64,000 nt of DNA, taken from positions 62,001-126,000 of IMG/VR virus record IMGVR_UViG_3300042558_004148. One strand, given 5' to 3'. Under the pieces are notes generated by a model. It did no database searches and was not told the origin of the DNA. It worked only from the letters and a program-made list of their open reading frames with translations. A program made the translations under genes and the position numbers. Positions 1-64,000 of this stretch are shown here, piece by piece (position 1 is the first letter of the stretch; each line of letters starts with the position of its first letter).

Positions 1-1
1 A

Positions 2-256
2 GGTAAAGAAAAATTAACAGCATTTTTCATGTCCGCATTTTCTGATGAACCTATAGGAGCAAAAACTATCTCATCATTAAGCGATAAAGAAAAAGAAGCA
101 TTTAAGGGTGAATTTTTACAAAAAGCTTCTAAAGCTTATCCAACATCGGCTTCTGCAAGAAACATAACTTCTGATAAAAAAGAAAATGGTGGCGGTGGCG
201 TATTGGATACGTTATCTGGAATTTGGGACGGTTTTGTGGCAGGAGCTAAAAAATAA
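2..256 (+). CDS. Hypothetical protein, 5'-truncated (C-terminal part only)
   Basis: The frame of the 29..256 ORF is open back to the window edge (GKEKLTAFF-M...), so the true start probably lies upstream. Confidence 0.6.
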   Translation, partial: GKEKLTAFFMSAFSDEPIGAKTISSLSDKEKEAFKGEFLQKASKAYPTSASARNITSDKKENGGGGVLDTLSGIWDGFVAGAKK

Positions 257-279
257 AATAAAATAAAATAAAATAAAAT
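250..279 (+). repeat. (AAAAT)6 microsatellite / A-rich leader
   Basis: Six exact AAAAT units overlap the stop of the first ORF and end 5 nt before an ATG at 285. Confidence 0.85.
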
Positions 280-284
280 AAATT

Positions 285-356
285 ATGAAAACTATTTGCA
301 ATTTAATAACCAAAATGACCTTCGGTATTGTTTGTTTCGGTTTATGTAAAAAATAA
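285..356 (+). CDS. Possible 23-aa Cys-containing peptide (MKTICNLITKMTFGIVCFGLCKK)
   Basis: ATG-to-TAA ORF filling the intergenic gap, with the same AATT-ATG context as the starts at 46385 and 57347. Below the ORF-track size cutoff. Confidence 0.3.
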   Translation: MKTICNLITKMTFGIVCFGLCKK

Positions 357-367
357 AATTATAGAAT

Positions 368-715
368 ATGAACGTACAGGACGTAGAAAAAAGAGAGGTT
401 CTTGATTATAAACAATTTTTAGGTAAAGTACATGACGATACCTATAAACCTTTCGCAGCGGACAATCAAAAAGATTCCAGTGATAGAACGGGTCTTTCAG
501 TAATAAAAAGAGAACCAGCTTTTGATTTTGTTGGATATGCAGATTCTGTATTTGGTAATAAATCCAAAATAGATGTACCTGCTTATAGAATAGATATGGA
601 CGGAAAGCAAGGTGAAGTAGATGCTCAGCAATTTGGAAATGTTTTTAATATGGATACTAGTGAATCCGCTAACAATTCAGGCTATTCATTTATAAAAAAT
701 CTTAGTGATTTTTAA
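368..715 (+). CDS. Hypothetical protein
   Basis: 115-aa ORF followed by a terminator hairpin. Confidence 0.75.
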   Translation: MNVQDVEKREVLDYKQFLGKVHDDTYKPFAADNQKDSSDRTGLSVIKREPAFDFVGYADSVFGNKSKIDVPAYRIDMDGKQGEVDAQQFGNVFNMDTSESANNSGYSFIKNLSDF

Positions 716-732
716 ATCTAATATAAGTATAA

Positions 733-766
733 AAAAAAGGCTTCGTTTTTAAACGAAGCCTTTTTT
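733..766. terminator. Bidirectional intrinsic terminator
   Basis: Near-perfect inverted repeat aaaaaaggcttcgttt-tt-aaacgaagcctttttt, with A/T tails on both sides, between convergent genes. Confidence 0.9.
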
Positions 767-1490
767 ATGATATTTTTTCTATGAATTTTTCTTTTGCTAA
801 TCTATATATTTCTGAATTTTCCTCAAAATTTTCATATATCTGAATTACATATAGACTCGGAGATGATTTTTTTTCTAGATTAGCCTCAGCCAATATTTCA
901 TGATAGATGTATTCATAATTTAGAGAAAATTTGGAATTCTTTAAATATATTCTTTTTAATATACATATTTCCTTGTCTCCATCATCGGTTTTCATCGTTA
1001 ATGATCCTTGCCAATGATAAGGTATGATTTTATCGTTTATCATGTTTCTAATTATAAGAATTCCTGAATTTGGTTTTTTGGTAGAATTCTTTTCTATTTC
1101 CGTTTCAACCTCAAATATTTTTATCTTTGATTCCTCATCCTTTAGTATATCCATACATATTTCTGAATATTCATATAATGTTTCCAATGAGCTATCTACT
1201 ATATTTAATATCTTCTCCTGAGTTGGTTCGTCAAGGGCATTAAATTTAAAATTGGCTATAATATCTCTATCCTCGGGTTTCCACCCATTGAATGATTTTA
1301 ATTCCACCGAATTTTTTGATTTAAAATTTGTTAATATTCTAAGTAATCTAGAAACCTCCCTTAGCGTGGAGTAGCAATTCCCAGAGTTTAAATTTTTACT
1401 GAGCTCTTTTAGATAATCCAGTAGGATATACTCTTTGTGCTCCTGATCGATCGGTTCTTTTATGAACCAAATTGGACTTATATTTTTCAT
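765..1490 (-). CDS. Conserved hypothetical protein (probable start MKNISPIWF at 1490)
   Basis: The long ORF 765..1574 has an internal ATG at 1490 that leaves room for divergent promoters. The motif WFIKEPIDQEHKEYILLDYL resembles an uncharacterised Bacteroidota family (recollection, unverified). Confidence 0.65.
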   Translation of the reverse strand: MKNISPIWFIKEPIDQEHKEYILLDYLKELSKNLNSGNCYSTLREVSRLLRILTNFKSKNSVELKSFNGWKPEDRDIIANFKFNALDEPTQEKILNIVDSSLETLYEYSEICMDILKDEESKIKIFEVETEIEKNSTKKPNSGILIIRNMINDKIIPYHWQGSLTMKTDDGDKEICILKRIYLKNSKFSLNYEYIYHEILAEANLEKKSSPSLYVIQIYENFEENSEIYRLAKEKFIEKIS

Positions 1491-1544
1491 TTCTTTTAAA
1501 TGGAATCTTATTTTATATATTTGACTAGATAAAAAGTTACGAAT

Positions 1545-1552
1545 GATATATA
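1545..1552 (+). promoter_or_regulatory. GATATATA putative late promoter (variant of T4 TATAAATA)
   Basis: Motif starts 32 nt upstream of ATG 1577 and recurs at similar spacing before many genes. Confidence 0.6.
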
Positions 1553-1576
1553 CAATAACTAAAATAAAATTCAAAT

Positions 1577-2008
1577 ATGGCTAAAATATATGATTATGCT
1601 GCATTCGCTGGTAGTTCTAAAGGTGCTAAATATAACGATTACTCATTCGGAGTTGAATTAAAGTATATTGACGTGGACATATATGATAGACCGGAGGAGT
1701 ATGCTGATATTTCTGATGCTAAAGTTTTTATTGATTATTCAGTTGATCTTGTTGTTAATAAATCTGGGATAGAGGGAATGAATTTTAGTGTTAGTTCGGT
1801 TGAGCTTGAGTTTATGGTTGACGATCACCCAAACGAAGACAAGGAGTTTGATATAGATCTAATACCTGGTAAAACTATAGACTTTAGTCAGCTTAAAATT
1901 GATGCCAAGGAAAATACAATACCGTCATATCCAACAAATGTATCTATCAATATGAGAAACTCGACGGATCCTAAGAATTTTGAAATAACCGTGGAGTTCG
2001 GAAAATAA
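1577..2008 (+). CDS. Hypothetical acidic protein
   Basis: 143-aa ORF preceded by the GATATATA motif. Confidence 0.75.
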   Translation: MAKIYDYAAFAGSSKGAKYNDYSFGVELKYIDVDIYDRPEEYADISDAKVFIDYSVDLVVNKSGIEGMNFSVSSVELEFMVDDHPNEDKEFDIDLIPGKTIDFSQLKIDAKENTIPSYPTNVSINMRNSTDPKNFEITVEFGK

Positions 2009-2015
2009 TTTAAAG

Positions 2016-2951
2016 ATGAGACATAGAGTAGTAAAATTTTCACAATTCAATTTATCAGAATCTGATACGAGCCAAGAATATAATGTACCCGGTATAAAAC
2101 CTTATATGACTGATGGGTATGAAATATCTGCATTAGATTGCACCACAGAGGAAGATGAAAATGGTAAGATATTCATTAGGAAAGACTCTGGAACGTCCGT
2201 GTTATTGTCTTTTGGCGACACAGAGTGTGATATTTGGATACCCAAGGATGCAATTGAGATAAAAAAATTGGATGATAACTACATATTAACGATATCACCG
2301 GATTCAAAATGGTTTAATCGACCTGAAAATAGAATTATAGTGGAAGACTTTATAGAGGGATTTGATTCATATAGAATCAATACTTCCTCGGGTGACAAGA
2401 GAGTTATAGATGGGGTTTCCGATGATATATCCACTTTATTGGACATGCTTGGTCTAGATATTAAAATTAACAGTATTGAGAAGATATCAGATAATGAATA
2501 CGAGATAACTTTGGACACCGGTATTTTTATTTCATATAAGAAGAGGAGTAACAGCGATATGATAGGTACAACCAAATTTTACTTGGATACAAACTCACCG
2601 ACACCGGGAATAGAGATAACACCAGCAAATGATGGTATAAATTTGATTTCTGATATTTCCGGCATCTGCAAAAAAGAAATAGAAACGGATTTCAAAAAAA
2701 TTAAGAATGATCCATATCACAGATATCTATTAAAAAGACCTATTGGGTTGGAAAGCAATATGGATAGAGAAAATTTATACTCGCATTACCTTGAAGTTAT
2801 AAATTCTGATTTTAAAAATGACTCTAAATCTGAGGATCCTAATATATCTGACTCCGGGAGAGCAGGTATATCATATGTGAAGGATATAAAGAAATTAATA
2901 GCCGAGTACATTTCTCCCGAAAAAATCCGAGAAATCTCTCCCGATCTATAA
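2016..2951 (+). CDS. Hypothetical protein, possible head-internal protein
   Basis: 311-aa ORF; N-terminus VVKFSQFNLSE resembles T4 capsid-targeting/prohead protease sites. Confidence 0.7.
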   Translation: MRHRVVKFSQFNLSESDTSQEYNVPGIKPYMTDGYEISALDCTTEEDENGKIFIRKDSGTSVLLSFGDTECDIWIPKDAIEIKKLDDNYILTISPDSKWFNRPENRIIVEDFIEGFDSYRINTSSGDKRVIDGVSDDISTLLDMLGLDIKINSIEKISDNEYEITLDTGIFISYKKRSNSDMIGTTKFYLDTNSPTPGIEITPANDGINLISDISGICKKEIETDFKKIKNDPYHRYLLKRPIGLESNMDRENLYSHYLEVINSDFKNDSKSEDPNISDSGRAGISYVKDIKKLIAEYISPEKIREISPDL

Positions 2952-2989
2952 TACGAAACAAAAAGTATTTACTTCGACTATAATTCCTG

Positions 2990-3265
2990 ATGGACTTAGC
3001 TCTTAATTTTTACCTTGAATACAACCAGGTAATATTTATTAAAAAAATTAAAGGATATAGCATAATAGAGATTCGAAGACATTCTGATCCTATCATGGAT
3101 AATATTATAGAGGTTTGGTATTATGACTCCCGTAAAAAATTAAGGGGTGAATCATCATGGATAACTTTAAATGATCTTATATCGCATATCGCATATTATA
3201 AAACCCTTGGATTTACTGAGCTGACTATAGAAACAAATACCAATAACAGATCTAAAATAAAATAA
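2990..3265 (+). CDS. Hypothetical protein
   Basis: 91-aa ORF in a tightly packed + strand cluster. Confidence 0.65.
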   Translation: MDLALNFYLEYNQVIFIKKIKGYSIIEIRRHSDPIMDNIIEVWYYDSRKKLRGESSWITLNDLISHIAYYKTLGFTELTIETNTNNRSKIK

Positions 3266-3267
3266 AG

Positions 3268-3933
3268 ATGATTAATATTTTAAATCTCTTTTCTAAAAAA
3301 TCTAATAAAAAGAAAAAAATGGAGATAAGTCAGGAAACTTTGGAAGATGCTATTGCAAAGTACTCCGGAATGGAGTTTCAATGGATAAAAGGTGAGGATA
3401 TGTCAGTAACTGAGACATACAAGAACATAAATTCAAATGGTGAAGATGTTTTTATACTTTTTAATAGCGGTAAAAGAATAAATTTGAATTTACTGGATGA
3501 GTATATGGTATGGTTTCCAGCAAATACTAGAATTCCTGAACCACCCACTGTAAATCATGAGTTACCTAGGCCCAAGTCAGAACCGATGGTTACGTCGATC
3601 CAATATTCGGATCAGCCAAATGTATCATTCGACGAATCACCGATATATAAGCTATTAAAAAAGCAGAAAAAAAATGCTGTTGAGGTTTCAATAAAGCTTA
3701 AATTAAATTTACCATCAAAGGATTTATATAGTGTTCTATGTCTTTCATTCGATGATGCTGAGAAGGAAATAGTTGATTTTGTTTTGGATGATGTTAATAT
3801 AGATGACATTAAGAGATCGCTAGGCGAATCAATAAGAAAATCCTATTATACAGCATCAAGCAAATCTAATGATTCAGATAAGGAGCCTATAGTAACAAAT
3901 AGAAGAAGAAATAATAGCACCAATGAAAAATAA
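3268..3933 (+). CDS. Hypothetical two-domain protein
   Basis: 221-aa ORF with a Pro-rich linker between two globular-looking segments. Confidence 0.75.
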   Translation: MINILNLFSKKSNKKKKMEISQETLEDAIAKYSGMEFQWIKGEDMSVTETYKNINSNGEDVFILFNSGKRINLNLLDEYMVWFPANTRIPEPPTVNHELPRPKSEPMVTSIQYSDQPNVSFDESPIYKLLKKQKKNAVEVSIKLKLNLPSKDLYSVLCLSFDDAEKEIVDFVLDDVNIDDIKRSLGESIRKSYYTASSKSNDSDKEPIVTNRRRNNSTNEK

Positions 3934-4507
3934 AGATAAAGTTTGCTACGAAGCTCCCAAATTTAAGGTTGTTGAAAGGGAGGGTAAAGCAGGTATAGTT
4001 TCAACAGTCGAAACTGTTATGATTTTACCGTTCATTTCGGATGATCAAGGTTTACCCCTGATGTTAGGGGTTATCAAAGAACCTAATCTTTTTAGAGAAG
4101 GTGGTAATACTACGAGTTTAATTACCGGAACGTGTGATGATGAAGATCCTGATTATTTAGCTACAGCTAAAAGGGAGCTAAAAGAGGAATCCGGATATGA
4201 TGTTGAAGATAGTTCGAAATGGTATTTTCTGGGAACTGTTACATCCAATAAGTTCGTACAAAAAGAATATCCATGCTTTGCTGTTAACGTTACAGATATT
4301 AAAAAAGGAGAAGCTGAAACTGACGGCTCTAAACAGGAAAAAATGGCAGAATTTACTTTTATCCCAGCTAACGATGTTGTTAAATCGCAGGATGTTTTTA
4401 TACCAGCATTATTTCTAAAGCTTTTTAAGTTTGTTGTTGGTATGGACCTATATAATAGGGACGATTCAGTTTTTGGTAAGGATAAAGGATTTTCAGTAGA
4501 TATTTAA
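3923..4507 (+). CDS. Nudix hydrolase (ADP-ribose pyrophosphatase-like)
   Basis: Nudix box GTCDDEDPDYLATAKRELKEESGY. Confidence 0.9.
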   Translation: MKNKDKVCYEAPKFKVVEREGKAGIVSTVETVMILPFISDDQGLPLMLGVIKEPNLFREGGNTTSLITGTCDDEDPDYLATAKRELKEESGYDVEDSSKWYFLGTVTSNKFVQKEYPCFAVNVTDIKKGEAETDGSKQEKMAEFTFIPANDVVKSQDVFIPALFLKLFKFVVGMDLYNRDDSVFGKDKGFSVDI

Positions 4508-4518
4508 TTTTATATATT

Positions 4519-4815
4519 ATGAGCGCTAATAGAAGAGAGAGAAGAAAATTATTGAGACAGTATGGTCTTTTAGATACGATTAAAAAGACATCGGTTGGAT
4601 CAAGAATTGAGGAAGGCCAGAATACACATAGATTAAATTTGCAGAGAATCAAGAATGATCAATTAAAAAAAGATAGAGAAAGGACAGGTAATTCTGACAA
4701 CTCTGAGAATATTAATTTTTATCACGATAGCAAGGATGAATATAATGCATTTACCTCGCTTCTTTCTTCTAAGGACTGGAAAAATTTAGATACAGGAGAA
4801 AAAGATGGAGAGTAA
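4519..4815 (+). CDS. Hypothetical basic protein
   Basis: 98-aa ORF with an NRRERR N-terminus, overlapping the next gene. Confidence 0.7.
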   Translation: MSANRRERRKLLRQYGLLDTIKKTSVGSRIEEGQNTHRLNLQRIKNDQLKKDRERTGNSDNSENINFYHDSKDEYNAFTSLLSSKDWKNLDTGEKDGE

Positions 4816-5134
4816 AATGAAGATAAATTTCTACATATCCAGATATTCTCCCAAGGAAGCTAAAAAAAGATCCACGTATGGCTCTGATTTTTATGTTGTT
4901 GATATAGCAAAGATAATAAGAGAACTTGGATATAGCACAGATGAGCTTTCGGTGGAATCAGAATTTATTATAAATTACACTATTCGCAAGAAAATAATAC
5001 AAGGAATATATAGTACAAAGTGTGACGGTATACTTGTATGCTATAAGAATATATCTCCTAATTTTGTAGAAAATTTGGAGATTCTATTAGAAGAATATTC
5101 AGAAGAATTCGAGTATGCTATCACAGATCTTTAA
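4805..5134 (+). CDS. Hypothetical protein
   Basis: 109-aa ORF in an operon-like arrangement. Confidence 0.7.
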   Translation: MESKMKINFYISRYSPKEAKKRSTYGSDFYVVDIAKIIRELGYSTDELSVESEFIINYTIRKKIIQGIYSTKCDGILVCYKNISPNFVENLEILLEEYSEEFEYAITDL

Positions 5135-5153
5135 AAAAAGATTTGTATAATAG

Positions 5154-7019
5154 ATGGGTAGCCCAGCAAATTTAGTAGAAAAACAACAGAGAGGTATATC
5201 AAAGGACCTCATAGAAAAAGCAAGCAATCTTGGATCCAATAATCCTTTCAAGGGTCCAACCGCAAGAAGTTTGTTCTATGAAGCTGCAAAAAGAAATCCA
5301 GGTAAATATGGACAATTTCTTTTTTATTCTTTAGGCAGCAATGAAAACGATTTCATAGATGCATATTACAGATCTGAAAATGCCCAATATAACAGGAGAG
5401 TATCCTCGTTAAAATCAAAAAATCCATCAGCGGGATATCTAATATCACAAACCAATAGTTTGGAGAATTCACTATCTAGTGCTGACTCCACTCTAGCAGG
5501 ATTAAGTTCTAGTTTCGAAAGAGATATAGTAGGTGGATTAGCAGCTCCATATTCATGGAAAGATTTTTTATATGCTAAGCATTATGGTACGATACCTAAT
5601 AACTATATGATAACTCTGAGAAGATTTCCGACTCCGGTACTAGATAATTTCTCAATACCTGCTATTATTAAAGATTCAGATTCGTATAAAAAGGAAGGCG
5701 CAGGAAGGCCTGTTGCACAGGCGGTAACATGGTTTGGTGGTAATACTGGAAATAGTTTAAATGAACTAATATCATTTACTACTGGATTAGAATGGGGACC
5801 AAAAACTCAGGATGAGATTAAATCATCCGATGCTTTTTCTAAGGGATTCTTTGGTGATCTGCCATTCCAATGGTTTTCTTCAGCTGCTAGAACTGCAACA
5901 GGAACTGATATATTATCTCAGGGCGTATCGTCATTCGCAGAGGGTTCTGCCATAGCATTTGATCCTAATAATACTTCCATAGATGATCTTAGAGTTAGAG
6001 GACTGAGAGATAGAGCAAAGGATGGTTCAGCTGGACTTCTGTCCGAATACATCTGGGTACCTATGGATGTTGTCAAACAAACACAGGTAAGGGAGACAGG
6101 TCTTAAATTCACATGGGAATCTCTGGTTGTTAATTTTGAATATGAATTAACTTCGGTAGGTGAGGTTAATACAAAGGCAGCAATGCTTGATATACTAGGT
6201 AACATGTTATCAATAGGAACAAATTATGGTAATTTTTTAACACCCGATATAAGATATAATTCATCATTTCCAGCAATAGGATTTCCTGGTGGTGATGCTG
6301 GTCTTGCTTCATTCTATAGAGATCCTTTACAATTTATACTTGAGTATGGTGATCAGCTGACAAATCCCACAAAAATAGCTACTGAAGCTGCTGGTGGAGC
6401 TTCTGAAACTGGTGGATTTGGACTGAATGGTGCAAACGGAAATGGTATACAGGATCTAAGAGCAGAGTTTGAAAGAATAGTTAGTGAATCCTCTGAAGGT
6501 GGTAAAGGTTTAAGCGTCTCCAAAATAAAAGAACTTTCAGGTAAATTTGGTGAGGGATTTGGTAAATTGCTTAAGCTGACTGTTTTACCCGATTTTATAG
6601 AAAAATGGCAGGCACCTGCTAGTTTACTTACTGGTGCACCCATTGGTGAATGGCATTTAACAATAGGTAATCCCTGTAACCCCATAGCAATGATCGGAAA
6701 TCTTGTTTGTGACAGTGTTGATATATCTTTTGGTGATACATTGGGACCCGATGATTTCCCAACTACATTAAAGGCAAAATTTACGATGTTGCATGGTAGG
6801 GATAGAGAACGCGGTGAAATAGAGAGCATATTCAATAGAGGTGATGGTAGACTTTATCAATCTAGTTTAGAAACATCAGCATCTGCTCAATCTTATAATT
6901 CACAAGCTGATGTTAATGGAAATGTTCTTAGTGAGCAGACAGTAAATAATTATTTGAATATGAATTCATATACTACTGAATTATCTGATCAGCTAGGACC
7001 TAATATACCTCAGCCTTAA
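5154..7019 (+). CDS. Putative baseplate/tail tube-initiator-like structural protein (gp48/gp54-like position)
   Basis: 621-aa ORF directly upstream of the gp53- and gp27-like genes. The beta-rich C-terminus (WHLTIGNP...LVCDSVDISF...KFTM) fits a tube-like fold. Function inferred from position. Confidence 0.4.
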   Translation: MGSPANLVEKQQRGISKDLIEKASNLGSNNPFKGPTARSLFYEAAKRNPGKYGQFLFYSLGSNENDFIDAYYRSENAQYNRRVSSLKSKNPSAGYLISQTNSLENSLSSADSTLAGLSSSFERDIVGGLAAPYSWKDFLYAKHYGTIPNNYMITLRRFPTPVLDNFSIPAIIKDSDSYKKEGAGRPVAQAVTWFGGNTGNSLNELISFTTGLEWGPKTQDEIKSSDAFSKGFFGDLPFQWFSSAARTATGTDILSQGVSSFAEGSAIAFDPNNTSIDDLRVRGLRDRAKDGSAGLLSEYIWVPMDVVKQTQVRETGLKFTWESLVVNFEYELTSVGEVNTKAAMLDILGNMLSIGTNYGNFLTPDIRYNSSFPAIGFPGGDAGLASFYRDPLQFILEYGDQLTNPTKIATEAAGGASETGGFGLNGANGNGIQDLRAEFERIVSESSEGGKGLSVSKIKELSGKFGEGFGKLLKLTVLPDFIEKWQAPASLLTGAPIGEWHLTIGNPCNPIAMIGNLVCDSVDISFGDTLGPDDFPTTLKAKFTMLHGRDRERGEIESIFNRGDGRLYQSSLETSASAQSYNSQADVNGNVLSEQTVNNYLNMNSYTTELSDQLGPNIPQP

Positions 7020-7033
7020 AATAATAAATAAAA

Positions 7034-7624
7034 ATGGGACTTCTTCTAATAGATACTATAGCAAAAAATAAATCCATATTTAATCCATCTCCGGATCTAG
7101 ATACAAATAAATATGGTATTTGGGATTTAACTAAAGCGTCAATAACTTATGACAACGTAAATGTTAAGATAAGCGAGGTTTTCATAGTAGGCGATGATTA
7201 TCAGATGAGACCCGATTTAATTGCTGCAATCAAATTTGGTGATCAGGGTAAAATGGGATCACTGTTAAAATTGAATAATATAAGTAATCCATTTGCTATA
7301 GATCAAAATAGAGTTCTGATGCTACCAACAAGTAGCACCATAGATAGCACATTTAATGTTAAGAAAGCTAAAAATCAGGCAGCTGCATCTTCTAATACTA
7401 GTACTAATGCTAATCAGGTATTTAGAAATAATCAGGAACAAAAGAAATTCAAGGTTAGCGATGGCAGGAAAAAGTTTTTGGATGCAAAGATAAAAAATGC
7501 ACCAGAGATGGCTTTGCCTCCTAATGTTATGCAACCTAGTCAGAGAACAATAATTAAGAAGGACGGATTTATAATATTTGCTCCAGATTCCGGAGGTGGC
7601 GGATTAACCCAACCAGCAAATTAA
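7034..7624 (+). CDS. Baseplate wedge protein, T4 gp53-like (LysM-like)
   Basis: FIVGDDYQMRPDLIAAIKFG...LLKLNNISNPF matches the gp53/LysM-like RPD-x-I-A pattern. Confidence 0.7.
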   Translation: MGLLLIDTIAKNKSIFNPSPDLDTNKYGIWDLTKASITYDNVNVKISEVFIVGDDYQMRPDLIAAIKFGDQGKMGSLLKLNNISNPFAIDQNRVLMLPTSSTIDSTFNVKKAKNQAAASSNTSTNANQVFRNNQEQKKFKVSDGRKKFLDAKIKNAPEMALPPNVMQPSQRTIIKKDGFIIFAPDSGGGGLTQPAN

Positions 7625-7636
7625 TATTAACCGATT

Positions 7637-9190
7637 ATGAATATTGACGATATAAAGATAATTTCATTGGCTCTGAATAATATGAAGCTGGATGAGATGC
7701 TTAAAGTTGATAAATCAGGTGGATCGGAGGATGTACAGAAGCTTAGAGATACTGGTGAGACATCACAATATTCGATAGGTTTAGAATCTCCATATATCTT
7801 GATTAATGGATATCCGGTAAGTAAAGGACTTACTAAATTTCATCTTAGCTTGAATGGATTTCTCCCTGTAATAAGATTTTCTTTTGATGTAATAGAACCA
7901 CTATTTATATCTGTTAGTTATCCGAAGGATGGAGATATAGTGTCTGTTTATCTTAGATCCCCTGGGGATCTTTATAATCCAATGAGGATGGACTATAAAA
8001 TATTATCCGTAGATGGTGGAGTATCTAGTAAATATTCTTCGACTGGTTCTGATCCGGATGGTATTAATTTTAAATTTTCAATAGTTGCTGAATGTTACAT
8101 ACCTGGATTATATTCTCCTGTTATAAAATCGTTTAGTAACAAATCATCTTCTGATGTATTATTGGAGGTTTCACAGGAACTTAATTTGGGGTTTGCCACT
8201 AATGAAAATGCTACTGTTGATGAGATGACATGGATTTGTCCTAATTATTCATATTATGATTTCATATCCGATGTGTGTACAAGATCATATAAGGATGACG
8301 AAACCAGTTTTTTCGATTGTTGGGTTGATCAATATTATAATGTAAATTTTGTAAATCTTGGTACACAGTTTGCATTCCAGGATGATCCTAAGCAGGATGT
8401 AATGTTTATTCCTGGCTATACATCTGATGGGATTAAGCCAGATGCAAATATACCTGGTTCTGCCTCAGCGGCTCCTACTGTAACCCCATTTGTTTTAACT
8501 AACATGATGGGAGCAGGTATAACACCATTTTTCATAAATGGTTATACTCTAACCTCGAAATCAGGAAACGTTTCTAATTATTCGGGTTATGTTAATACCA
8601 TTGGATTTTATGATGAGAATACTACCGTGGAGACTCCGCCTGAAAAATACATAAAGTATGATATGGAATCACAAACTCCGGAGAATATAGAAACCGGTAT
8701 GATTTTACAAAAGGGTAGAGCAAGGGATAATGAATACAAGAATGAAACCAGAAGAGAATGGCTAGGTCCAATTAATATTAATGTTGATCCAACATATGGT
8801 GGTGTTCATAAGAATTACTATCACACTAAAATGCAGAATATTATAAATATTTTGGATGTAAATAAGCTAACGCTTGAAATAGAGATGAGCTCATATTTTG
8901 CTGGTGTCATAAAAGGACAAGTCGTTCCGGTTGCGATATATGCATTTGATGGAGGTCCAAGACAACAAAATACAGGTAATCTGCCAAATAAGGAGTCAAA
9001 TAAAACTATGTCACCAACATTAGACCTATTTCTATCTGGAAATTATGTAGTTCTTGGGGTTGAAATATATTGGTCTCCCAGCGGAGGTCTTAGACAAAAG
9101 CTAAATCTAAGCAGAAGAGCATGGACCGCTAACTCATCTGGAGCACTACCTAAAGCTTTCCCGATATCAATACAAAGTGGACAATTCTAA
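7637..9190 (+). CDS. Baseplate hub protein, T4 gp27-like
   Basis: 517 aa; sits between the gp53-like and gp5-like genes; segment SFSNKSSSDVLLEVSQELNLGF...WICPNYSYYDFISDV is typical of hub proteins. Confidence 0.6.
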   Translation: MNIDDIKIISLALNNMKLDEMLKVDKSGGSEDVQKLRDTGETSQYSIGLESPYILINGYPVSKGLTKFHLSLNGFLPVIRFSFDVIEPLFISVSYPKDGDIVSVYLRSPGDLYNPMRMDYKILSVDGGVSSKYSSTGSDPDGINFKFSIVAECYIPGLYSPVIKSFSNKSSSDVLLEVSQELNLGFATNENATVDEMTWICPNYSYYDFISDVCTRSYKDDETSFFDCWVDQYYNVNFVNLGTQFAFQDDPKQDVMFIPGYTSDGIKPDANIPGSASAAPTVTPFVLTNMMGAGITPFFINGYTLTSKSGNVSNYSGYVNTIGFYDENTTVETPPEKYIKYDMESQTPENIETGMILQKGRARDNEYKNETRREWLGPININVDPTYGGVHKNYYHTKMQNIINILDVNKLTLEIEMSSYFAGVIKGQVVPVAIYAFDGGPRQQNTGNLPNKESNKTMSPTLDLFLSGNYVVLGVEIYWSPSGGLRQKLNLSRRAWTANSSGALPKAFPISIQSGQF

Positions 9191-9196
9191 GGTTGG

Positions 9197-9213
9197 GATA
9201 AATAGTATAAATA
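9197..9213 (+). promoter_or_regulatory. Tandem GATAAATA / TATAAATA late-promoter motifs
   Basis: gataaatagtataaata lies 27 nt upstream of ATG 9224 and includes an exact T4 late consensus TATAAATA at 9206-9213. Confidence 0.6.
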
Positions 9214-9223
9214 ATTTTTTTAA

Positions 9224-11521
9224 ATGTCATTCGGAGCAACAGATCAACAAAGGAGTTTATTTCTAAAAGGTTTTAAATTATCAAAACAGGGTAATTATGA
9301 AGATCCAACATATCTTGGGTTTAAAATAGTATTTGATTTCGGTAATTTACCGGTTGGACCTGATGATGGACTACCTCCTAGCCCATTATTCAGGGATAGA
9401 AGTTATTTCTACGGAGCTGGTGCTAGTAATTTTGCAGAAAATCCATTCGGCCAACCTCAATATGATTCAGTTTCTGGATCTGCTGACGGTAAGGTAGCTT
9501 TTTATTCAGCCACTAGTTATCTCGAGGAAAGAGAAGCTGATTTTGCTTATGGTGGAAAAAGATCCGATATGTTGAGACAGTTTAAATTAATTCTCAATGA
9601 TATAGTAACAAATTCACCTTGGTTTATCCAATCCATACAGGGTCTAGATAAATTAGCACAGGTTGAAAGACCTGGATATGCATCACAGTCCGATGGTGGA
9701 TCATTTAATCCACAGAGAACATCTAATAAGATGCTAGAAATATCAACTCTTGAATCGATAAATCTTAGAATGTCTGCTTTGGCTGATTTATATAATCAAG
9801 CAACATTTGATTATGATAACATGAGAGAATTGCTACCTAGAAACCTTAGAAAATTTAGAATGTATATTTTCGTTTCGGAGGTTAGAAATTTCTTCAAGAC
9901 TTCAAGACTTATAGGATCTTCGGCAGCATTAACAGCTATTGACAATTTATCAACATTACTTGGATCTGGTAATAATCCGGGATCTAATTTAGGAGCTTCT
10001 ACCGGAGTGGATTCACAACAGAACGAGAATTTCAAAGCTCCGAATGCTAATATAAGTCCTTCTAGTTCTTTTAATTCATTTGTTGGTAACGTTGTAAATC
10101 AGTCGGGCCTTGATAATGATCTATCTCTTCTAAAGAATCAGCAAGATCAATCTGGTATAAAACCTGTTATGGTTTTTGAATGTAGAGGCTGTGAATTTGA
10201 TTTTAGCGAAAGTACACCGATTTCGGATGAACTTAATATAGGAACATCAGCTGAAGCAGTTACTCAGAAATTTAAAATCCATATAGATAGGGTCAGAGTT
10301 AGAAGTCAATATCCAAATATTAGACAGGATGGGAAACCTCTTGTACTTGGAGATAGCTGGGACGGTGCTAGATCATCTGTTCAGAAAAATCCTAAGGATC
10401 AGGATGACATATTATCTATAGGAAGCCAATTGCTTACTAATTTTGTTAGTAATTCATTAAATGATTTAATTAATGAAGGTGTTGCAAATTTCATACAACC
10501 AAATTTACAGGGATTGAACAAACTGGCACTTGGTAATGCATATAGTTTTAACCCTGGCGAAATATTAACCAGTCTATCATTTAATAATGCTCAGAAATTC
10601 CTGGATAGCTTGGGTGGAGTTAATGCTGGTATAAGTAAAACTGATTTTCCAACCCCACAATCTACAGGATTAGGTGGTCCGCCACAGAGAGCTTATCCGG
10701 CACCTGGTGGTGACGTTTACGAGAATGTTGCTGGATCTGATTTAGGTGTTCCTGATAGGGTTTATCCTGCTCCTGGTGGTGATGTTTATAATGCTGTTCC
10801 TGGTGCGGATTTAGGTGCTCCTGATAGAGTTTATCCAGCTCCTCAGGGTGACGTGTACTCTGGTGTACCTGGATCTGATTTGGGTGTTCCTGGTAGAGTT
10901 TATCCGGCTCCACAAGGAGATGCGTATTCTGGTGTACCTGGTGAGGATCTAGGTGTTCCTGATAGAGTTTATCCAGCTCCTCAGGGTGATGTGTATGCTA
11001 ATGTTCCTGGATCTGATTTGGGTGCTCCTGATAGGGTTTATCCAGCTCCTGGCGGTGATGCATATGCGAATGTACCTGGATCAGATCTGGGTGTTCCTGA
11101 TAGAATGTATCCTGTATTTAATGATAGTGTTTATCCGGAACCCGGTCCAGACCAAAATCTAGGAAATACCGAGAGAGTTTATAATGATGTTGAGCAATCA
11201 GCATCGCTGGGTGAATCCCAAGTTTATACTGATGTAACTGCTCCACCTAGTAATGCTGAACTTAATCAATCGATATATCCAGCGGAAACCCAGATAACAT
11301 CCAATGGTGAATTAAGAAGCCCTTCCAATACTTTTAATTCAACACCAACACCAGTTTATCCAAGACCGGAAGTAACATACAGAAGAGGTGATATAGGTAA
11401 AGTTTATCCATCGGTTAGCGGGGATTTCGATACATCGGATGAGAATCTAGGAAACTTAAAACCTGACACCAAATATAATATTAGTATAGACGGATTCAAT
11501 CCAAAGAGCTCTGATTTTTAA
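9224..11521 (+). CDS. Putative tail/baseplate structural protein with a C-terminal 23-aa tandem repeat
   Basis: 765 aa within the baseplate module; globular N-terminal half, then a Pro/Gly/Tyr repeat region. Confidence 0.6.
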   Translation: MSFGATDQQRSLFLKGFKLSKQGNYEDPTYLGFKIVFDFGNLPVGPDDGLPPSPLFRDRSYFYGAGASNFAENPFGQPQYDSVSGSADGKVAFYSATSYLEEREADFAYGGKRSDMLRQFKLILNDIVTNSPWFIQSIQGLDKLAQVERPGYASQSDGGSFNPQRTSNKMLEISTLESINLRMSALADLYNQATFDYDNMRELLPRNLRKFRMYIFVSEVRNFFKTSRLIGSSAALTAIDNLSTLLGSGNNPGSNLGASTGVDSQQNENFKAPNANISPSSSFNSFVGNVVNQSGLDNDLSLLKNQQDQSGIKPVMVFECRGCEFDFSESTPISDELNIGTSAEAVTQKFKIHIDRVRVRSQYPNIRQDGKPLVLGDSWDGARSSVQKNPKDQDDILSIGSQLLTNFVSNSLNDLINEGVANFIQPNLQGLNKLALGNAYSFNPGEILTSLSFNNAQKFLDSLGGVNAGISKTDFPTPQSTGLGGPPQRAYPAPGGDVYENVAGSDLGVPDRVYPAPGGDVYNAVPGADLGAPDRVYPAPQGDVYSGVPGSDLGVPGRVYPAPQGDAYSGVPGEDLGVPDRVYPAPQGDVYANVPGSDLGAPDRVYPAPGGDAYANVPGSDLGVPDRMYPVFNDSVYPEPGPDQNLGNTERVYNDVEQSASLGESQVYTDVTAPPSNAELNQSIYPAETQITSNGELRSPSNTFNSTPTPVYPRPEVTYRRGDIGKVYPSVSGDFDTSDENLGNLKPDTKYNISIDGFNPKSSDF
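10688..11113 (+). repeat. Coding tandem repeat, six 69-bp units plus a partial seventh (RVYPAPxGDxYxxVPGxDLGxPD)
   Basis: 69-bp period seen directly (e.g. gatagggttt at 10754 and gatagagttt at 10823). Confidence 0.95.
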
Positions 11522-11524
11522 AAG

Positions 11525-12226
11525 ATGGAAAATAGAAAAACCTATTTAGGAAAAATAGTAGATAATAAGGATCCTCTGTACCAGGGTAGAGCAAAAATAA
11601 GTGTTTTTGGGGTATTTGATGAGATTCCAACCGAAGATTTGCCTTGGGCTGAACAGGTACCTGGGGTTTCTTTTGGCGGAGGTGGAGGTGGTGGAAATAT
11701 TTCCATACCGAAGATTGATTCTGTTGTAGCAGTTTATTTTGAGAACGAGAATTATTATAAGCTCTATTATGATTATGTCAAGGAGATGGATCCCGTTCTT
11801 AAGGAGGAGCTGAAGACTGAGAATTCATATGAGGGTACACATTCTCTATTGTATGATAGTGAGTCCGAGTCCGGCGTTCTTAAAATGATTTATACCAGGA
11901 GTAAAGGTTTATTGTTTCAGTTGGGTGAAGCTTCCATACAGATAGATACTCAGAATGCAGGTACGGACAGTGAGAAACTTAGAATAGTTCTGAAAATGAA
12001 TGAGGATGAGATAAGAATGGAGAAGAGCGGAGGTAAACAAAAAGTAATAGTTAAATCCGAAAATATAGAGCTGGGTGACGGAGCTGTAGAAAAGCTAGTT
12101 CTTGGTAATAAATTTTTATCACTATTCAATCAGCACACGCACCCTACTGGTGTTGGACCTTCAGGTGTTCCCATCATTCCCATGGTTGACATACAACATC
12201 TAAGTCAAGTATCTAAAACTAAATAA
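11525..12226 (+). CDS. Baseplate central spike, gp5 N-terminal OB-fold / gpV-like
   Basis: GKIVDNKDPLYQGRAKISVFG...LPWA...IPKIDSVVAVYF OB-fold signature; C-terminal QHTHP metal-binding apex motif; no lysozyme domain. Confidence 0.85.
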   Translation: MENRKTYLGKIVDNKDPLYQGRAKISVFGVFDEIPTEDLPWAEQVPGVSFGGGGGGGNISIPKIDSVVAVYFENENYYKLYYDYVKEMDPVLKEELKTENSYEGTHSLLYDSESESGVLKMIYTRSKGLLFQLGEASIQIDTQNAGTDSEKLRIVLKMNEDEIRMEKSGGKQKVIVKSENIELGDGAVEKLVLGNKFLSLFNQHTHPTGVGPSGVPIIPMVDIQHLSQVSKTK

Positions 12227-12228
12227 TA

Positions 12229-14025
12229 ATGCCAGCAAATTGGGGAACATTCATAACTAATGTTAGTAGCAAATTAACATCCCAGTCTATCGGGTCATAC
12301 GATGAGATGGCAGACTTTCTTAGGAATGAATATATTTCTGCGACTGTTGGTAAAGCAGCATCTCCATTTGGTCAAACCCATGTTAAGGGACAGGATGCAA
12401 TTATGTATGAGGGGTTTAAGAAGGGATTTAAAATGCTCTATGAAGGTGGGGATCTAACATTTGAAGAGAAGAAAACAAATCCAGCATATGCAGATCTGGA
12501 GGTTGAACCACCCACGGTGGATATATCAGGAGCTGCTGATCAGGTTGAGTTAGATTTTAGAGATTGGACCGAGGAGAATAAAGCAACAATACCCGATTTT
12601 ACATATTCACAATTCTTTTCACAATATCCAAATTTTCCCAAGGATAGAAAACAAGCAGTACTTGAGATTGCTAGAAAGATATTACACCAATTTGATGGAA
12701 CTGGAGCATATCTTCAGTGGATGTATTCATTAAGAACAGGTTCATATAGTGATTGGGGTAATCTTATAATGGACGAGGTTATTAGACTTATAAAGATTGA
12801 GACTAAGAGGGATTTCCAACCTGGTGACATCGTTAGAGGATTTGCTAAATATAAGACAATTACCGAGATATGGACAGCTAGCACTGCATCTGATAAAACA
12901 TCATATACAACAACTCCACCTCAGGGATATCAGTATGGGTGGTCAGATTCAACAAAAAAGACCGGTAGTGACATATTTAATTATATAAAGGGTGACACTA
13001 ATATAGATAATATTGCGTCTTTAAATAGCAGTAAGCCTGGTGAAGGTGATTTGATTGAGGGAAAGATAATATCAACAAAGAATTTGGGAGGTACAAGCAG
13101 TATAAAAATATCCTATTACAGTAAAACTTACGAAAAGAATTTTGTAAAAGAATTAATTCCAAGTACGGTAACCAGAAAACTTAATATCTCTGATATAGCA
13201 GGAAAATTACCCTCTATAAATATATCTAGGGAACTTTTTCAGGATCAACACTTAAGTAATCCCGGTAAGATACCAGCTTATCTAACATCAAGTTTTATAA
13301 GACATTTCACATATTCTAAAAGATATGATGCTGGGTACCTTAAACAGTGGCTGAAAGAATTTGGGTTGTCTGATAGTTCTATTGATGACATAAACAGAAG
13401 CTTTGACGATTCGTATAGCTATGCTGATGATATCATCAATATTTTTTCCAAAGATGGATTCAAAAATACCTCATTTTTTCGGAATAATGCTAATATTTTT
13501 GGTAGCAACACCGGATTTCAATTATCATTCATCAAACAGAGACGTGATTTTAATAAGACGGTTGAATATAACGGGGAAGAAAATAGATTTAGAGAACTTA
13601 AAATCCGCTGGATAAATGAGTTGGCTGACGCTGCTAGGAAAAGTTCAGATCCCGATAAACCGGAGGACCCATACAATGTTATGGCTAAGGGTGTTCTAGA
13701 TTATTGGAAATCATGTGGACAACAGCCACTAACAAATGAACCCGGTGCTCCTCCTGCTTTATTCTCACCTCCTCAGGGTGGTCTTTATGTTCCGATTTAT
13801 TACGGTAGTCAAACCATGCTTGGTAACAATATAAAAAGAGCTTTCAATACAGGAAAAAAATTCACTCGGGAGCAGGAAAAGAAGATTGCAGCAAAGCTAG
13901 TTGCATCAGCTCTAGCATATTCATTTGGGATGCATTTATTGGAACTTAAATTTATCTATAGAGGTGGTATACCCGGACCAAATGGACCAATACCTATGAT
14001 AGGATTTATACCTTTAGTTTACTAA
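12229..14025 (+). CDS. Hypothetical protein, probably baseplate-associated
   Basis: 598 aa starting 2 nt after the spike gene; Pro/Gly-rich C-terminus. Confidence 0.6.
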   Translation: MPANWGTFITNVSSKLTSQSIGSYDEMADFLRNEYISATVGKAASPFGQTHVKGQDAIMYEGFKKGFKMLYEGGDLTFEEKKTNPAYADLEVEPPTVDISGAADQVELDFRDWTEENKATIPDFTYSQFFSQYPNFPKDRKQAVLEIARKILHQFDGTGAYLQWMYSLRTGSYSDWGNLIMDEVIRLIKIETKRDFQPGDIVRGFAKYKTITEIWTASTASDKTSYTTTPPQGYQYGWSDSTKKTGSDIFNYIKGDTNIDNIASLNSSKPGEGDLIEGKIISTKNLGGTSSIKISYYSKTYEKNFVKELIPSTVTRKLNISDIAGKLPSINISRELFQDQHLSNPGKIPAYLTSSFIRHFTYSKRYDAGYLKQWLKEFGLSDSSIDDINRSFDDSYSYADDIINIFSKDGFKNTSFFRNNANIFGSNTGFQLSFIKQRRDFNKTVEYNGEENRFRELKIRWINELADAARKSSDPDKPEDPYNVMAKGVLDYWKSCGQQPLTNEPGAPPALFSPPQGGLYVPIYYGSQTMLGNNIKRAFNTGKKFTREQEKKIAAKLVASALAYSFGMHLLELKFIYRGGIPGPNGPIPMIGFIPLVY

Positions 14026-14059
14026 TAATTTCCAAATATAATAAAGGAACTTAAAGATA

Positions 14060-14067
14060 GATATATA
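14060..14067 (+). promoter_or_regulatory. GATATATA putative late promoter
   Basis: Intergenic, 52 nt upstream of the S1 ATG. Confidence 0.5.
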
Positions 14068-14111
14068 GTACAATTAATAACATTTTTATCACTTTTTAAA
14101 CTAAAAAAAAC

Positions 14112-15272
14112 ATGAAATTAGAAGCATTAGATAATTTCGACTGGGACGTTCCTAACGGGCTATCAATTAATCATAAAGTTAAATCTCCTGATGGTGCAAA
14201 GGTTTATTGCCACGAACCATATGCTCAGGAATTAGCGGATCTTTATCATTCAACTTATCATCTATTGGACGAAGGATCGAAAGATCTTATTGATGGTGCT
14301 GTTTATGGTTGCAAAATTATCTCCGCTAAGGAAGATGAGGCTTTAGCACAAACAGGATCGGGCCAAACAATCTATCTTGATCTAAAGAAAGAAAGAAAAG
14401 ACGCAATTAAGCTTGGTATTGGCGGATTAAATTTCGTACCTGGTGAAACCATTAACGTTAGAGTTAGAAAATCTAACGGTAGTTATATCGGATCAGCTGT
14501 TGAACACTATATACAGAGTCTTAAAGTTGAACTATTTGAACAAATTAAAAAAGAAAGCAGTGCATATCTTGTTAGAATAGAGAGTGTTAATAAGGGTGGA
14601 TATATCGTGGATCTATCAGGAATTAAGTGTTTTCTACCTGGATCATTAGCAGCTGCTAATAAAATAACTAACTTCGAATCATATGTAGGAAAAGAACTAC
14701 ATGTTATGATTGAAGGATACATTGACCAAAAAGACATATTCATAGTTTCTTATAAGAAATATCTAAACAAGATAATGGATTCTAAAATCCAGGAGCTTGA
14801 CTTAACCAAAAAATATAAGGGATATGTTACTGGTACTAGCGATTTCGGTGTGTTTGTTGAATGGGACAGTGTTTATACTGGATTGATACACAAGACAGAA
14901 TTCCAAAATGGCAATTCCTCAACAACATTAGTTCCTGGTAACGAGATCGAATTTTATGTTAAGGAAATAAAAGATAATAATAGGCTTACTCTTACTTTGG
15001 ATCAGCCATTGGAGAAGAATGTAATCATGCAAGATTTGGAGAAGGGAATTTCTGAAGGAAGCTTGGATAATTACGAAGCTAAAGTTAAACACAAAAGAAA
15101 AAACGGAGCATTAGTTGAAATAACTGAACTTGGTTTAATGGCTTTAGTTCCTCAGGATAGACTGGGTAAGAAGGGAAATAACATCAAAGCTGGTGATACC
15201 TTATTGGTATCATTATATGAGGTTGATGTAATTTCCGGAAAAATATTCGCTCAATTAATCGATGTCAGATAA
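14112..15272 (+). CDS. rpsA: Phage-encoded 30S ribosomal protein S1-like protein (about 4 S1/OB domains)
   Basis: NKGGYIVDLSGIKCFLPGS and KGYVTGTSDFGVFVEW...TGLIHKTE match S1 domains 2 and 3. Confidence 0.85.
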   Translation: MKLEALDNFDWDVPNGLSINHKVKSPDGAKVYCHEPYAQELADLYHSTYHLLDEGSKDLIDGAVYGCKIISAKEDEALAQTGSGQTIYLDLKKERKDAIKLGIGGLNFVPGETINVRVRKSNGSYIGSAVEHYIQSLKVELFEQIKKESSAYLVRIESVNKGGYIVDLSGIKCFLPGSLAAANKITNFESYVGKELHVMIEGYIDQKDIFIVSYKKYLNKIMDSKIQELDLTKKYKGYVTGTSDFGVFVEWDSVYTGLIHKTEFQNGNSSTTLVPGNEIEFYVKEIKDNNRLTLTLDQPLEKNVIMQDLEKGISEGSLDNYEAKVKHKRKNGALVEITELGLMALVPQDRLGKKGNNIKAGDTLLVSLYEVDVISGKIFAQLIDVR

Positions 15273-16668
15273 TAGAACACATCTTGATAGAATTAATGCA
15301 CTTGAATCTTCCGTTATAGGATTCGAATTTGAATTCTATACAAATCTACTAAAGGGTAAAGCAGCGGAATCGCTTGCTTCACTCCTTAAGAAAAAAGTAG
15401 TAGTTTCAGAAAAATATCATTCAAATATACCTGTGGATGGCTCTAATTTTAAATTAGAGCCAGACTACTCAGGTGGAAGTAAAATGATGGAGTTCATAAC
15501 AGGACCTTTACCTTATAATGAAGCTATAACAATATTAATAAAGGTGTTAAAATGGATAGATGAAAATGGATGGACCACTGATAGATGTGCATTCCAATTT
15601 TCTATAAGTTTTGATAAATTTAGAAGAGACATAAAAGATAAAATAGAAAACATAGACAAACTTAAATTTATACTTGGTCTTGATGAAGGACTGATATATT
15701 CAAAATTTGGTAACAGAGAAAAAAATGTCTATGCTAAATCAATAAAAAAAATCGTCCCAGTTAATAGATTTTCTATACTAGAAAATATAACTTCGATCGA
15801 TCCTAAAATGTATAAGGTTCCTAATGACAAGTATTATGGTGTTAATTTCACTAAGATACCTCAGGGTTATATAGAATTTAGATATCTTGGTAATCGTGAT
15901 TATCAGAAAAAGATAAAGGATATTAGAGAAATTATAGATTATATAATTCTCTATATGTACGATCTATTAAGCAGAAGAATAACTGGATATACCCAGGATG
16001 ATCTTGTTTCTTTACAAAAGATGATGAGTAAATATTCTAAGGTTGTTAGATCTTTTAGTAATCCAGATTTCTTCTTTAAAAATTATCCGGACTTCCACGT
16101 ATTCGTTGATCTGAAGGGATGGGACGAAAATATAAAAACATATTTCCCTATAATAAGAGATAAAATATTCGATCTAATTGTTGAAGGCGATATAACTTCA
16201 TGTTATTTTAATTATGATACCACTAATGGTAGATATCAAGTTAAGGAAGCAAGAAGCAGGGGAGCATTTGGGATAAATGATATTGACCTTATAATGTGCG
16301 ATATTAAAAATGCAGTTATAAAAAATTGCAATATTTATAACTGCGATATCAAGAAGTCCTCCATAGAGGATTCTTATATTTTTAGTGGAACCAAAGTTAT
16401 TTCGTCCAAAGTTAAATCAACCATAGTGGACTATACGAACACCCTAAATGATTGTTTTATTGATTGCGAGGGTAAGAATATAAATTGCAAAATAGACGGT
16501 GGAGTTCTTAGAGCTGGTATAATAGGTGAAAATGCTGAGATAAGCAAGGAGACAATGAAGGTTAAAAATCCTAGTGATCAGAGAATGCTTAGATTTGTAT
16601 CTGATAAGAGGCTTAAAGATTCTAATGATACATACAATAAGCCTAGATTTGGTAATATGAATTACTAA
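15262..16668 (+). CDS. Putative amidoligase (COOH-NH2 ligase fold) with a C-terminal beta-helix-like region
   Basis: GFEFEF, LEPD, EFITGPL, KYYGVN and IEFR motifs; C-terminal I/V-x-x-C/S repeats. Confidence 0.65.
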   Translation: MSDNRTHLDRINALESSVIGFEFEFYTNLLKGKAAESLASLLKKKVVVSEKYHSNIPVDGSNFKLEPDYSGGSKMMEFITGPLPYNEAITILIKVLKWIDENGWTTDRCAFQFSISFDKFRRDIKDKIENIDKLKFILGLDEGLIYSKFGNREKNVYAKSIKKIVPVNRFSILENITSIDPKMYKVPNDKYYGVNFTKIPQGYIEFRYLGNRDYQKKIKDIREIIDYIILYMYDLLSRRITGYTQDDLVSLQKMMSKYSKVVRSFSNPDFFFKNYPDFHVFVDLKGWDENIKTYFPIIRDKIFDLIVEGDITSCYFNYDTTNGRYQVKEARSRGAFGINDIDLIMCDIKNAVIKNCNIYNCDIKKSSIEDSYIFSGTKVISSKVKSTIVDYTNTLNDCFIDCEGKNINCKIDGGVLRAGIIGENAEISKETMKVKNPSDQRMLRFVSDKRLKDSNDTYNKPRFGNMNY

Positions 16669-16685
16669 AAAATCAATTTTTTAAA

Positions 16686-17462
16686 ATGACACAAGAGGAA
16701 TTAGTACAGGAGATACAGGATGCATTATCATTTAGTTGTGCATTACCCTATAATTTGAATGCTGCAGAAACTGAAAGAATTATAAAAAGAGCTAAAGCTT
16801 GGTTTTATGATAATTATCAATATGCTGTGGAGGATAGAGTTTTTGTTCTTGCTAATTCTCTATTTCAGCACCCTGAATTTAAAAAAACCAGACAGATAAA
16901 ATTACCACAGCCGATCATATCGGTATATGAGGTTAGAGAATTGGGAGGATCTGGGATTTCTGGTAATCCTGATAGAGATTTTAGCGATTCAAAGCTTCTT
17001 GGTTCTGAACTATTACTTTCCCCTTTTGTCGGGGATAATCTTGTTTATAGAACGGTGATGTATTCATATTTTGATTTAGCCCAGGCCTATCTATTAAATA
17101 CGTACGCTTTTAAGTTTAATAAGAATACAAAATTTCTAACCATAATGGGTAGGGATCCAAATAGATCAGGTAAAGGTCAAACCGCACAGGGATTTGGAGT
17201 AGGCGGAATAGATGTATCAGTTAGAGCATATGTTGCAATCCCGGATGAATATCTTTTTGATGACGAACTTTTCGTTAGATACTGTATAGCTAAATGTAAA
17301 ATTGCATTAGCTAATATGCTATCAGTTTTCAATTATAACCTGCCTGGTGGGATACAAGTTAACACATCGGACATAAGATCTACCGGTGAAGCTGAGCTTC
17401 AGGAGGTCATGGATATGATCAATGGTGAGAACACTCCTTCGTATTTCCTTCAATGGAATTAA
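16686..17462 (+). CDS. Neck protein, T4 gp13-like
   Basis: C-terminal FVRYCIAKCKIALANMLSVFNYNLPGGIQVN...EAELQEV parallels the gp13 LPGG motif. Confidence 0.75.
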   Translation: MTQEELVQEIQDALSFSCALPYNLNAAETERIIKRAKAWFYDNYQYAVEDRVFVLANSLFQHPEFKKTRQIKLPQPIISVYEVRELGGSGISGNPDRDFSDSKLLGSELLLSPFVGDNLVYRTVMYSYFDLAQAYLLNTYAFKFNKNTKFLTIMGRDPNRSGKGQTAQGFGVGGIDVSVRAYVAIPDEYLFDDELFVRYCIAKCKIALANMLSVFNYNLPGGIQVNTSDIRSTGEAELQEVMDMINGENTPSYFLQWN

Positions 17463-17466
17463 TCTA

Positions 17467-17474
17467 GATATATA
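17467..17474 (+). promoter_or_regulatory. GATATATA putative late promoter abutting a hairpin that covers the gp25 start codon
   Basis: 28 nt upstream of ATG 17495; stem atgggaa/ttcccat spans 17475-17496. Confidence 0.6.
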
Positions 17475-17494
17475 ATGGGAAATAAAAAATTCCC

Positions 17495-17866
17495 ATGAGA
17501 GAGATTTACAATAGAGATCCGCTTGATCCCAACTACAATCCTTATCAAATAGAGGTCACAGATCCAATAGAGATTTGTATAGGCCAACTTAAAATGATGC
17601 TACTTACTAATAAGGGCGAAGTTTTAGGTGATCCTAAATTTGGATTAAACCTTGAAGATCTTATATTTAATCTGGAACTTTCGGAATCTAGTATTAGGAA
17701 GGAATTAGATCTTTTCCTTAAGGTCTATGTTCCATTATTTTCAGTGCTTGGCGGTAGCTATGATCTTAGATTCTATGTTGGTACATTAAGGGATATAGCA
17801 ACACTAGACTTTAAATTACCTCAGGATGGAAAATTAAGCCCATTGGTTACATTAAGATTAACATAA
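17495..17866 (+). CDS. Baseplate wedge protein, gp25-like
   Basis: LLTNKGEVLGDPKFGLNLEDLIF gp25 signature. Confidence 0.85.
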   Translation: MREIYNRDPLDPNYNPYQIEVTDPIEICIGQLKMMLLTNKGEVLGDPKFGLNLEDLIFNLELSESSIRKELDLFLKVYVPLFSVLGGSYDLRFYVGTLRDIATLDFKLPQDGKLSPLVTLRLT

Positions 17867-17874
17867 TAATAGAT

Positions 17875-19599
17875 ATGAACATTTTTAAGAAAAATAACAT
17901 TTTAATAAACGGTCTTCTTGGTGATACGTTTAATTTTTTGCAGGCAACATATAATCAGACAGCAAACGTATTTACTGTTGCTTCAGCTTGGGGACAGATA
18001 TTATTTGTGCTACAAAATCTATCGCAGATGATCCTATATTTTATAGAGGATTCCATAACTGAATTAAACATAGACCAAGCAACTAGGGATTATTCAGTTA
18101 GAAGCTTAGCCAGAATAGCTGGATATGACTCTGGTAGAGCTAGTGCTGCTCAGGGTGAAGTTTCTCTTAAATGGAATACAAGAGAAGGTGGAGTAGGTGG
18201 AGGAGCAGTTATAATAAAAAACAATACACAGATTAGATGTCAGGAAAATGGAAAAACGTATTCTCTTAGGTTTAGTAGTCCTGAAGTAACTATACCTCTT
18301 ACCAGAGGAAATAATCTTAGAGTAAAGCTAGTACAGGGAACTTTTGAAACTGCACTTTTAACTGGGACCGGACAATCACTACAAAGCTATAATTTACCTT
18401 CAACATCAGGAGCTTTCTTGGATCAGTTTTATGTTGATGTTTATGTTAATGAGGAAAAATGGAGAAGATATGATTCGTTATATGACATTCCACTCAACGG
18501 GAAGGGATATCTAGTTAGAACAGGTATACAAGAAGGGCTTGATGTTTATTTTGGTAACTCTAATTTCGGTATGGCTCCACCGAGAGGATCCAGAATAAGA
18601 GTCGAATACCTTAAAACAAATGGAATAAGTGGTAATGCTAATTCAACTAAGGATAATCAGTTAACGTATAGGTTTTCTAATCAGGGTACAGATCTATTCG
18701 GAGCATCAGTTGATCTTAATCTCTATATAGATGTTAATAATGAAATAGATCCAGCATTTGGTAATAATCCTGAATCTCTTAATTTAATAAGACTAGTTGC
18801 ACCTAAAACTTCAAGATCTTTTGTTTTTGCAAATCCTGATAACTACGAGGTATTTTTAAATAAATTAGGAATATTTTCTCAGATACAGGCATTTTCAACA
18901 TTTGATGATGATTACCTTGACGACGATAACGTGGTTTACATATATTTAGTCCCTGACGTTACATTAAATATATCATCTAATGAGGATTATTTTAGTGTTC
19001 CTGTTTCTGACTTCTTTCTAAGTAATGCACAAAAGGCAAGAGTACTTAATCTTATAGAGGATTCTGGTTCTATGATAGCAACAACTGTTGTTAAAATTGT
19101 ACAACCAGTAATAACTAAATTTGTTGGAAATGCTATATTAAGTATATTTGAAGGCTCAGATCCGGAGACAATAAGACAGGCAGTGAGAAAGAAAATTTCA
19201 GATTATATGTTAAATCTGAAAAGAAGAGATAAAATACCAAAATCTGACATAATAGCATTAATAGAATCTGTACCTGGCGTTGATTCGGTTTCTTTCTACT
19301 TTATTGGGCAGGCTAATGAACAGAATCAAATAAACATCCAGGATCTGGATAATGTCTCGCAGGCACAACTGGACGAGGTTATTGGGATGGATCAATTTGG
19401 TGATATAATTATAGGCAGAAATCAATTGATTCTTTTGAGAGGTGGTTGGACAGATAGAAACGGAACATCGTACACAGAGGATTTTGTTGACGGAAAACCA
19501 GGTCCACTCAATGTAACAATAGCATCCATAGTTCCTAAATCTTTTAGAATGGATTTAAACACCTCTATGAAGAGCCAAATAATTAATCAGGGAAGCTAA
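17875..19599 (+). CDS. Baseplate wedge protein, gp6 / baseplate J-like
   Basis: Follows gp25; SLARIAGY-x-S-x-RASAAQG and IRLVAPK motifs; 574 aa. Confidence 0.8.
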   Translation: MNIFKKNNILINGLLGDTFNFLQATYNQTANVFTVASAWGQILFVLQNLSQMILYFIEDSITELNIDQATRDYSVRSLARIAGYDSGRASAAQGEVSLKWNTREGGVGGGAVIIKNNTQIRCQENGKTYSLRFSSPEVTIPLTRGNNLRVKLVQGTFETALLTGTGQSLQSYNLPSTSGAFLDQFYVDVYVNEEKWRRYDSLYDIPLNGKGYLVRTGIQEGLDVYFGNSNFGMAPPRGSRIRVEYLKTNGISGNANSTKDNQLTYRFSNQGTDLFGASVDLNLYIDVNNEIDPAFGNNPESLNLIRLVAPKTSRSFVFANPDNYEVFLNKLGIFSQIQAFSTFDDDYLDDDNVVYIYLVPDVTLNISSNEDYFSVPVSDFFLSNAQKARVLNLIEDSGSMIATTVVKIVQPVITKFVGNAILSIFEGSDPETIRQAVRKKISDYMLNLKRRDKIPKSDIIALIESVPGVDSVSFYFIGQANEQNQINIQDLDNVSQAQLDEVIGMDQFGDIIIGRNQLILLRGGWTDRNGTSYTEDFVDGKPGPLNVTIASIVPKSFRMDLNTSMKSQIINQGS

Positions 19600-19614
19600 A
19601 AATTTTAAGAAATA

Positions 19615-20145
19615 ATGCAAAATTACACTCCATTTTTCGAGGGCGAGGATAAAAGTATAAATTATACCGTTGCTGGAATAAAACCAAAAACGTCTAATAC
19701 AACTTTCTATAATAATAGAGACGTGTACCAATCTTCGGATCTTGCTCTAATCAGAGCAAATAACATAGGGTGTTCTGGTTACAGAGCAACAATCACCAAT
19801 GCAAATGGGGAATATAAATATGCTCCTTGTTCGAATGTACAGGAATATAAAAAAATAATGAAAGAATTATCCAAAGTTACAGTAGAAAGAAGATACTATG
19901 ATTTCGATCCGGATAAAAATATTTATGATGTAATGAATAGCTTCAACGATAATCTATATAATGGGTTTGCATACGAGGATCAAATACTCAGAAGAAGTTT
20001 ATCTAATGTTATATACAAGGACCCGGTGAAGGAGGGGATATTGAATTATTTTCAGAGAGTGGTTTATGGATTGATTGAATCAACGAAGGAGATTAAAAAT
20101 TTCTTCAATTATACAGTAAATAGAAATAATAAAAGAGTTTTTTAA
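19615..20145 (+). CDS. Hypothetical protein (baseplate module)
   Basis: 176-aa ORF between the gp6-like and gp7-like genes. Confidence 0.65.
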   Translation: MQNYTPFFEGEDKSINYTVAGIKPKTSNTTFYNNRDVYQSSDLALIRANNIGCSGYRATITNANGEYKYAPCSNVQEYKKIMKELSKVTVERRYYDFDPDKNIYDVMNSFNDNLYNGFAYEDQILRRSLSNVIYKDPVKEGILNYFQRVVYGLIESTKEIKNFFNYTVNRNNKRVF

Positions 20146-20151
20146 TTTAAG

Positions 20152-23100
20152 ATGGCAGATATAAGACTTAAGTTTTTCAATAAGGAGGGTAATCCATTAA
20201 ATTTCGATTATATTGGACCAACCGGAGCTAATCCTTTAGATTCCAAATTTACATACCGTACATCCATATCGGGTGCTAGTAATCCTGGTGATCTTGATAT
20301 CACAGAATTTCCAACATATTATAATTTCTTATTCAATGCTGAGGATCTTAATGCATTTGATATGACCTCATGGTATACTGAAGCTGTTTATTGCTTAGAT
20401 AGAGGTACCGAAATATATCTTGAAGGATCTGTTGCTGGTCAGAATGACTTCAGAGGAAAAATATCAGCTGTTAATCTGTTAGGTAACCAATTAACGATAA
20501 CTATACCTAGTGACTATTATTCTGGACAAAGTATAATCAGTCCAGATAATCAGATATACTTTACCACACCTTATAAAAATAGACCCGGTGGATATTTTAA
20601 GGGAAATATTTATTTTGATCCGGTATCTGCTAATCTATACGAGAACGAGCAAATATTTGTTGTACAGGAATTTTATAACGTAACTACATCACAAATTACA
20701 TATGGACTTCCTCATACCGGCGCAACAGGAGCTACTGCTTCACCACAATGGAGAAGTAGATGGTACAATGATAATTATGGCGAAACTGACGTTTCGGAAA
20801 TAATATTCACTTATTCAATATCTGATCAATTGGATGGTGGTGATGGTGAGCCATTAATAGTTAGCTACCCTAACATGATTTTTGATGTTGATGTTGATCC
20901 TAACGATTTCTATTCTAATGGATACGTCAATACAACAACTTCATCCATTGATTCCAGTGCACTCCCAATAAATGTTGCCTTAAATGGACCAGAGGGTGCG
21001 GAAAATATTTATGAGAGAAAACTTATAATTGATGATATATCAACTGGAACACCAGAGAAAATATTGGAGGTTGATTACTATGGACAAATAATAGGTGAGG
21101 ACGAGAGATTTAAAGTGCTTTTAGCAAATCTGGGGAGATCTTTTTATAATAGTGATTCAGTTATACTTAGAGATCATGATCCTGCAGAACCTTTACCTAA
21201 TTACTTAGAGATAAACGAGAAGAGAAAAGAGCTTATGGTAGCTGGTGAGGAAATATTTCCTTATATTGGTAGTTATAAGGGTCTTATTAATGCTCTTAAG
21301 TTTTTTGGTTATCAGGATCTTAGAATAAAAGAATACTGGTTAAATCTTAAATATAATGGACTAAGAGTAGAATCGCCTATTCAGCAGAATAAGAATTTTT
21401 TAAATGCTATTAATAAACAGCAATCGCAGGGATATAATATGTCATATCAGATTGGTGATATATTGGACAACCCTAATTCTGGTAAATATAAGCTTACTCA
21501 AACCTACGGACCTAATAAAAATGGAGAATATGTTCTGGATGTTACATCGGAGGATACATTAGTACCAAGTAGAACATACAAAAAAACGTCACTATTTGGA
21601 CTTTATTATGATCTTAATAAAGTAACCGGTGAGGAAGACGAATTTAATTTACCGATAGTAGAGGACGCTTTTAAATTCACACAAGAGGAAGTACTTATTA
21701 AAATATTTGCTCTGAAGGAAAGATTGAAGAGGGATTATCTACCATTAAACGCCAGAATTATAGATATAACTGGTGAGGGTATTTATTTTGGTGTATATAA
21801 TACCAAATCCTGGACTGATATAATGGGAAGATCCGATTTTGATTCAGGCTTCGAGTTTGATTTCTATCCTAATCCGGATTTCGGTTTTTTAGAAGATCTA
21901 AGAAACTTTTCCACACGACCATTAGCTGGTGCTATACAAAGTCCTAGTTCATATAATAACAATTATTCTTCAACTGTTCAGTTTCTAGGTGGTACTGGAA
22001 GTGCCATTTATTTTAGTGGAAATCTACCGAATGGATCTACTGGACCTAATCCTATATTAAACCTATACATAGGTCAAACATACGAATTTAGCGTTTCCGA
22101 TACTTCCACCTATGGTTATGATCTTATAATTACAACCGATCCGAATTTAACACAGATAGATCCACTCGGAATAATTAATAATGGTGCAACCGGAGGTAAT
22201 TCAATTACATGGTACGTAGAACCTAGCCAAACTTCACCAGTATATTATTATTCTTCGGTAAATCCTTCATTATTGCTGGGTACTATTAATATACTACCCC
22301 CTATATTATCTGATTTAGGAAACATAGTGAATCCGCTAGATTCACAACAAATTTATAATAGCCAACAGAATCAATCGATGTTAAGTGCTATAGATAATTT
22401 CTATAAGCTTAAGCAGGAGGGGAAAATAATAGAATTGGGTGACGATAAATACGATCCTGTTGCATACATAGATCCAAATACTGGACAGCAGTACGACGTT
22501 CCTATTGGAATGCCAGTAATACTTGAACTATTTCCTGATATTTGGACATGGAACGAACTTAATACTAGCTGGGATTCCATAATGATACCTGCATATCGGG
22601 TAGGCGATAGAGTTGAGGTTCCATCTGTCCCATCATTCGGTACAGTTGTTGGAGTTAGTTACTCGACGGGCCAATATAATGTCCTTCTAGATCCACCTTA
22701 CAACATAACGACACAGTTTGGTGAGATGGAACTATTTGCAACAACCCAGGTATTTTTATTATTAACTTGGAGTAATATAGATTTTTCGAATGCGATGGAG
22801 ATAGAGTGGATAGTCGATAAAACCACCACTCAGTCAGGATCGCCTTATAATTTCAATTTTAGAGGTCCTATAGCGGACTTTTATAAAATGGCACACTTCT
22901 TACCATACAGCGGAGATTATAAGATTACGTGCAATGTATATGATGCCTTTAATGCTAAAAGCACTGTCATTAAGAATTCTATAATCAAGGTTCAACCAAA
23001 AACCATAGATATCGATTCTTGGACTAGATACAGAGAGGTTGAAAATTATATATGGGATAATGTTGATCGAGGATGGGACTCATATAAATCAATATGGGAA

Positions 23101-24912
23101 TATCCTGCAGAGGGAGATAGTATAGAGGTTCTAGAAAAAACAATACCTTCTGAGATTCTGAAATTTGCTACGTATGGGAATAAAGCCGAAGAGGGTCAGA
23201 GTTTATATGTTAAAACTAATCTAGATCCTGTCGGAGCAACCGGTGAGATATTATTATCTCAGAATGTTGTAGCGATAGATGAGATATATTCACTTCAGAT
23301 ATTTACTGGTCAATACGGATCAGCCACGGTATCTACCATAACACCTCATGGACTAAATGATGGTGATGAATTAACAATAATAGGAAGTATACCTGAAATA
23401 GATGGTAGATGGACAGCAAATATAGTTTCCCCTACTGTATTTACTATACCTTCCGTAATTTCAAATTCATGGAACGGTGTTGTTCTCGAGACAACCCCGG
23501 TAAATAGATATGTTATAGATCCAACTATATACACGACACAAAAAATTACTGGAGCTGGTTTAATAAAGGTCTATGTAAATAATAGAGAAATTGGAAGTGC
23601 TGATGCAGGTGACACATTATATCACACTGCAAATGCAATAACTTCTTCGATAAACTCACTAAGAACATACCCGGACTATTTTGCATCTTGTCTGAATCCT
23701 AGTACGGATCCTGTCTCTATTATAATATATGCTCCTGATGAATTAGGAGCCGATCAGAATGGTGTTCCGCTATCTGCTACTGTAACGGGAACATTATCAC
23801 TAAGTTCCATATCTGGAACTCTGGAGAATGGAGTAAGTCCTTCCGAAACATATGTTTATTGGTCTGAAAATTCAGAAATCTACCCCAATGATAATCTAAG
23901 ATTTTGGGGAACTAAAAATCTGGACTGGCAAATATTTAATGAGACTAGCTGGAATGATGGATATGCACATAGCTGGTATGATTTCGAATTTAATAACGAT
24001 TGGTTAGGTGGATATGAATTACATACAATATTACCCGGTGACCACGTCAAAGTAAGTACTGGTAATTCAACATACCCGTTCCCAGTTGGTGTTACATTAA
24101 CCAGTCCTGGAAGTTCGATGACTGTACAAGAAGTTGCTGATCAATTAAATAGTTCTGGCGAAACGCATATAACTAATTTTTACTATAGACCTATACCTAG
24201 CGATACCGGATCATTAAGCACAATAACCGGTCCTATTAATCTGGATCTTACTAATGCGTCGGTCCCTGTTAGTACATACCCAGCTCCGCCTTCACTAATA
24301 GGAGGTAGTAATGTATTGATACCTAATTTCGGTTACACTGGAGGTACTCCTATAACAACAACGTCTACGACAACGACGACAACAATAGCTCCTACCACTA
24401 CGACAACCACGACTACGACAACCACGACGTCGACAACAACAACGACCACAGCGGCACCTACAACGACTACAACAACGACCATAGATCCTTGTTTACTTGC
24501 TGGTAATGCTGTAATGATTTATCCGACTACGACAACCACGACGTCGACAACAACAACAACAACGGTACCCATAGGACAAGTTATTATGAATAATCTAGAT
24601 AATACCGGAACTATTGAGGATGTGCAGGTGAATTCGAATTCTATTCTGGTAAGTCCAGGAACATTCCCGGTATTACCAAACACAACCGGTGTAGGCAGTT
24701 ACGGATACGGGATACCAGGACTTTCCCAGATAGAAGTAAGTGTTGGTGCGGTGACAATGTATACGGCCGTAAATCTATCATTAAGTACTGGATATACAGA
24801 TTGTCTTTTACTTGATCCGTTTGCAGGGTTCGTAGTATTCTCGATGGTAGATTTATCAACAGCACCAACTATAACAATAACACTAGAACAGCAAGGAACC
24901 GCGTGTGCATAA
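20152..24912 (+). CDS. Large baseplate wedge protein, gp7-like, with PKD-like segments and a C-terminal mucin-like Thr tract
   Basis: IGSYKGLINALKFFGY motif typical of gp7/P2 gpI-like wedge proteins; position after gp6; poly-Thr near the C-terminus. Confidence 0.65.
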   Translation: MADIRLKFFNKEGNPLNFDYIGPTGANPLDSKFTYRTSISGASNPGDLDITEFPTYYNFLFNAEDLNAFDMTSWYTEAVYCLDRGTEIYLEGSVAGQNDFRGKISAVNLLGNQLTITIPSDYYSGQSIISPDNQIYFTTPYKNRPGGYFKGNIYFDPVSANLYENEQIFVVQEFYNVTTSQITYGLPHTGATGATASPQWRSRWYNDNYGETDVSEIIFTYSISDQLDGGDGEPLIVSYPNMIFDVDVDPNDFYSNGYVNTTTSSIDSSALPINVALNGPEGAENIYERKLIIDDISTGTPEKILEVDYYGQIIGEDERFKVLLANLGRSFYNSDSVILRDHDPAEPLPNYLEINEKRKELMVAGEEIFPYIGSYKGLINALKFFGYQDLRIKEYWLNLKYNGLRVESPIQQNKNFLNAINKQQSQGYNMSYQIGDILDNPNSGKYKLTQTYGPNKNGEYVLDVTSEDTLVPSRTYKKTSLFGLYYDLNKVTGEEDEFNLPIVEDAFKFTQEEVLIKIFALKERLKRDYLPLNARIIDITGEGIYFGVYNTKSWTDIMGRSDFDSGFEFDFYPNPDFGFLEDLRNFSTRPLAGAIQSPSSYNNNYSSTVQFLGGTGSAIYFSGNLPNGSTGPNPILNLYIGQTYEFSVSDTSTYGYDLIITTDPNLTQIDPLGIINNGATGGNSITWYVEPSQTSPVYYYSSVNPSLLLGTINILPPILSDLGNIVNPLDSQQIYNSQQNQSMLSAIDNFYKLKQEGKIIELGDDKYDPVAYIDPNTGQQYDVPIGMPVILELFPDIWTWNELNTSWDSIMIPAYRVGDRVEVPSVPSFGTVVGVSYSTGQYNVLLDPPYNITTQFGEMELFATTQVFLLLTWSNIDFSNAMEIEWIVDKTTTQSGSPYNFNFRGPIADFYKMAHFLPYSGDYKITCNVYDAFNAKSTVIKNSIIKVQPKTIDIDSWTRYREVENYIWDNVDRGWDSYKSIWEYPAEGDSIEVLEKTIPSEILKFATYGNKAEEGQSLYVKTNLDPVGATGEILLSQNVVAIDEIYSLQIFTGQYGSATVSTITPHGLNDGDELTIIGSIPEIDGRWTANIVSPTVFTIPSVISNSWNGVVLETTPVNRYVIDPTIYTTQKITGAGLIKVYVNNREIGSADAGDTLYHTANAITSSINSLRTYPDYFASCLNPSTDPVSIIIYAPDELGADQNGVPLSATVTGTLSLSSISGTLENGVSPSETYVYWSENSEIYPNDNLRFWGTKNLDWQIFNETSWNDGYAHSWYDFEFNNDWLGGYELHTILPGDHVKVSTGNSTYPFPVGVTLTSPGSSMTVQEVADQLNSSGETHITNFYYRPIPSDTGSLSTITGPINLDLTNASVPVSTYPAPPSLIGGSNVLIPNFGYTGGTPITTTSTTTTTTIAPTTTTTTTTTTTTSTTTTTTAAPTTTTTTTIDPCLLAGNAVMIYPTTTTTTSTTTTTTVPIGQVIMNNLDNTGTIEDVQVNSNSILVSPGTFPVLPNTTGVGSYGYGIPGLSQIEVSVGAVTMYTAVNLSLSTGYTDCLLLDPFAGFVVFSMVDLSTAPTITITLEQQGTACA
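24355..24564 (+). repeat. Poly-Thr (ACN)n coding tract, 46 Thr in 70 codons, with an internal exact 34-bp duplication
   Basis: Translated directly; cgactacgacaaccacgacgtcgacaacaacaac occurs at 24410-24443 and 24524-24557. Confidence 0.95.
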
Positions 24913-24966
24913 TAATGTTGCTAATGATCCAATGATATTAAAAAATATAAAATATAAAATATAAAA

Positions 24967-26166
24967 ATGGCTACAGCTACTATAACTTTAACCACTGCGG
25001 GAACTGGAACAGGACCATTTGATCTGTATTCCGATTTTGATGGATATGTTACCCCATTTGAAACTGGTGTTGATAAATCATTATTGGTTTCTGGATATAC
25101 AACATCATTGGTTTATAATGGAACAACTATAATTAGGGTTCAGTCCACAAGTATACAGTGTACAAATTATATAGATTTGTCAGTATCAGGTATAACTACC
25201 ACAACCACGACATCAACATCAACAACAACAACGACAACAACTCCTCCGGTGCTATGTGTATGTTATACAGTGGTTTATACTGGACCCCCTCCACCTCCAC
25301 AATTTTATACTGGTACAACGGATTACTCATATATTGATTGTTCGGGACTTACCGTGAATACAATAGTATCAGAAGGTTACCCCGTTGATGTTTGTGCTCA
25401 AGAAAACAGTATTATAATAACCGGTGGTGACGAACTCGCTGGCTGGGACGTGTCACTGTTTAATTGCTGTACTAGTAATCCAATGGATCTTAGTTATGGT
25501 GTAAATATTAGCACAGTTTGTAACAATCCGCAGCTTGTGTCTGTTTGTGCTGATACAAATGATATATGTACCGCAACAGTATTGACAGATTCTGATTTTA
25601 ACCAGAATTGTCTTACTACACCTGCATCTGCAGGATATTATGGAGATGGAACAAACTATAGATATTGGGATGGATCAACATTTACTACCGGATGTACTCT
25701 TTGTACTGGATGTTTAGTTGCTGACACATTAATAACATTATCTAACGGGACAACTAAATTGATACAGGATATACAGGTTGGCGATGTATTGAAATCCCTT
25801 GATGTGGCAGGAATGCCTCTGGCACCGGATCAATGGTATCATTGGAGCAGTGATATATTGGATTACATAAATTCCACATCAACTGTGATCGGTGTATCAA
25901 TCCATGAATTTGATTCCGTAATAAACATTAATAACGGTAAATTAATTGCAACCTACACCCATAACCACGTAGTTAAGCAAAATGACGTATGGTACATTAG
26001 AACAACATTCGAATTGAATGTTGGTGATGTGTTATTGGATATAGATAACAACGAATTTGAAATTACCTCATTGGTTGTTGTAAATGCACCAATAACTGTA
26101 TATGATATTGATGTGAATAACAGTAATTTATATTTTGCAAATGATACATTAACTCATAACAAATAA
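24967..26166 (+). CDS. Thr-rich, Cys-rich putative virion protein with a C-terminal Hint domain
   Basis: Thr tract at 25195-25242, PPPPP and a Cys-rich middle; Hint from CLVADTLI (25711) to VYDIDV...FANDTLTHNK-stop. Confidence 0.85.
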   Translation: MATATITLTTAGTGTGPFDLYSDFDGYVTPFETGVDKSLLVSGYTTSLVYNGTTIIRVQSTSIQCTNYIDLSVSGITTTTTTSTSTTTTTTTPPVLCVCYTVVYTGPPPPPQFYTGTTDYSYIDCSGLTVNTIVSEGYPVDVCAQENSIIITGGDELAGWDVSLFNCCTSNPMDLSYGVNISTVCNNPQLVSVCADTNDICTATVLTDSDFNQNCLTTPASAGYYGDGTNYRYWDGSTFTTGCTLCTGCLVADTLITLSNGTTKLIQDIQVGDVLKSLDVAGMPLAPDQWYHWSSDILDYINSTSTVIGVSIHEFDSVININNGKLIATYTHNHVVKQNDVWYIRTTFELNVGDVLLDIDNNEFEITSLVVVNAPITVYDIDVNNSNLYFANDTLTHNK

Positions 26167-26223
26167 TAAATTACATGATGGAATTTATTACTATTAGGAG
26201 AGTATAATTATAAAAATTTGGGT

Positions 26224-27192
26224 ATGATAAACAAAAAAATAACCTTTATTTGCGCACAGCCGGATGTGCCTTATTTTCATTGGCAAGTGGAGGTACTAAT
26301 CCATAATTTTATGAAAAGTGGAATAAATCCCAATTGGATAGAAATTCTATTTGCCTATGATGAGTCAATATCACCAGAGGGATCTGAGTTGGCTAAAAAA
26401 TACCCATACGTTAGATTTTTTTTCTACAAGAAAACTCCGGTTGAAAACTACGGATATATTCCAATTTTAAGACCGGATATATTGGAACAGCATTTTCTTA
26501 AATATCCTGGTCTTTCAGATGATAATATATTCTATCATGATTCTGATATCATCTTTAGAGAACTTCCTGACTTTAATTCATTGATTAATGATGATGTCTG
26601 GTATCTAAGTGACACGGTTTCCTATATAGGATCAGATTATATTAAAAGTAAATCCGAGCAAATTTTGGAAGATATGTGTGACATAGCTGGAGTTTCCAGG
26701 GATCTTGTTGAAGCTAACAATCCAAATTCAGGAGGTGCGCAATATCTTATGAAAAATATAGATCACCTATTCTGGAGGGACGTTAAATACGTTGCTCTCA
26801 ATCTGTATAAATATATGCTTGATGCTGAGGTGGAGGAGAGGAAAACTCTATCTGAAGAGCAGTTATCTTCTTACAACCCAATACAGAAATGGTGCGCAGA
26901 TATGTGGGCGGTATTATGGTGTGGACTTAAAAGGGGAAGTCAGGTTAGATTATCTGATGAACTTGGATTTAGCTGGGGATCTAGCTGGGGGCAAACAGAA
27001 TGGAATAAACATAAAATATTACACAATGCCGGAGTTACAGATAATGGGAACGGGAAGATGTTTTATAAAGGAGATTATATAAATAATTCTCCTTGGGAAG
27101 CTGATCTATCCACAATAAGTCCCGATGCCAATTCTTATAATTATGTACAGGCCATATTATATGCTAAAGAAATGAGATCTAAACTGCATTGA
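26224..27192 (+). CDS. GT-A glycosyltransferase resembling plant peptidyl-serine alpha-galactosyltransferase / Hyp O-arabinosyltransferase (GT96/GT95-like)
   Basis: YFHWQVEVLIHNFMKSG, HDSDIIFR (DxD), GGAQYLM and KWCADMWAV align in order with SERGT1 motifs recalled as YFDWQTVGLMHSFLKSG, LDADMIIR, VGGLLAM and GWISEMYGY. An alternative TTG start lies at 26218. Confidence 0.75.
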   Translation: MINKKITFICAQPDVPYFHWQVEVLIHNFMKSGINPNWIEILFAYDESISPEGSELAKKYPYVRFFFYKKTPVENYGYIPILRPDILEQHFLKYPGLSDDNIFYHDSDIIFRELPDFNSLINDDVWYLSDTVSYIGSDYIKSKSEQILEDMCDIAGVSRDLVEANNPNSGGAQYLMKNIDHLFWRDVKYVALNLYKYMLDAEVEERKTLSEEQLSSYNPIQKWCADMWAVLWCGLKRGSQVRLSDELGFSWGSSWGQTEWNKHKILHNAGVTDNGNGKMFYKGDYINNSPWEADLSTISPDANSYNYVQAILYAKEMRSKLH

Positions 27193-27198
27193 TATATA
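27191..27198 (+). promoter_or_regulatory. GATATATA putative late promoter
   Basis: 28 nt upstream of ATG 27219, overlapping the TGA of the GT gene. Confidence 0.6.
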
Positions 27199-27218
27199 CA
27201 TTAATCAGATATTAGAAA

Positions 27219-28970
27219 ATGGCAGACGTAATACTAGGTATAGAACAGGGGGACATCATTTATTACTATGATACGAGCATAGGTGATGTTGTGCAAAGAG
27301 ATTGGAGTTTCCAAGGTGGAACACCAACCGGTGCTACATCCTATGGACCCGCAGTAACTTATAATGGTGTCAATACAAATGGATATTCCACATCTTTAAC
27401 TGTGACCGACGCAGCAACCGTTGTTGCTACAACTACCAAGAATAATATAATCGTTGTAACTCCGGAAAATATATCTGCCGCAGTAACCGCATCTAATGTT
27501 AATGTTTTAATGGACGATACAGTTTATTATGGTTCTTCAGCTACAGCGGGAAGTGGATTGACCGGATACGTGTGGAGCATACCTGGTCTTGGTGCAACAT
27601 CGGGAATATATTTAAGTAATGTAACATATGCAAACTTGGATTGGTATAATCTGGCTAATACTTACGTAGGCTCTGTTAATTCAGCATATGTTGCTACCGC
27701 TACTTTAACTGTTACTAGTAATGTGGGTAACGTGGTAAACTCAAGTACGAATGTTACATTCTATAAAATGGGACCTGCTGAGGGATTCTATTATAATGAC
27801 TTATATGGGGCAACTGCTAGTGGACCTTATTATACACCATCAGTAACAGCATACACTTCTAATGATATAGGTCTTGGTGGATCTGGTTTAGTTATAAAGA
27901 TTGATCAAGCATCCAGTTTATATGCACCTATAAATAATTTATATTCACATTCAACTGACGAGGTTGCATATTATTTGCCAAATAGTTCCGATGTATATAC
28001 TAGTATGGATCCGATTAGACTTAGATTAATAATAAACAAGAACGCGTTTATTATTATGGGAGCTGGCGTTAATCCTAATTCACAATTTAGTACAGGTAGC
28101 TATATATTAGCTGGAGGTATAAACACCACCCTGCAAGATAATTTATATCTAACTGATTATACGACAACGGGAACATCCTTAACTTTCTATAATTTAAAAA
28201 CATCAAGGGGATGGACAAACGGGGCCATTAATAAATTTTTGGAGAATAAGTATTATTTATCTGCATCATCCAAGCATGCTGATGGTATATCGTATCTTGT
28301 AGCAAATACTGAGATGTACTTATCATCATATTATAGCATAGATTGGACTGGTGGATATACAATAACCCTTGGTACTAGGCCTGGTGTAGCTATACCTTCA
28401 TCCAGGTTATTTTTCACTAAGTTCGGCGTTGTAATAAATGTTAATGTTAATGTTAATGTTTATAGAGAAGGAAGTGATAACCTAATAGGCTCATATAACG
28501 TTGTGATAAGTTCCGGTGGCGGTGGAGGTATTGGAAATAGTCCCGATACTCTTTTAATAACAGCGAATGATGCAGGATATGGATCTGGTTCAGGTTTAGC
28601 CAGTATATTTAATTCAACAACATCTTCAACAACATTTGCCAATAATATATTATTCGAGGCATCAAGATTCTATTGTCCATTCGAGAATGTAACGGATACT
28701 CCCATCTTTCAGGGAATTGCAGTTCATATAACTGATCCTTTACATTCGGCAACCGGACTTTATATAGGCAGAGTGGAAATAGTATGGGATGCTTCATATC
28801 TATCTGACGTAAATGGTCTAGGACTAACGTCCGGCCCATTAACATACCCATTTGCAAGTGACACCGGTAGTTCATTTACCGGTATGAGGTTAAAAGTTGG
28901 ATATCCCAATAATGCAGTAAATCATACTAATTATAAAAAGGGATGGGAAATAGGCGGATCAATAGCATAA
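27219..28970 (+). CDS. PKD-domain (Ig-like) putative virion/fibre protein
   Basis: RDWSFQGGTPTGATSYGPAVTY...YSTSLTVTD is a classic PKD pattern; a second PKD-like unit follows (YVWSIPG...TATLTVTS). Confidence 0.7.
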   Translation: MADVILGIEQGDIIYYYDTSIGDVVQRDWSFQGGTPTGATSYGPAVTYNGVNTNGYSTSLTVTDAATVVATTTKNNIIVVTPENISAAVTASNVNVLMDDTVYYGSSATAGSGLTGYVWSIPGLGATSGIYLSNVTYANLDWYNLANTYVGSVNSAYVATATLTVTSNVGNVVNSSTNVTFYKMGPAEGFYYNDLYGATASGPYYTPSVTAYTSNDIGLGGSGLVIKIDQASSLYAPINNLYSHSTDEVAYYLPNSSDVYTSMDPIRLRLIINKNAFIIMGAGVNPNSQFSTGSYILAGGINTTLQDNLYLTDYTTTGTSLTFYNLKTSRGWTNGAINKFLENKYYLSASSKHADGISYLVANTEMYLSSYYSIDWTGGYTITLGTRPGVAIPSSRLFFTKFGVVINVNVNVNVYREGSDNLIGSYNVVISSGGGGGIGNSPDTLLITANDAGYGSGSGLASIFNSTTSSTTFANNILFEASRFYCPFENVTDTPIFQGIAVHITDPLHSATGLYIGRVEIVWDASYLSDVNGLGLTSGPLTYPFASDTGSSFTGMRLKVGYPNNAVNHTNYKKGWEIGGSIA

Positions 28971-28984
28971 TTAAAAAGATATAA

Positions 28985-31900
28985 ATGGCAAGTTACGGAA
29001 TTAGCATAAATCAAATAGATACGGACAGCGATTTCTTCGTATGGGCATCTGGGCAGGATCTTAGAAGATTCAATGGATCATCTTGGGAGTATTACAATTA
29101 CCAAAATTCTGCTGTTCCTAGTTCAATACCATATTTTCTAGATACTAGATCTATATCTATAGATCCTTATGATAAAGTATGGACTGGTGTTGCGGAAGGG
29201 CCTATTCCTGGATTAAATGAGGTTGCTGTATTCTATATAAATTCGGATAATATCGAAATTGGCGAAAACTGGAATTTTTCTGATCTTGGTACTTTTAACG
29301 AGCCACAGGAAATATCAACCATATGTGCTTGTAGATATGGCGATTATGTACATGCTTTTTCAACCCCGCTTAATGGTATAGGCGGTACAGGAGCTACTGG
29401 ATATACTGAGATTAATGGGGTTACTGGAGGTAGACTTTTCTGTTATCAGACTAAGATCGATAATTGGTTTGAAGTTGTACCTGGATACACCTGGCCTCAT
29501 GTATATGACGTAAAGTCCAAGGGAATTGATGGTAAGGATTATTTTTATTATATCGCCACAGCGGAAGGACTATTTGCTGTTCCCCAGGGTGAATTGGAAG
29601 CAACTGAATTAATTGGGGGAGAGCTTATAATAGAACAGGCTAGGGTTTATAATACAAAAACCAGCGGCATTATATCTGATTATGTATATTCATTGGATAG
29701 GGATGAGAATGATAATATCTGGATTGGTACATCTCTGGGATTATCTTTCTTTGATGGTGATCAATTTTGGAATTATCCTACTCCCGGCCCGGTTACGAGA
29801 GTTATATCAAGACCAAATGGGCATGTATTCTATTCGCTTGGTGATGGTGAACTTGGACAGGGAAGTGGTCTATGGCATTTTAATGGTACCGTACACACAC
29901 AATTCGATTCTAGCAATTCAAATATACCAAATGATAATGTACTTGATATTAAATTAGTTGGTAAAAACGTAACCCAAGAGGACCTAACAATATATGATAA
30001 CTCATTATGGGTTTTATGCTTAAACGAGATTGTTTCGTTTAATTATGATATTCCTCATGTATATGGATCTTCTAAATATGAGGGAGCAACTGGATGGAAT
30101 TTTACATATTTTACAGCTACTGGTGGAACTGCACCTTTGGCTAAGGTTGATAAGTACACATGGGTTTATCCGGAATGGAGAATATATGATGATTATTATA
30201 CATCATTGAAATTTCCTGGTATGGATCCTAGAAATCTATTTCTTACAACTAAGCTAAGCGACATAGCTAATGGTAAAGCTGGTGAGCAGAAATATTGGGA
30301 CAATTATCCAATACCGACTTATGAGGATTCAGTATTGAGTGAATCAATATCCGCTCCATCGTGGATATCTGATATTCAGCTTAATCAATTAGGGGTTACT
30401 GCTGGAACTGTCCAGATAACATCATCAACCACGATAAAAACGGAGGATGGTATAAAATATTATATTGGAGGATATCTGAAGGGAAATGTTAGTGTGGACC
30501 TTGGTTATTACGACGAAACAGAACTAGCAACTTTAACCAATCAAAACCCTACGATAGGTGGGATTTCAGATACTTCATTGATAGGGGGTTCTTCTTTAGA
30601 TAACGGAGAGATGGGTTTTATAGCATCGTATAACGAGTCTGGATTTGTCGATTCAGTATTACCATTTAGAGGATACCGAACAAGAATACAGGACATAAAG
30701 GCATCTGAGGATGGTGATTATATAGTTGCTTCCGGAATTTTTAATAGATTCATTGAAAGTGGACCATATGTATGGGATTCACTAGAGACGGAGAATTCTT
30801 ATAGAAATGGTCCAATTGGTGCACCAGCGGGTGTTACTAATATAAATGTTCCTGGTGTTACTGGTGGAGACTATCCCTGGATATATGGATCAACCGGAGA
30901 TATTTTTAATAGCACATGGAATTATACATATGGAGCAAATCCCCCTGGATCTGGAATTTTTTCGGTAGATGTTGAGAGTGGGAGTTCTTATTCCTGGGAG
31001 AATATAACCAAGATAAGAATAAATTACGTTGATACGGTCCCATCTTCCCGACCATTAGGAGATATTATGACATCGAATACCATACGTTTGAGACCATCCG
31101 GATCCGCTGCCAACTATAGAGTTAATTCGGTTACTGTGCTAAATCTAAATTCGATAGAATTCAACGTTACCTATGATTATAATGCATCCGGTACTACGGG
31201 TCTTTTCCTTTTCACTAATTCAACGCCATTCAGAATATATTTTTATGAATATACCGACACCTCATATCCATTGGTACAAAATGTTAATTCTAGAGGGACC
31301 TATTGGAATAATAATGACGTTTCTGCAAATTCGATATTCGTTGCTAAAATTGGCAGGGATTTGGGTAACACATCAACCTTTACTGATCTTGGTATAAATG
31401 GTACATTTTCTCGTGACGTTAGAACCTCTTATAGGGGATTGGATTTCAGAAATTTTCCAGCTAAATATGAACAAAATATAAATTCAGGTGATATTAAGAA
31501 CTCCAATGTATCGTTGAGTAGATATTCCATAAATCTTGGTCTTGAATCAGGAATATACTTTACTCCAAATTCATCGACTGGAGATCTATCGACTCTTAAA
31601 AATGCATGGAATAGAACTAATGATTACCCGGAAACATCAGATATTATATTAGGGTCTACACAGGAGATATCACAGAATTGGCTTAGCGATTCTGTGATAT
31701 CTTATGTGAGATTATCGTCTGATAATCTTTCCCTATTGACTACATCCACCTCCAACAGCATATACCCTGGTGTAGGTCCAACCTCGGCGAATAGAAAAAT
31801 ATCTGATATAAAATCTCTTCCGGATAACAATACTGTTTTAATAACTGGTAACTCAGATCAGAATTTTAATTTTGGTGGAATTGGACTTACTGGAATAAAT

Positions 31901-33052
31901 TCTGTGTATATCCCATATTATATAATATTAAATAGCGACGGTACCGGGGTAACTGGTGGATTCATAGGTGGAGCCACTGGATATAGACAATATCCTAAAG
32001 CATCAAATGACGAATCTACGTATTACGTAACAACTAATTTTGGTGGATCTGGTAGCTATTTTGGTAATGATTATGTAGCAGGTACGACGGGTAATTATTT
32101 ACTAACTGCTAGAATAACTGAGCAGGGGGTTCCAATTTCAACCGATGTAGTTTATAGTGGATTTGAATCTAACTTCATACAGCTGCTAAATTCGGAGAAT
32201 CTTTCGAATGGTCAGTATTTTATAGCTTATTCCGAACTCTCATTTGCATCTGATGATAATATCTTTATGATAAAAAGTAACGGAAAGAATAAGATCCTTG
32301 ATAGTGTTTCGATGGATGCTGATTATAAAAACAATTTAATACCCGTTAATCAAAAAAGCGATAGCATATCATTTTCTGTGGACCAGTCAGATAATATATT
32401 TCTTACCGGATTTAATTACGGAGCAACTGGAGCTAGCGGATATTATAATATAGGATCTACATCAGGGGTTTCGTTATTATCACCACAATATAATCCTAAT
32501 CTGGGTATAAATCTTGGTAATATTATATCGAGAGCTGGTTCTGGAGCTTGGACCTGGTGTGATGTACATTCGACAGATAAGGGAATGCAAATACCACTTC
32601 TTTCGACAGTTATATTTAGCAACTATGCATCTAATATTTACGGAAAACAAAACAATAACTGGATACTTAGCGATGCAATAACAGGAAATGAATTGCTTAA
32701 TGTTAAAGCAACTCCATATTTCATATACACATTTAGCGAAGTTGGTAAATATACCATATACAATAGCGTAGAAGATTCAGCAGGTAATGTTTATTTTGTA
32801 ACCAAACCTGGATATATTGAAATTATAGATCATAAGGCGAAAAGACCTGATGATAATAATCCAGATATAGTTGATTCTTTTGATTATGGTGAACCTGAAC
32901 CTTTTGCTGGTAGAGACTATGAGGCTGCTAAATTAGCCAAGGATATGGAGAAACAGCAACAGGAAATTTTCGATGTTAATAATTCTAACCAAAGTTTTGG
33001 TACTGGTATCGTTATAGAGAATAATCCGGATGCGACATTTAGAAATGAATAA
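28985..33052 (+). CDS. Large beta-propeller (two-component-regulator-propeller-like) putative virion protein with a C-terminal PKD-like domain
   Basis: TSGIISDYVYSLDRDENDNIWIGTSLGLSFFDG and SNSNIPNDNVLDI blades; YTFSEVGKYTIYNSVED PKD-like end. Confidence 0.7.
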   Translation: MASYGISINQIDTDSDFFVWASGQDLRRFNGSSWEYYNYQNSAVPSSIPYFLDTRSISIDPYDKVWTGVAEGPIPGLNEVAVFYINSDNIEIGENWNFSDLGTFNEPQEISTICACRYGDYVHAFSTPLNGIGGTGATGYTEINGVTGGRLFCYQTKIDNWFEVVPGYTWPHVYDVKSKGIDGKDYFYYIATAEGLFAVPQGELEATELIGGELIIEQARVYNTKTSGIISDYVYSLDRDENDNIWIGTSLGLSFFDGDQFWNYPTPGPVTRVISRPNGHVFYSLGDGELGQGSGLWHFNGTVHTQFDSSNSNIPNDNVLDIKLVGKNVTQEDLTIYDNSLWVLCLNEIVSFNYDIPHVYGSSKYEGATGWNFTYFTATGGTAPLAKVDKYTWVYPEWRIYDDYYTSLKFPGMDPRNLFLTTKLSDIANGKAGEQKYWDNYPIPTYEDSVLSESISAPSWISDIQLNQLGVTAGTVQITSSTTIKTEDGIKYYIGGYLKGNVSVDLGYYDETELATLTNQNPTIGGISDTSLIGGSSLDNGEMGFIASYNESGFVDSVLPFRGYRTRIQDIKASEDGDYIVASGIFNRFIESGPYVWDSLETENSYRNGPIGAPAGVTNINVPGVTGGDYPWIYGSTGDIFNSTWNYTYGANPPGSGIFSVDVESGSSYSWENITKIRINYVDTVPSSRPLGDIMTSNTIRLRPSGSAANYRVNSVTVLNLNSIEFNVTYDYNASGTTGLFLFTNSTPFRIYFYEYTDTSYPLVQNVNSRGTYWNNNDVSANSIFVAKIGRDLGNTSTFTDLGINGTFSRDVRTSYRGLDFRNFPAKYEQNINSGDIKNSNVSLSRYSINLGLESGIYFTPNSSTGDLSTLKNAWNRTNDYPETSDIILGSTQEISQNWLSDSVISYVRLSSDNLSLLTTSTSNSIYPGVGPTSANRKISDIKSLPDNNTVLITGNSDQNFNFGGIGLTGINSVYIPYYIILNSDGTGVTGGFIGGATGYRQYPKASNDESTYYVTTNFGGSGSYFGNDYVAGTTGNYLLTARITEQGVPISTDVVYSGFESNFIQLLNSENLSNGQYFIAYSELSFASDDNIFMIKSNGKNKILDSVSMDADYKNNLIPVNQKSDSISFSVDQSDNIFLTGFNYGATGASGYYNIGSTSGVSLLSPQYNPNLGINLGNIISRAGSGAWTWCDVHSTDKGMQIPLLSTVIFSNYASNIYGKQNNNWILSDAITGNELLNVKATPYFIYTFSEVGKYTIYNSVEDSAGNVYFVTKPGYIEIIDHKAKRPDDNNPDIVDSFDYGEPEPFAGRDYEAAKLAKDMEKQQQEIFDVNNSNQSFGTGIVIENNPDATFRNE

Positions 33053-33072
33053 CACCCTTAGGTGTTATTCAT
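33045..33072. terminator. Hairpin between convergent genes, probable bidirectional terminator
   Basis: 12-bp stem atgaataacacc-ctta-ggtgttattcat. Confidence 0.75.
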
Positions 33073-33083
33073 CCATTTTATCA

Positions 33084-33833
33084 TTATCCGTTATTTTCGT
33101 CCCATTCATCGAACGTTTCCTCTATAATTTTTACTATAGGATCTCTAACAATATCATTTACTCCAAAGCTCATTGTTCCTATATCGGGTTTCCCGTCAAA
33201 TAACTTAACCACGAGATCAAGAGACGAAAGCTTGGGGTTTTTCATATCAATTTGTTTAGTGTCTCCCGTAATGATCATTTTAGTATCCGTACCGATACGA
33301 GTCATCGTGGACCTCATATTCTTCTTGGTTATGTTTTGAGCTTCGTCTACGATGATTATAGCATTGTCTATGGACCTCCCTCTAATAAAAGCCAATGGTA
33401 GAACCTCTATTAATTTTTGATCTAGCATAATGTTAGTTAAACCCTCACCGATTAACTTATGGAAGTTGTCCAGGAATGATATTGTAAAGGGTAACATTTT
33501 TTCTTTTAAATCTCCTTTAAGAAATCCAACTTCCTCTCCTTCTAATACCGTTACACTTTTTACTAAAATAATTTTTTTAAATCTCTGCTCGGTCTTTAAT
33601 AATTTTAATGCTTGAGCACATGCTAAATAAGTCTTTCCCGTTCCTGCTGGTCCAGCTGCTATGGTTATTTTATTGTCGCTTATCAGGCTTATTAGTTTTT
33701 TCTGACTTTCGTTTTTATGCTTGTAATCCAATCTTAGTTTTTGTAGATCAAATTTTAATGGATTTGCCACCTGTGTCGGCGGAAACACGTCGTAAAATTC
33801 TTCATCCGAAATTCTCTTCTTTCTGTTAGCCAT
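33084..33833 (-). CDS. phoH: PhoH-like ATPase
   Basis: GPAGTGKTYLA Walker A, EEVGFLKG, RGRSIDNAIIIVDEAQN and ITGDTKQID. Confidence 0.95.
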   Translation of the reverse strand: MANRKKRISDEEFYDVFPPTQVANPLKFDLQKLRLDYKHKNESQKKLISLISDNKITIAAGPAGTGKTYLACAQALKLLKTEQRFKKIILVKSVTVLEGEEVGFLKGDLKEKMLPFTISFLDNFHKLIGEGLTNIMLDQKLIEVLPLAFIRGRSIDNAIIIVDEAQNITKKNMRSTMTRIGTDTKMIITGDTKQIDMKNPKLSSLDLVVKLFDGKPDIGTMSFGVNDIVRDPIVKIIEETFDEWDENNG

Positions 33834-33880
33834 AGAGTTTATTTTATTTTATTTTTATTTTCCATAAATTAATAAATATT

Positions 33881-33935
33881 ACAATAATGACTTCTATTAA
33901 CAGCTAAAAGGCTGGAAATAGAAGTCATTATCTGT
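33881..33935. other. Long intergenic stem-loop of unknown role
   Basis: Perfect 15-bp stem 33884-33898/33917-33931, a 2x2 internal loop, then a cagc/gctg stem with a taaaag loop. Confidence 0.8.
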
Positions 33936-33996
33936 GCATCTATAAATTTTAATGGATTTTGCTTTAATTGGGTGGAATAATTTATGGATTTTGCGC

Positions 33997-34014
33997 TTAA
34001 AGATATATCTTTAA
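33997..34014. other. Perfect 18-bp palindrome ttaaagatatatctttaa
   Basis: Self-complementary; extendable with ggatt/aatcc across a 6-nt bulge (33986-34019). Confidence 0.75.
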
Positions 34015-34074
34015 AATCCTTTTTATTGAGTTTAATTTTTTGTCCTCCCATATTTAAGTGTTGTCTGTGACAAT

Positions 34075-34082
34075 GATATATA
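34075..34082 (+). promoter_or_regulatory. GATATATA putative late promoter
   Basis: 37 nt upstream of ATG 34112. Confidence 0.6.
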
Positions 34083-34111
34083 TTCAGTTCAAAAACAAAT
34101 AAAAAAAGAAA

Positions 34112-35017
34112 ATGGCAACTGTAAACATCAACGAAATTTTAGGTTCTGATTCAATATCGGGCTCAAGAATAACCATAAATTCCAATTTTTTAATATTACA
34201 AAACTGGATAAATGGTTATGTTAATGTGTTTGGTATCGACACTATAAACGGGATACTAGATCTTTCAGCAGCATCTACTGGAAGAGTTCAAGCTAAAATT
34301 GGTAGATTTGATACCATATCATTACCAGCGTTAGGGACTGCAACTGCATCCGTTAATAGCTCTGGACAAGCATCATTTGCTAGTGTAACCACAACGACAT
34401 TCACTGCATCTGGAGCTATAACTGCAGCATCAAATATTACATTTGGTGGTTTATCTACTTTTGTTTCTAACGGAACATCGGAGTTTAACGGTAGATTAAC
34501 TGCAAACTCTGCAGTATATCTAGGAACACAAGGTCATGTGGTAAGTCAGAACACTACATATGCTAGTGGTGCTACTGCAGGAACAGCATTTCCAGCAAAT
34601 ACCTCTGGCGGTGGTGGTAGAACATCCACTGTAAATTCACCATATGCTATAACTGGACTGGAGGATGTTATTTATGCTGAGTGTGGCCCAACCGGATTTT
34701 ATATTAAAGTGGTTGATGGGGTTTCACCAGTAGGTGGAACACTACCTTCATTACCTCAAGGTTCAAGAGTAACCATAGTTAATACAACATCGGCTACTGG
34801 TTATATACATACAGGTGTAACCGGATCCACCCAATATTATACCGGATTTAATACTGCTGCATTATATGGCGGATACCCTTCAGGAGGTATAGTAATGAAT
34901 CAAAATTCAGCATACAGATCATCGGTTACTCTTCAGTGGGAACCTAGAGTTGGACAGGGACAAGCAACACAAAATGGATCTTGGATAGTTATAAGTGGTA
35001 CCAACGTTACATTATAA
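34112..35017 (+). CDS. Putative fibre/baseplate protein with a gp9/gp10-like N-terminal motif
   Basis: DSISGSRITINSNF N-terminal motif shared with the ORFs at 46385, 47969 and 49642. Confidence 0.55.
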   Translation: MATVNINEILGSDSISGSRITINSNFLILQNWINGYVNVFGIDTINGILDLSAASTGRVQAKIGRFDTISLPALGTATASVNSSGQASFASVTTTTFTASGAITAASNITFGGLSTFVSNGTSEFNGRLTANSAVYLGTQGHVVSQNTTYASGATAGTAFPANTSGGGGRTSTVNSPYAITGLEDVIYAECGPTGFYIKVVDGVSPVGGTLPSLPQGSRVTIVNTTSATGYIHTGVTGSTQYYTGFNTAALYGGYPSGGIVMNQNSAYRSSVTLQWEPRVGQGQATQNGSWIVISGTNVTL

Positions 35018-35039
35018 TTAAATAAAATAAAATAGAACA

Positions 35040-37241
35040 ATGGCAAAAACCCCATTTATAAGACCCCTACAAATACAGGGTGGTACTTTCTATACTTTTT
35101 CATCATCTGCTGAGGATTTATCTTTTACTTTCAATAATTCAGTTAATAAATTTAGATTCTCTAAATTTGCCTTATTGAATATACCTGATATAGACAATAG
35201 CTCAAATTCCGAAACTAACTATGTAAGACTTAATGGTCCCGATGGTGCATTCTTGGATTGGGCAAATAATACACAGCAAATAATAACGGGTAATGCTAAT
35301 ATAGACTTTTCTCAAAGTTTTCAGAGTTATTGTTTAAATCTGGAGTCAACTATAACTGGCACCGATGAGTATAACTCAGATCTTAAGCAGAATATATCCG
35401 AAAGAATTTTCTTTAAATGGCTTAGAGAAATAGGAGCCATTAGATTTAGACCCTCCACATCTACTGAAGTTTCGGCTTCATTGGATCAAAATTCCGTTGT
35501 TACTGTTAATGATTTACCGGTAACACAAAAAAGATATACCGAGGGTAATGCATCTCCTGGAACAACCGGAGCATATGGTATGACTGGTGCTGCATATAAT
35601 AGGGTCGTTCAATATATTGGTAATTTAGATATAGTAAATTCAGTAAAGAATTCAACAAACACTTATTCTGAAGTTTATGTATATGTTCCCACTAAGGACG
35701 GTAATACACCATATGTTTTATTTAAAAATTTAGTTGATCAGAATTATTACCCTGATTACCAATGGTCTAATGATCCAGCTAATCCACTTAATGATGAATA
35801 TTTATTTGGACGAAACTATGATGAAACCAATCCTAGTGGTTTAACAAATTTAGCAATCTTTGATGACGATGTTTTAGGGTCACCTTCAGCTAGCTATATA
35901 GACACTGGATTATCAACATCGAGCGTTGCTGGAAATTGGTACTCACCAAGAGATACTGCTAATACATATTTTACTGATTCCTCTTTTGTTGATCCATCCA
36001 ATTACATACTAACAAAGACCGATAATTCTCAGTCACTTACATATGTTAGAAGTAAACTTGATTCAATAGGTATAGATTTCGATCCAAATTCATATCAGGA
36101 AATATTAACAAACCCAAATATAAGTACGCTGGAGGAATTTAATTCAACTGCTGATGCTGCTGATTTTGAATTTAATGCGGTTCTGCTATATTATGATGTT
36201 TATGATCCAGCTAATCTAGCTGATTCAGCTACCAATTTATATGGTGTTTTATTCCTGGATGACGTTAATACTTCGAGTGGTGATATATTTATTCCTAGAT
36301 TACAGAAATATAGACCGAATCCAGTTACCAAATTAAATGGTAACTCCTATGGATTTAAAATAAACGTTAAATTTGATACCGATATAGACCAAACTGGTGT
36401 GGAACAGGCAATAAATGATTATTCGCCATTTTCATTATCTATGTTTATGGATGCTATGAATGTGTTACAGGATGCAAGTTCAACATTGAATAACGCATCT
36501 TCACAATTTATAGATTTAAGTAACCGAGTTACTAACTTGGAAAATATAACTTTATCTTCCCAAACTTCTATAGATTTAGGTTTAAAGATAGCCAATTTGG
36601 AACAATCTTTTGCTGCCAATCAGGCTCTTTTTAATAATACACAATCGATAATGGGACTAATCAATCAAAACTATGACCTGGTTAGATCAATTATAAATAA
36701 TAATACAAGTGTTGAAATTTCATATAATCTTGATTTATTAAAACAAGGTAATGGTATACTACTGGATAGAAGTGTCCCGAATGAGGTTACTGTAAAAAAT
36801 TCAAATCAGACTTTTAATGTCGGAGATAATCTGGGTAAGGGCACTTTAACACAAAGTGGTCTTAATGAATTAGTCTTAATTGATTTTTCAAATTACTTTA
36901 AACATGTAAATAACGGTAATCCATTAACATTAACCGGCGATTTAACTATAAGATTGAAAGATTCGGTAATAAACTGGAAAACTGGACAAAGATATAGAAT
37001 ATCATTTGGTGATGAGGTTTATCCTGGAGTATTTAATATAAACATATTAACTAACTCACTAGGAAAATATCCGCTAGCAAACCCAACTAATGTTGACTAT
37101 TCAACAAATATAATTACCCTCGATGATGCAATATTTGCATCTCAGGATTATTTACCAGTTTTTGATATAGTTTGCATTGACGAGAAAACATTAAAATTCC
37201 AAGTTGATTTAGTTGGCAAAAGCTTAACTAACAACGTATAA
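35040..37241 (+). CDS. Putative structural protein with a coiled-coil segment
   Basis: 733 aa in the structural block; heptad-like region LQDASSTLNNASSQFIDLSNRVTNLEN. Confidence 0.6.
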   Translation: MAKTPFIRPLQIQGGTFYTFSSSAEDLSFTFNNSVNKFRFSKFALLNIPDIDNSSNSETNYVRLNGPDGAFLDWANNTQQIITGNANIDFSQSFQSYCLNLESTITGTDEYNSDLKQNISERIFFKWLREIGAIRFRPSTSTEVSASLDQNSVVTVNDLPVTQKRYTEGNASPGTTGAYGMTGAAYNRVVQYIGNLDIVNSVKNSTNTYSEVYVYVPTKDGNTPYVLFKNLVDQNYYPDYQWSNDPANPLNDEYLFGRNYDETNPSGLTNLAIFDDDVLGSPSASYIDTGLSTSSVAGNWYSPRDTANTYFTDSSFVDPSNYILTKTDNSQSLTYVRSKLDSIGIDFDPNSYQEILTNPNISTLEEFNSTADAADFEFNAVLLYYDVYDPANLADSATNLYGVLFLDDVNTSSGDIFIPRLQKYRPNPVTKLNGNSYGFKINVKFDTDIDQTGVEQAINDYSPFSLSMFMDAMNVLQDASSTLNNASSQFIDLSNRVTNLENITLSSQTSIDLGLKIANLEQSFAANQALFNNTQSIMGLINQNYDLVRSIINNNTSVEISYNLDLLKQGNGILLDRSVPNEVTVKNSNQTFNVGDNLGKGTLTQSGLNELVLIDFSNYFKHVNNGNPLTLTGDLTIRLKDSVINWKTGQRYRISFGDEVYPGVFNINILTNSLGKYPLANPTNVDYSTNIITLDDAIFASQDYLPVFDIVCIDEKTLKFQVDLVGKSLTNNV

Positions 37242-37257
37242 ATAATAACTTAAAGAA

Positions 37258-40200
37258 ATGGCAGGAACACAAAATAGTATAAGTTCTTTATTAGCTCAGT
37301 TTCTGAGACTACAAAAAAATTCATTAGAGATTTTAAATGGTCTTAATGAGGCAGCAGTTTCAACAAATGATACTGTAAGCATAGAGGTACTTGACGAGGC
37401 TGGATTACCAAAGAATGCTAATATACCATCATATGGTTATTTAAGAGGTGAGATACAAAGAATAGACAATAATATAAAATCACTTGCCGGCATAGGAGAA
37501 AATTCATCGACGGTAAGAAATCCTGATGGAACATATTCGCAGGTATTTAAGGTCAATACACTAAAGGAACCATCCAGATTGGTCAATCTTACTGTTCCTA
37601 GCACATTTGCTGTTAAGGACAATTGGTTTTTTGAAAGTTTTCTAAGTCCATTACTTTATATAAACATAAATGTAACCGGCCAAATATCAGATAATGCTGA
37701 TAGAATAATGGTAAAGCGAATAATTGCTAATACGACTACCGATGCTCAGAAGGAATATTTTGATCTACAGCTTAAAGGTAGAAATGATTTATCGTATGAA
37801 TCATTTATACAACTATTAGATGATAATGGTATCGGATATTTCGTTGATGAGGATATTGTACAATTACCATTAAGAACAATAAGATACATTGGTGATTTTG
37901 GAGTTCTTAGTTACTATGACGATACTACGACAAGGAACGATCAATTTGGAAATCCGGTACAGCAAATAAGAAGAAATTATAAATTAGATAAGCTAAACTA
38001 TACTGACACCGTTACTAATGTTATAGACGGTAAAACATTAAATGTTAAGGATAAGGTTGCTACTCAGGACGGAAGTTTATATGAGATAACTTCAATAGAT
38101 AACGATCAGGCATCAATACAAGCTAAAAGAGTTTCTGGATATCAGCCAATTCAAATAGGCGCAAAATCGCTATCTATATCATCCACCGATTTTGGTGCTA
38201 GATTGGTACAGGTTAATGTGGGTTATAATGAGAGACAGGGAATTTTCTTTAAGACTATAGATGATAACTTTAATATAGTTAGTGCAACTTGGTCAACCGG
38301 TGTTGTTTTTTGGAGTAGCGAGCTACAAACTAAAAATTCTGATGGCGAAATAGTAACACTTGAGAATTATTATTTGAATGAGGTAGCTGATCTTGGAAAA
38401 GTTTTTCTTGGAGCTGCTAAAGAAAATAAAATAACTGCCATTCAGGGACTAAAACCTGATGCACCATTAGTTACTACGGATAGCTTTAAAGTTGTACAAA
38501 TAAATAGACAAGTAACACAATCAACCTCGATAAAGGTTGTTGATGATAAATTAAACCTTAAAACTTCTCTTAAGAGTGAGATTGACTCTCTAGATTCGGC
38601 TATTAATGATGCTAGACTTGAATTAAATACAGGATTAGCTGGTAATAACTCTGTTTCAGGAAGAAATTTCATAACAGCAGCAGATGATGCTGGTGATTTT
38701 GGTAGACGATCTGGTATATTTGGAAGCAATATTAGCACTTCTCCTAGAGGTGTAAATATACAATCCATAAGAGCAAATCTTAATAGTTTAATCGATGAGA
38801 GAACAAAAAAGGTTCAATTATATGCTTCTTTAGTTGATGAGGTAAGCGTGCTTGTTAAGGATGTGCCGCAGATAGTAACCCCACCAAAATATAGAGTAAG
38901 AGGATTTTGGCCAATACCTGCTCCAAAGGAAGATCCGCAGACTGGTAAACAACAGGTTATACAATTCTCAGTAAGATACAGATATCTTAGTGATTCCGGT
39001 GCTGCACAACCATCAGATCAGATAGAATTTGTTGATAATGATGGTCTAAGAAAAAATGCAGCTTTCTCCAACTGGACGGAATATAAGACTGAAATTAGAA
39101 AAAAAGTTTATGATTCTAATAAGGGAGTTTATGTTTGGGCTGATGAGATAACATCCGATTCTGATGTACAGAATATAAACCAATTGGATATAGCGATAAC
39201 CAAAGGCGAGAGGGTGGAAATACAAATATCCTCAATCTCGGAAGCTGGCTGGCCAGAAAATCCGCAAATATCCGATTATTCGGAATCAGTTACTGTAACA
39301 TTTCCTGATGATCTTAGTGTTAATGGAATTGCCGATACCTTGGTAACAAATAACGAGGATGCTGCTGTCGTTAAGGTTCAAAGAAATCTTGATGCACAGG
39401 GTTTACCTAGTCATCTATCCCAACAGTTTACTTCCGGAGATAAAACTTATTATCACGATGCAGTAGGAATTTCCAGTGGTTTTTATAATACAGCAGGGGG
39501 CGTTATAAATCTCTTTGACAAGCTGGTCGAATTACAGAATCAAGTTTCTCTATTGTCTGCACAGATAACTCAGGCAAAAGGAACATTGGAGGTTTATGTA
39601 GTGGATTCATCTAATAATAAAATAAAAGTCTCTAGAGGATCAGTTGTAAAAATAACTGCTGGATTCTTTAATGATATTTATAGTAATCCTTTAACAACTG
39701 ACGCTGGTAAAATAGCATCCTCTACGTATAGTATACAATTATTTAATGCTAAGGCTTCTGCCGTGGAACTTGCCTCGATTATACCTGGTGGTTTATCACA
39801 GAAGGCTCCTGCAACTATAGCACCTCAAACATATCCTACTGGATATGACGATAACCTTAGATATGGTGACTGTCCTATTTCCATAACATCTCTAACAATA
39901 GCTGATTCATCAATAGTTAATAATGCTTATTTTAGACAGGCTCCGCCTTTTGCTTCTGCTAATTCATATGCACAATACATATATCCTAGATATAAATCGG
40001 TTGGTTACGATCAGCAGCTATACAATGGTGGATCATTAGGATCATCTTTCTCCAGTAACTTCAGTGCTTCGTATGCTTATGATGGAGGTTTAAGTACAAC
40101 TAACTTCGGTATATCCGGTACTTATCCGCAAAATGGAACTTTGATGATTCCATACTCACCTTCCGTTACCCCAAGTACAGTTGCTGGTGCTACTGCATCC

Positions 40201-40893
40201 AATATATGGAACGGAACATTCTCAGCTGTTACAGGAGGAACCCCTAACGGAGGTGGTAATATATCGGAATTCTGTATATCTACCGCTCATCCATATTTAA
40301 TATCAATAGGTGCACAGTCTGCTTTTGATACGTACGAGAATCTCGTTAAGCCATATTCGGCTACGAACAAGATATATCCACCTTTTAGACATACGCAAAC
40401 TTTCTGGGGAGATACCAGTCTGGATTTCTATTGGGTTCAACAAACATATAGAGAACCTATAACATTTGCAGCGGGTGCTACCGCTTCCAGAGACGATAGA
40501 ATGTACCCTGATAAATTAGGATTTAATTCGAATGATGAATTCCTTATAGGTAAATATTCATGTGGCGCATATTTATATCTGGGACCAACAAATTCATCAT
40601 CTCTTCAGGTGGAGGGTACAACTTCGATATCTGTTAAGCCGCTATTAAATGGTGATTCCAATGCAATAAATGTTCCTCTAATTTTCCAATTCAGACCGGT
40701 AGATAAAGCAGGTTATATCGGAGGATGGAGAAAATCAGGTAATCTTTCAAATATAACATACACTAAAAAGATTGGTGTTGATATACAAGTTAAGAATGAG
40801 GATCAATTCTCATTTGATGTACAAATTACGGGATCGTATAAAAATGACACGTTGGTTGCTCCAAATTTTGATAGCGGTTTAACCTCAGTATAA
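37258..40893 (+). CDS. Large putative structural protein (coiled coils plus Ig/FN3-like beta domains)
   Basis: 1211 aa, preceded by TATAAATA at 37237-37244. Confidence 0.6.
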   Translation: MAGTQNSISSLLAQFLRLQKNSLEILNGLNEAAVSTNDTVSIEVLDEAGLPKNANIPSYGYLRGEIQRIDNNIKSLAGIGENSSTVRNPDGTYSQVFKVNTLKEPSRLVNLTVPSTFAVKDNWFFESFLSPLLYININVTGQISDNADRIMVKRIIANTTTDAQKEYFDLQLKGRNDLSYESFIQLLDDNGIGYFVDEDIVQLPLRTIRYIGDFGVLSYYDDTTTRNDQFGNPVQQIRRNYKLDKLNYTDTVTNVIDGKTLNVKDKVATQDGSLYEITSIDNDQASIQAKRVSGYQPIQIGAKSLSISSTDFGARLVQVNVGYNERQGIFFKTIDDNFNIVSATWSTGVVFWSSELQTKNSDGEIVTLENYYLNEVADLGKVFLGAAKENKITAIQGLKPDAPLVTTDSFKVVQINRQVTQSTSIKVVDDKLNLKTSLKSEIDSLDSAINDARLELNTGLAGNNSVSGRNFITAADDAGDFGRRSGIFGSNISTSPRGVNIQSIRANLNSLIDERTKKVQLYASLVDEVSVLVKDVPQIVTPPKYRVRGFWPIPAPKEDPQTGKQQVIQFSVRYRYLSDSGAAQPSDQIEFVDNDGLRKNAAFSNWTEYKTEIRKKVYDSNKGVYVWADEITSDSDVQNINQLDIAITKGERVEIQISSISEAGWPENPQISDYSESVTVTFPDDLSVNGIADTLVTNNEDAAVVKVQRNLDAQGLPSHLSQQFTSGDKTYYHDAVGISSGFYNTAGGVINLFDKLVELQNQVSLLSAQITQAKGTLEVYVVDSSNNKIKVSRGSVVKITAGFFNDIYSNPLTTDAGKIASSTYSIQLFNAKASAVELASIIPGGLSQKAPATIAPQTYPTGYDDNLRYGDCPISITSLTIADSSIVNNAYFRQAPPFASANSYAQYIYPRYKSVGYDQQLYNGGSLGSSFSSNFSASYAYDGGLSTTNFGISGTYPQNGTLMIPYSPSVTPSTVAGATASNIWNGTFSAVTGGTPNGGGNISEFCISTAHPYLISIGAQSAFDTYENLVKPYSATNKIYPPFRHTQTFWGDTSLDFYWVQQTYREPITFAAGATASRDDRMYPDKLGFNSNDEFLIGKYSCGAYLYLGPTNSSSLQVEGTTSISVKPLLNGDSNAINVPLIFQFRPVDKAGYIGGWRKSGNLSNITYTKKIGVDIQVKNEDQFSFDVQITGSYKNDTLVAPNFDSGLTSV

Positions 40894-40913
40894 TAATAAA
40901 TTATAAATAGAAT

Positions 40914-43900
40914 ATGGCCGAGGCTAAACTTTTTGATTACAATTCATCATTCTCAGTTGTAAGAACTAACCCAAAATTAACTGGTAATCTAAGAATAACA
41001 GTTGGTTCTAATGGTTCAGTTTCTTTTAACTCGATGGACGCTAATAGGATATTAAGTAATGACAGATTTAAGAACTTTAATATAACCGGCGAAAATCCGT
41101 TCGCGCTGGATGTCTATAACTTTTTTGATAAAGGCCAATTGGCAAGTGATATAATTTTTCAGACCGCTAGGTTTACTAGAGGTGAATTTCAGGCAGTGAA
41201 TCAATTTTCTGAGCAATATGATTTTTTCTATGGATCCGGTGCTTCTGCTTTGGCTGATAAGAATTATAATGAATCTTTTAGTTATTTTGCACCTCTGTGG
41301 ATAAACAGCGAGATACCAGACTATTTTGTTATATTTAAAGTTCCTGGACCATTAAGTTATTCATATTCTGATAATCAAACGATAATATCGGATGGTATTA
41401 AATATAAACTGGTTCAGAATTATGACAGTGAAGTATCCTTTAGAATATCTTATGGTAACGACGCTTCAGGTAACCCCGTTTATTATAGCGCCGGTGAAAT
41501 ATTTAATGGTTCTAGTTTATATTCAAATTATACTATAATAGAAGGTAGCGGTATAGTTGTAGTATTTGACGAGCTTGCAAATATAGATCTTGTGGATGAT
41601 GTGGAGACTTTATTTAAGAATAAGATATTACCTAATGCTACTGCAATAAAAACATTTGATCTTACGGAGAATAGCAAGATTGGTAAATATATTAGATCTA
41701 TTTTCAATGATAAGAAATTCAAAAAATCACCTGTTGATGTTAGCTGGGGTCCGAGTTCATATACGTATTTCAACGGGGTTTCTATAAAAGATGGAATATA
41801 TTCAAGAAAGGGTGAGATATTATCCGATTATTTTGCTAGTGATAGTTCTGATTCGATGATAGATTTTGAGTCTTATATAACTTCGGGATTTTCTAGAAAT
41901 GGAATTATATCACCAAATTTATTAAATCTTGAATTTCTATTTGATGATGATGATTCCGACATCTATACAATAAATAGATATATGGGATTTTATGTTTCCC
42001 GAAATGATCTAGCCTCTCTTAGACTTAATGGAGATTTCTTCTATAAATATAGAAACATCGAAGGAAATGACGATCTACCAAAACCGAGCAGAAATAGTTT
42101 TGGTTATTATTATGATAGCACAACATATCCAATAACGGCAGAATCAGGTATAATGCTATTCTATGAGAATGGTAGCGGATTTTTACCAGGTTCGAATGAT
42201 ACAAATATATTGGATAGTAATAAGTTATATTATATTACTGATAAGGATAGCAATTTCTATAGCTTAAGCAGGTCCGAATTCTATGGAGGATCAACCGGTC
42301 CTAATTATGGTCCATATGATTATTCGACTGGTTTATTCTCAGCAACTGGATCAACTGGATCAACATCTGGAAATGTAGTGATACAGAATAAAAAAACGGA
42401 TCTGCACAATTTCACAGGAACTAGTAATAAGGTGGCAAGTATACCTGCAAAGAATGCAGATTCTCCAGGTAGAGCATATTGTGAGGTTGAGTTCTTGAAA
42501 AAATCGGATCTAGTGAATCCAATATATTTTAAATTATATTGGCCAAATGGATCACTTTATGATGGATCCGAAAAATATGATCTGGTAGAGTCCGCTGATC
42601 TATCAGCAATTATACCCTGGGTTGATGGATCTTTTTATAGTACTGGTAATACGCATTATTTTAATGCTTATGGTGATGACTTATCCAAAATTGCTAGTTC
42701 ATTCTCCAATATAATAAAGAATATAGATCAGGTTACTGTTGAAAGCGGGGTAAATCTTAATTCTTCAGTTATACGACTTAGAGATTCCGGTACCTTTGGT
42801 AATGACTTATATTCGATTAGTATATTTGGTAATTATAGCGATTTTGAATCTAGATACAAGGGGATATGGGACAATACTAGTTCCTATTCGGTTAATGATA
42901 TAGTTAAATATGATGGATATTATTACACAACAGCTTCAATTATAAATGCTCCATCATCAGGTAACTTTAATCTCAATCCAATATCTGCGGGATGGAATAA
43001 ATACGACACCTTCACTTATCCCGGATATGTTAAAATTAATGGCATTGATGCATACGAGATATCAGGAACTATTAACTTTACTGGGGGTACCAGATATAGC
43101 GGAAATAGGCTTATTTTCGGCTCATCGTACGAGGGATTTGTTAACGTAAATGATTTTGTAGTAACCAAAACCGGTAAAAGTAGAGTTATGGAGGTTTCAA
43201 AGTATACCGACGAGCCAGTAAGGGATACTCAAACTAATATAGTTACTGGTTTTGATAACTTTACGTATAGCAGAGTGGCTATATTAGAGGATGAATTTGC
43301 GGAGGTTGATCTCGGTTCTTCTAACTCGTTCAATTCATATAAATCAGTGGACCTAAATATAGGGGTATTCAGCTTCTTTGATATGAAGGAATTCGATTTT
43401 GATTTTTTTACTTCGAATTATTCATACACGCCAACTGCAGAAACTTATAAGTACTATCAAATACAGCCAGGAGTAACCGGATCTATAAATAATGGTATAC
43501 CTTACTTGGTAAAGAGAGGACAAATAATATATAATAATGTACAATATGATCAGGGTTCAATATTTTATGGAACTGGTGGAATTACATTGTTTACTAGTGC
43601 AAATCCTGATCAGAAGGATCTCATAGTATTTCCAGCCCAATATTCAACAGTTACATATAATAGTTCAACAACCAACTATGGATCGGACATAGGTTATAAC
43701 GTCGATTTAGATGCGTTTAATGGATTTATTGGAATCCAATCATTAACACCATCATCTTTGAATTCTAGTGCCTCTAAACTTGAAGTATTTAACAGGGGAA
43801 AACTTAGTAGTGAATATGATTACCTGGAGGAAAACTATACAACATCGAGAGCTAATATTTCCAGAATAGTTCCTTATATAAATAAATGGGCATACACATC

Positions 43901-46382
43901 AGGAACGGACTCTAGAGGAAATTTATATAGATTAAATTCAACACCAGCCTTTTCACCAACTAACTTTTCGCCTAGTTTAGATAGGAACGAATCTGATTCC
44001 CGATACCTTACCCATGAGTGGCTAATATTAGAGAAGCCACCTAGAGATTTTCCGATAAGTGAGATGAAAAATCAGAATAGCTATTTACCAGGTATGGTTG
44101 ATCTAGATATGGCTAGAAGCTCTGATCCAGCGGATGCTCTGTATCTGTCGTCCGTATTTACTGTGGATCCTTCTGACTATTCACCAGAATATAGGGATCT
44201 AAGTTCATATACTAAGGAATTATTTACACCTTTTAGTTTTAATGAATCTAGTGGATATTATGAAACATTATTTAGGGGAATAAAAGTTGTATTGAAGAAA
44301 AGATCAAATTTATCAAATTCAAATGCCGATTCTCTTGATAAATATATTAGATTATACAGAGGTTATGAAGATTATAAATTCTCTGCTATTATTAGGGTTG
44401 TAGATGAGAATTCAACATCAATACAATCACCGGTATCTTATGAAATAATAGAGAATGAACAACAGAAATTTGTTTTGTTCGTATGTTACGTTCTTATTAA
44501 CGATTATAAGTCACAGGAGCTTGGTTATTCGGGATTGACCGGTGGAGATCCTATATTGGATTATACACTTTTATATTCCCTTAGTAATAAGGAGAAGTTA
44601 AATTATCCTCTTGTTAATAACGAACCATTTTATAAAATAGGTGACATCAAATTAAGTGCTGCATTGGACTTATCGCTATCATCTGGTAGTGTGGTAAATA
44701 CGACCGCTGTACCTGGCATAATTAATTCGATATTAAATCCTGATTATGATACTGACCTTAGAGAGGAAATAAACACAATATTCTCTCCCAATACTGCAGG
44801 TGCAACAGCTGGACCAAGTCCTATAGGTGCCGGTAGTTTCTATGTAAATTCCATAAATTCAACATATCCCTGGCCGATTGGCGTTGGACCTAGCTATATA
44901 GAATTTGGTAAAATTGCAACGGGTGGCGCGGAATATACATTTGATATACAATTCTCTGCATCTGATCCAGTCACAGTGCCAGTGGGGCCTTCTTCGGTTT
45001 ATAAAAATCAGCCGGTCTTTCAAGTTGAAGGAGGTGAGGAGTATTATAATTTCATATTAAAAAGAACATCAGCTGCTGATATATTAAGCAGAATAAACGG
45101 AAGTTCTCCCTATATAAAATATAAAACTTATTACTGGGATCCTGTTTTACTAACAACAAAAGAATCATTAAATTCATTTGAGTTGTATATGGAAAAACCA
45201 TCCAGGCTATATAAGGGTAATGGATCAAGAACAACCAAATTTTATGGTGGGCCTCAGACAATAGGTGAATCTGTTCCGACATCATATATAATACAACCTA
45301 ACCAGGACCTTCCGTCCTCCTTACTGAGATACTCTGGTGGATATTCACCTTTATTCAGAAAGGTTGTGTATTTTGATTATGATAAGACCGATACCATAAG
45401 CGGTGATAATAGTATAGATTTATCATTCAGAAACTGCAATTTCGCTCCTAATAAAGAATATTTTGGAATTCTTAGAAATCTTCCATTTACTAAGGTTGAT
45501 AAGGGCAATAATATATTAAGTCTGAGTAAAGATCTGCCTGAGGGTCCGGTATATCCATTGGTTGGCCAATCTCCAATATGGAAAAAGAATTTCAATATAT
45601 TCTCTTCAAGTTGGGATCCTGGATACTATGACCAATTCAATGGCCCAACCACATATAATCAGGTTGCTGGAACAAGAAGCATGAAGGAAAATAAATCTTT
45701 CCTTGCTTCCAAAATTATGAAAACCCCGGGTAACTTTGATTTCAGTAACTATATAACATTAGAGATATCGAGAACTTCCGGATCAACAAATATAAATGAT
45801 ATAAATAACGCAATACTTGGATATAGTAAACCAGTCCAGAATATATCTCCATCTGATTCAGGTATTGGTATAGGAAATGTTGGACCTTACCTATCTGGTG
45901 TTGATTATAATAAATTGGATATATCTATATTTCCGAATGCTGAAATTATATGGCAATATTTTCCATTGGTTAATAAAATAAGCGGTATAATTAGACTTGA
46001 TAGGATGTTGAGAAGATATCTTCTTAATTCTGGTATAAAACAAACGTTCATAGACAATATAATATCAGATTTTGGAGTGGGTAATCCTGATTCAATAGAC
46101 GATGATGTTAATGACTATATAGATCTTAACGTTTCCCCTCTATTTCAGGGAAATGTATTTGATCTTTTTGTTAATAAAACTTCTCAATCGTCCGGATCAC
46201 AAATAGTTGATTATGAGGTTAGAGGTGATATAAATCAATCGGAAAGATTTAAAATGGGATACTATCCCGATAGTAATTATAAATTAACTAGAAATACGGA
46301 TTTAATTTATAATTTTGAGTATAATCTGGAGAAAAGCTATAACTATTCAATATTATTTAACCTAGGAATTATTAAAATTTAA
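40914..46382 (+). CDS. Very large putative structural (fibre/baseplate) protein
   Basis: 1822 aa, aromatic- and Ser/Asn-rich, within the structural block. Confidence 0.6.
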   Translation: MAEAKLFDYNSSFSVVRTNPKLTGNLRITVGSNGSVSFNSMDANRILSNDRFKNFNITGENPFALDVYNFFDKGQLASDIIFQTARFTRGEFQAVNQFSEQYDFFYGSGASALADKNYNESFSYFAPLWINSEIPDYFVIFKVPGPLSYSYSDNQTIISDGIKYKLVQNYDSEVSFRISYGNDASGNPVYYSAGEIFNGSSLYSNYTIIEGSGIVVVFDELANIDLVDDVETLFKNKILPNATAIKTFDLTENSKIGKYIRSIFNDKKFKKSPVDVSWGPSSYTYFNGVSIKDGIYSRKGEILSDYFASDSSDSMIDFESYITSGFSRNGIISPNLLNLEFLFDDDDSDIYTINRYMGFYVSRNDLASLRLNGDFFYKYRNIEGNDDLPKPSRNSFGYYYDSTTYPITAESGIMLFYENGSGFLPGSNDTNILDSNKLYYITDKDSNFYSLSRSEFYGGSTGPNYGPYDYSTGLFSATGSTGSTSGNVVIQNKKTDLHNFTGTSNKVASIPAKNADSPGRAYCEVEFLKKSDLVNPIYFKLYWPNGSLYDGSEKYDLVESADLSAIIPWVDGSFYSTGNTHYFNAYGDDLSKIASSFSNIIKNIDQVTVESGVNLNSSVIRLRDSGTFGNDLYSISIFGNYSDFESRYKGIWDNTSSYSVNDIVKYDGYYYTTASIINAPSSGNFNLNPISAGWNKYDTFTYPGYVKINGIDAYEISGTINFTGGTRYSGNRLIFGSSYEGFVNVNDFVVTKTGKSRVMEVSKYTDEPVRDTQTNIVTGFDNFTYSRVAILEDEFAEVDLGSSNSFNSYKSVDLNIGVFSFFDMKEFDFDFFTSNYSYTPTAETYKYYQIQPGVTGSINNGIPYLVKRGQIIYNNVQYDQGSIFYGTGGITLFTSANPDQKDLIVFPAQYSTVTYNSSTTNYGSDIGYNVDLDAFNGFIGIQSLTPSSLNSSASKLEVFNRGKLSSEYDYLEENYTTSRANISRIVPYINKWAYTSGTDSRGNLYRLNSTPAFSPTNFSPSLDRNESDSRYLTHEWLILEKPPRDFPISEMKNQNSYLPGMVDLDMARSSDPADALYLSSVFTVDPSDYSPEYRDLSSYTKELFTPFSFNESSGYYETLFRGIKVVLKKRSNLSNSNADSLDKYIRLYRGYEDYKFSAIIRVVDENSTSIQSPVSYEIIENEQQKFVLFVCYVLINDYKSQELGYSGLTGGDPILDYTLLYSLSNKEKLNYPLVNNEPFYKIGDIKLSAALDLSLSSGSVVNTTAVPGIINSILNPDYDTDLREEINTIFSPNTAGATAGPSPIGAGSFYVNSINSTYPWPIGVGPSYIEFGKIATGGAEYTFDIQFSASDPVTVPVGPSSVYKNQPVFQVEGGEEYYNFILKRTSAADILSRINGSSPYIKYKTYYWDPVLLTTKESLNSFELYMEKPSRLYKGNGSRTTKFYGGPQTIGESVPTSYIIQPNQDLPSSLLRYSGGYSPLFRKVVYFDYDKTDTISGDNSIDLSFRNCNFAPNKEYFGILRNLPFTKVDKGNNILSLSKDLPEGPVYPLVGQSPIWKKNFNIFSSSWDPGYYDQFNGPTTYNQVAGTRSMKENKSFLASKIMKTPGNFDFSNYITLEISRTSGSTNINDINNAILGYSKPVQNISPSDSGIGIGNVGPYLSGVDYNKLDISIFPNAEIIWQYFPLVNKISGIIRLDRMLRRYLLNSGIKQTFIDNIISDFGVGNPDSIDDDVNDYIDLNVSPLFQGNVFDLFVNKTSQSSGSQIVDYEVRGDINQSERFKMGYYPDSNYKLTRNTDLIYNFEYNLEKSYNYSILFNLGIIKI

Positions 46383-46384
46383 TT

Positions 46385-47941
46385 ATGCCAAATATAAATA
46401 TACAATCTTTAGAATATTCGGACTCCCAATCGGAAATGTTCGATAAGGTAAATCTTAATTTTGATGAGATTATCGAAATACATGGGGGATCGCAAGGTAG
46501 GATAGGACCTACTGGTGGTGATGGAGCCATCGGTGATAGAGGTAAGCCTGGACCTACTGGAAATACAGGAGTCAGAGGAAATAGATGGTTTATTGATATT
46601 TCTCAGCCTTCCGGGCCAGGTGACACTGTTATTTATGGTGATTATTGGGTTAATAGAGATTCTGGTATTATTAATATATTTACTTCATTGGGATGGCAAC
46701 CTACTGGATATAGCTTATCCGACGGAGATTCCATATTTAAAAATTCGGGGTCCATATTCTCCACTGGTATTACCGGATCAGCAATATCATTAAATCAGAT
46801 AACACCATCCGATTATCTGGTCATAGTAGCCGATAAAACACCAGGTTCTGGGGTTTTAAATCAGAATCTAGCTAAATTTTTATTATCGACTGATACCACA
46901 GTAAATGATTCGCCAATATTGGAATTCTCAAAAACTAATATTGAGGATGGAAATATAGCTGACTATTCACAACATCCAATATTTAGATGGAATAATTTTA
47001 CTCCGACCGACGATGGCTTGGTATTAGAAATACCAGGGGGATCATTTATAATAGGAGCATCTGGTGGATCTGATATAAAATTCAATGAATTTATAATGAA
47101 TTCACCAGGTACAATATCATTTAATTATGGTACTACCTCCGGATCAGGAATATACTCCACTGGTGGATTTGAGATTAATGCTCCCAGCGGACAATTTAGT
47201 ATACTGAGTTCAAATATAAGCATTACCGGGGGTACATCCTCAATATCAGCTCCGGTTCAATTAAATCCAAGCTTACCTGATGGTGTTTTTAGTACTTATT
47301 TATATAGCGGTGGAACCGCACCAGCACTAAGAACTACCAGATCTGGAGATACCTTTTCTACTCTATCCCATTCCGTTTATAATATTAGTTTGGAGTCATC
47401 AAATGGAGGACAAAGAGACTTCTTTATAGATACAAGGGGTAAAATTAGAACCAAGAAAACTGAAACAGGTATATCATATGCTAATACTACCACTGATGTA
47501 ACGAGTGCTATAACATCTCCATATACAGCAAATACTAACTGGTATATGTTAACCAGGACAGGAACTCCGATAGATTCATCGGTCCTACAGGATGGTAACA
47601 CTATGGTCATAAACCCAGTTGTTCCTACCAGTGGATTTATAGGGATTGGTATTTATACAGGATCCGATTATTCATTAGGTACTACTGGTGGTATTAATAG
47701 AGGTGAATCTATAGATATAAATGTTCTTGTAAGTCCCAATGATCTGGTATATCCCAGTAACGGAATAACATTTATAGGAAAGGGAACTACCTCCGGTAAC
47801 ATTACTAGCTTGGTTGAACTTTCTAATATAGCATCCTCATTGGATCTAACCATAGCTAGAGGTGTTACCGGAGATTATATAACGGTTTTTTATAGATCAT
47901 ATGGAATTAATGGCGGATCTGGAGGATCTTTTACTATTTGA
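46385..47941 (+). CDS. Collagen-repeat tail fibre paralog A
   Basis: DS-x5-DKVNLNF N-terminus followed by 11 G-X-Y triplets ending at Trp. Confidence 0.75.
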   Translation: MPNINIQSLEYSDSQSEMFDKVNLNFDEIIEIHGGSQGRIGPTGGDGAIGDRGKPGPTGNTGVRGNRWFIDISQPSGPGDTVIYGDYWVNRDSGIINIFTSLGWQPTGYSLSDGDSIFKNSGSIFSTGITGSAISLNQITPSDYLVIVADKTPGSGVLNQNLAKFLLSTDTTVNDSPILEFSKTNIEDGNIADYSQHPIFRWNNFTPTDDGLVLEIPGGSFIIGASGGSDIKFNEFIMNSPGTISFNYGTTSGSGIYSTGGFEINAPSGQFSILSSNISITGGTSSISAPVQLNPSLPDGVFSTYLYSGGTAPALRTTRSGDTFSTLSHSVYNISLESSNGGQRDFFIDTRGKIRTKKTETGISYANTTTDVTSAITSPYTANTNWYMLTRTGTPIDSSVLQDGNTMVINPVVPTSGFIGIGIYTGSDYSLGTTGGINRGESIDINVLVSPNDLVYPSNGITFIGKGTTSGNITSLVELSNIASSLDLTIARGVTGDYITVFYRSYGINGGSGGSFTI

Positions 47942-47947
47942 TATATA
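47940..47947 (+). promoter_or_regulatory. GATATATA putative late promoter
   Basis: 29 nt upstream of ATG 47969. Confidence 0.6.
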
Positions 47948-47968
47948 GTGTAATTACCATTTAATAAT

Positions 47969-49639
47969 ATGACAGAGTTACAGTTACTTAGAATAGAAGA
48001 AGGGGATTCTCAGAATAATATAATTGATAAAATTAATTATAATTTTACCGGTATAATTGACTTCGGTGGAGGCCCTTATGGAAAGATAGGTAAAATTGGA
48101 CCTGATGGAAATAAGGGAGCTACTGGCCCGGTGGGTTCATACGGGGATCTCGGAAGGAGAGGTAGTATATGGAACATTGGTCCGACACAACCCCAAGGAA
48201 ATAACGTATATTTATCAGATTATTGGATGAACACTGATGAATTTAATAATATATACGAGTTCAACGGAAATTCTTGGGCATTGAGTGGCATAAACGTAAG
48301 ATCCAGGGATTTATTTTATGTTGATGGTCCAGTAATAACATCATCGGGCAACAGTACTAAAAGGGGTTATTACATATCATCTTCTCTTCCCTTAAGTTAT
48401 ACAACAGTAATTAGTGACGTCCAGATAACAAGTGGATCAAGCACCAGTTCCCCTAATGCGATACCAAATCCGCAGTATAGTAAATTCGTTATATCCACCG
48501 ATGGACTTAATCCGAATAAGAATATACTGGAGTTTAGTAAACACCAGTATTCTTCGAATTTAGCATTTACACAAAAAACACCCAGATTTTATTGGACTCA
48601 GGGAGCGACATCAGCAAGAGGAAATTATGGACTTAGCTTGCTTAGTGGATATAGATTCGATATAAACACTTCTTCCGATTTATATATTGCTTCCATTTCG
48701 TCAGGTATTAATTTAACCTCAACTGGAATCAATATGACAACGCCTAGTACTTTACCATTCGGTATAAATGCAACATCGAGAATTACATTTAATTTTTCGA
48801 CAGGTTCAGCCATATTCTCGACCAGTAATATAAGTTTCTCAGGTGGATTATTTTCTTTTAAAACCCCGATATATTCTTCTACCCAAAGTAATAGTGTTAT
48901 TCCAACGATGAGGTTGGCTTCAGCGTCGGCTAATACTGGAAATATTAGATATGTTTATCCATCCACTGGAACTAAGCTAATAAATCTATTTAGAAGTGTT
49001 CAATCTGGATCTATTATAAACTATGTAGATGGGTCTGGATTATTTTATTTTAATAAAAGAGTTAATTCCATACAGAATGCACAATCTGTAACTGCAACAA
49101 CGACATCGGTAGTTGCAGGAACACAGATAGATTGGGTTACAGTTCTTCCCTCTATCTCATTAACGTCAACCGGCAATTATGTATGGTCGAATAATGGAAT
49201 GGATTTAGTTGTAACAAAACCAACATCTACTGCAAACCAGAGAGGATTATGTTTATGGACTCCTGCCACTGGTGGAGCACCTGGTGGAAATGGTGGGTGG
49301 CTAAAATTATTGGAAAATGGTGAATCGATAAACTTTAGAGTTCATAGTGGCAATTCAGGAACTTCTAGTACCGATAATTTTAAATTCATTGGACTAAATA
49401 CTTCAAATAATCAGGGAGATGCACCTAATAATACACCATCTTCAAACTATTCATTTATTAATTTATCTGCATCTAATGGGGTTGGAGCATCTACAATAGA
49501 CATAACAATAGTTAATATACAAGGAACCGGATCAACTGCGGGTAACAGAAGATGGTTCAAAGTATATTATTCAGCATGGGGAGGTGGATTAACAACAAAC
49601 CAATGTGGTGTACTAACAACATATAATGCAACAGCCTAA
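47969..49639 (+). CDS. Collagen-repeat tail fibre paralog B
   Basis: GDSQNNIIDKINYNF followed by 11 G-X-Y triplets ending at Trp. Confidence 0.75.
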   Translation: MTELQLLRIEEGDSQNNIIDKINYNFTGIIDFGGGPYGKIGKIGPDGNKGATGPVGSYGDLGRRGSIWNIGPTQPQGNNVYLSDYWMNTDEFNNIYEFNGNSWALSGINVRSRDLFYVDGPVITSSGNSTKRGYYISSSLPLSYTTVISDVQITSGSSTSSPNAIPNPQYSKFVISTDGLNPNKNILEFSKHQYSSNLAFTQKTPRFYWTQGATSARGNYGLSLLSGYRFDINTSSDLYIASISSGINLTSTGINMTTPSTLPFGINATSRITFNFSTGSAIFSTSNISFSGGLFSFKTPIYSSTQSNSVIPTMRLASASANTGNIRYVYPSTGTKLINLFRSVQSGSIINYVDGSGLFYFNKRVNSIQNAQSVTATTTSVVAGTQIDWVTVLPSISLTSTGNYVWSNNGMDLVVTKPTSTANQRGLCLWTPATGGAPGGNGGWLKLLENGESINFRVHSGNSGTSSTDNFKFIGLNTSNNQGDAPNNTPSSNYSFINLSASNGVGASTIDITIVNIQGTGSTAGNRRWFKVYYSAWGGGLTTNQCGVLTTYNATA

Positions 49640-49641
49640 AT

Positions 49642-51753
49642 ATGCACTTCAATACTAAATATATTTTTCAAGGTGACTCAAAAAGTGAAGCCTTAGCTAA
49701 GATTAATTACAACTTTGATCAGATAGTTTCTTTTGGTGTTGGTCCTAATGGTCACCAGGGTGCTAAAGGAGCTACCGGAATATATGGGCCAGCTGGATTC
49801 AAGGGAATTAGCGGAACTACTGGTAATAGAGCAAGTAAATGGTATAGCCAATCAGCTCAACCTGCCGGAAGTCAACAATATGATTTATGGATAGATTCCA
49901 ATACTGCGGACGGAGTTGTTAATCAGAAGGGCTCAACCGGTTCTTGGACCGATACTGGATATAGACTTTTTAGTTCACTATACTTTAAATCTTATGAGTT
50001 TATACAGGGACCGGCCGGGGTAACAGATAAATATGTCATTGGTCTAAATAATGTCGGTGCATCAGCAGCATATACCAACCTGGTAATAAGTGATTCTGAT
50101 ATGAGTATATCTGATATAAATCCAAACAACTCCAAGGTATTAATTTCTACTGATGATCAGATAAATTTGCCAGTGATGGGATTTTCTAAGTCCGGTGCTA
50201 TATCGAACTCGAGACCATCTTTCTATTGGAAAAATACTGGAATTCTGGGTGATTTAGAATTCAGATCAGGTGGAATATTTAGGATAAGCTCGTATCTTGA
50301 TACTTCTATAAATACCGGCACTTCAAGATTAAATATATCAGGTAACAGAATAAATTCAACCTCCCTTAATTATAGCTTATCTGGTGTAGGTGATTTTACT
50401 ATAGCATCGAATAACACGATTGGTGCAGGAACTTTCTTTAATGTTAATGCATCAAATTTGGTCTTCAATCAGCTAGCTTATGATCATCTTGGTTCAATTG
50501 TAATATCCGCTGCAACTGGATCTTATTTATTAAATAATACACCTACAACGGCATTTGCGGGAAGTAATATCGAGCTGGAAGTAAGTAGCTTAAATAACTC
50601 GATATTTGAATTTACCGGTATAGGTGGAGGTAATATACTTTCTGCTAAACCTCAGGGAACAGTTTCAAGTGGTAATTTTTCGCAAACTATATTTGGGTCA
50701 ACGGGAGGAGCCACTGGTGGAACTGGTGGTCCATATTCATATCATGTCAGAAGACTACAGCAAATAAGACAAAACACCATAAATGTAAATAATGTTACCT
50801 TATATCGTGCTACCTTTGGCTCAACGGCAAATCTAACAAATGTTTTTGATATAAGAAATCTCACATTTTGGGAATCTGATGTTATAGTGGTTACTCCGCT
50901 TTCCTATACTTCGGCCGGCGGTGTTTATTTATATGTTCCAGCCGATTATACGCAGAGCATATATCCAATATATTCCTATAATAGATCCAGAACATTTAGA
51001 GTGATGCTAGATAATACTGAAACCAATCCAACGGGTAGAAATATACTTGGTCTTATTGTAGACTTTAGTCAATTTATTTCCAGTATAGGTACGGTGGTAA
51101 AAGTTTACGTCCAATTCCCTTCGACAACATGTCAATATGTTGATCTTACCTGGTTAGCATACGCTAATGCAAATAACGCTAATACCAGGTTATTCTGGAA
51201 AACATGCGATGGCAGGGGAGGATATTTAGATCTGACTAATCTATATTCAGTTGGTGTAGAACCACCTCCATCTAGTGGAACTGCTGGGGGTACCGTTCCT
51301 ACTAGCGGTGGATCTTCTCCGGGTGGAGGTGGATGTCCGACTCCTGATATGCCTATTATGATAAGTCCGGAATTAAGTATATTTGCTGGTGATCTTCAAA
51401 TCGGGGATGAAATATATACCATACATGAAATTAGTAACGAATGGGGTTATTATAAAGTCTCATATATAGAAACTACGATACAGCCTATAGTTTCTGTAAA
51501 TATAGGAGGAAAAATATTAACTGTTTCTGATACGCATAAATTTTTATTAAGTTCGGGAGATTATGTTTCTGTTAGTGAAATTGAAATAGGATCCGAAATA
51601 AAAACGATGAACGGAACTTCAATACTTGAATCAGTGCATGCTATTGGAAATGGTGAGGTACTAAAAATAGAAATAGAAGATGCTCATACATATGTTATTG
51701 ATAGTATCATATCTCATAACAAGATAGTAAGATCATTAACAATTGAACCATAA
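49642..51753 (+). CDS. Collagen-repeat tail fibre paralog C with a C-terminal Hint domain
   Basis: GDSKSEALAKINYNF, 10 G-X-Y triplets plus ASK, then Trp; after a Gly/Ser/Pro linker comes CPTPDMPI (51334)...HTYVIDSIISHNK. Confidence 0.8.
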   Translation: MHFNTKYIFQGDSKSEALAKINYNFDQIVSFGVGPNGHQGAKGATGIYGPAGFKGISGTTGNRASKWYSQSAQPAGSQQYDLWIDSNTADGVVNQKGSTGSWTDTGYRLFSSLYFKSYEFIQGPAGVTDKYVIGLNNVGASAAYTNLVISDSDMSISDINPNNSKVLISTDDQINLPVMGFSKSGAISNSRPSFYWKNTGILGDLEFRSGGIFRISSYLDTSINTGTSRLNISGNRINSTSLNYSLSGVGDFTIASNNTIGAGTFFNVNASNLVFNQLAYDHLGSIVISAATGSYLLNNTPTTAFAGSNIELEVSSLNNSIFEFTGIGGGNILSAKPQGTVSSGNFSQTIFGSTGGATGGTGGPYSYHVRRLQQIRQNTINVNNVTLYRATFGSTANLTNVFDIRNLTFWESDVIVVTPLSYTSAGGVYLYVPADYTQSIYPIYSYNRSRTFRVMLDNTETNPTGRNILGLIVDFSQFISSIGTVVKVYVQFPSTTCQYVDLTWLAYANANNANTRLFWKTCDGRGGYLDLTNLYSVGVEPPPSSGTAGGTVPTSGGSSPGGGGCPTPDMPIMISPELSIFAGDLQIGDEIYTIHEISNEWGYYKVSYIETTIQPIVSVNIGGKILTVSDTHKFLLSSGDYVSVSEIEIGSEIKTMNGTSILESVHAIGNGEVLKIEIEDAHTYVIDSIISHNKIVRSLTIEP

Positions 51754-51771
51754 ATATAAATGTAATATAAT

Positions 51772-52035
51772 ATGATAAGCTTAACAACAGAAGAAAAATC
51801 AGAAATACTCAATCTATCCAGAAATTTCGTTGAAATTCACCAGGAGATAGTGGGAGTAGAAAAAGAGATTAAAAGATTGGAGGAGTTATCTTCCGAATTA
51901 ATTGCCAAATTGGAAGATTGCAGGGAAAGAGAATGTGATTTCACACAGTCACTTTCTTCTAAATATGGCGAGGGTTCATTGGACGCTATTAATTTAGCAT
52001 GGAAAAAAGAAGAATTAGTAAATGAAGTACTTTAG
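51772..52035 (+). CDS. Small coiled-coil hypothetical protein
   Basis: 87 aa, heptad-rich, ending ...SKYGEGSLD. Confidence 0.7.
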   Translation: MISLTTEEKSEILNLSRNFVEIHQEIVGVEKEIKRLEELSSELIAKLEDCRERECDFTQSLSSKYGEGSLDAINLAWKKEELVNEVL

Positions 52036-52867
52036 CAAGGAGACGGTTTCAAAAGTTGGTAATATAGTTACCAGCAGATTTTTTATGCTAGCTATGCTGG
52101 TTGTATTGGTTCTGTTATTACTTAGACAATGTGGCGAAGCAGATAATGCTAAAGCTGAAGCATTGAGAGAGCATAATAATTATCTAGCATCACTGGATAG
52201 TGTAAGAACAATCAAAAATGACATGGGTCATTTAATACAGGAGAAAGCAACATATGAATTAAAAGCTTCTGAGCTTTCTGCGGAGCAAAAGAATTTAATT
52301 CAGCAACTAGGACTTAAATCAAATGGTAGGGGTGATACTCCAAACTCAGTAATCAATATGATAGCCGAGATTAGAGATAGCATTAATGTAGCATCCACTA
52401 TTGTAAAGGACCCAAATGGAGCAGAATCAATAACATTTGTACATAATCCGCAGATGCCAGGGAATAATAAATTAAAAATCGATGGTAAGACTCCATATGT
52501 TGTGGAAATACGTGTAGATCCAACAGATTCTACCAAGTATATAGCATCCGTTATACCAGGTCTTACCTCATTAATAATGGAGCAGAATATAGATATAACA
52601 ACTGGAATCTATAGAGACCCAAAAACTAAAAGAATGATGACGAGGGTTAGTACAACATATCCGGGTCTTACTTTTAATGATATAAATTCATTTGACATAA
52701 CGGATAGTCCAGATACCAGAAAAGCGCTAAAAGCTGCTAGAAAGGAATTTGGGTTTGGTGCTCAATTGGGATACGGTCTTTCTGGATCAAATTCCGGTAT
52801 AACACCTGGGTTTTATATAGGTATCGGTTTACAATATTCACCTAAGTTCTTACAATTCGGAAAATAA
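52022..52867 (+). CDS. Putative membrane lipoprotein, spanin-like candidate
   Basis: Basic N-terminus, hydrophobic stretch ending LLLRQC, coiled coil, and amphipathic C-terminal beta strands FGAQLGYG...FYIGIGLQY. Confidence 0.45.
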   Translation: MKYFSKETVSKVGNIVTSRFFMLAMLVVLVLLLLRQCGEADNAKAEALREHNNYLASLDSVRTIKNDMGHLIQEKATYELKASELSAEQKNLIQQLGLKSNGRGDTPNSVINMIAEIRDSINVASTIVKDPNGAESITFVHNPQMPGNNKLKIDGKTPYVVEIRVDPTDSTKYIASVIPGLTSLIMEQNIDITTGIYRDPKTKRMMTRVSTTYPGLTFNDINSFDITDSPDTRKALKAARKEFGFGAQLGYGLSGSNSGITPGFYIGIGLQYSPKFLQFGK

Positions 52868-52875
52868 TATAAAAA

Positions 52876-55191
52876 ATGGCATTTACAACTACATCTAAAT
52901 TTGTTCAGATAACACCATACCTCCTAATGGAGTATATGTACGCTGATGAACCAACCCCGGAGACATATTTTGTTAATAACGGACCTGTTACTGTGGGGTA
53001 CGATAAGTTGGTAAATGACTACATGAATAATAACGTGCAGGTATTTAATAGCGAATCTGATTATTCAATAACACATAATACCACGGAGAATAGTGTGGTG
53101 AGAATAGGGGAAAGCTCATTTGTTACTTTAGATTCGAATCTGATAATACCTTTTAATGACTATAGTGATGAATTAACTAATACTGTTGATCTACCTATAA
53201 CATTTCCATCGAACATACAGGTTGTTTACGATACTGTTAGATATCACATTAGGGCCGGTTATAACCTAAATAATATAGATGGTATTATAATGGGAATAGA
53301 ATACCAGGATCAGAACTTGGAGTTTGTTACGGTTTCACAAATCCTTATAAAAAAAGGAACGGAGCAGGACTATTATTTGAATCCTAGCCCAGTTACCATA
53401 GGATCTAATATCTATGATAAGTATTTTGAAATAAAAGTACCAAATTTAAAAGATATGGGTGATAAGTATTTAACTGCATCAAATGTTTTTAAACCACAGA
53501 CACTCGCATCACTAATAAGCTCCAGTGGAGAAGGATTTATATACGGTTCCCCCATCAGAATAAGCGCTTGGCAAATTCAGAATACCGTTGATTTTAATGG
53601 ATATCAAAGGTATAATTCTTCCCTGATATCTATTTTATCATTAGAGCAGGAGGATCCATTTTCTAATATAGGAGCAACAATAAAAGAATCTGACCAGGGT
53701 CAATTCTTTGAATATTATGCAACCGATAATGAGGGATTTATAGAGGACTTTGTTCTTTTCCAGAATTCAATTGGTAATTCATACTATATAAGTCATGAAA
53801 TAGAAGTTCTTGAACAAATTGGGGCAGCTTTTATACAGACGTCACAATTTCAATCAATACAAACTACCGCATACGATCTACCTAATTATTATAGACCCAT
53901 AGTTAGAAATGCTGGTGTTGCTGCTAGTTTTACGTTGAGATATACCATGTCGCTGGTTAACAATGTTAATCAAAATAGAACAATAAGAATATCAACATAT
54001 ACATCATCCAATCCTTCACAATGGGGAACTAATATAACACCAATATCACTTAGTAATTTTCCACAGGTTCAGAAGATCTATAATAGGATATATTCGCAGG
54101 CTGATATTAAATTGGGTAATAATAATCAGAATAAGATAAGGGAAATAATTAAATACAGCAATGTTTTTATAGATCAAAATTATGTTACTGCAACTATAAA
54201 TAATCTAAATTTCGTTGATAATACTTTGAGTAATATTGATGGGGCAGGAAATAGTACAGCATATGGTACGGGAAAACTAACCATAGCGATATCTCCTTTT
54301 GATAATTTCTATAAATTTAAGTTCATTAAAAGTGGTCCATCTGGAGATCCAGTTGCAATAGATCTTAGTAGCTCCGGTAAATTTAATTTATCTTTTGTTA
54401 ATCCAAAGGGTAATAAAATACAGATACCATCATTGGACGATAAAGGTATAGCTAATCCATTATCTGGAGAATTAGCATTTAAGATAGATGAATCTATATC
54501 CATGCAGATATTACAGATAACCGATAGAAGATTTTTTATAACTAATGGTACCACAGTAAGTCCAGCAACAGGTTCTGTTACTGGAAGTGAGACAATAAAG
54601 GTTTCATCAGGGGTAAGCAGTAATGTTCTGGAGAAGAGAATAGAAAGCGTAGTCGCAACAAGGAGAGACGAGAATCAATCGATATCAAGTGTGGGTAATA
54701 GCGTAAGTATAGGAGGATCTACCTTAGCCAGTACCGTTGGTAATACCAGCTCCGTTATGTATTGGGGTTATTGGAAAAAAGATGGGGAAGCTGACTTTGT
54801 AACGGGTCCAACTGCTGCTCCTGCTCCTATCATAACAACGTCAGGAAGCGGAACAAGTGGAACTGGAATAATAGGTACCTTGGCCCCTGCCAGATCAATA
54901 GTTAAATCCATACCTCCTGCATTTATTACATCCGGACAGGCCTCGGCTATAACAACTCCGAGAGCAAATACATCGCAGTCATTGAGGGGTAATATTTTGA
55001 TCTCTGCTTTAAGCGCTGAAATGGCTGGATATAAAGCAATAGGTTGGGCTGATTCGACAGTAATGCAATATTTCTTAAATCCAGGTAAACCCGGATATAT
55101 CAAATATCCTAATTTAACTAAGTCTGATTTTGTTAAAGCTGCTGATGGTATACTTTCACCAGCTAGCATATCTTCAATTTCAGGGCAATAA
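52876..55191 (+). CDS. Putative structural protein
   Basis: 771 aa; beta-rich N-terminal part and a Ser/Thr/Gly-rich C-terminal linker. Confidence 0.55.
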   Translation: MAFTTTSKFVQITPYLLMEYMYADEPTPETYFVNNGPVTVGYDKLVNDYMNNNVQVFNSESDYSITHNTTENSVVRIGESSFVTLDSNLIIPFNDYSDELTNTVDLPITFPSNIQVVYDTVRYHIRAGYNLNNIDGIIMGIEYQDQNLEFVTVSQILIKKGTEQDYYLNPSPVTIGSNIYDKYFEIKVPNLKDMGDKYLTASNVFKPQTLASLISSSGEGFIYGSPIRISAWQIQNTVDFNGYQRYNSSLISILSLEQEDPFSNIGATIKESDQGQFFEYYATDNEGFIEDFVLFQNSIGNSYYISHEIEVLEQIGAAFIQTSQFQSIQTTAYDLPNYYRPIVRNAGVAASFTLRYTMSLVNNVNQNRTIRISTYTSSNPSQWGTNITPISLSNFPQVQKIYNRIYSQADIKLGNNNQNKIREIIKYSNVFIDQNYVTATINNLNFVDNTLSNIDGAGNSTAYGTGKLTIAISPFDNFYKFKFIKSGPSGDPVAIDLSSSGKFNLSFVNPKGNKIQIPSLDDKGIANPLSGELAFKIDESISMQILQITDRRFFITNGTTVSPATGSVTGSETIKVSSGVSSNVLEKRIESVVATRRDENQSISSVGNSVSIGGSTLASTVGNTSSVMYWGYWKKDGEADFVTGPTAAPAPIITTSGSGTSGTGIIGTLAPARSIVKSIPPAFITSGQASAITTPRANTSQSLRGNILISALSAEMAGYKAIGWADSTVMQYFLNPGKPGYIKYPNLTKSDFVKAADGILSPASISSISGQ

Positions 55192-55209
55192 TAAAAATAT
55201 AGATTAGAA

Positions 55210-55758
55210 ATGTTATTAAATTCAAAGCAGAATAGTTTTTATTTCGTATTTCCTAAGGGCTTCTTTCCGGAGAAGGTTATTAATAAATATCTTCCCTATA
55301 TAAAGAAACAACCTATTCCTTATGATACTATACAAAATTATGTAAATAGTACGATACAATCAATAGGATTCCCTGGAATGTCAATAGATTCAGTTGAACA
55401 AGTTAGACCATTAGGTAAAAAAATAACATATAAAAGTTCAACCCCAGTTCAGGAACTATTTTCAAAGGATTTCAGTGTTCAGTTTAGATTGGTTGATGGG
55501 TTCATTAATTATTTTATAATGATGGACACGATTCTGCATTTTTTAAATTTTGCAAACGAACAAATATTTATACAGAATTTACCAATAAGGATCATGGACA
55601 GCGATGGAAACATAGTGGTCTCAGTTACTTTTAAGGAGGTTACGCTTACCTCATTTTCCGAATTTGAATTAAACTATACATCAAATGCTGCACAGGATGC
55701 AACATTTAATGTTGGATTCAAAGCTAACTATATAGATATAGTTTTTGAATCGAATTAA
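55210..55758 (+). CDS. Tail-tube-fold protein (gp3/gp19-like)
   Basis: FPGMSID...FSVQFRLVDGFINY...VSVTFKEV-x-LTSFSEFELNY...FNVGF pattern. Confidence 0.5.
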   Translation: MLLNSKQNSFYFVFPKGFFPEKVINKYLPYIKKQPIPYDTIQNYVNSTIQSIGFPGMSIDSVEQVRPLGKKITYKSSTPVQELFSKDFSVQFRLVDGFINYFIMMDTILHFLNFANEQIFIQNLPIRIMDSDGNIVVSVTFKEVTLTSFSEFELNYTSNAAQDATFNVGFKANYIDIVFESN

Positions 55759-55766
55759 GATATATA
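55759..55766 (+). promoter_or_regulatory. GATATATA putative late promoter
   Basis: 26 nt upstream of ATG 55785. Confidence 0.6.
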
Positions 55767-55784
55767 CATAAATAAAAACAAGAT

Positions 55785-56021
55785 ATGAAGACATTCACAG
55801 ATCTAAAAAAGATTAACGAAATGAAATACGGTCAGCCACTTTACAGTGAAAAAGACCACATGAAGAACTTATTAGTTGCAGCTTCTGGTAACGACCAGAG
55901 AGTTTTAAACGATATTGTTGATTGTTTAACAGAGGATCAGATGAAGAAGTGCTTCGATAAACTTTCCAAAGTTTATAATTATACAGGTAGCACTGGACAG
56001 AAGATCGCTCCTAGTATATAA
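55785..56021 (+). CDS. Small protein with a T4-like capsid-targeting N-terminus
   Basis: MKTFTDLKKINE resembles T4 internal protein MKTYQEFIAE. Confidence 0.65.
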   Translation: MKTFTDLKKINEMKYGQPLYSEKDHMKNLLVAASGNDQRVLNDIVDCLTEDQMKKCFDKLSKVYNYTGSTGQKIAPSI

Positions 56022-56024
56022 TAT

Positions 56025-56732
56025 ATGAATTTAGTCGGAATAGACTTTTCTATAAACTCCCCCGCTTTCTGTTGTTTGGTTGATGGCAAATACACCTGGG
56101 GATCTATAACAAGATCAGATAGAAGTGAGGAATCCCTTTCTAAGAACATCAAGAAACCATATCACATATTAAGTTGTGATGATGCTTTCAAATTGATATT
56201 CTTAGAAAAAAAGGATCTTCCCGAAAATTATTCGGAAAGAGAAAGAATTAAGATAACCTATTTCTTAGATATAGTTGATACCCTATGGAAATCTATAATA
56301 TCTATAATGGGAAAAGAACCATTCCATGTTGCAATGGAGGGTTTAAGTTTTTCGTCTAATGGTAATTCGCTAATTGATATTTCAATGGCAACTGCACTGT
56401 TAAGGGAAAGAATAATTAATGATATTGGCGTTGATAACTTTCATGTATTCTCACCAACATCAATTAAAAAATATGCGGTAAAGGGAAATGCTAAGAAGGA
56501 CGAACTTTACCATGCGTTATGTAATTATATCGAGGATGAAACAAATTTATTCATCTTCTCTAGAATACTAGAAAGCAATAAGGAAGAATGGATAACCGGT
56601 AAAAAGGTTGTTAATAAACCAATCGACGATATTGTTGACGCAACTTGGATTAATTTATATTTAAAGGAAGAATTAAAGGAATTTTATGGAATTAAAGGAA
56701 ATATTAAAAACGCATCTACAGGAAGCCTCTAG
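56025..56732 (+). CDS. RuvC-like Holliday junction resolvase
   Basis: LVGIDFSINSPA, VAMEG and DDIVDA acidic catalytic motifs. Confidence 0.8.
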   Translation: MNLVGIDFSINSPAFCCLVDGKYTWGSITRSDRSEESLSKNIKKPYHILSCDDAFKLIFLEKKDLPENYSERERIKITYFLDIVDTLWKSIISIMGKEPFHVAMEGLSFSSNGNSLIDISMATALLRERIINDIGVDNFHVFSPTSIKKYAVKGNAKKDELYHALCNYIEDETNLFIFSRILESNKEEWITGKKVVNKPIDDIVDATWINLYLKEELKEFYGIKGNIKNASTGSL

Positions 56733-57285
56733 CATTCTAAATGACTTCATTAATAACGACGAGTATCTAAACTCCGTAACAGAGGCAGCCGAAACAATCA
56801 TCACATCATTAAGTAACGGTAATAAAATAATTTCTGCAGGAAATGGCGGGTCCATGTGCGATGCTATGCATTTTGCAGAGGAACTTAGCGGGAGGTATCG
56901 TGAGAACAGGGAAGCTTTAGCCGCTGTTTCCATATCTGATCCTAGTCACATAACTTGTGTTGGAAATGATTATGGCTTCGACCAGATTTTTTCTAGATAT
57001 ATTGAAGCTGTTGGAAACGAAGGCGACGTATTTTTCGGTATAACAACTTCAGGAAATTCTAATAATATCACTCGTGCTCTGGTTACTGCCAAGAGAATGG
57101 GGATGAAGGTTGTCATACTCACATCAGACCGCCCAGAAAGCGACGTAAGAATGCTTTTTAGCCACCTTATCGATAATATCATACTAACACCAGTAAATAA
57201 ATATGCGGATCGTACGCAAGAACTACATATCAAAATAATACATTCCCTGATTGATATGATAGAGCGCCAATTGGGAATGAAATAA
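56686..57285 (+). CDS. gmhA: D-sedoheptulose-7-phosphate isomerase
   Basis: GNGGSMCDAMHFAEELSGRY, NDYGFDQIFSRYIEA, TTSGNS and ADRTQELHIKIIH. Confidence 0.95.
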   Translation: MELKEILKTHLQEASSILNDFINNDEYLNSVTEAAETIITSLSNGNKIISAGNGGSMCDAMHFAEELSGRYRENREALAAVSISDPSHITCVGNDYGFDQIFSRYIEAVGNEGDVFFGITTSGNSNNITRALVTAKRMGMKVVILTSDRPESDVRMLFSHLIDNIILTPVNKYADRTQELHIKIIHSLIDMIERQLGMK

Positions 57286-57346
57286 AATCAATAAAGAGAA
57301 ACAAAAAGTAAACAAAAAAGTAAAATTTAAAATTAAAAGAAAAATT

Positions 57347-58324
57347 ATGAGTAATTTAGACATTTTCAATTTGGACGCAGAGGCGTTCGTAACGAAAGCA
57401 AACGCAGTAGAATCAAAAGATTCGGAATTTTATAAGCCATATCCTGAAAACGGTAAGGATGGAGTTTATAAATCTTTAATTAGATTTGTGCCTAATCCAG
57501 CAGATCCAGCGGTATCTAAGGTTCACAAATATTATGTGTATTTGAATGATCCAGTATCAGGAGACGGATTTTCAGCCGATTGTCCATCAACTGTTGGTAA
57601 GAAATCAATTCTTAAAGACATGTTCTGGAAGTTAAAGAATTCACATTCTGCTGCAGACCAGGAATTAGCTAAGAGCTTCTCAAGAAAAGAGGATTTCTAT
57701 TCGTTAGTTCAAATCGTTCAGGATAAAAACAAACCTGAATTGGAAGGAAAGATCATGATCTTCAAATTTGGTAAAAAATTGAATGATATGATCGAGGCAC
57801 AACTTAAACCAGAATACGGTGATTCTTGTAATCCTTTCGATCTTTTCGAAGGTAGAGAATTCGCATTAAGTGTTAGAAAAGTTGGTGAATGGAATAACTA
57901 CGATCTTTGCTCATTCGTGGGTGAAAAAAATGCAATTAAGATCGATGGGGTTTCTATGAAAAAATCTCAGGAGGATATGGCAAAAATTCTCGATTATTTA
58001 AACGATGGACCTAAAAACTTATCAAGTTTTGATTATAAGGACTGGGATGATGATATGACTGAGAAAGTTATGAGTGTAATCAGAAACACAGTTCCTGATC
58101 AAAGATTGGTTAACGAGATCGTTGGTGGTGTTGCTTCTGCTCCTGCAAGAACTGCGCCAGCTCAATCAGCTCCAGCTCCAGTAATGGAACAAGAGTCTAC
58201 ATCTGGTGATTTATACGCTGAGGTATCTCAAACTAAAGTTGCTGGACATGTTGAAAGAACTGAATCTTCCGCTCCTTCAAGCAATAGTAGTTCTTCATTA
58301 GAAGATCTTTACGCAGACCTTTAA
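57347..58324 (+). CDS. Single-stranded DNA-binding protein, T4 gp32-like
   Basis: LIRFVP, DCPST, KIMIFKFGKKL...FDLFEGREFAL and acidic tail SSLEDLYADL. Confidence 0.88.
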   Translation: MSNLDIFNLDAEAFVTKANAVESKDSEFYKPYPENGKDGVYKSLIRFVPNPADPAVSKVHKYYVYLNDPVSGDGFSADCPSTVGKKSILKDMFWKLKNSHSAADQELAKSFSRKEDFYSLVQIVQDKNKPELEGKIMIFKFGKKLNDMIEAQLKPEYGDSCNPFDLFEGREFALSVRKVGEWNNYDLCSFVGEKNAIKIDGVSMKKSQEDMAKILDYLNDGPKNLSSFDYKDWDDDMTEKVMSVIRNTVPDQRLVNEIVGGVASAPARTAPAQSAPAPVMEQESTSGDLYAEVSQTKVAGHVERTESSAPSSNSSSSLEDLYADL

Positions 58325-58339
58325 TAAATTAAAAACTAA

Positions 58340-58378
58340 AAGGGAACATCCTTCTTGGGTTGTTCCCTTCTTTTTATT
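58340..58378 (+). terminator. Intrinsic terminator after the SSB gene
   Basis: Stem aagggaaca/tgttccctt followed by ctttttatt. Confidence 0.8.
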
Positions 58379-59443
58379 ATGCAACAAGGAAAAATAGAAG
58401 ATTTAGTAAGATCGGTATTGGCAAAGGAATTTGCCAGAGACCCAAATAAACAAATAGTTTATAAGGCGGGTAACCGACTTAATTTCTCTTGTCCGTATTG
58501 TGGTGATTCACACGACTCTAAGAAAAAAAGGGGAAACTTCTATTTAGATACCCTTGGGTATAAATGCTATAATGGTGGATGTGGAATATTCAAGGATGCT
58601 ATCAGCTTCTTTAAGGATTTTGCTGTACATGGTAAATTAAATGGTACTGAAAGGGATGAAATAAGAAGCGTATTAGAGGAAGTTAGGGGAACAAGAAGAA
58701 CCGTATATGGTAAAGTTGATATAAGCTACTTCTTTGATAATGACATCACTGATCTATTAATTCCGAGGGAAACATTTATGTCCAAAATGAAATTGGTTGA
58801 AGTGTACGGATCTAGTATACAAAGATACGTTACAAGGAGACACCAGAAGCTAGATAAAAAGTTTGCATGGGATAGTAAATGGGAAAGACTATTTCTTTTT
58901 AATTTAACACCCGATGATAAAATATTAGGTCTCCAAGTTAGAAATATGAATTCTATTAAGGGATCAGCCAAATATCTTACATATAAACTAAGTGGAATAT
59001 ATGAAAAATTACTTAAGGTAACGGACCAGGATTTCATAGATAAGGTACGAGCTGTAGATCCAATATCCCATGTTTTTGGGATAGGTAATTTGGATTTTTC
59101 CTCAGATATAACAGTATTTGAAGGACCAATGGATTCTTTCTTTTGGAATAATTCGGTTGGCTTATGTTCTTTAGAAAACAAATTTCCATTTGAGGTTGAC
59201 AATGTTAGGTATTGGTATGATTGGGATAAATCAGGTATAGAAAAAACAATGGATCTACTAAGCAAGGGACACACTGTTTTCAACTGGGGTAAATTTCTGG
59301 AGGAGAATAATATAAATAAAAATAAAAAATGGGATCTTAATGATTTAGTTATACATTTAAGAACCACCGGTAAGAAAATTAAAAGGCTTGATAACTATTT
59401 TACCAATGACATTTTAGATCTTGGATATTTTATAAATGGATAA
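58379..59443 (+). CDS. DNA primase, T4 gp61-like
   Basis: Zn finger CPYCGD...CYNGGC; TOPRIM VFEGPMDSFF...WYDWD. ATG at 58379 preferred to the TTG inside the terminator. Confidence 0.85.
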   Translation: MQQGKIEDLVRSVLAKEFARDPNKQIVYKAGNRLNFSCPYCGDSHDSKKKRGNFYLDTLGYKCYNGGCGIFKDAISFFKDFAVHGKLNGTERDEIRSVLEEVRGTRRTVYGKVDISYFFDNDITDLLIPRETFMSKMKLVEVYGSSIQRYVTRRHQKLDKKFAWDSKWERLFLFNLTPDDKILGLQVRNMNSIKGSAKYLTYKLSGIYEKLLKVTDQDFIDKVRAVDPISHVFGIGNLDFSSDITVFEGPMDSFFWNNSVGLCSLENKFPFEVDNVRYWYDWDKSGIEKTMDLLSKGHTVFNWGKFLEENNINKNKKWDLNDLVIHLRTTGKKIKRLDNYFTNDILDLGYFING

Positions 59444-59684
59444 TTCTAATATACATATAGATCTCACCGATGATTGGGAAAAAGAGGTTACTCGAAGATC
59501 GACTAGCAAGATAAAATTTCCAATAAAGGTCATAGAGTCCGATTTATATGAAGTAAATACAGAATTCTCTGAACCTAAAATAGCAGACCCTAAAACTGAA
59601 GGTAAAAACGAGATATCAAAAAACGTAAGAGTTGTTGATTTATCTGGCAAGAAAAAACAAAAAACAAAAACAAATCTATTCTAA
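59436..59684 (+). CDS. Hypothetical protein
   Basis: 82-aa ORF overlapping the primase stop. Confidence 0.55.
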   Translation: MDNSNIHIDLTDDWEKEVTRRSTSKIKFPIKVIESDLYEVNTEFSEPKIADPKTEGKNEISKNVRVVDLSGKKKQKTKTNLF

Positions 59685-59685
59685 T

Positions 59686-60132
59686 ATGTCTACAGAGCAA
59701 AAAAGCGACTTTAATAAAATCTTCGAAACAGAGAGAAACGAATGGAGAGAAAAGGTCCAAGTAATAGCAATACAAATGAAGGATATACAGACTCTAGCTA
59801 AGGCTCAGATTGATCTATTTAGTCAGAGACAGGTACTGCTTGAATATAGTTATAAACTGGCATCAATTGTATCCAAACTTAATTCTAAATACAGAACTGA
59901 AAAATCCAGAAAGATGAAGGATTATTCTGAAAGAAGTGATGTTAGATACGGATCTAATGAGAAAACAGTGTTGATCGAGGGAGATTTAAGCGAGATATCA
60001 GAAAAGATAGAATTGGTTGAAGGACATAGAAAATTCATAGACCAAACAATACAAACCACCGATCACATGCTATACGGGGTTCGCCAAAGAATATCGTTGG
60101 AGGATTATCTAAGAGGATCTACGGTGAAATAG
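59686..60132 (+). CDS. uvsY: Recombination mediator, UvsY-like
   Basis: All-helical protein of about 148 aa immediately upstream of UvsW; in-frame ATG at 59686. Confidence 0.6.
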   Translation: MSTEQKSDFNKIFETERNEWREKVQVIAIQMKDIQTLAKAQIDLFSQRQVLLEYSYKLASIVSKLNSKYRTEKSRKMKDYSERSDVRYGSNEKTVLIEGDLSEISEKIELVEGHRKFIDQTIQTTDHMLYGVRQRISLEDYLRGSTVK

Positions 60133-60147
60133 AAATAACTAATTTAT

Positions 60148-61704
60148 ATGTTAAAATTTCAAGTTTCAGAAGACCAACAATGGATGATATTAATTGAATC
60201 CCTGGACGAGGTCGAGAAAAAACAACTAGATATATCACTAACGCAAAAGATCCATAACTTCTATTTCCATCCACTGGTTAAGAAGAAGATATGGGACGGA
60301 AACATATGCTTTATAGAGAAGAAAGGAAATATGTGGAAGGTTCCTATTGGATTATGGAGAGAGGTTCTTGAGATAGGTGAGAAGTATAAAATCGAGATGC
60401 AAATAAAAGGCATAGAGGAGATTATTATAAGGGACATAACACTAGAGGATTTTACTACATGGGTGAATGAATTTTTTGAGGATGGTATAGGTGGTGATCC
60501 CGATAAGAAACCCAGAGATTATCAGATAGAAACGGCTTGGAAGATTATAAGATACAGATATTCTATTTCTGAGGTAGCCACTTCGTCAGGTAAGACATTA
60601 ATATCATTTATGATATTTGCTTATTTGAAATCCAAGGGACTCATTAAAAAATATATGATGATAGTTCCCAATAATAATCTTGTTTTTCAAGGGAGCGACG
60701 ATTTCGAGGATTATGGAATAGAAAAATTAGGAGTTAAGATTCAGCAAATCGGTGGAGGAAGTAAGCTCAGGGAAGGCTGTGATGTCATTATGGGTACTTT
60801 CCAATCACTGGTGAAGAAGGAACCAGAATTTTTTGCTGATGTTGATGTTGTTTTTGTTGATGAAGCACACCATACGAATTCCATGTCCATAAAGAAGATA
60901 GTTGCAAATTGCATGCACTCTAGATGGAGATTTGGTCTAACCGGAACATTGACAAAGAAAGGAACCGCTGATTATATGACAATACAGCAATTTTTAGGTC
61001 CACTTGTTGTTGAAATCCCGCCAAGCTATCTTTTTGATAATAACTATGCAACACCTGTTTCGATAAAGGTTGTTATTATGGATTGGCTTGAAGATAGCTA
61101 TAAACAAAAACTTGCTGACATAAAACTTAACAATTCGAATAAATCATCGGATAAAAAAATAGAAGGAAATGAGTTTTATAACATAGAAAGAAAGTTAGTT
61201 ATAGAAAGCAGAAAAAGACTTAATTACATAGTTGATTTCATTAGTAAAAGTTCTAAGAATTCACTAGTACTATTTCAATCAGTTAAGGATGAATACGGAA
61301 AGCAGATATGGAATTTACTAAGAGAGAAAAACTCGGACAAGGAGGTTTTCTACGTCGAAGGTGGAACAAATGAAGCTCTAAGAGAGGAATATAAAACAAG
61401 AATGAGCTCGGGTGAAAATAAGGTCCTTATAGCAACTTATGGAACATTCTCTACCGGTATTTCGATCAATAATCTGCATAATATATTTCTTGTTGAATCA
61501 TATAAGAGTGAAGTTCTAATTAAGCAGAGTTTAGGTAGGGGTATGCGTAAAATGGAAGGAAAGGACAAAGTAAATATTATAGATTTCGTTGACGATTTTA
61601 GTACCAAAAATTATTTGAATTATTTAATGAAACATAGTCTGGAGAGAATGGAGATATACAAGAAGGAATCTTTCGATTATAAAATATACAAAGTTAAACT
61701 TTAG
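60148..61704 (+). CDS. uvsW: SF2 DNA helicase, UvsW-like
   Basis: PRDYQ, ATSSGKT, DEAHH, GLTGT, ATYGTFSTGISI and QSLGRGMR. Confidence 0.92.
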   Translation: MLKFQVSEDQQWMILIESLDEVEKKQLDISLTQKIHNFYFHPLVKKKIWDGNICFIEKKGNMWKVPIGLWREVLEIGEKYKIEMQIKGIEEIIIRDITLEDFTTWVNEFFEDGIGGDPDKKPRDYQIETAWKIIRYRYSISEVATSSGKTLISFMIFAYLKSKGLIKKYMMIVPNNNLVFQGSDDFEDYGIEKLGVKIQQIGGGSKLREGCDVIMGTFQSLVKKEPEFFADVDVVFVDEAHHTNSMSIKKIVANCMHSRWRFGLTGTLTKKGTADYMTIQQFLGPLVVEIPPSYLFDNNYATPVSIKVVIMDWLEDSYKQKLADIKLNNSNKSSDKKIEGNEFYNIERKLVIESRKRLNYIVDFISKSSKNSLVLFQSVKDEYGKQIWNLLREKNSDKEVFYVEGGTNEALREEYKTRMSSGENKVLIATYGTFSTGISINNLHNIFLVESYKSEVLIKQSLGRGMRKMEGKDKVNIIDFVDDFSTKNYLNYLMKHSLERMEIYKKESFDYKIYKVKL

Positions 61705-61714
61705 TTTTCATTGG

Positions 61715-61722
61715 GATATATA
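61715..61722 (+). promoter_or_regulatory. GATATATA putative late promoter
   Basis: 25 nt upstream of ATG 61740. Confidence 0.6.
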
Positions 61723-61739
61723 CAGAAAACATTTTAATT

Positions 61740-62291
61740 ATGATAATGAAATCATTTACTGAATTTACTAACAATGTATCCGAAGCTAGCTCCGAGGGCA
61801 GCACAGGGAAGACTACATTTAGTAGATGGCTTAGAGATATGAACACGAGAGTTGGTGATGATATGAAGGATTCTAATTACTATTCTAGTTATTATGATTC
61901 TGATGACAAATATCAAGCTGCAAGAAGAGCAACCAACCTAATTCCTAATGTATTTAGATTAATTACCGGAGCTGGAGCTGCTGTTGCAGATTTCTTAACA
62001 CCTAAAGGATCAAGTAAAGAGGAGAAAAGTTCAAATAAGTTTACTAAGGACGAACTAAAAGCTAAAAAGACTGAAATCCTTAATAAATGGGAAAGGGATA
62101 ATATTGGTGATAAAAAAGTTACCGATGCTGATGCTGAAAAGTTCTATAAATCTGGAGTGATCAAGGGTAAAAAATACTTCGGGAAGGATTTTGATCCAGC
62201 AAACCCTAAGAATAAGGAAGAGGAAATGTACGCCGATTATATGAATGGTATAATGGAGAGGTATTATAAAAAGACAAGCAATGCACAATAA
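61740..62291 (+). CDS. Hypothetical protein, possible head-internal protein
   Basis: N-terminus MKSFTEFTNNVSE is capsid-targeting-like; preceded by the late motif. Confidence 0.7.
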   Translation: MIMKSFTEFTNNVSEASSEGSTGKTTFSRWLRDMNTRVGDDMKDSNYYSSYYDSDDKYQAARRATNLIPNVFRLITGAGAAVADFLTPKGSSKEEKSSNKFTKDELKAKKTEILNKWERDNIGDKKVTDADAEKFYKSGVIKGKKYFGKDFDPANPKNKEEEMYADYMNGIMERYYKKTSNAQ

Positions 62292-63204
62292 AACGCTATC
62301 ATTTAATAACTTTGTAATTTTATTAGAGGGTGGTGCCGCTATTAAAACATCTAGAAGAATAAGGGAGGATGAGTTTGAAGAAACACTAGCCTCAATAAAG
62401 AGCATATTGTTGCCGATTATTGGTGTAAATCCCAATTCATCTGCTGGTGAATACATCGTTATTGGAAGCATAGGGAAAAAGAAAAATCCAGATGATACAT
62501 CGGGTGATCTTGATCTTGGACTTGATTCTAATTTATTCAATGTGCCACTAAAGGAGGTATCTGGATATATTTATTCGATATTAAGTGGATCGGAAGAGCT
62601 AACAAGCAAATTGGGATTCGAACCTGAAATAAATTATTTGAAGGGACTAAATATAGTAAGTATAGGATGGCCTATAAACGGTGATCAAACTAACGGAATT
62701 GTACAGCTTGATTTAATACCCGTTGCTGATATGGAATGGGCAAAGTTTATCTACTATTCACCTGACTACAAAACATCTGAAAGTAAATATAAATCAGCTC
62801 ATAGAAACTGGTTACTTGCTGCTATATTAGCAATACGTAGAATGGTATTGGATGTTAACGATGCTGGAGAAGTTATGGATTATGATTCACCTGTGCTGAT
62901 ATTAAGCGATGGTTTATATTGGCATACTAAATCATACAGAGGCAAACTAAAACCTAGATTAAAGAATGCTGCCAAGATAAGCGGAAGCGAGAGATTTATA
63001 ACTAGAGATCCTCAGGAATTTATAGACTTTGCATTGGGTACAGGTTATTCAATCAATGACGTTAAAACATTCGAAAAGTTATACCAGATTATAGATTCAC
63101 CTAGTTTTGAACTTTATGATAAGGTTGGCGAAATAGAGGAAAAGTTCCTCGAATATATTACTAGAGCAAATTTAGAGAGGCCCTCCGAAATAAAAAGAGC
63201 TTAA
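62281..63204 (+). CDS. Pol-beta superfamily nucleotidyltransferase
   Basis: IGSIGK...SGDLDLG (GS plus DxD) and a third Asp in VQLDLI. Confidence 0.7.
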   Translation: MHNKTLSFNNFVILLEGGAAIKTSRRIREDEFEETLASIKSILLPIIGVNPNSSAGEYIVIGSIGKKKNPDDTSGDLDLGLDSNLFNVPLKEVSGYIYSILSGSEELTSKLGFEPEINYLKGLNIVSIGWPINGDQTNGIVQLDLIPVADMEWAKFIYYSPDYKTSESKYKSAHRNWLLAAILAIRRMVLDVNDAGEVMDYDSPVLILSDGLYWHTKSYRGKLKPRLKNAAKISGSERFITRDPQEFIDFALGTGYSINDVKTFEKLYQIIDSPSFELYDKVGEIEEKFLEYITRANLERPSEIKRA

Positions 63205-63209
63205 TCTTA

Positions 63210-63217
63210 TATAAATA
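63210..63217 (+). promoter_or_regulatory. TATAAATA T4-type late promoter motif
   Basis: Intergenic, 31 nt upstream of ATG 63241. Confidence 0.55.
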
Positions 63218-63240
63218 TAAAGATAAAATTAAAATTAAAT

Positions 63241-64000
63241 ATGTCTGGAATTAGCCACTTATATGATATTTACCATAAGAAAGGAAAAGAGTTTATTGAT
63301 AATCTCTTTAGTACTTATGTAACTGTTAATGAAAAAATGGATGGATCTGCTTTTGTTTTCGAAAGAGATGCTAACGATGGTAAATTTGTATTCTATAAGA
63401 GAGATCAGAGAAATCCGATAACAATGGTTGATAGAACCCTTATGAAATATTATGAGAAGCCTATCCAGTATATAGAATCTTTGAGTCCACACACAATAAG
63501 TAAAATCCCAAGAGGATGGAAATTTGGATTGGAATATTTTGCTAATAATAAGCCAGTCGAGATTGCTTACGATAGAATGCCAAAGAATAATCTTATATTG
63601 TCTTACGTTAGTCCTAAGGACTCTAAGCCTTCCAATAATTTTATAAATGACAAGGAGAAATTAGATACCTGGGCAGATCTTTTAGGAGTTGAGAGACCCC
63701 CGATTATTTTTCAAGGATATCTTAGTGAGGATCAGAAAGAAAAAATATCAGATTTTCTACGAACACCATTCGATGATTTGGTATCTGAGTATAAGACTAA
63801 GAGTTTTGTTAGGTATATCATAGGTGTACTAAATCCGGAAGCCAAGGAAAGCGCATTAAACGACGACCTTGATAAGGCCATAGAAGGAATAGTTTTTAAG
63901 TTTGGTGACGAGAAAGGTGAAGGTGAGACTGTTGTGTCAAAGATGGTAGATCCAGTATTTACCGAAATGGCAAAAAATAAAACCAAATTAAAGATTGAAA
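63241..64000 (+). CDS. ATP-dependent ligase, Rnl2-like RNA ligase fold (3'-truncated)
   Basis: Not in the ORF track because it has no stop in the window. My translation gives MSGISHLYD...VNEKMDGS (motif I KxDG), FGLEYF, IEGIVFK (motif IV) and KMVDPVFTE. Confidence 0.75.
   Translation, partial: MSGISHLYDIYHKKGKEFIDNLFSTYVTVNEKMDGSAFVFERDANDGKFVFYKRDQRNPITMVDRTLMKYYEKPIQYIESLSPHTISKIPRGWKFGLEYFANNKPVEIAYDRMPKNNLILSYVSPKDSKPSNNFINDKEKLDTWADLLGVERPPIIFQGYLSEDQKEKISDFLRTPFDDLVSEYKTKSFVRYIIGVLNPEAKESALNDDLDKAIEGIVFKFGDEKGEGETVVSKMVDPVFTEMAKNKTKLKIE

What the first reader, a model, noticed from the sequence alone, without database searches (positions are those of the whole stretch)
46385..51753. 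Three tandem fibre paralogs with register-identical collagen segments: possible A/B/C heterotrimer
Seen: all three have D-S...K-(I/V)-N-x-N-F, exactly 8 residues, then 11 triplets ending at Trp (GSQ..GNR; GPY..GSI; GPN..GNR-ASK). They also share the downstream blocks (S/A)K(F/V)(L/V)(I/L)STD...FSK and P-x-F-x-W, despite low overall identity. Only the third carries a Hint domain. Established: phage fibres are usually homotrimers, while strict length matching among divergent collagen chains is typical of heterotrimers such as C1q. Inference: one heterotrimeric fibre, or three interchangeable fibres docking on the same baseplate site. The 34112 protein has the same N-terminal anchor without collagen.
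Basis: partly seen in the sequence, partly recalled or inferred. Interest (0 to 1): 0.6.

Follow-up and report, generated by a model that had tools for sequence, protein, structure and literature searches.

The report
Three paralogous collagen-stalked phage tail fibres
An uncultured jumbo phage carries three neighbouring tail-fibre genes that share an attachment head and a collagen stalk of exactly equal length; relatives with one or two such genes suggest three separate fibres rather than one mixed fibre, and the third gene ends in a self-cleaving intein-like domain.

Summary
Genes A (46385-47941), B (47969-49639) and C (49642-51753) each begin with DS-x6-K-[IV]-N-x-N-F, then 8 residues, then 11 triplet-lengths, then Trp. 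They also share the downstream STD/FSK/PxFxW blocks. Only C ends in a Hint fold (AF2 pLDDT 89; Foldseek TM 0.84 to BIL and mini-intein structures).

The equal length does not single out this trio. Every relative in the subfamily has the same 8 + 11 + W layout in the same syntenic slot, whether that slot holds one gene (L027-L033), two (L025/L026) or three. More distant relatives carry co-resident paralogs with unequal collagens (12 vs 13 triplets).

My best reading, at about 0.6, is three separate fibres, each probably a homotrimer. They would share an inherited virion-attachment module and differ in their distal parts. Fibre C would be matured by a C-terminal Hint/BIL-like autoprocessing domain.

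An A/B/C heterotrimer is not excluded (about 0.13). The triad is fixed in order in all 19 diverged lineages. A crude charge-pair count is best for a B-A-C register, but controlled nulls give P 0.03-0.12. A three-chain fold gave only weak support (0.55 vs 0.09 control).

No relative of the fibres was found among deposited phage genomes, and the sources give them no name or Pfam family.

The parts
46385..47941 (+). Fibre gene A (518 aa)
   Evidence: ORF. Paralog of B and C. PHROG tail-fibre hits through the collagen and neck. Orthologues 510-594 aa in 19 lineages.
47969..49639 (+). Fibre gene B (556 aa)
   Evidence: ORF. 57 orthologues of 451-675 aa (56 of them 552-675 aa), all unnamed or 'hypothetical', no Pfam family. 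Present only in the triad clade.
49642..51753 (+). Fibre gene C (703 aa)
   Evidence: ORF. Orthologues range from 552 to more than 1228 aa, with variable C-terminal add-ons.
46385..46486 (+). N-terminal anchor of A (aa 1-34): motif DS-x6-K-V-N-x-N-F plus the 8-residue spacer
   Evidence: Anchor profile E 1.6e-16. Low-confidence helix at aa 15-29 in the AF2 monomer.
47969..48070 (+). N-terminal anchor of B (aa 1-34)
49642..49740 (+). N-terminal anchor of C (aa 1-33)
46487..46585 (+). Collagen-like segment of A: 11 G-x-y triplets (aa 35-67), followed by W68
   Evidence: Pfam Collagen E 0.007, below the cut-off. Collagen chains are the only PDB sequence matches.
48071..48169 (+). Collagen-like segment of B: 11 triplets (aa 35-67), followed by W68
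49741..49839 (+). Collagen-like segment of C: 10 G-x-y triplets plus a Gly-less 11th triplet (ASK), aa 34-66, followed by W67
   Evidence: The 11th triplet lacks Gly in 11 of 19 lineages.
46586..47059 (+). Neck (W...QP.G...D.W...W) and conserved proximal domain of A (aa 68-225), with the STD, FSK and PxFxW blocks
   Evidence: Beta hairpins with pLDDT about 73. The paralogs differ here by small indels.
48170..48673 (+). Neck and conserved proximal domain of B (aa 68-235)
49840..50286 (+). Neck and conserved proximal domain of C (aa 67-215)
51250..51333 (+). Gly/Ser/Pro-rich linker of C (aa 537-564), ending in GGGG before Cys565
   Evidence: Read from the translation. Conserved GGG|C junction.
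51334..51720 (+). Hint (BIL/intein-like) domain of C: Cys565 to His692-Asn693, followed by a 10-aa tail whose first residue is Lys
   Evidence: AF2 pLDDT 89.4. Foldseek hits to BIL2 6tmm/6y75, DnaB and gp41-1 inteins, hedgehog 1at0. Profile vs PDB: VidaL 2.8e-4, BIL 2lwy 5e-4. Conserved Cys1, S/T-x-x-H and terminal S-H-N.
34112..35017 (+). Conserved 301-aa protein with an anchor-like N-terminus and no collagen
   Evidence: hhalign probability 73%, E 3e-5, columns 1-28. Single-sequence tests not significant. 61-100% identical in relatives.
51772..52035 (+). 87-aa ORF that always follows the last fibre gene
   Evidence: One copy after the fibre gene or genes in all relatives, whether they have 1, 2 or 3 fibres. 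Its role is inferred only (assembly factor or connector).
40914..46382 (+). 1822-aa protein that bounds the fibre slot upstream; its stop lies 2 nt before the start of A
   Evidence: Syntenic in all relatives. phrog_31887, function unknown.
52022..55758 (+). Downstream boundary of the slot: 281-aa protein, 771-aa protein (sheath by position, inferred) and tail tube (182 aa)
   Evidence: Tail tube phrog_45, E 2e-9. Synteny.

Best explanation
A, B and C are three distinct tail-fibre (receptor-binding) proteins of an uncultured jumbo myovirus-like phage. They arose by ancient tandem duplication in a fixed 'fibre slot' between a giant 1822-aa tail protein and the sheath/tube genes. Each most likely forms its own homotrimer.

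The shared N-terminal ~225 residues are an inherited virion-attachment and stalk module. It consists of an anchor motif, an 8-residue spacer, an 11-triplet collagen stalk, a Trp-rich beta neck and a conserved proximal domain. Its fixed length is a family-wide geometric constraint, a molecular ruler between the docking point and the neck. It is not a sign of chain pairing.

The paralog-specific first 12 residues suggest that each fibre has its own docking site. The divergent distal 300-500 residues would give three binding specificities.

Fibre C carries a C-terminal Hint/BIL-like domain behind a Gly-rich linker. Cys565 would form a thioester at the Gly|Cys junction. The domain would then be released by hydrolysis, or by transfer of the fibre's new C-terminus to another nucleophile. 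Functionally this resembles the self-cleaving C-terminal chaperone domains of other phage fibres.

Shown here: the paralogy, the module architecture, the synteny, the copy-number variation and the Hint fold with its catalytic residues. Inferred: trimeric state, virion location, docking sites, receptor binding and actual cleavage.
For: The tail-module context is clear: a gp6-like baseplate wedge and a tail tube lie nearby. The fibre slot is always flanked by homologues of the same genes.

The slot holds 3 genes in the window clade and in L019-L024, 2 in L025/L026 and 1 in L027-L033. All have the same 8-residue spacer, 11 triplets and Trp. A 219-kb record that is 79% complete has a single full copy, and a 99%-complete 270-kb record has exactly three.

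More distant relatives in the same synteny have 1-3 paralogs with 12, 13 or 14 triplets. Lengths are unequal within one locus in L054, L069 and L077; L084 was not reliably counted.

Identity between paralogs falls from 30-48% in the anchor and collagen to 12-23% in the distal part. There is no sign of concerted evolution. Straight after the Trp the paralogs differ by indels.

Lengths are A 510-594 aa, B 534-667 aa and C 552 to more than 1228 aa, with swapped C-terminal add-ons on C. All three collagens are net basic (+3, +3, +4), so there is no acid/base complementarity.

A second, independent Hint sits at the C-terminus of another fibre type in L045-L048.
Against: No experiment or structure shows the oligomeric state. 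Within the triad clade the three genes are never lost or reordered in 19 diverged lineages. That also fits an obligate complex.

The collagen X/Y positions carry paralog-specific conserved residues: GPY and GS[YF]-GD in B, GH and GAT in C, GPT in A. A plain homotrimeric spacer would not obviously need these.

Homotrimer registers have few favourable axial charge pairs (AAA 4 favourable/4 repulsive, BBB 10/4, CCC 6/4), against 27/2 for B-A-C.

The AF2 monomer of A is poor (pLDDT 55.6), so the fibre architecture is not seen directly.
Confidence: 0.6

Rival explanations
1. One heterotrimeric fibre. One chain each of A, B and C zips into a single collagen triple helix, most plausibly with B leading, A in the middle and C trailing. 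This would resemble C1q or type IV collagen, with three different distal heads.
For: Identical register of anchor, spacer and 11 triplets in all three chains in all 19 deduplicated triads. The triad always appears in the order A-B-C wherever B exists. The B-A-C register has 27 favourable and 2 repulsive axial K/R-to-D/E pairs, the best of all 27 compositions. The in-register alignment is the maximum of a 5x5 slide test. The Gly-less 11th triplet of C would be less costly if only one chain in three carries it. A three-chain fold of residues 1-125 gave 'weak support': score 0.55, best control 0.09, runs agreeing in at least 87% of contacts, partner pLDDT at least 74. The mark was reached by 58 of 80 solved complexes and 2 of 110 mismatches, but scores of 0.60 or under are more often wrong than right.
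Against: The length match is a subfamily trait also found in one- and two-gene relatives. Co-resident paralogs in more distant relatives have unequal collagens. With a null that keeps alignment columns intact, the charge-pair excess has P 0.12 (all columns) or 0.027 (columns 1-9), and the register was chosen post hoc. Phylogenetically independent contrasts are too few (1-4 pairs, p about 1). All three chains are net basic. There is no N-terminal Cys and no gC1q- or NC1-type chain-selection domain. There are indels right after the Trp, and C varies widely in length. The fold test cannot tell a paralog from self; the tool itself notes that close cousins of a true partner also pass. I found no report of a heterotrimeric collagen in a phage fibre.
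Confidence: 0.13
2. Three interchangeable homotrimeric fibres compete for one and the same baseplate site, so that virions carry mixtures and the population hedges its host range.
For: The same anchor motif and the same stalk length in all three. Variable copy number in the slot among clades.
Against: Each paralog keeps its own strongly conserved first ~12 residues, and its own collagen and neck signatures, across lineages in which the rest has fallen to 30-50% identity. This points to paralog-specific contacts. No member of the triad is ever lost within the clade, which would be unexpected for redundant alternatives.
Confidence: 0.12
3. Not all three are receptor-binding fibres. At least one, B being the best candidate, is a structural strut or connector of the baseplate that merely shares the ancestral module.
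For: B orthologues mostly fall in a narrow length range (56 of 57 are 552-675 aa, one is 451 aa), and B has the best conserved collagen X/Y positions. B is the latest addition: it is absent in L025/L026.
Against: B's distal part diverges as fast as those of A and C (32-45% vs 33-57% and 28-42% identity at the same distances). It diverges faster than the flanking structural genes.
Confidence: 0.1

Closest known systems
Multi-fibre / multi-RBP sets of large myoviruses, in which tandemly duplicated receptor-binding proteins share a conserved N-terminal attachment module (for example CBA120-type tailspike sets and branched Klebsiella phage RBPs; from my own knowledge and from the abstracts listed)
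   Same: Conserved N-terminal structural module, fast-evolving distal part, tandem genes in the tail module, and copy number that differs between relatives.
   Different: The shared module here is an unannotated anchor motif plus a fixed-length collagen stalk. There is no sequence match to any deposited phage genome and no solved structure for the anchor.
Collagen-like segments in phage fibres, such as streptococcal prophage hyaluronidase HylP (PDB 6wv2 appears), staphylococcal phage 80alpha FibU (PMC7048315), and PHROG tail-fibre families 3904, 5073 and 366
   Same: A short uninterrupted G-x-y run inside a tail-fibre protein, followed by a beta-rich neck. The PHROG matches cover the collagen and the neck.
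   Different: The length is fixed at exactly 11 triplets, preceded by an invariant 8-residue spacer, across dozens of lineages and three paralogs. Paralog-specific X/Y residues are conserved.
C1q A/B/C chains and other heterotrimeric collagens
   Same: Three paralogous chains encoded side by side, with collagen segments of equal length and one chain carrying a Gly-to-Ala type interruption.
   Different: No gC1q or NC1 chain-selection domain, no N-terminal interchain Cys and no charge complementarity. One- and two-gene relatives have the same stalk.
Bacterial intein-like (BIL) domains and the hedgehog C-terminal autoprocessing domain (PDB 6tmm/6y75, 2lwy, 1at0)
   Same: Hint fold, N-terminal Cys after a Gly, block-B S/T-x-x-H, terminal His-Asn, no +1 nucleophile and no homing endonuclease. 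The domain sits at the C-terminus of its 'cargo', as in hedgehog.
   Different: It is attached to a phage tail fibre and falls below the Pfam thresholds. Activity is untested.
Peptidase S74 intramolecular chaperone domains of phage fibres and tailspikes (described in PMC7824862)
   Same: A C-terminal domain of a fibre that is expected to cut itself off after assembly.
   Different: Unrelated fold and chemistry: a Ser-Lys dyad in S74, a Cys thioester and Asn cyclisation here. There is no S74 match.

Membership tests
Collagen triple-helix repeat (PF01391) | Uninterrupted G-x-y repeats long enough to form a triple helix | tested here: met
   11, 11 and 10(+1) triplets. PDB profile matches are to collagen chains only.
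Collagen triple-helix repeat (PF01391) | Score above Pfam's gathering threshold | tested here: not met
   A scores 16.6 bits against a cut-off of 27.2. B and C give no hit; the segment is short.
Collagen triple-helix repeat (PF01391) | Actual trimeric triple helix | not testable with these tools
   Needs CD, protease resistance or a structure.
Phage tail fibre / receptor-binding protein | Encoded in the tail/baseplate module | tested here: met
   Lies between a gp6-like wedge and giant tail proteins on one side and the sheath-position gene and tail tube on the other.
Phage tail fibre / receptor-binding protein | Conserved N-terminal attachment part, fast-evolving distal part | tested here: met
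   Region-wise identities. Distal parts are replaced in L025/L026.
Phage tail fibre / receptor-binding protein | Significant match to an annotated fibre family | tested here: inconclusive
   PHROG tail-fibre families at E 1e-7 to 1e-3, carried mostly by the collagen and neck. There is no match in the deposited phage genomes searched.
Phage tail fibre / receptor-binding protein | Presence in the virion and binding to a host receptor | not testable with these tools
   No cultured phage or host.
Hint superfamily (intein / BIL / hedgehog) | Hint fold | tested here: met
   pLDDT 89.4. Foldseek E 2e-9, TM 0.84 to BIL2; 62 matches at E<=0.001, and the matches listed are inteins, BIL or hedgehog domains.
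Hint superfamily (intein / BIL / hedgehog) | N-terminal Cys/Ser nucleophile, block-B (T/S)xxH, C-terminal His-Asn | tested here: met
   Cys is nearly invariant (90% or more of rows). The motif S-D-(T/S)-H is conserved. S-H-N is invariant in the 10 homologues.
Canonical splicing intein | Nucleophilic +1 residue (Cys/Ser/Thr) and insertion inside a conserved host protein | tested here: not met
   The +1 residue is K, N, L or I. The domain is terminal, followed by a variable tail of 6-12 residues, and there is no endonuclease. It should therefore be filed as BIL/hedgehog-like, not as an intein.
Hint superfamily (intein / BIL / hedgehog) | Pfam family score above threshold | tested here: not met
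   No hit for C at E<=10. Nine of 10 homologues give weak Intein_splicing matches, best E 2.6e-4.
C1q-type heterotrimeric collagen | Three different chains with register-matched collagen | tested here: met
C1q-type heterotrimeric collagen | Chain-selecting globular domain (gC1q/NC1) and interchain disulfides | tested here: not met
   No C1q or NC1 Pfam hit. No Cys in the first ~110 residues of A, B or C.
C1q-type heterotrimeric collagen | Module unable to work as a homotrimer (paralogs obligatorily co-occur) | tested here: not met
   One-gene and two-gene relatives have the same module in the same slot. Within the triad clade co-occurrence is strict.
C1q-type heterotrimeric collagen | Physical 1:1:1 assembly | tested here: inconclusive
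   Fold test weak (0.55 vs 0.09 control). Charge-pair test P 0.03-0.12.

The most novel reading that the evidence does not exclude
The triad encodes a true A/B/C heterotrimeric collagen stalk with a fixed B-leading, A-middle, C-trailing register. It would have evolved by stepwise duplication (1, then 2, then 3 genes) from a homotrimeric fibre, and would give one fibre with three different receptor-binding heads. This would be the first heterotrimeric collagen described in a virus. A further possibility is that the Hint domain of chain C covalently transfers the fibre tip to another molecule rather than simply cutting itself off.
Probability: 0.12. Interest if true: 0.75.

Novelty: new variant of a known kind. 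Interest (0 to 1): 0.4.

Why it matters
The family shows a compact, portable attachment module: an anchor plus a fixed-length collagen 'ruler'. It has been reused for one to three fibres per phage across many uncultured large phages. That makes it a useful handle for finding receptor-binding genes in metagenomic jumbo phages that have no annotation.

The nested 1-, 2- and 3-gene clades give a natural series for asking how a homotrimeric collagen fibre diversifies, and whether it can become heterotrimeric.

A Hint/BIL-type domain at the end of a tail fibre would be a second, chemically different route to the self-cleaving maturation known from S74 chaperone domains. Because it works through a thioester, it could also ligate the fibre tip to something else.

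Tried and rejected
Searches that found nothing:
- Pfam on all seven proteins of the region gave nothing above threshold, and no Hint hit on C's C-terminus even at E<=10.
- megablast and tblastn of A, C and two distant family members against deposited phage genomes gave nothing, except a 32% match of C aa 6-144 to an uncultured 462-kb phage.
- PDB sequence searches of the anchor found nothing. For the N-terminal module they found collagens only.
- The ESM Atlas feature search gave scores of 0.84 or less, which are leads only.

Structure and complex predictions:
- AF2 of full-length A as a monomer was poor (pLDDT 55.6).
- A VIA search of that model gave best Z 5.6 (a phage capsid spike). Z 3.2-3.5 for the neck against collagen XV/XVIII trimerisation domains is too weak to use.
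- Complex prediction on A+B+C (125 aa each) gave 'weak support': score 0.55, best control 0.09. By the tool's calibration such a score is more often wrong than right, and it cannot separate a paralog from self. I could not run AAA, BBB or CCC because the cap is one job.

Charge-pair analysis:
- Within-chain shuffles looked highly significant, but they ignore shared ancestry.
- The column-permutation null gave P 0.12 / 0.027.
- Independent contrasts had no power.
- I therefore rejected this analysis as evidence.

Other:
- The Tako8/WD40 top hit of the Hint profile is an artefact of summed weak repeats.
- The promoter/terminator scan was at or below shuffle expectation.
- Literature searches found no phage collagen heterotrimer and no Hint-capped tail fibre. 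The library is incomplete.

Full report
WHAT IS THERE. The window is part of a 217.9-kb IMG/VR viral record. Near-identical contigs reach 343-373 kb, so this is an uncultured jumbo phage. The surrounding genes form a tail and replication module. They include a gp6-like baseplate wedge (17875-19599, phrog_219, E 4e-33), several giant proteins of 1200-1800 aa, a tail tube (55210-55758), a gp32-like SSB and a helicase. They lie on one strand, 27 and 2 nt apart, and A starts 2 nt after the stop of an 1822-aa ORF.

CHECK OF THE OBSERVATION. All details hold.
- Each protein has D-S, six residues, K, I/V, N, x, N, F. Then come exactly 8 residues, then 11 triplet-lengths, then Trp.
- In C the 11th triplet is A-S-K rather than G-x-y.
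- There is no gap in the three-way alignment up to the Trp.
- The blocks K-x3-STD, FSK and P-x-F-x-W are invariant.
- The paralogy is significant over most of the length (A/B E 1.5e-20, A/C E 7e-15).
- By region, the paralogs are 30-45% identical in the anchor and 36-48% in the collagen, where a third of positions is Gly. They are 12-23% identical in the distal 300 residues.

THE HINT DOMAIN. Pfam does not see it, but three lines of evidence support it.
- Sequence: the C-terminal 140 residues carry Cys565 straight after GGGG, an S-D-T-H block and a terminal S-H-N. All are conserved in nine full-length homologues.
- Profile search: this finds the VidaL intein and the C. thermocellum BIL domain in the PDB (E 3e-4 and 5e-4).
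- Structure: an AF2 model is confident (pLDDT 89.4). Foldseek puts it on BIL2 of Tetrahymena, DnaB and gp41-1 mini-inteins and the hedgehog autoprocessing domain (E 2e-9 to 2e-7, TM 0.75-0.85).

The residue after His-Asn is K, N, L or I, and only a short variable tail follows. The domain is therefore of the BIL/hedgehog type, not a splicing intein. It is the only Hint in the 218-kb record. Among C orthologues it is present in the window clade and in L019. In L020 and L021 other C-terminal domains replace it. It is absent in L023, L025 and L026. A second, independent Hint ends another fibre type in L045-L048.

THE 34112 PROTEIN. Its first 26 residues align in register with the anchor. This is not significant for the single sequence. 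It reaches probability 73% (E 3e-5) when profiles of orthologues are compared. The protein is much better conserved than the fibres, at 61-100% identity in relatives. The shared anchor is plausible but not proven.

COMPARATIVE EVIDENCE. An alignment-based scan of IMG/VR gave 76 loci, and a metagenome scan with B's N-terminus gave 33 more. Three results matter.

1. Synteny. The fibre gene or genes always occupy one slot. It lies between the homologue of the 1822-aa protein and an 87-aa ORF, a 281-aa protein, a 771-aa protein (sheath by position) and the tail tube.

2. Copy number differs between nested clades.
- Three genes, always in the order A-B-C, occur in every locus that contains B and is long enough. 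That is 34 triads, or 19 after removing near-duplicates, with A identity down to about 36%.
- Two genes (A-like and C-like, no B) occur in L025/L026.
- One gene of 1044-1303 aa occurs in L027-L033.
- A whole-record search confirms exactly three copies in a 99%-complete 270-kb genome and one full copy in a 79%-complete 219-kb record.

3. Stalk length. The 8-residue spacer, the 11 triplet-lengths and the Trp are the same in all of these, whatever the copy number. Still more distant phages in the same synteny keep the 8-residue spacer but have 12, 13 or 14 triplets. In several loci (L054, L069, L077) the paralogs in one slot differ in length.

It follows that equal length is inherited and family-wide. 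It is compatible with homotrimers, since the single-gene phages have nothing else to pair with.

WHAT STILL SPEAKS FOR A HETEROTRIMER, AND HOW I TESTED IT.
- The triad is remarkably stable within its clade. Each paralog keeps its own conserved N-terminal dozen residues and its own conserved X/Y residues in the collagen.
- I counted axial K/R(Y)-to-D/E(X') contacts for all 27 chain compositions over the 19 triads. B-A-C is the best (27 favourable, 2 repulsive). The homotrimers are near zero.
- Shuffling residues within chains makes this look very significant, but that ignores shared ancestry. Permuting whole alignment columns keeps the ancestry and gives P 0.12 for all columns, or P 0.027 if the invariant C-terminal Arg columns are held fixed.
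- The register was chosen after seeing the data.
- Tests on phylogenetically independent pairs have only 1-4 contrasts.
- A three-chain fold of residues 1-125 scored 0.55 against a best control of 0.09. The runs agreed in at least 87% of contacts and the partner pLDDT was at least 74. The tool rates this as weak support, more often wrong than right at that level, and warns that close cousins of a true partner also pass. That is exactly the situation of paralogs standing in for self.
- Against the heterotrimer: all three collagens are net basic. There is no chain-selection domain or N-terminal Cys. The chains differ by indels straight after the Trp. C ranges from 552 to more than 1228 aa while A and B stay near 510-670 aa.

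CONCLUSION. The most economical reading is a three-fibre set. Each fibre is probably a homotrimer, built on one inherited attachment-and-stalk module, with divergent distal binding parts. Fibre C would be matured by a Hint/BIL-type domain. I put this at about 0.6, the heterotrimer at about 0.13, interchangeable fibres on one site at about 0.12, and a partly structural role (B) at about 0.1.

None of this is backed by an experiment. I found no relative of the fibres among deposited phage genomes. The B orthologues listed are unnamed or 'hypothetical' and carry no Pfam family. The searched literature holds no case of a heterotrimeric phage collagen or a Hint-capped fibre.

NOVELTY AND SCORE. Collagen-stalked fibres and duplicated fibre sets are known kinds. 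Three things are new here: the unannotated anchor plus fixed-length collagen module, its nested 1/2/3-gene series, and a Hint domain at the end of a fibre. I rate it a new variant of a known kind, with interest 0.4.

Noticed in passing
window 51772-52035: An 87-aa ORF follows the last fibre gene exactly once in every relative, whether the slot holds 1, 2 or 3 fibre genes (27-100% identity in the BLAST alignments). It could be a fibre assembly factor or a connector.
   Followed up: partly
L045:4600-7929, L047:4597-7929 (also L034-L086 upstream genes): A second fibre type has a variant anchor (an insertion, SDLDPNS-x2-WWS-x-DK-I-D-K-I-N-Y-N-F), a different spacer and about 13-14 triplets. It sits just upstream of the standard fibre in many distant relatives. 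In L045-L048 it ends in its own Hint domain (Cys1, T-G-E-H, C-H-N, then Gln).
   Followed up: partly
L020:10851-13013, L021:4253-6229, L136:6692-10378: C orthologues carry different C-terminal add-ons after a conserved two-Cys core end: Hint, other beta-rich domains, or none. Total length runs from 552 to more than 1228 aa, so the C-terminus of fibre C is a module-swap hot spot.
   Followed up: partly
window 46487-46585, 48071-48169, 49741-49839: Arg at the Y position of triplet 10 is conserved in all three chains in 56 of 57 cases across the 19 lineages. Aromatic residues within the collagen are conserved per paralog (Tyr in B triplets 1 and 8, His in C triplet 2). This is unusual for a plain spacer and unexplained.
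   Followed up: partly
window 46350-46400, 47920-47985, 49610-49660: No Shine-Dalgarno-like purine run lies upstream of the A, B or C start codons; the stretches are AT-rich. This may hint at a host group that does not rely on SD pairing. The genome has about 35% G+C.
   Followed up: no
window 20152-24912, 28985-33052, 37258-40893, 40914-46382: Four giant ORFs (1586, 1355, 1211 and 1822 aa) lie in the tail module with no Pfam family. They have only function-unknown PHROG matches or none; 37258-40893 matches phrog_29329 at E 5e-128. The homologues of the last two bound the fibre slot in all relatives.
   Followed up: partly
window 46586-46714 (A aa 68-110): The Trp-rich neck after the collagen gave weak structural matches to the trimerisation domains of collagens XV and XVIII (Z 3.2-3.5) and to beta-hairpin segments of phage tailspikes. 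These are too weak to count, but fit a trimerisation role.
   Followed up: partly
LR756500.1:292199-292567: The only deposited phage record with any similarity to the fibres is an uncultured 462-kb phage, at 32% identity to C aa 6-144. The attachment module therefore also occurs in other huge phages.
   Followed up: no
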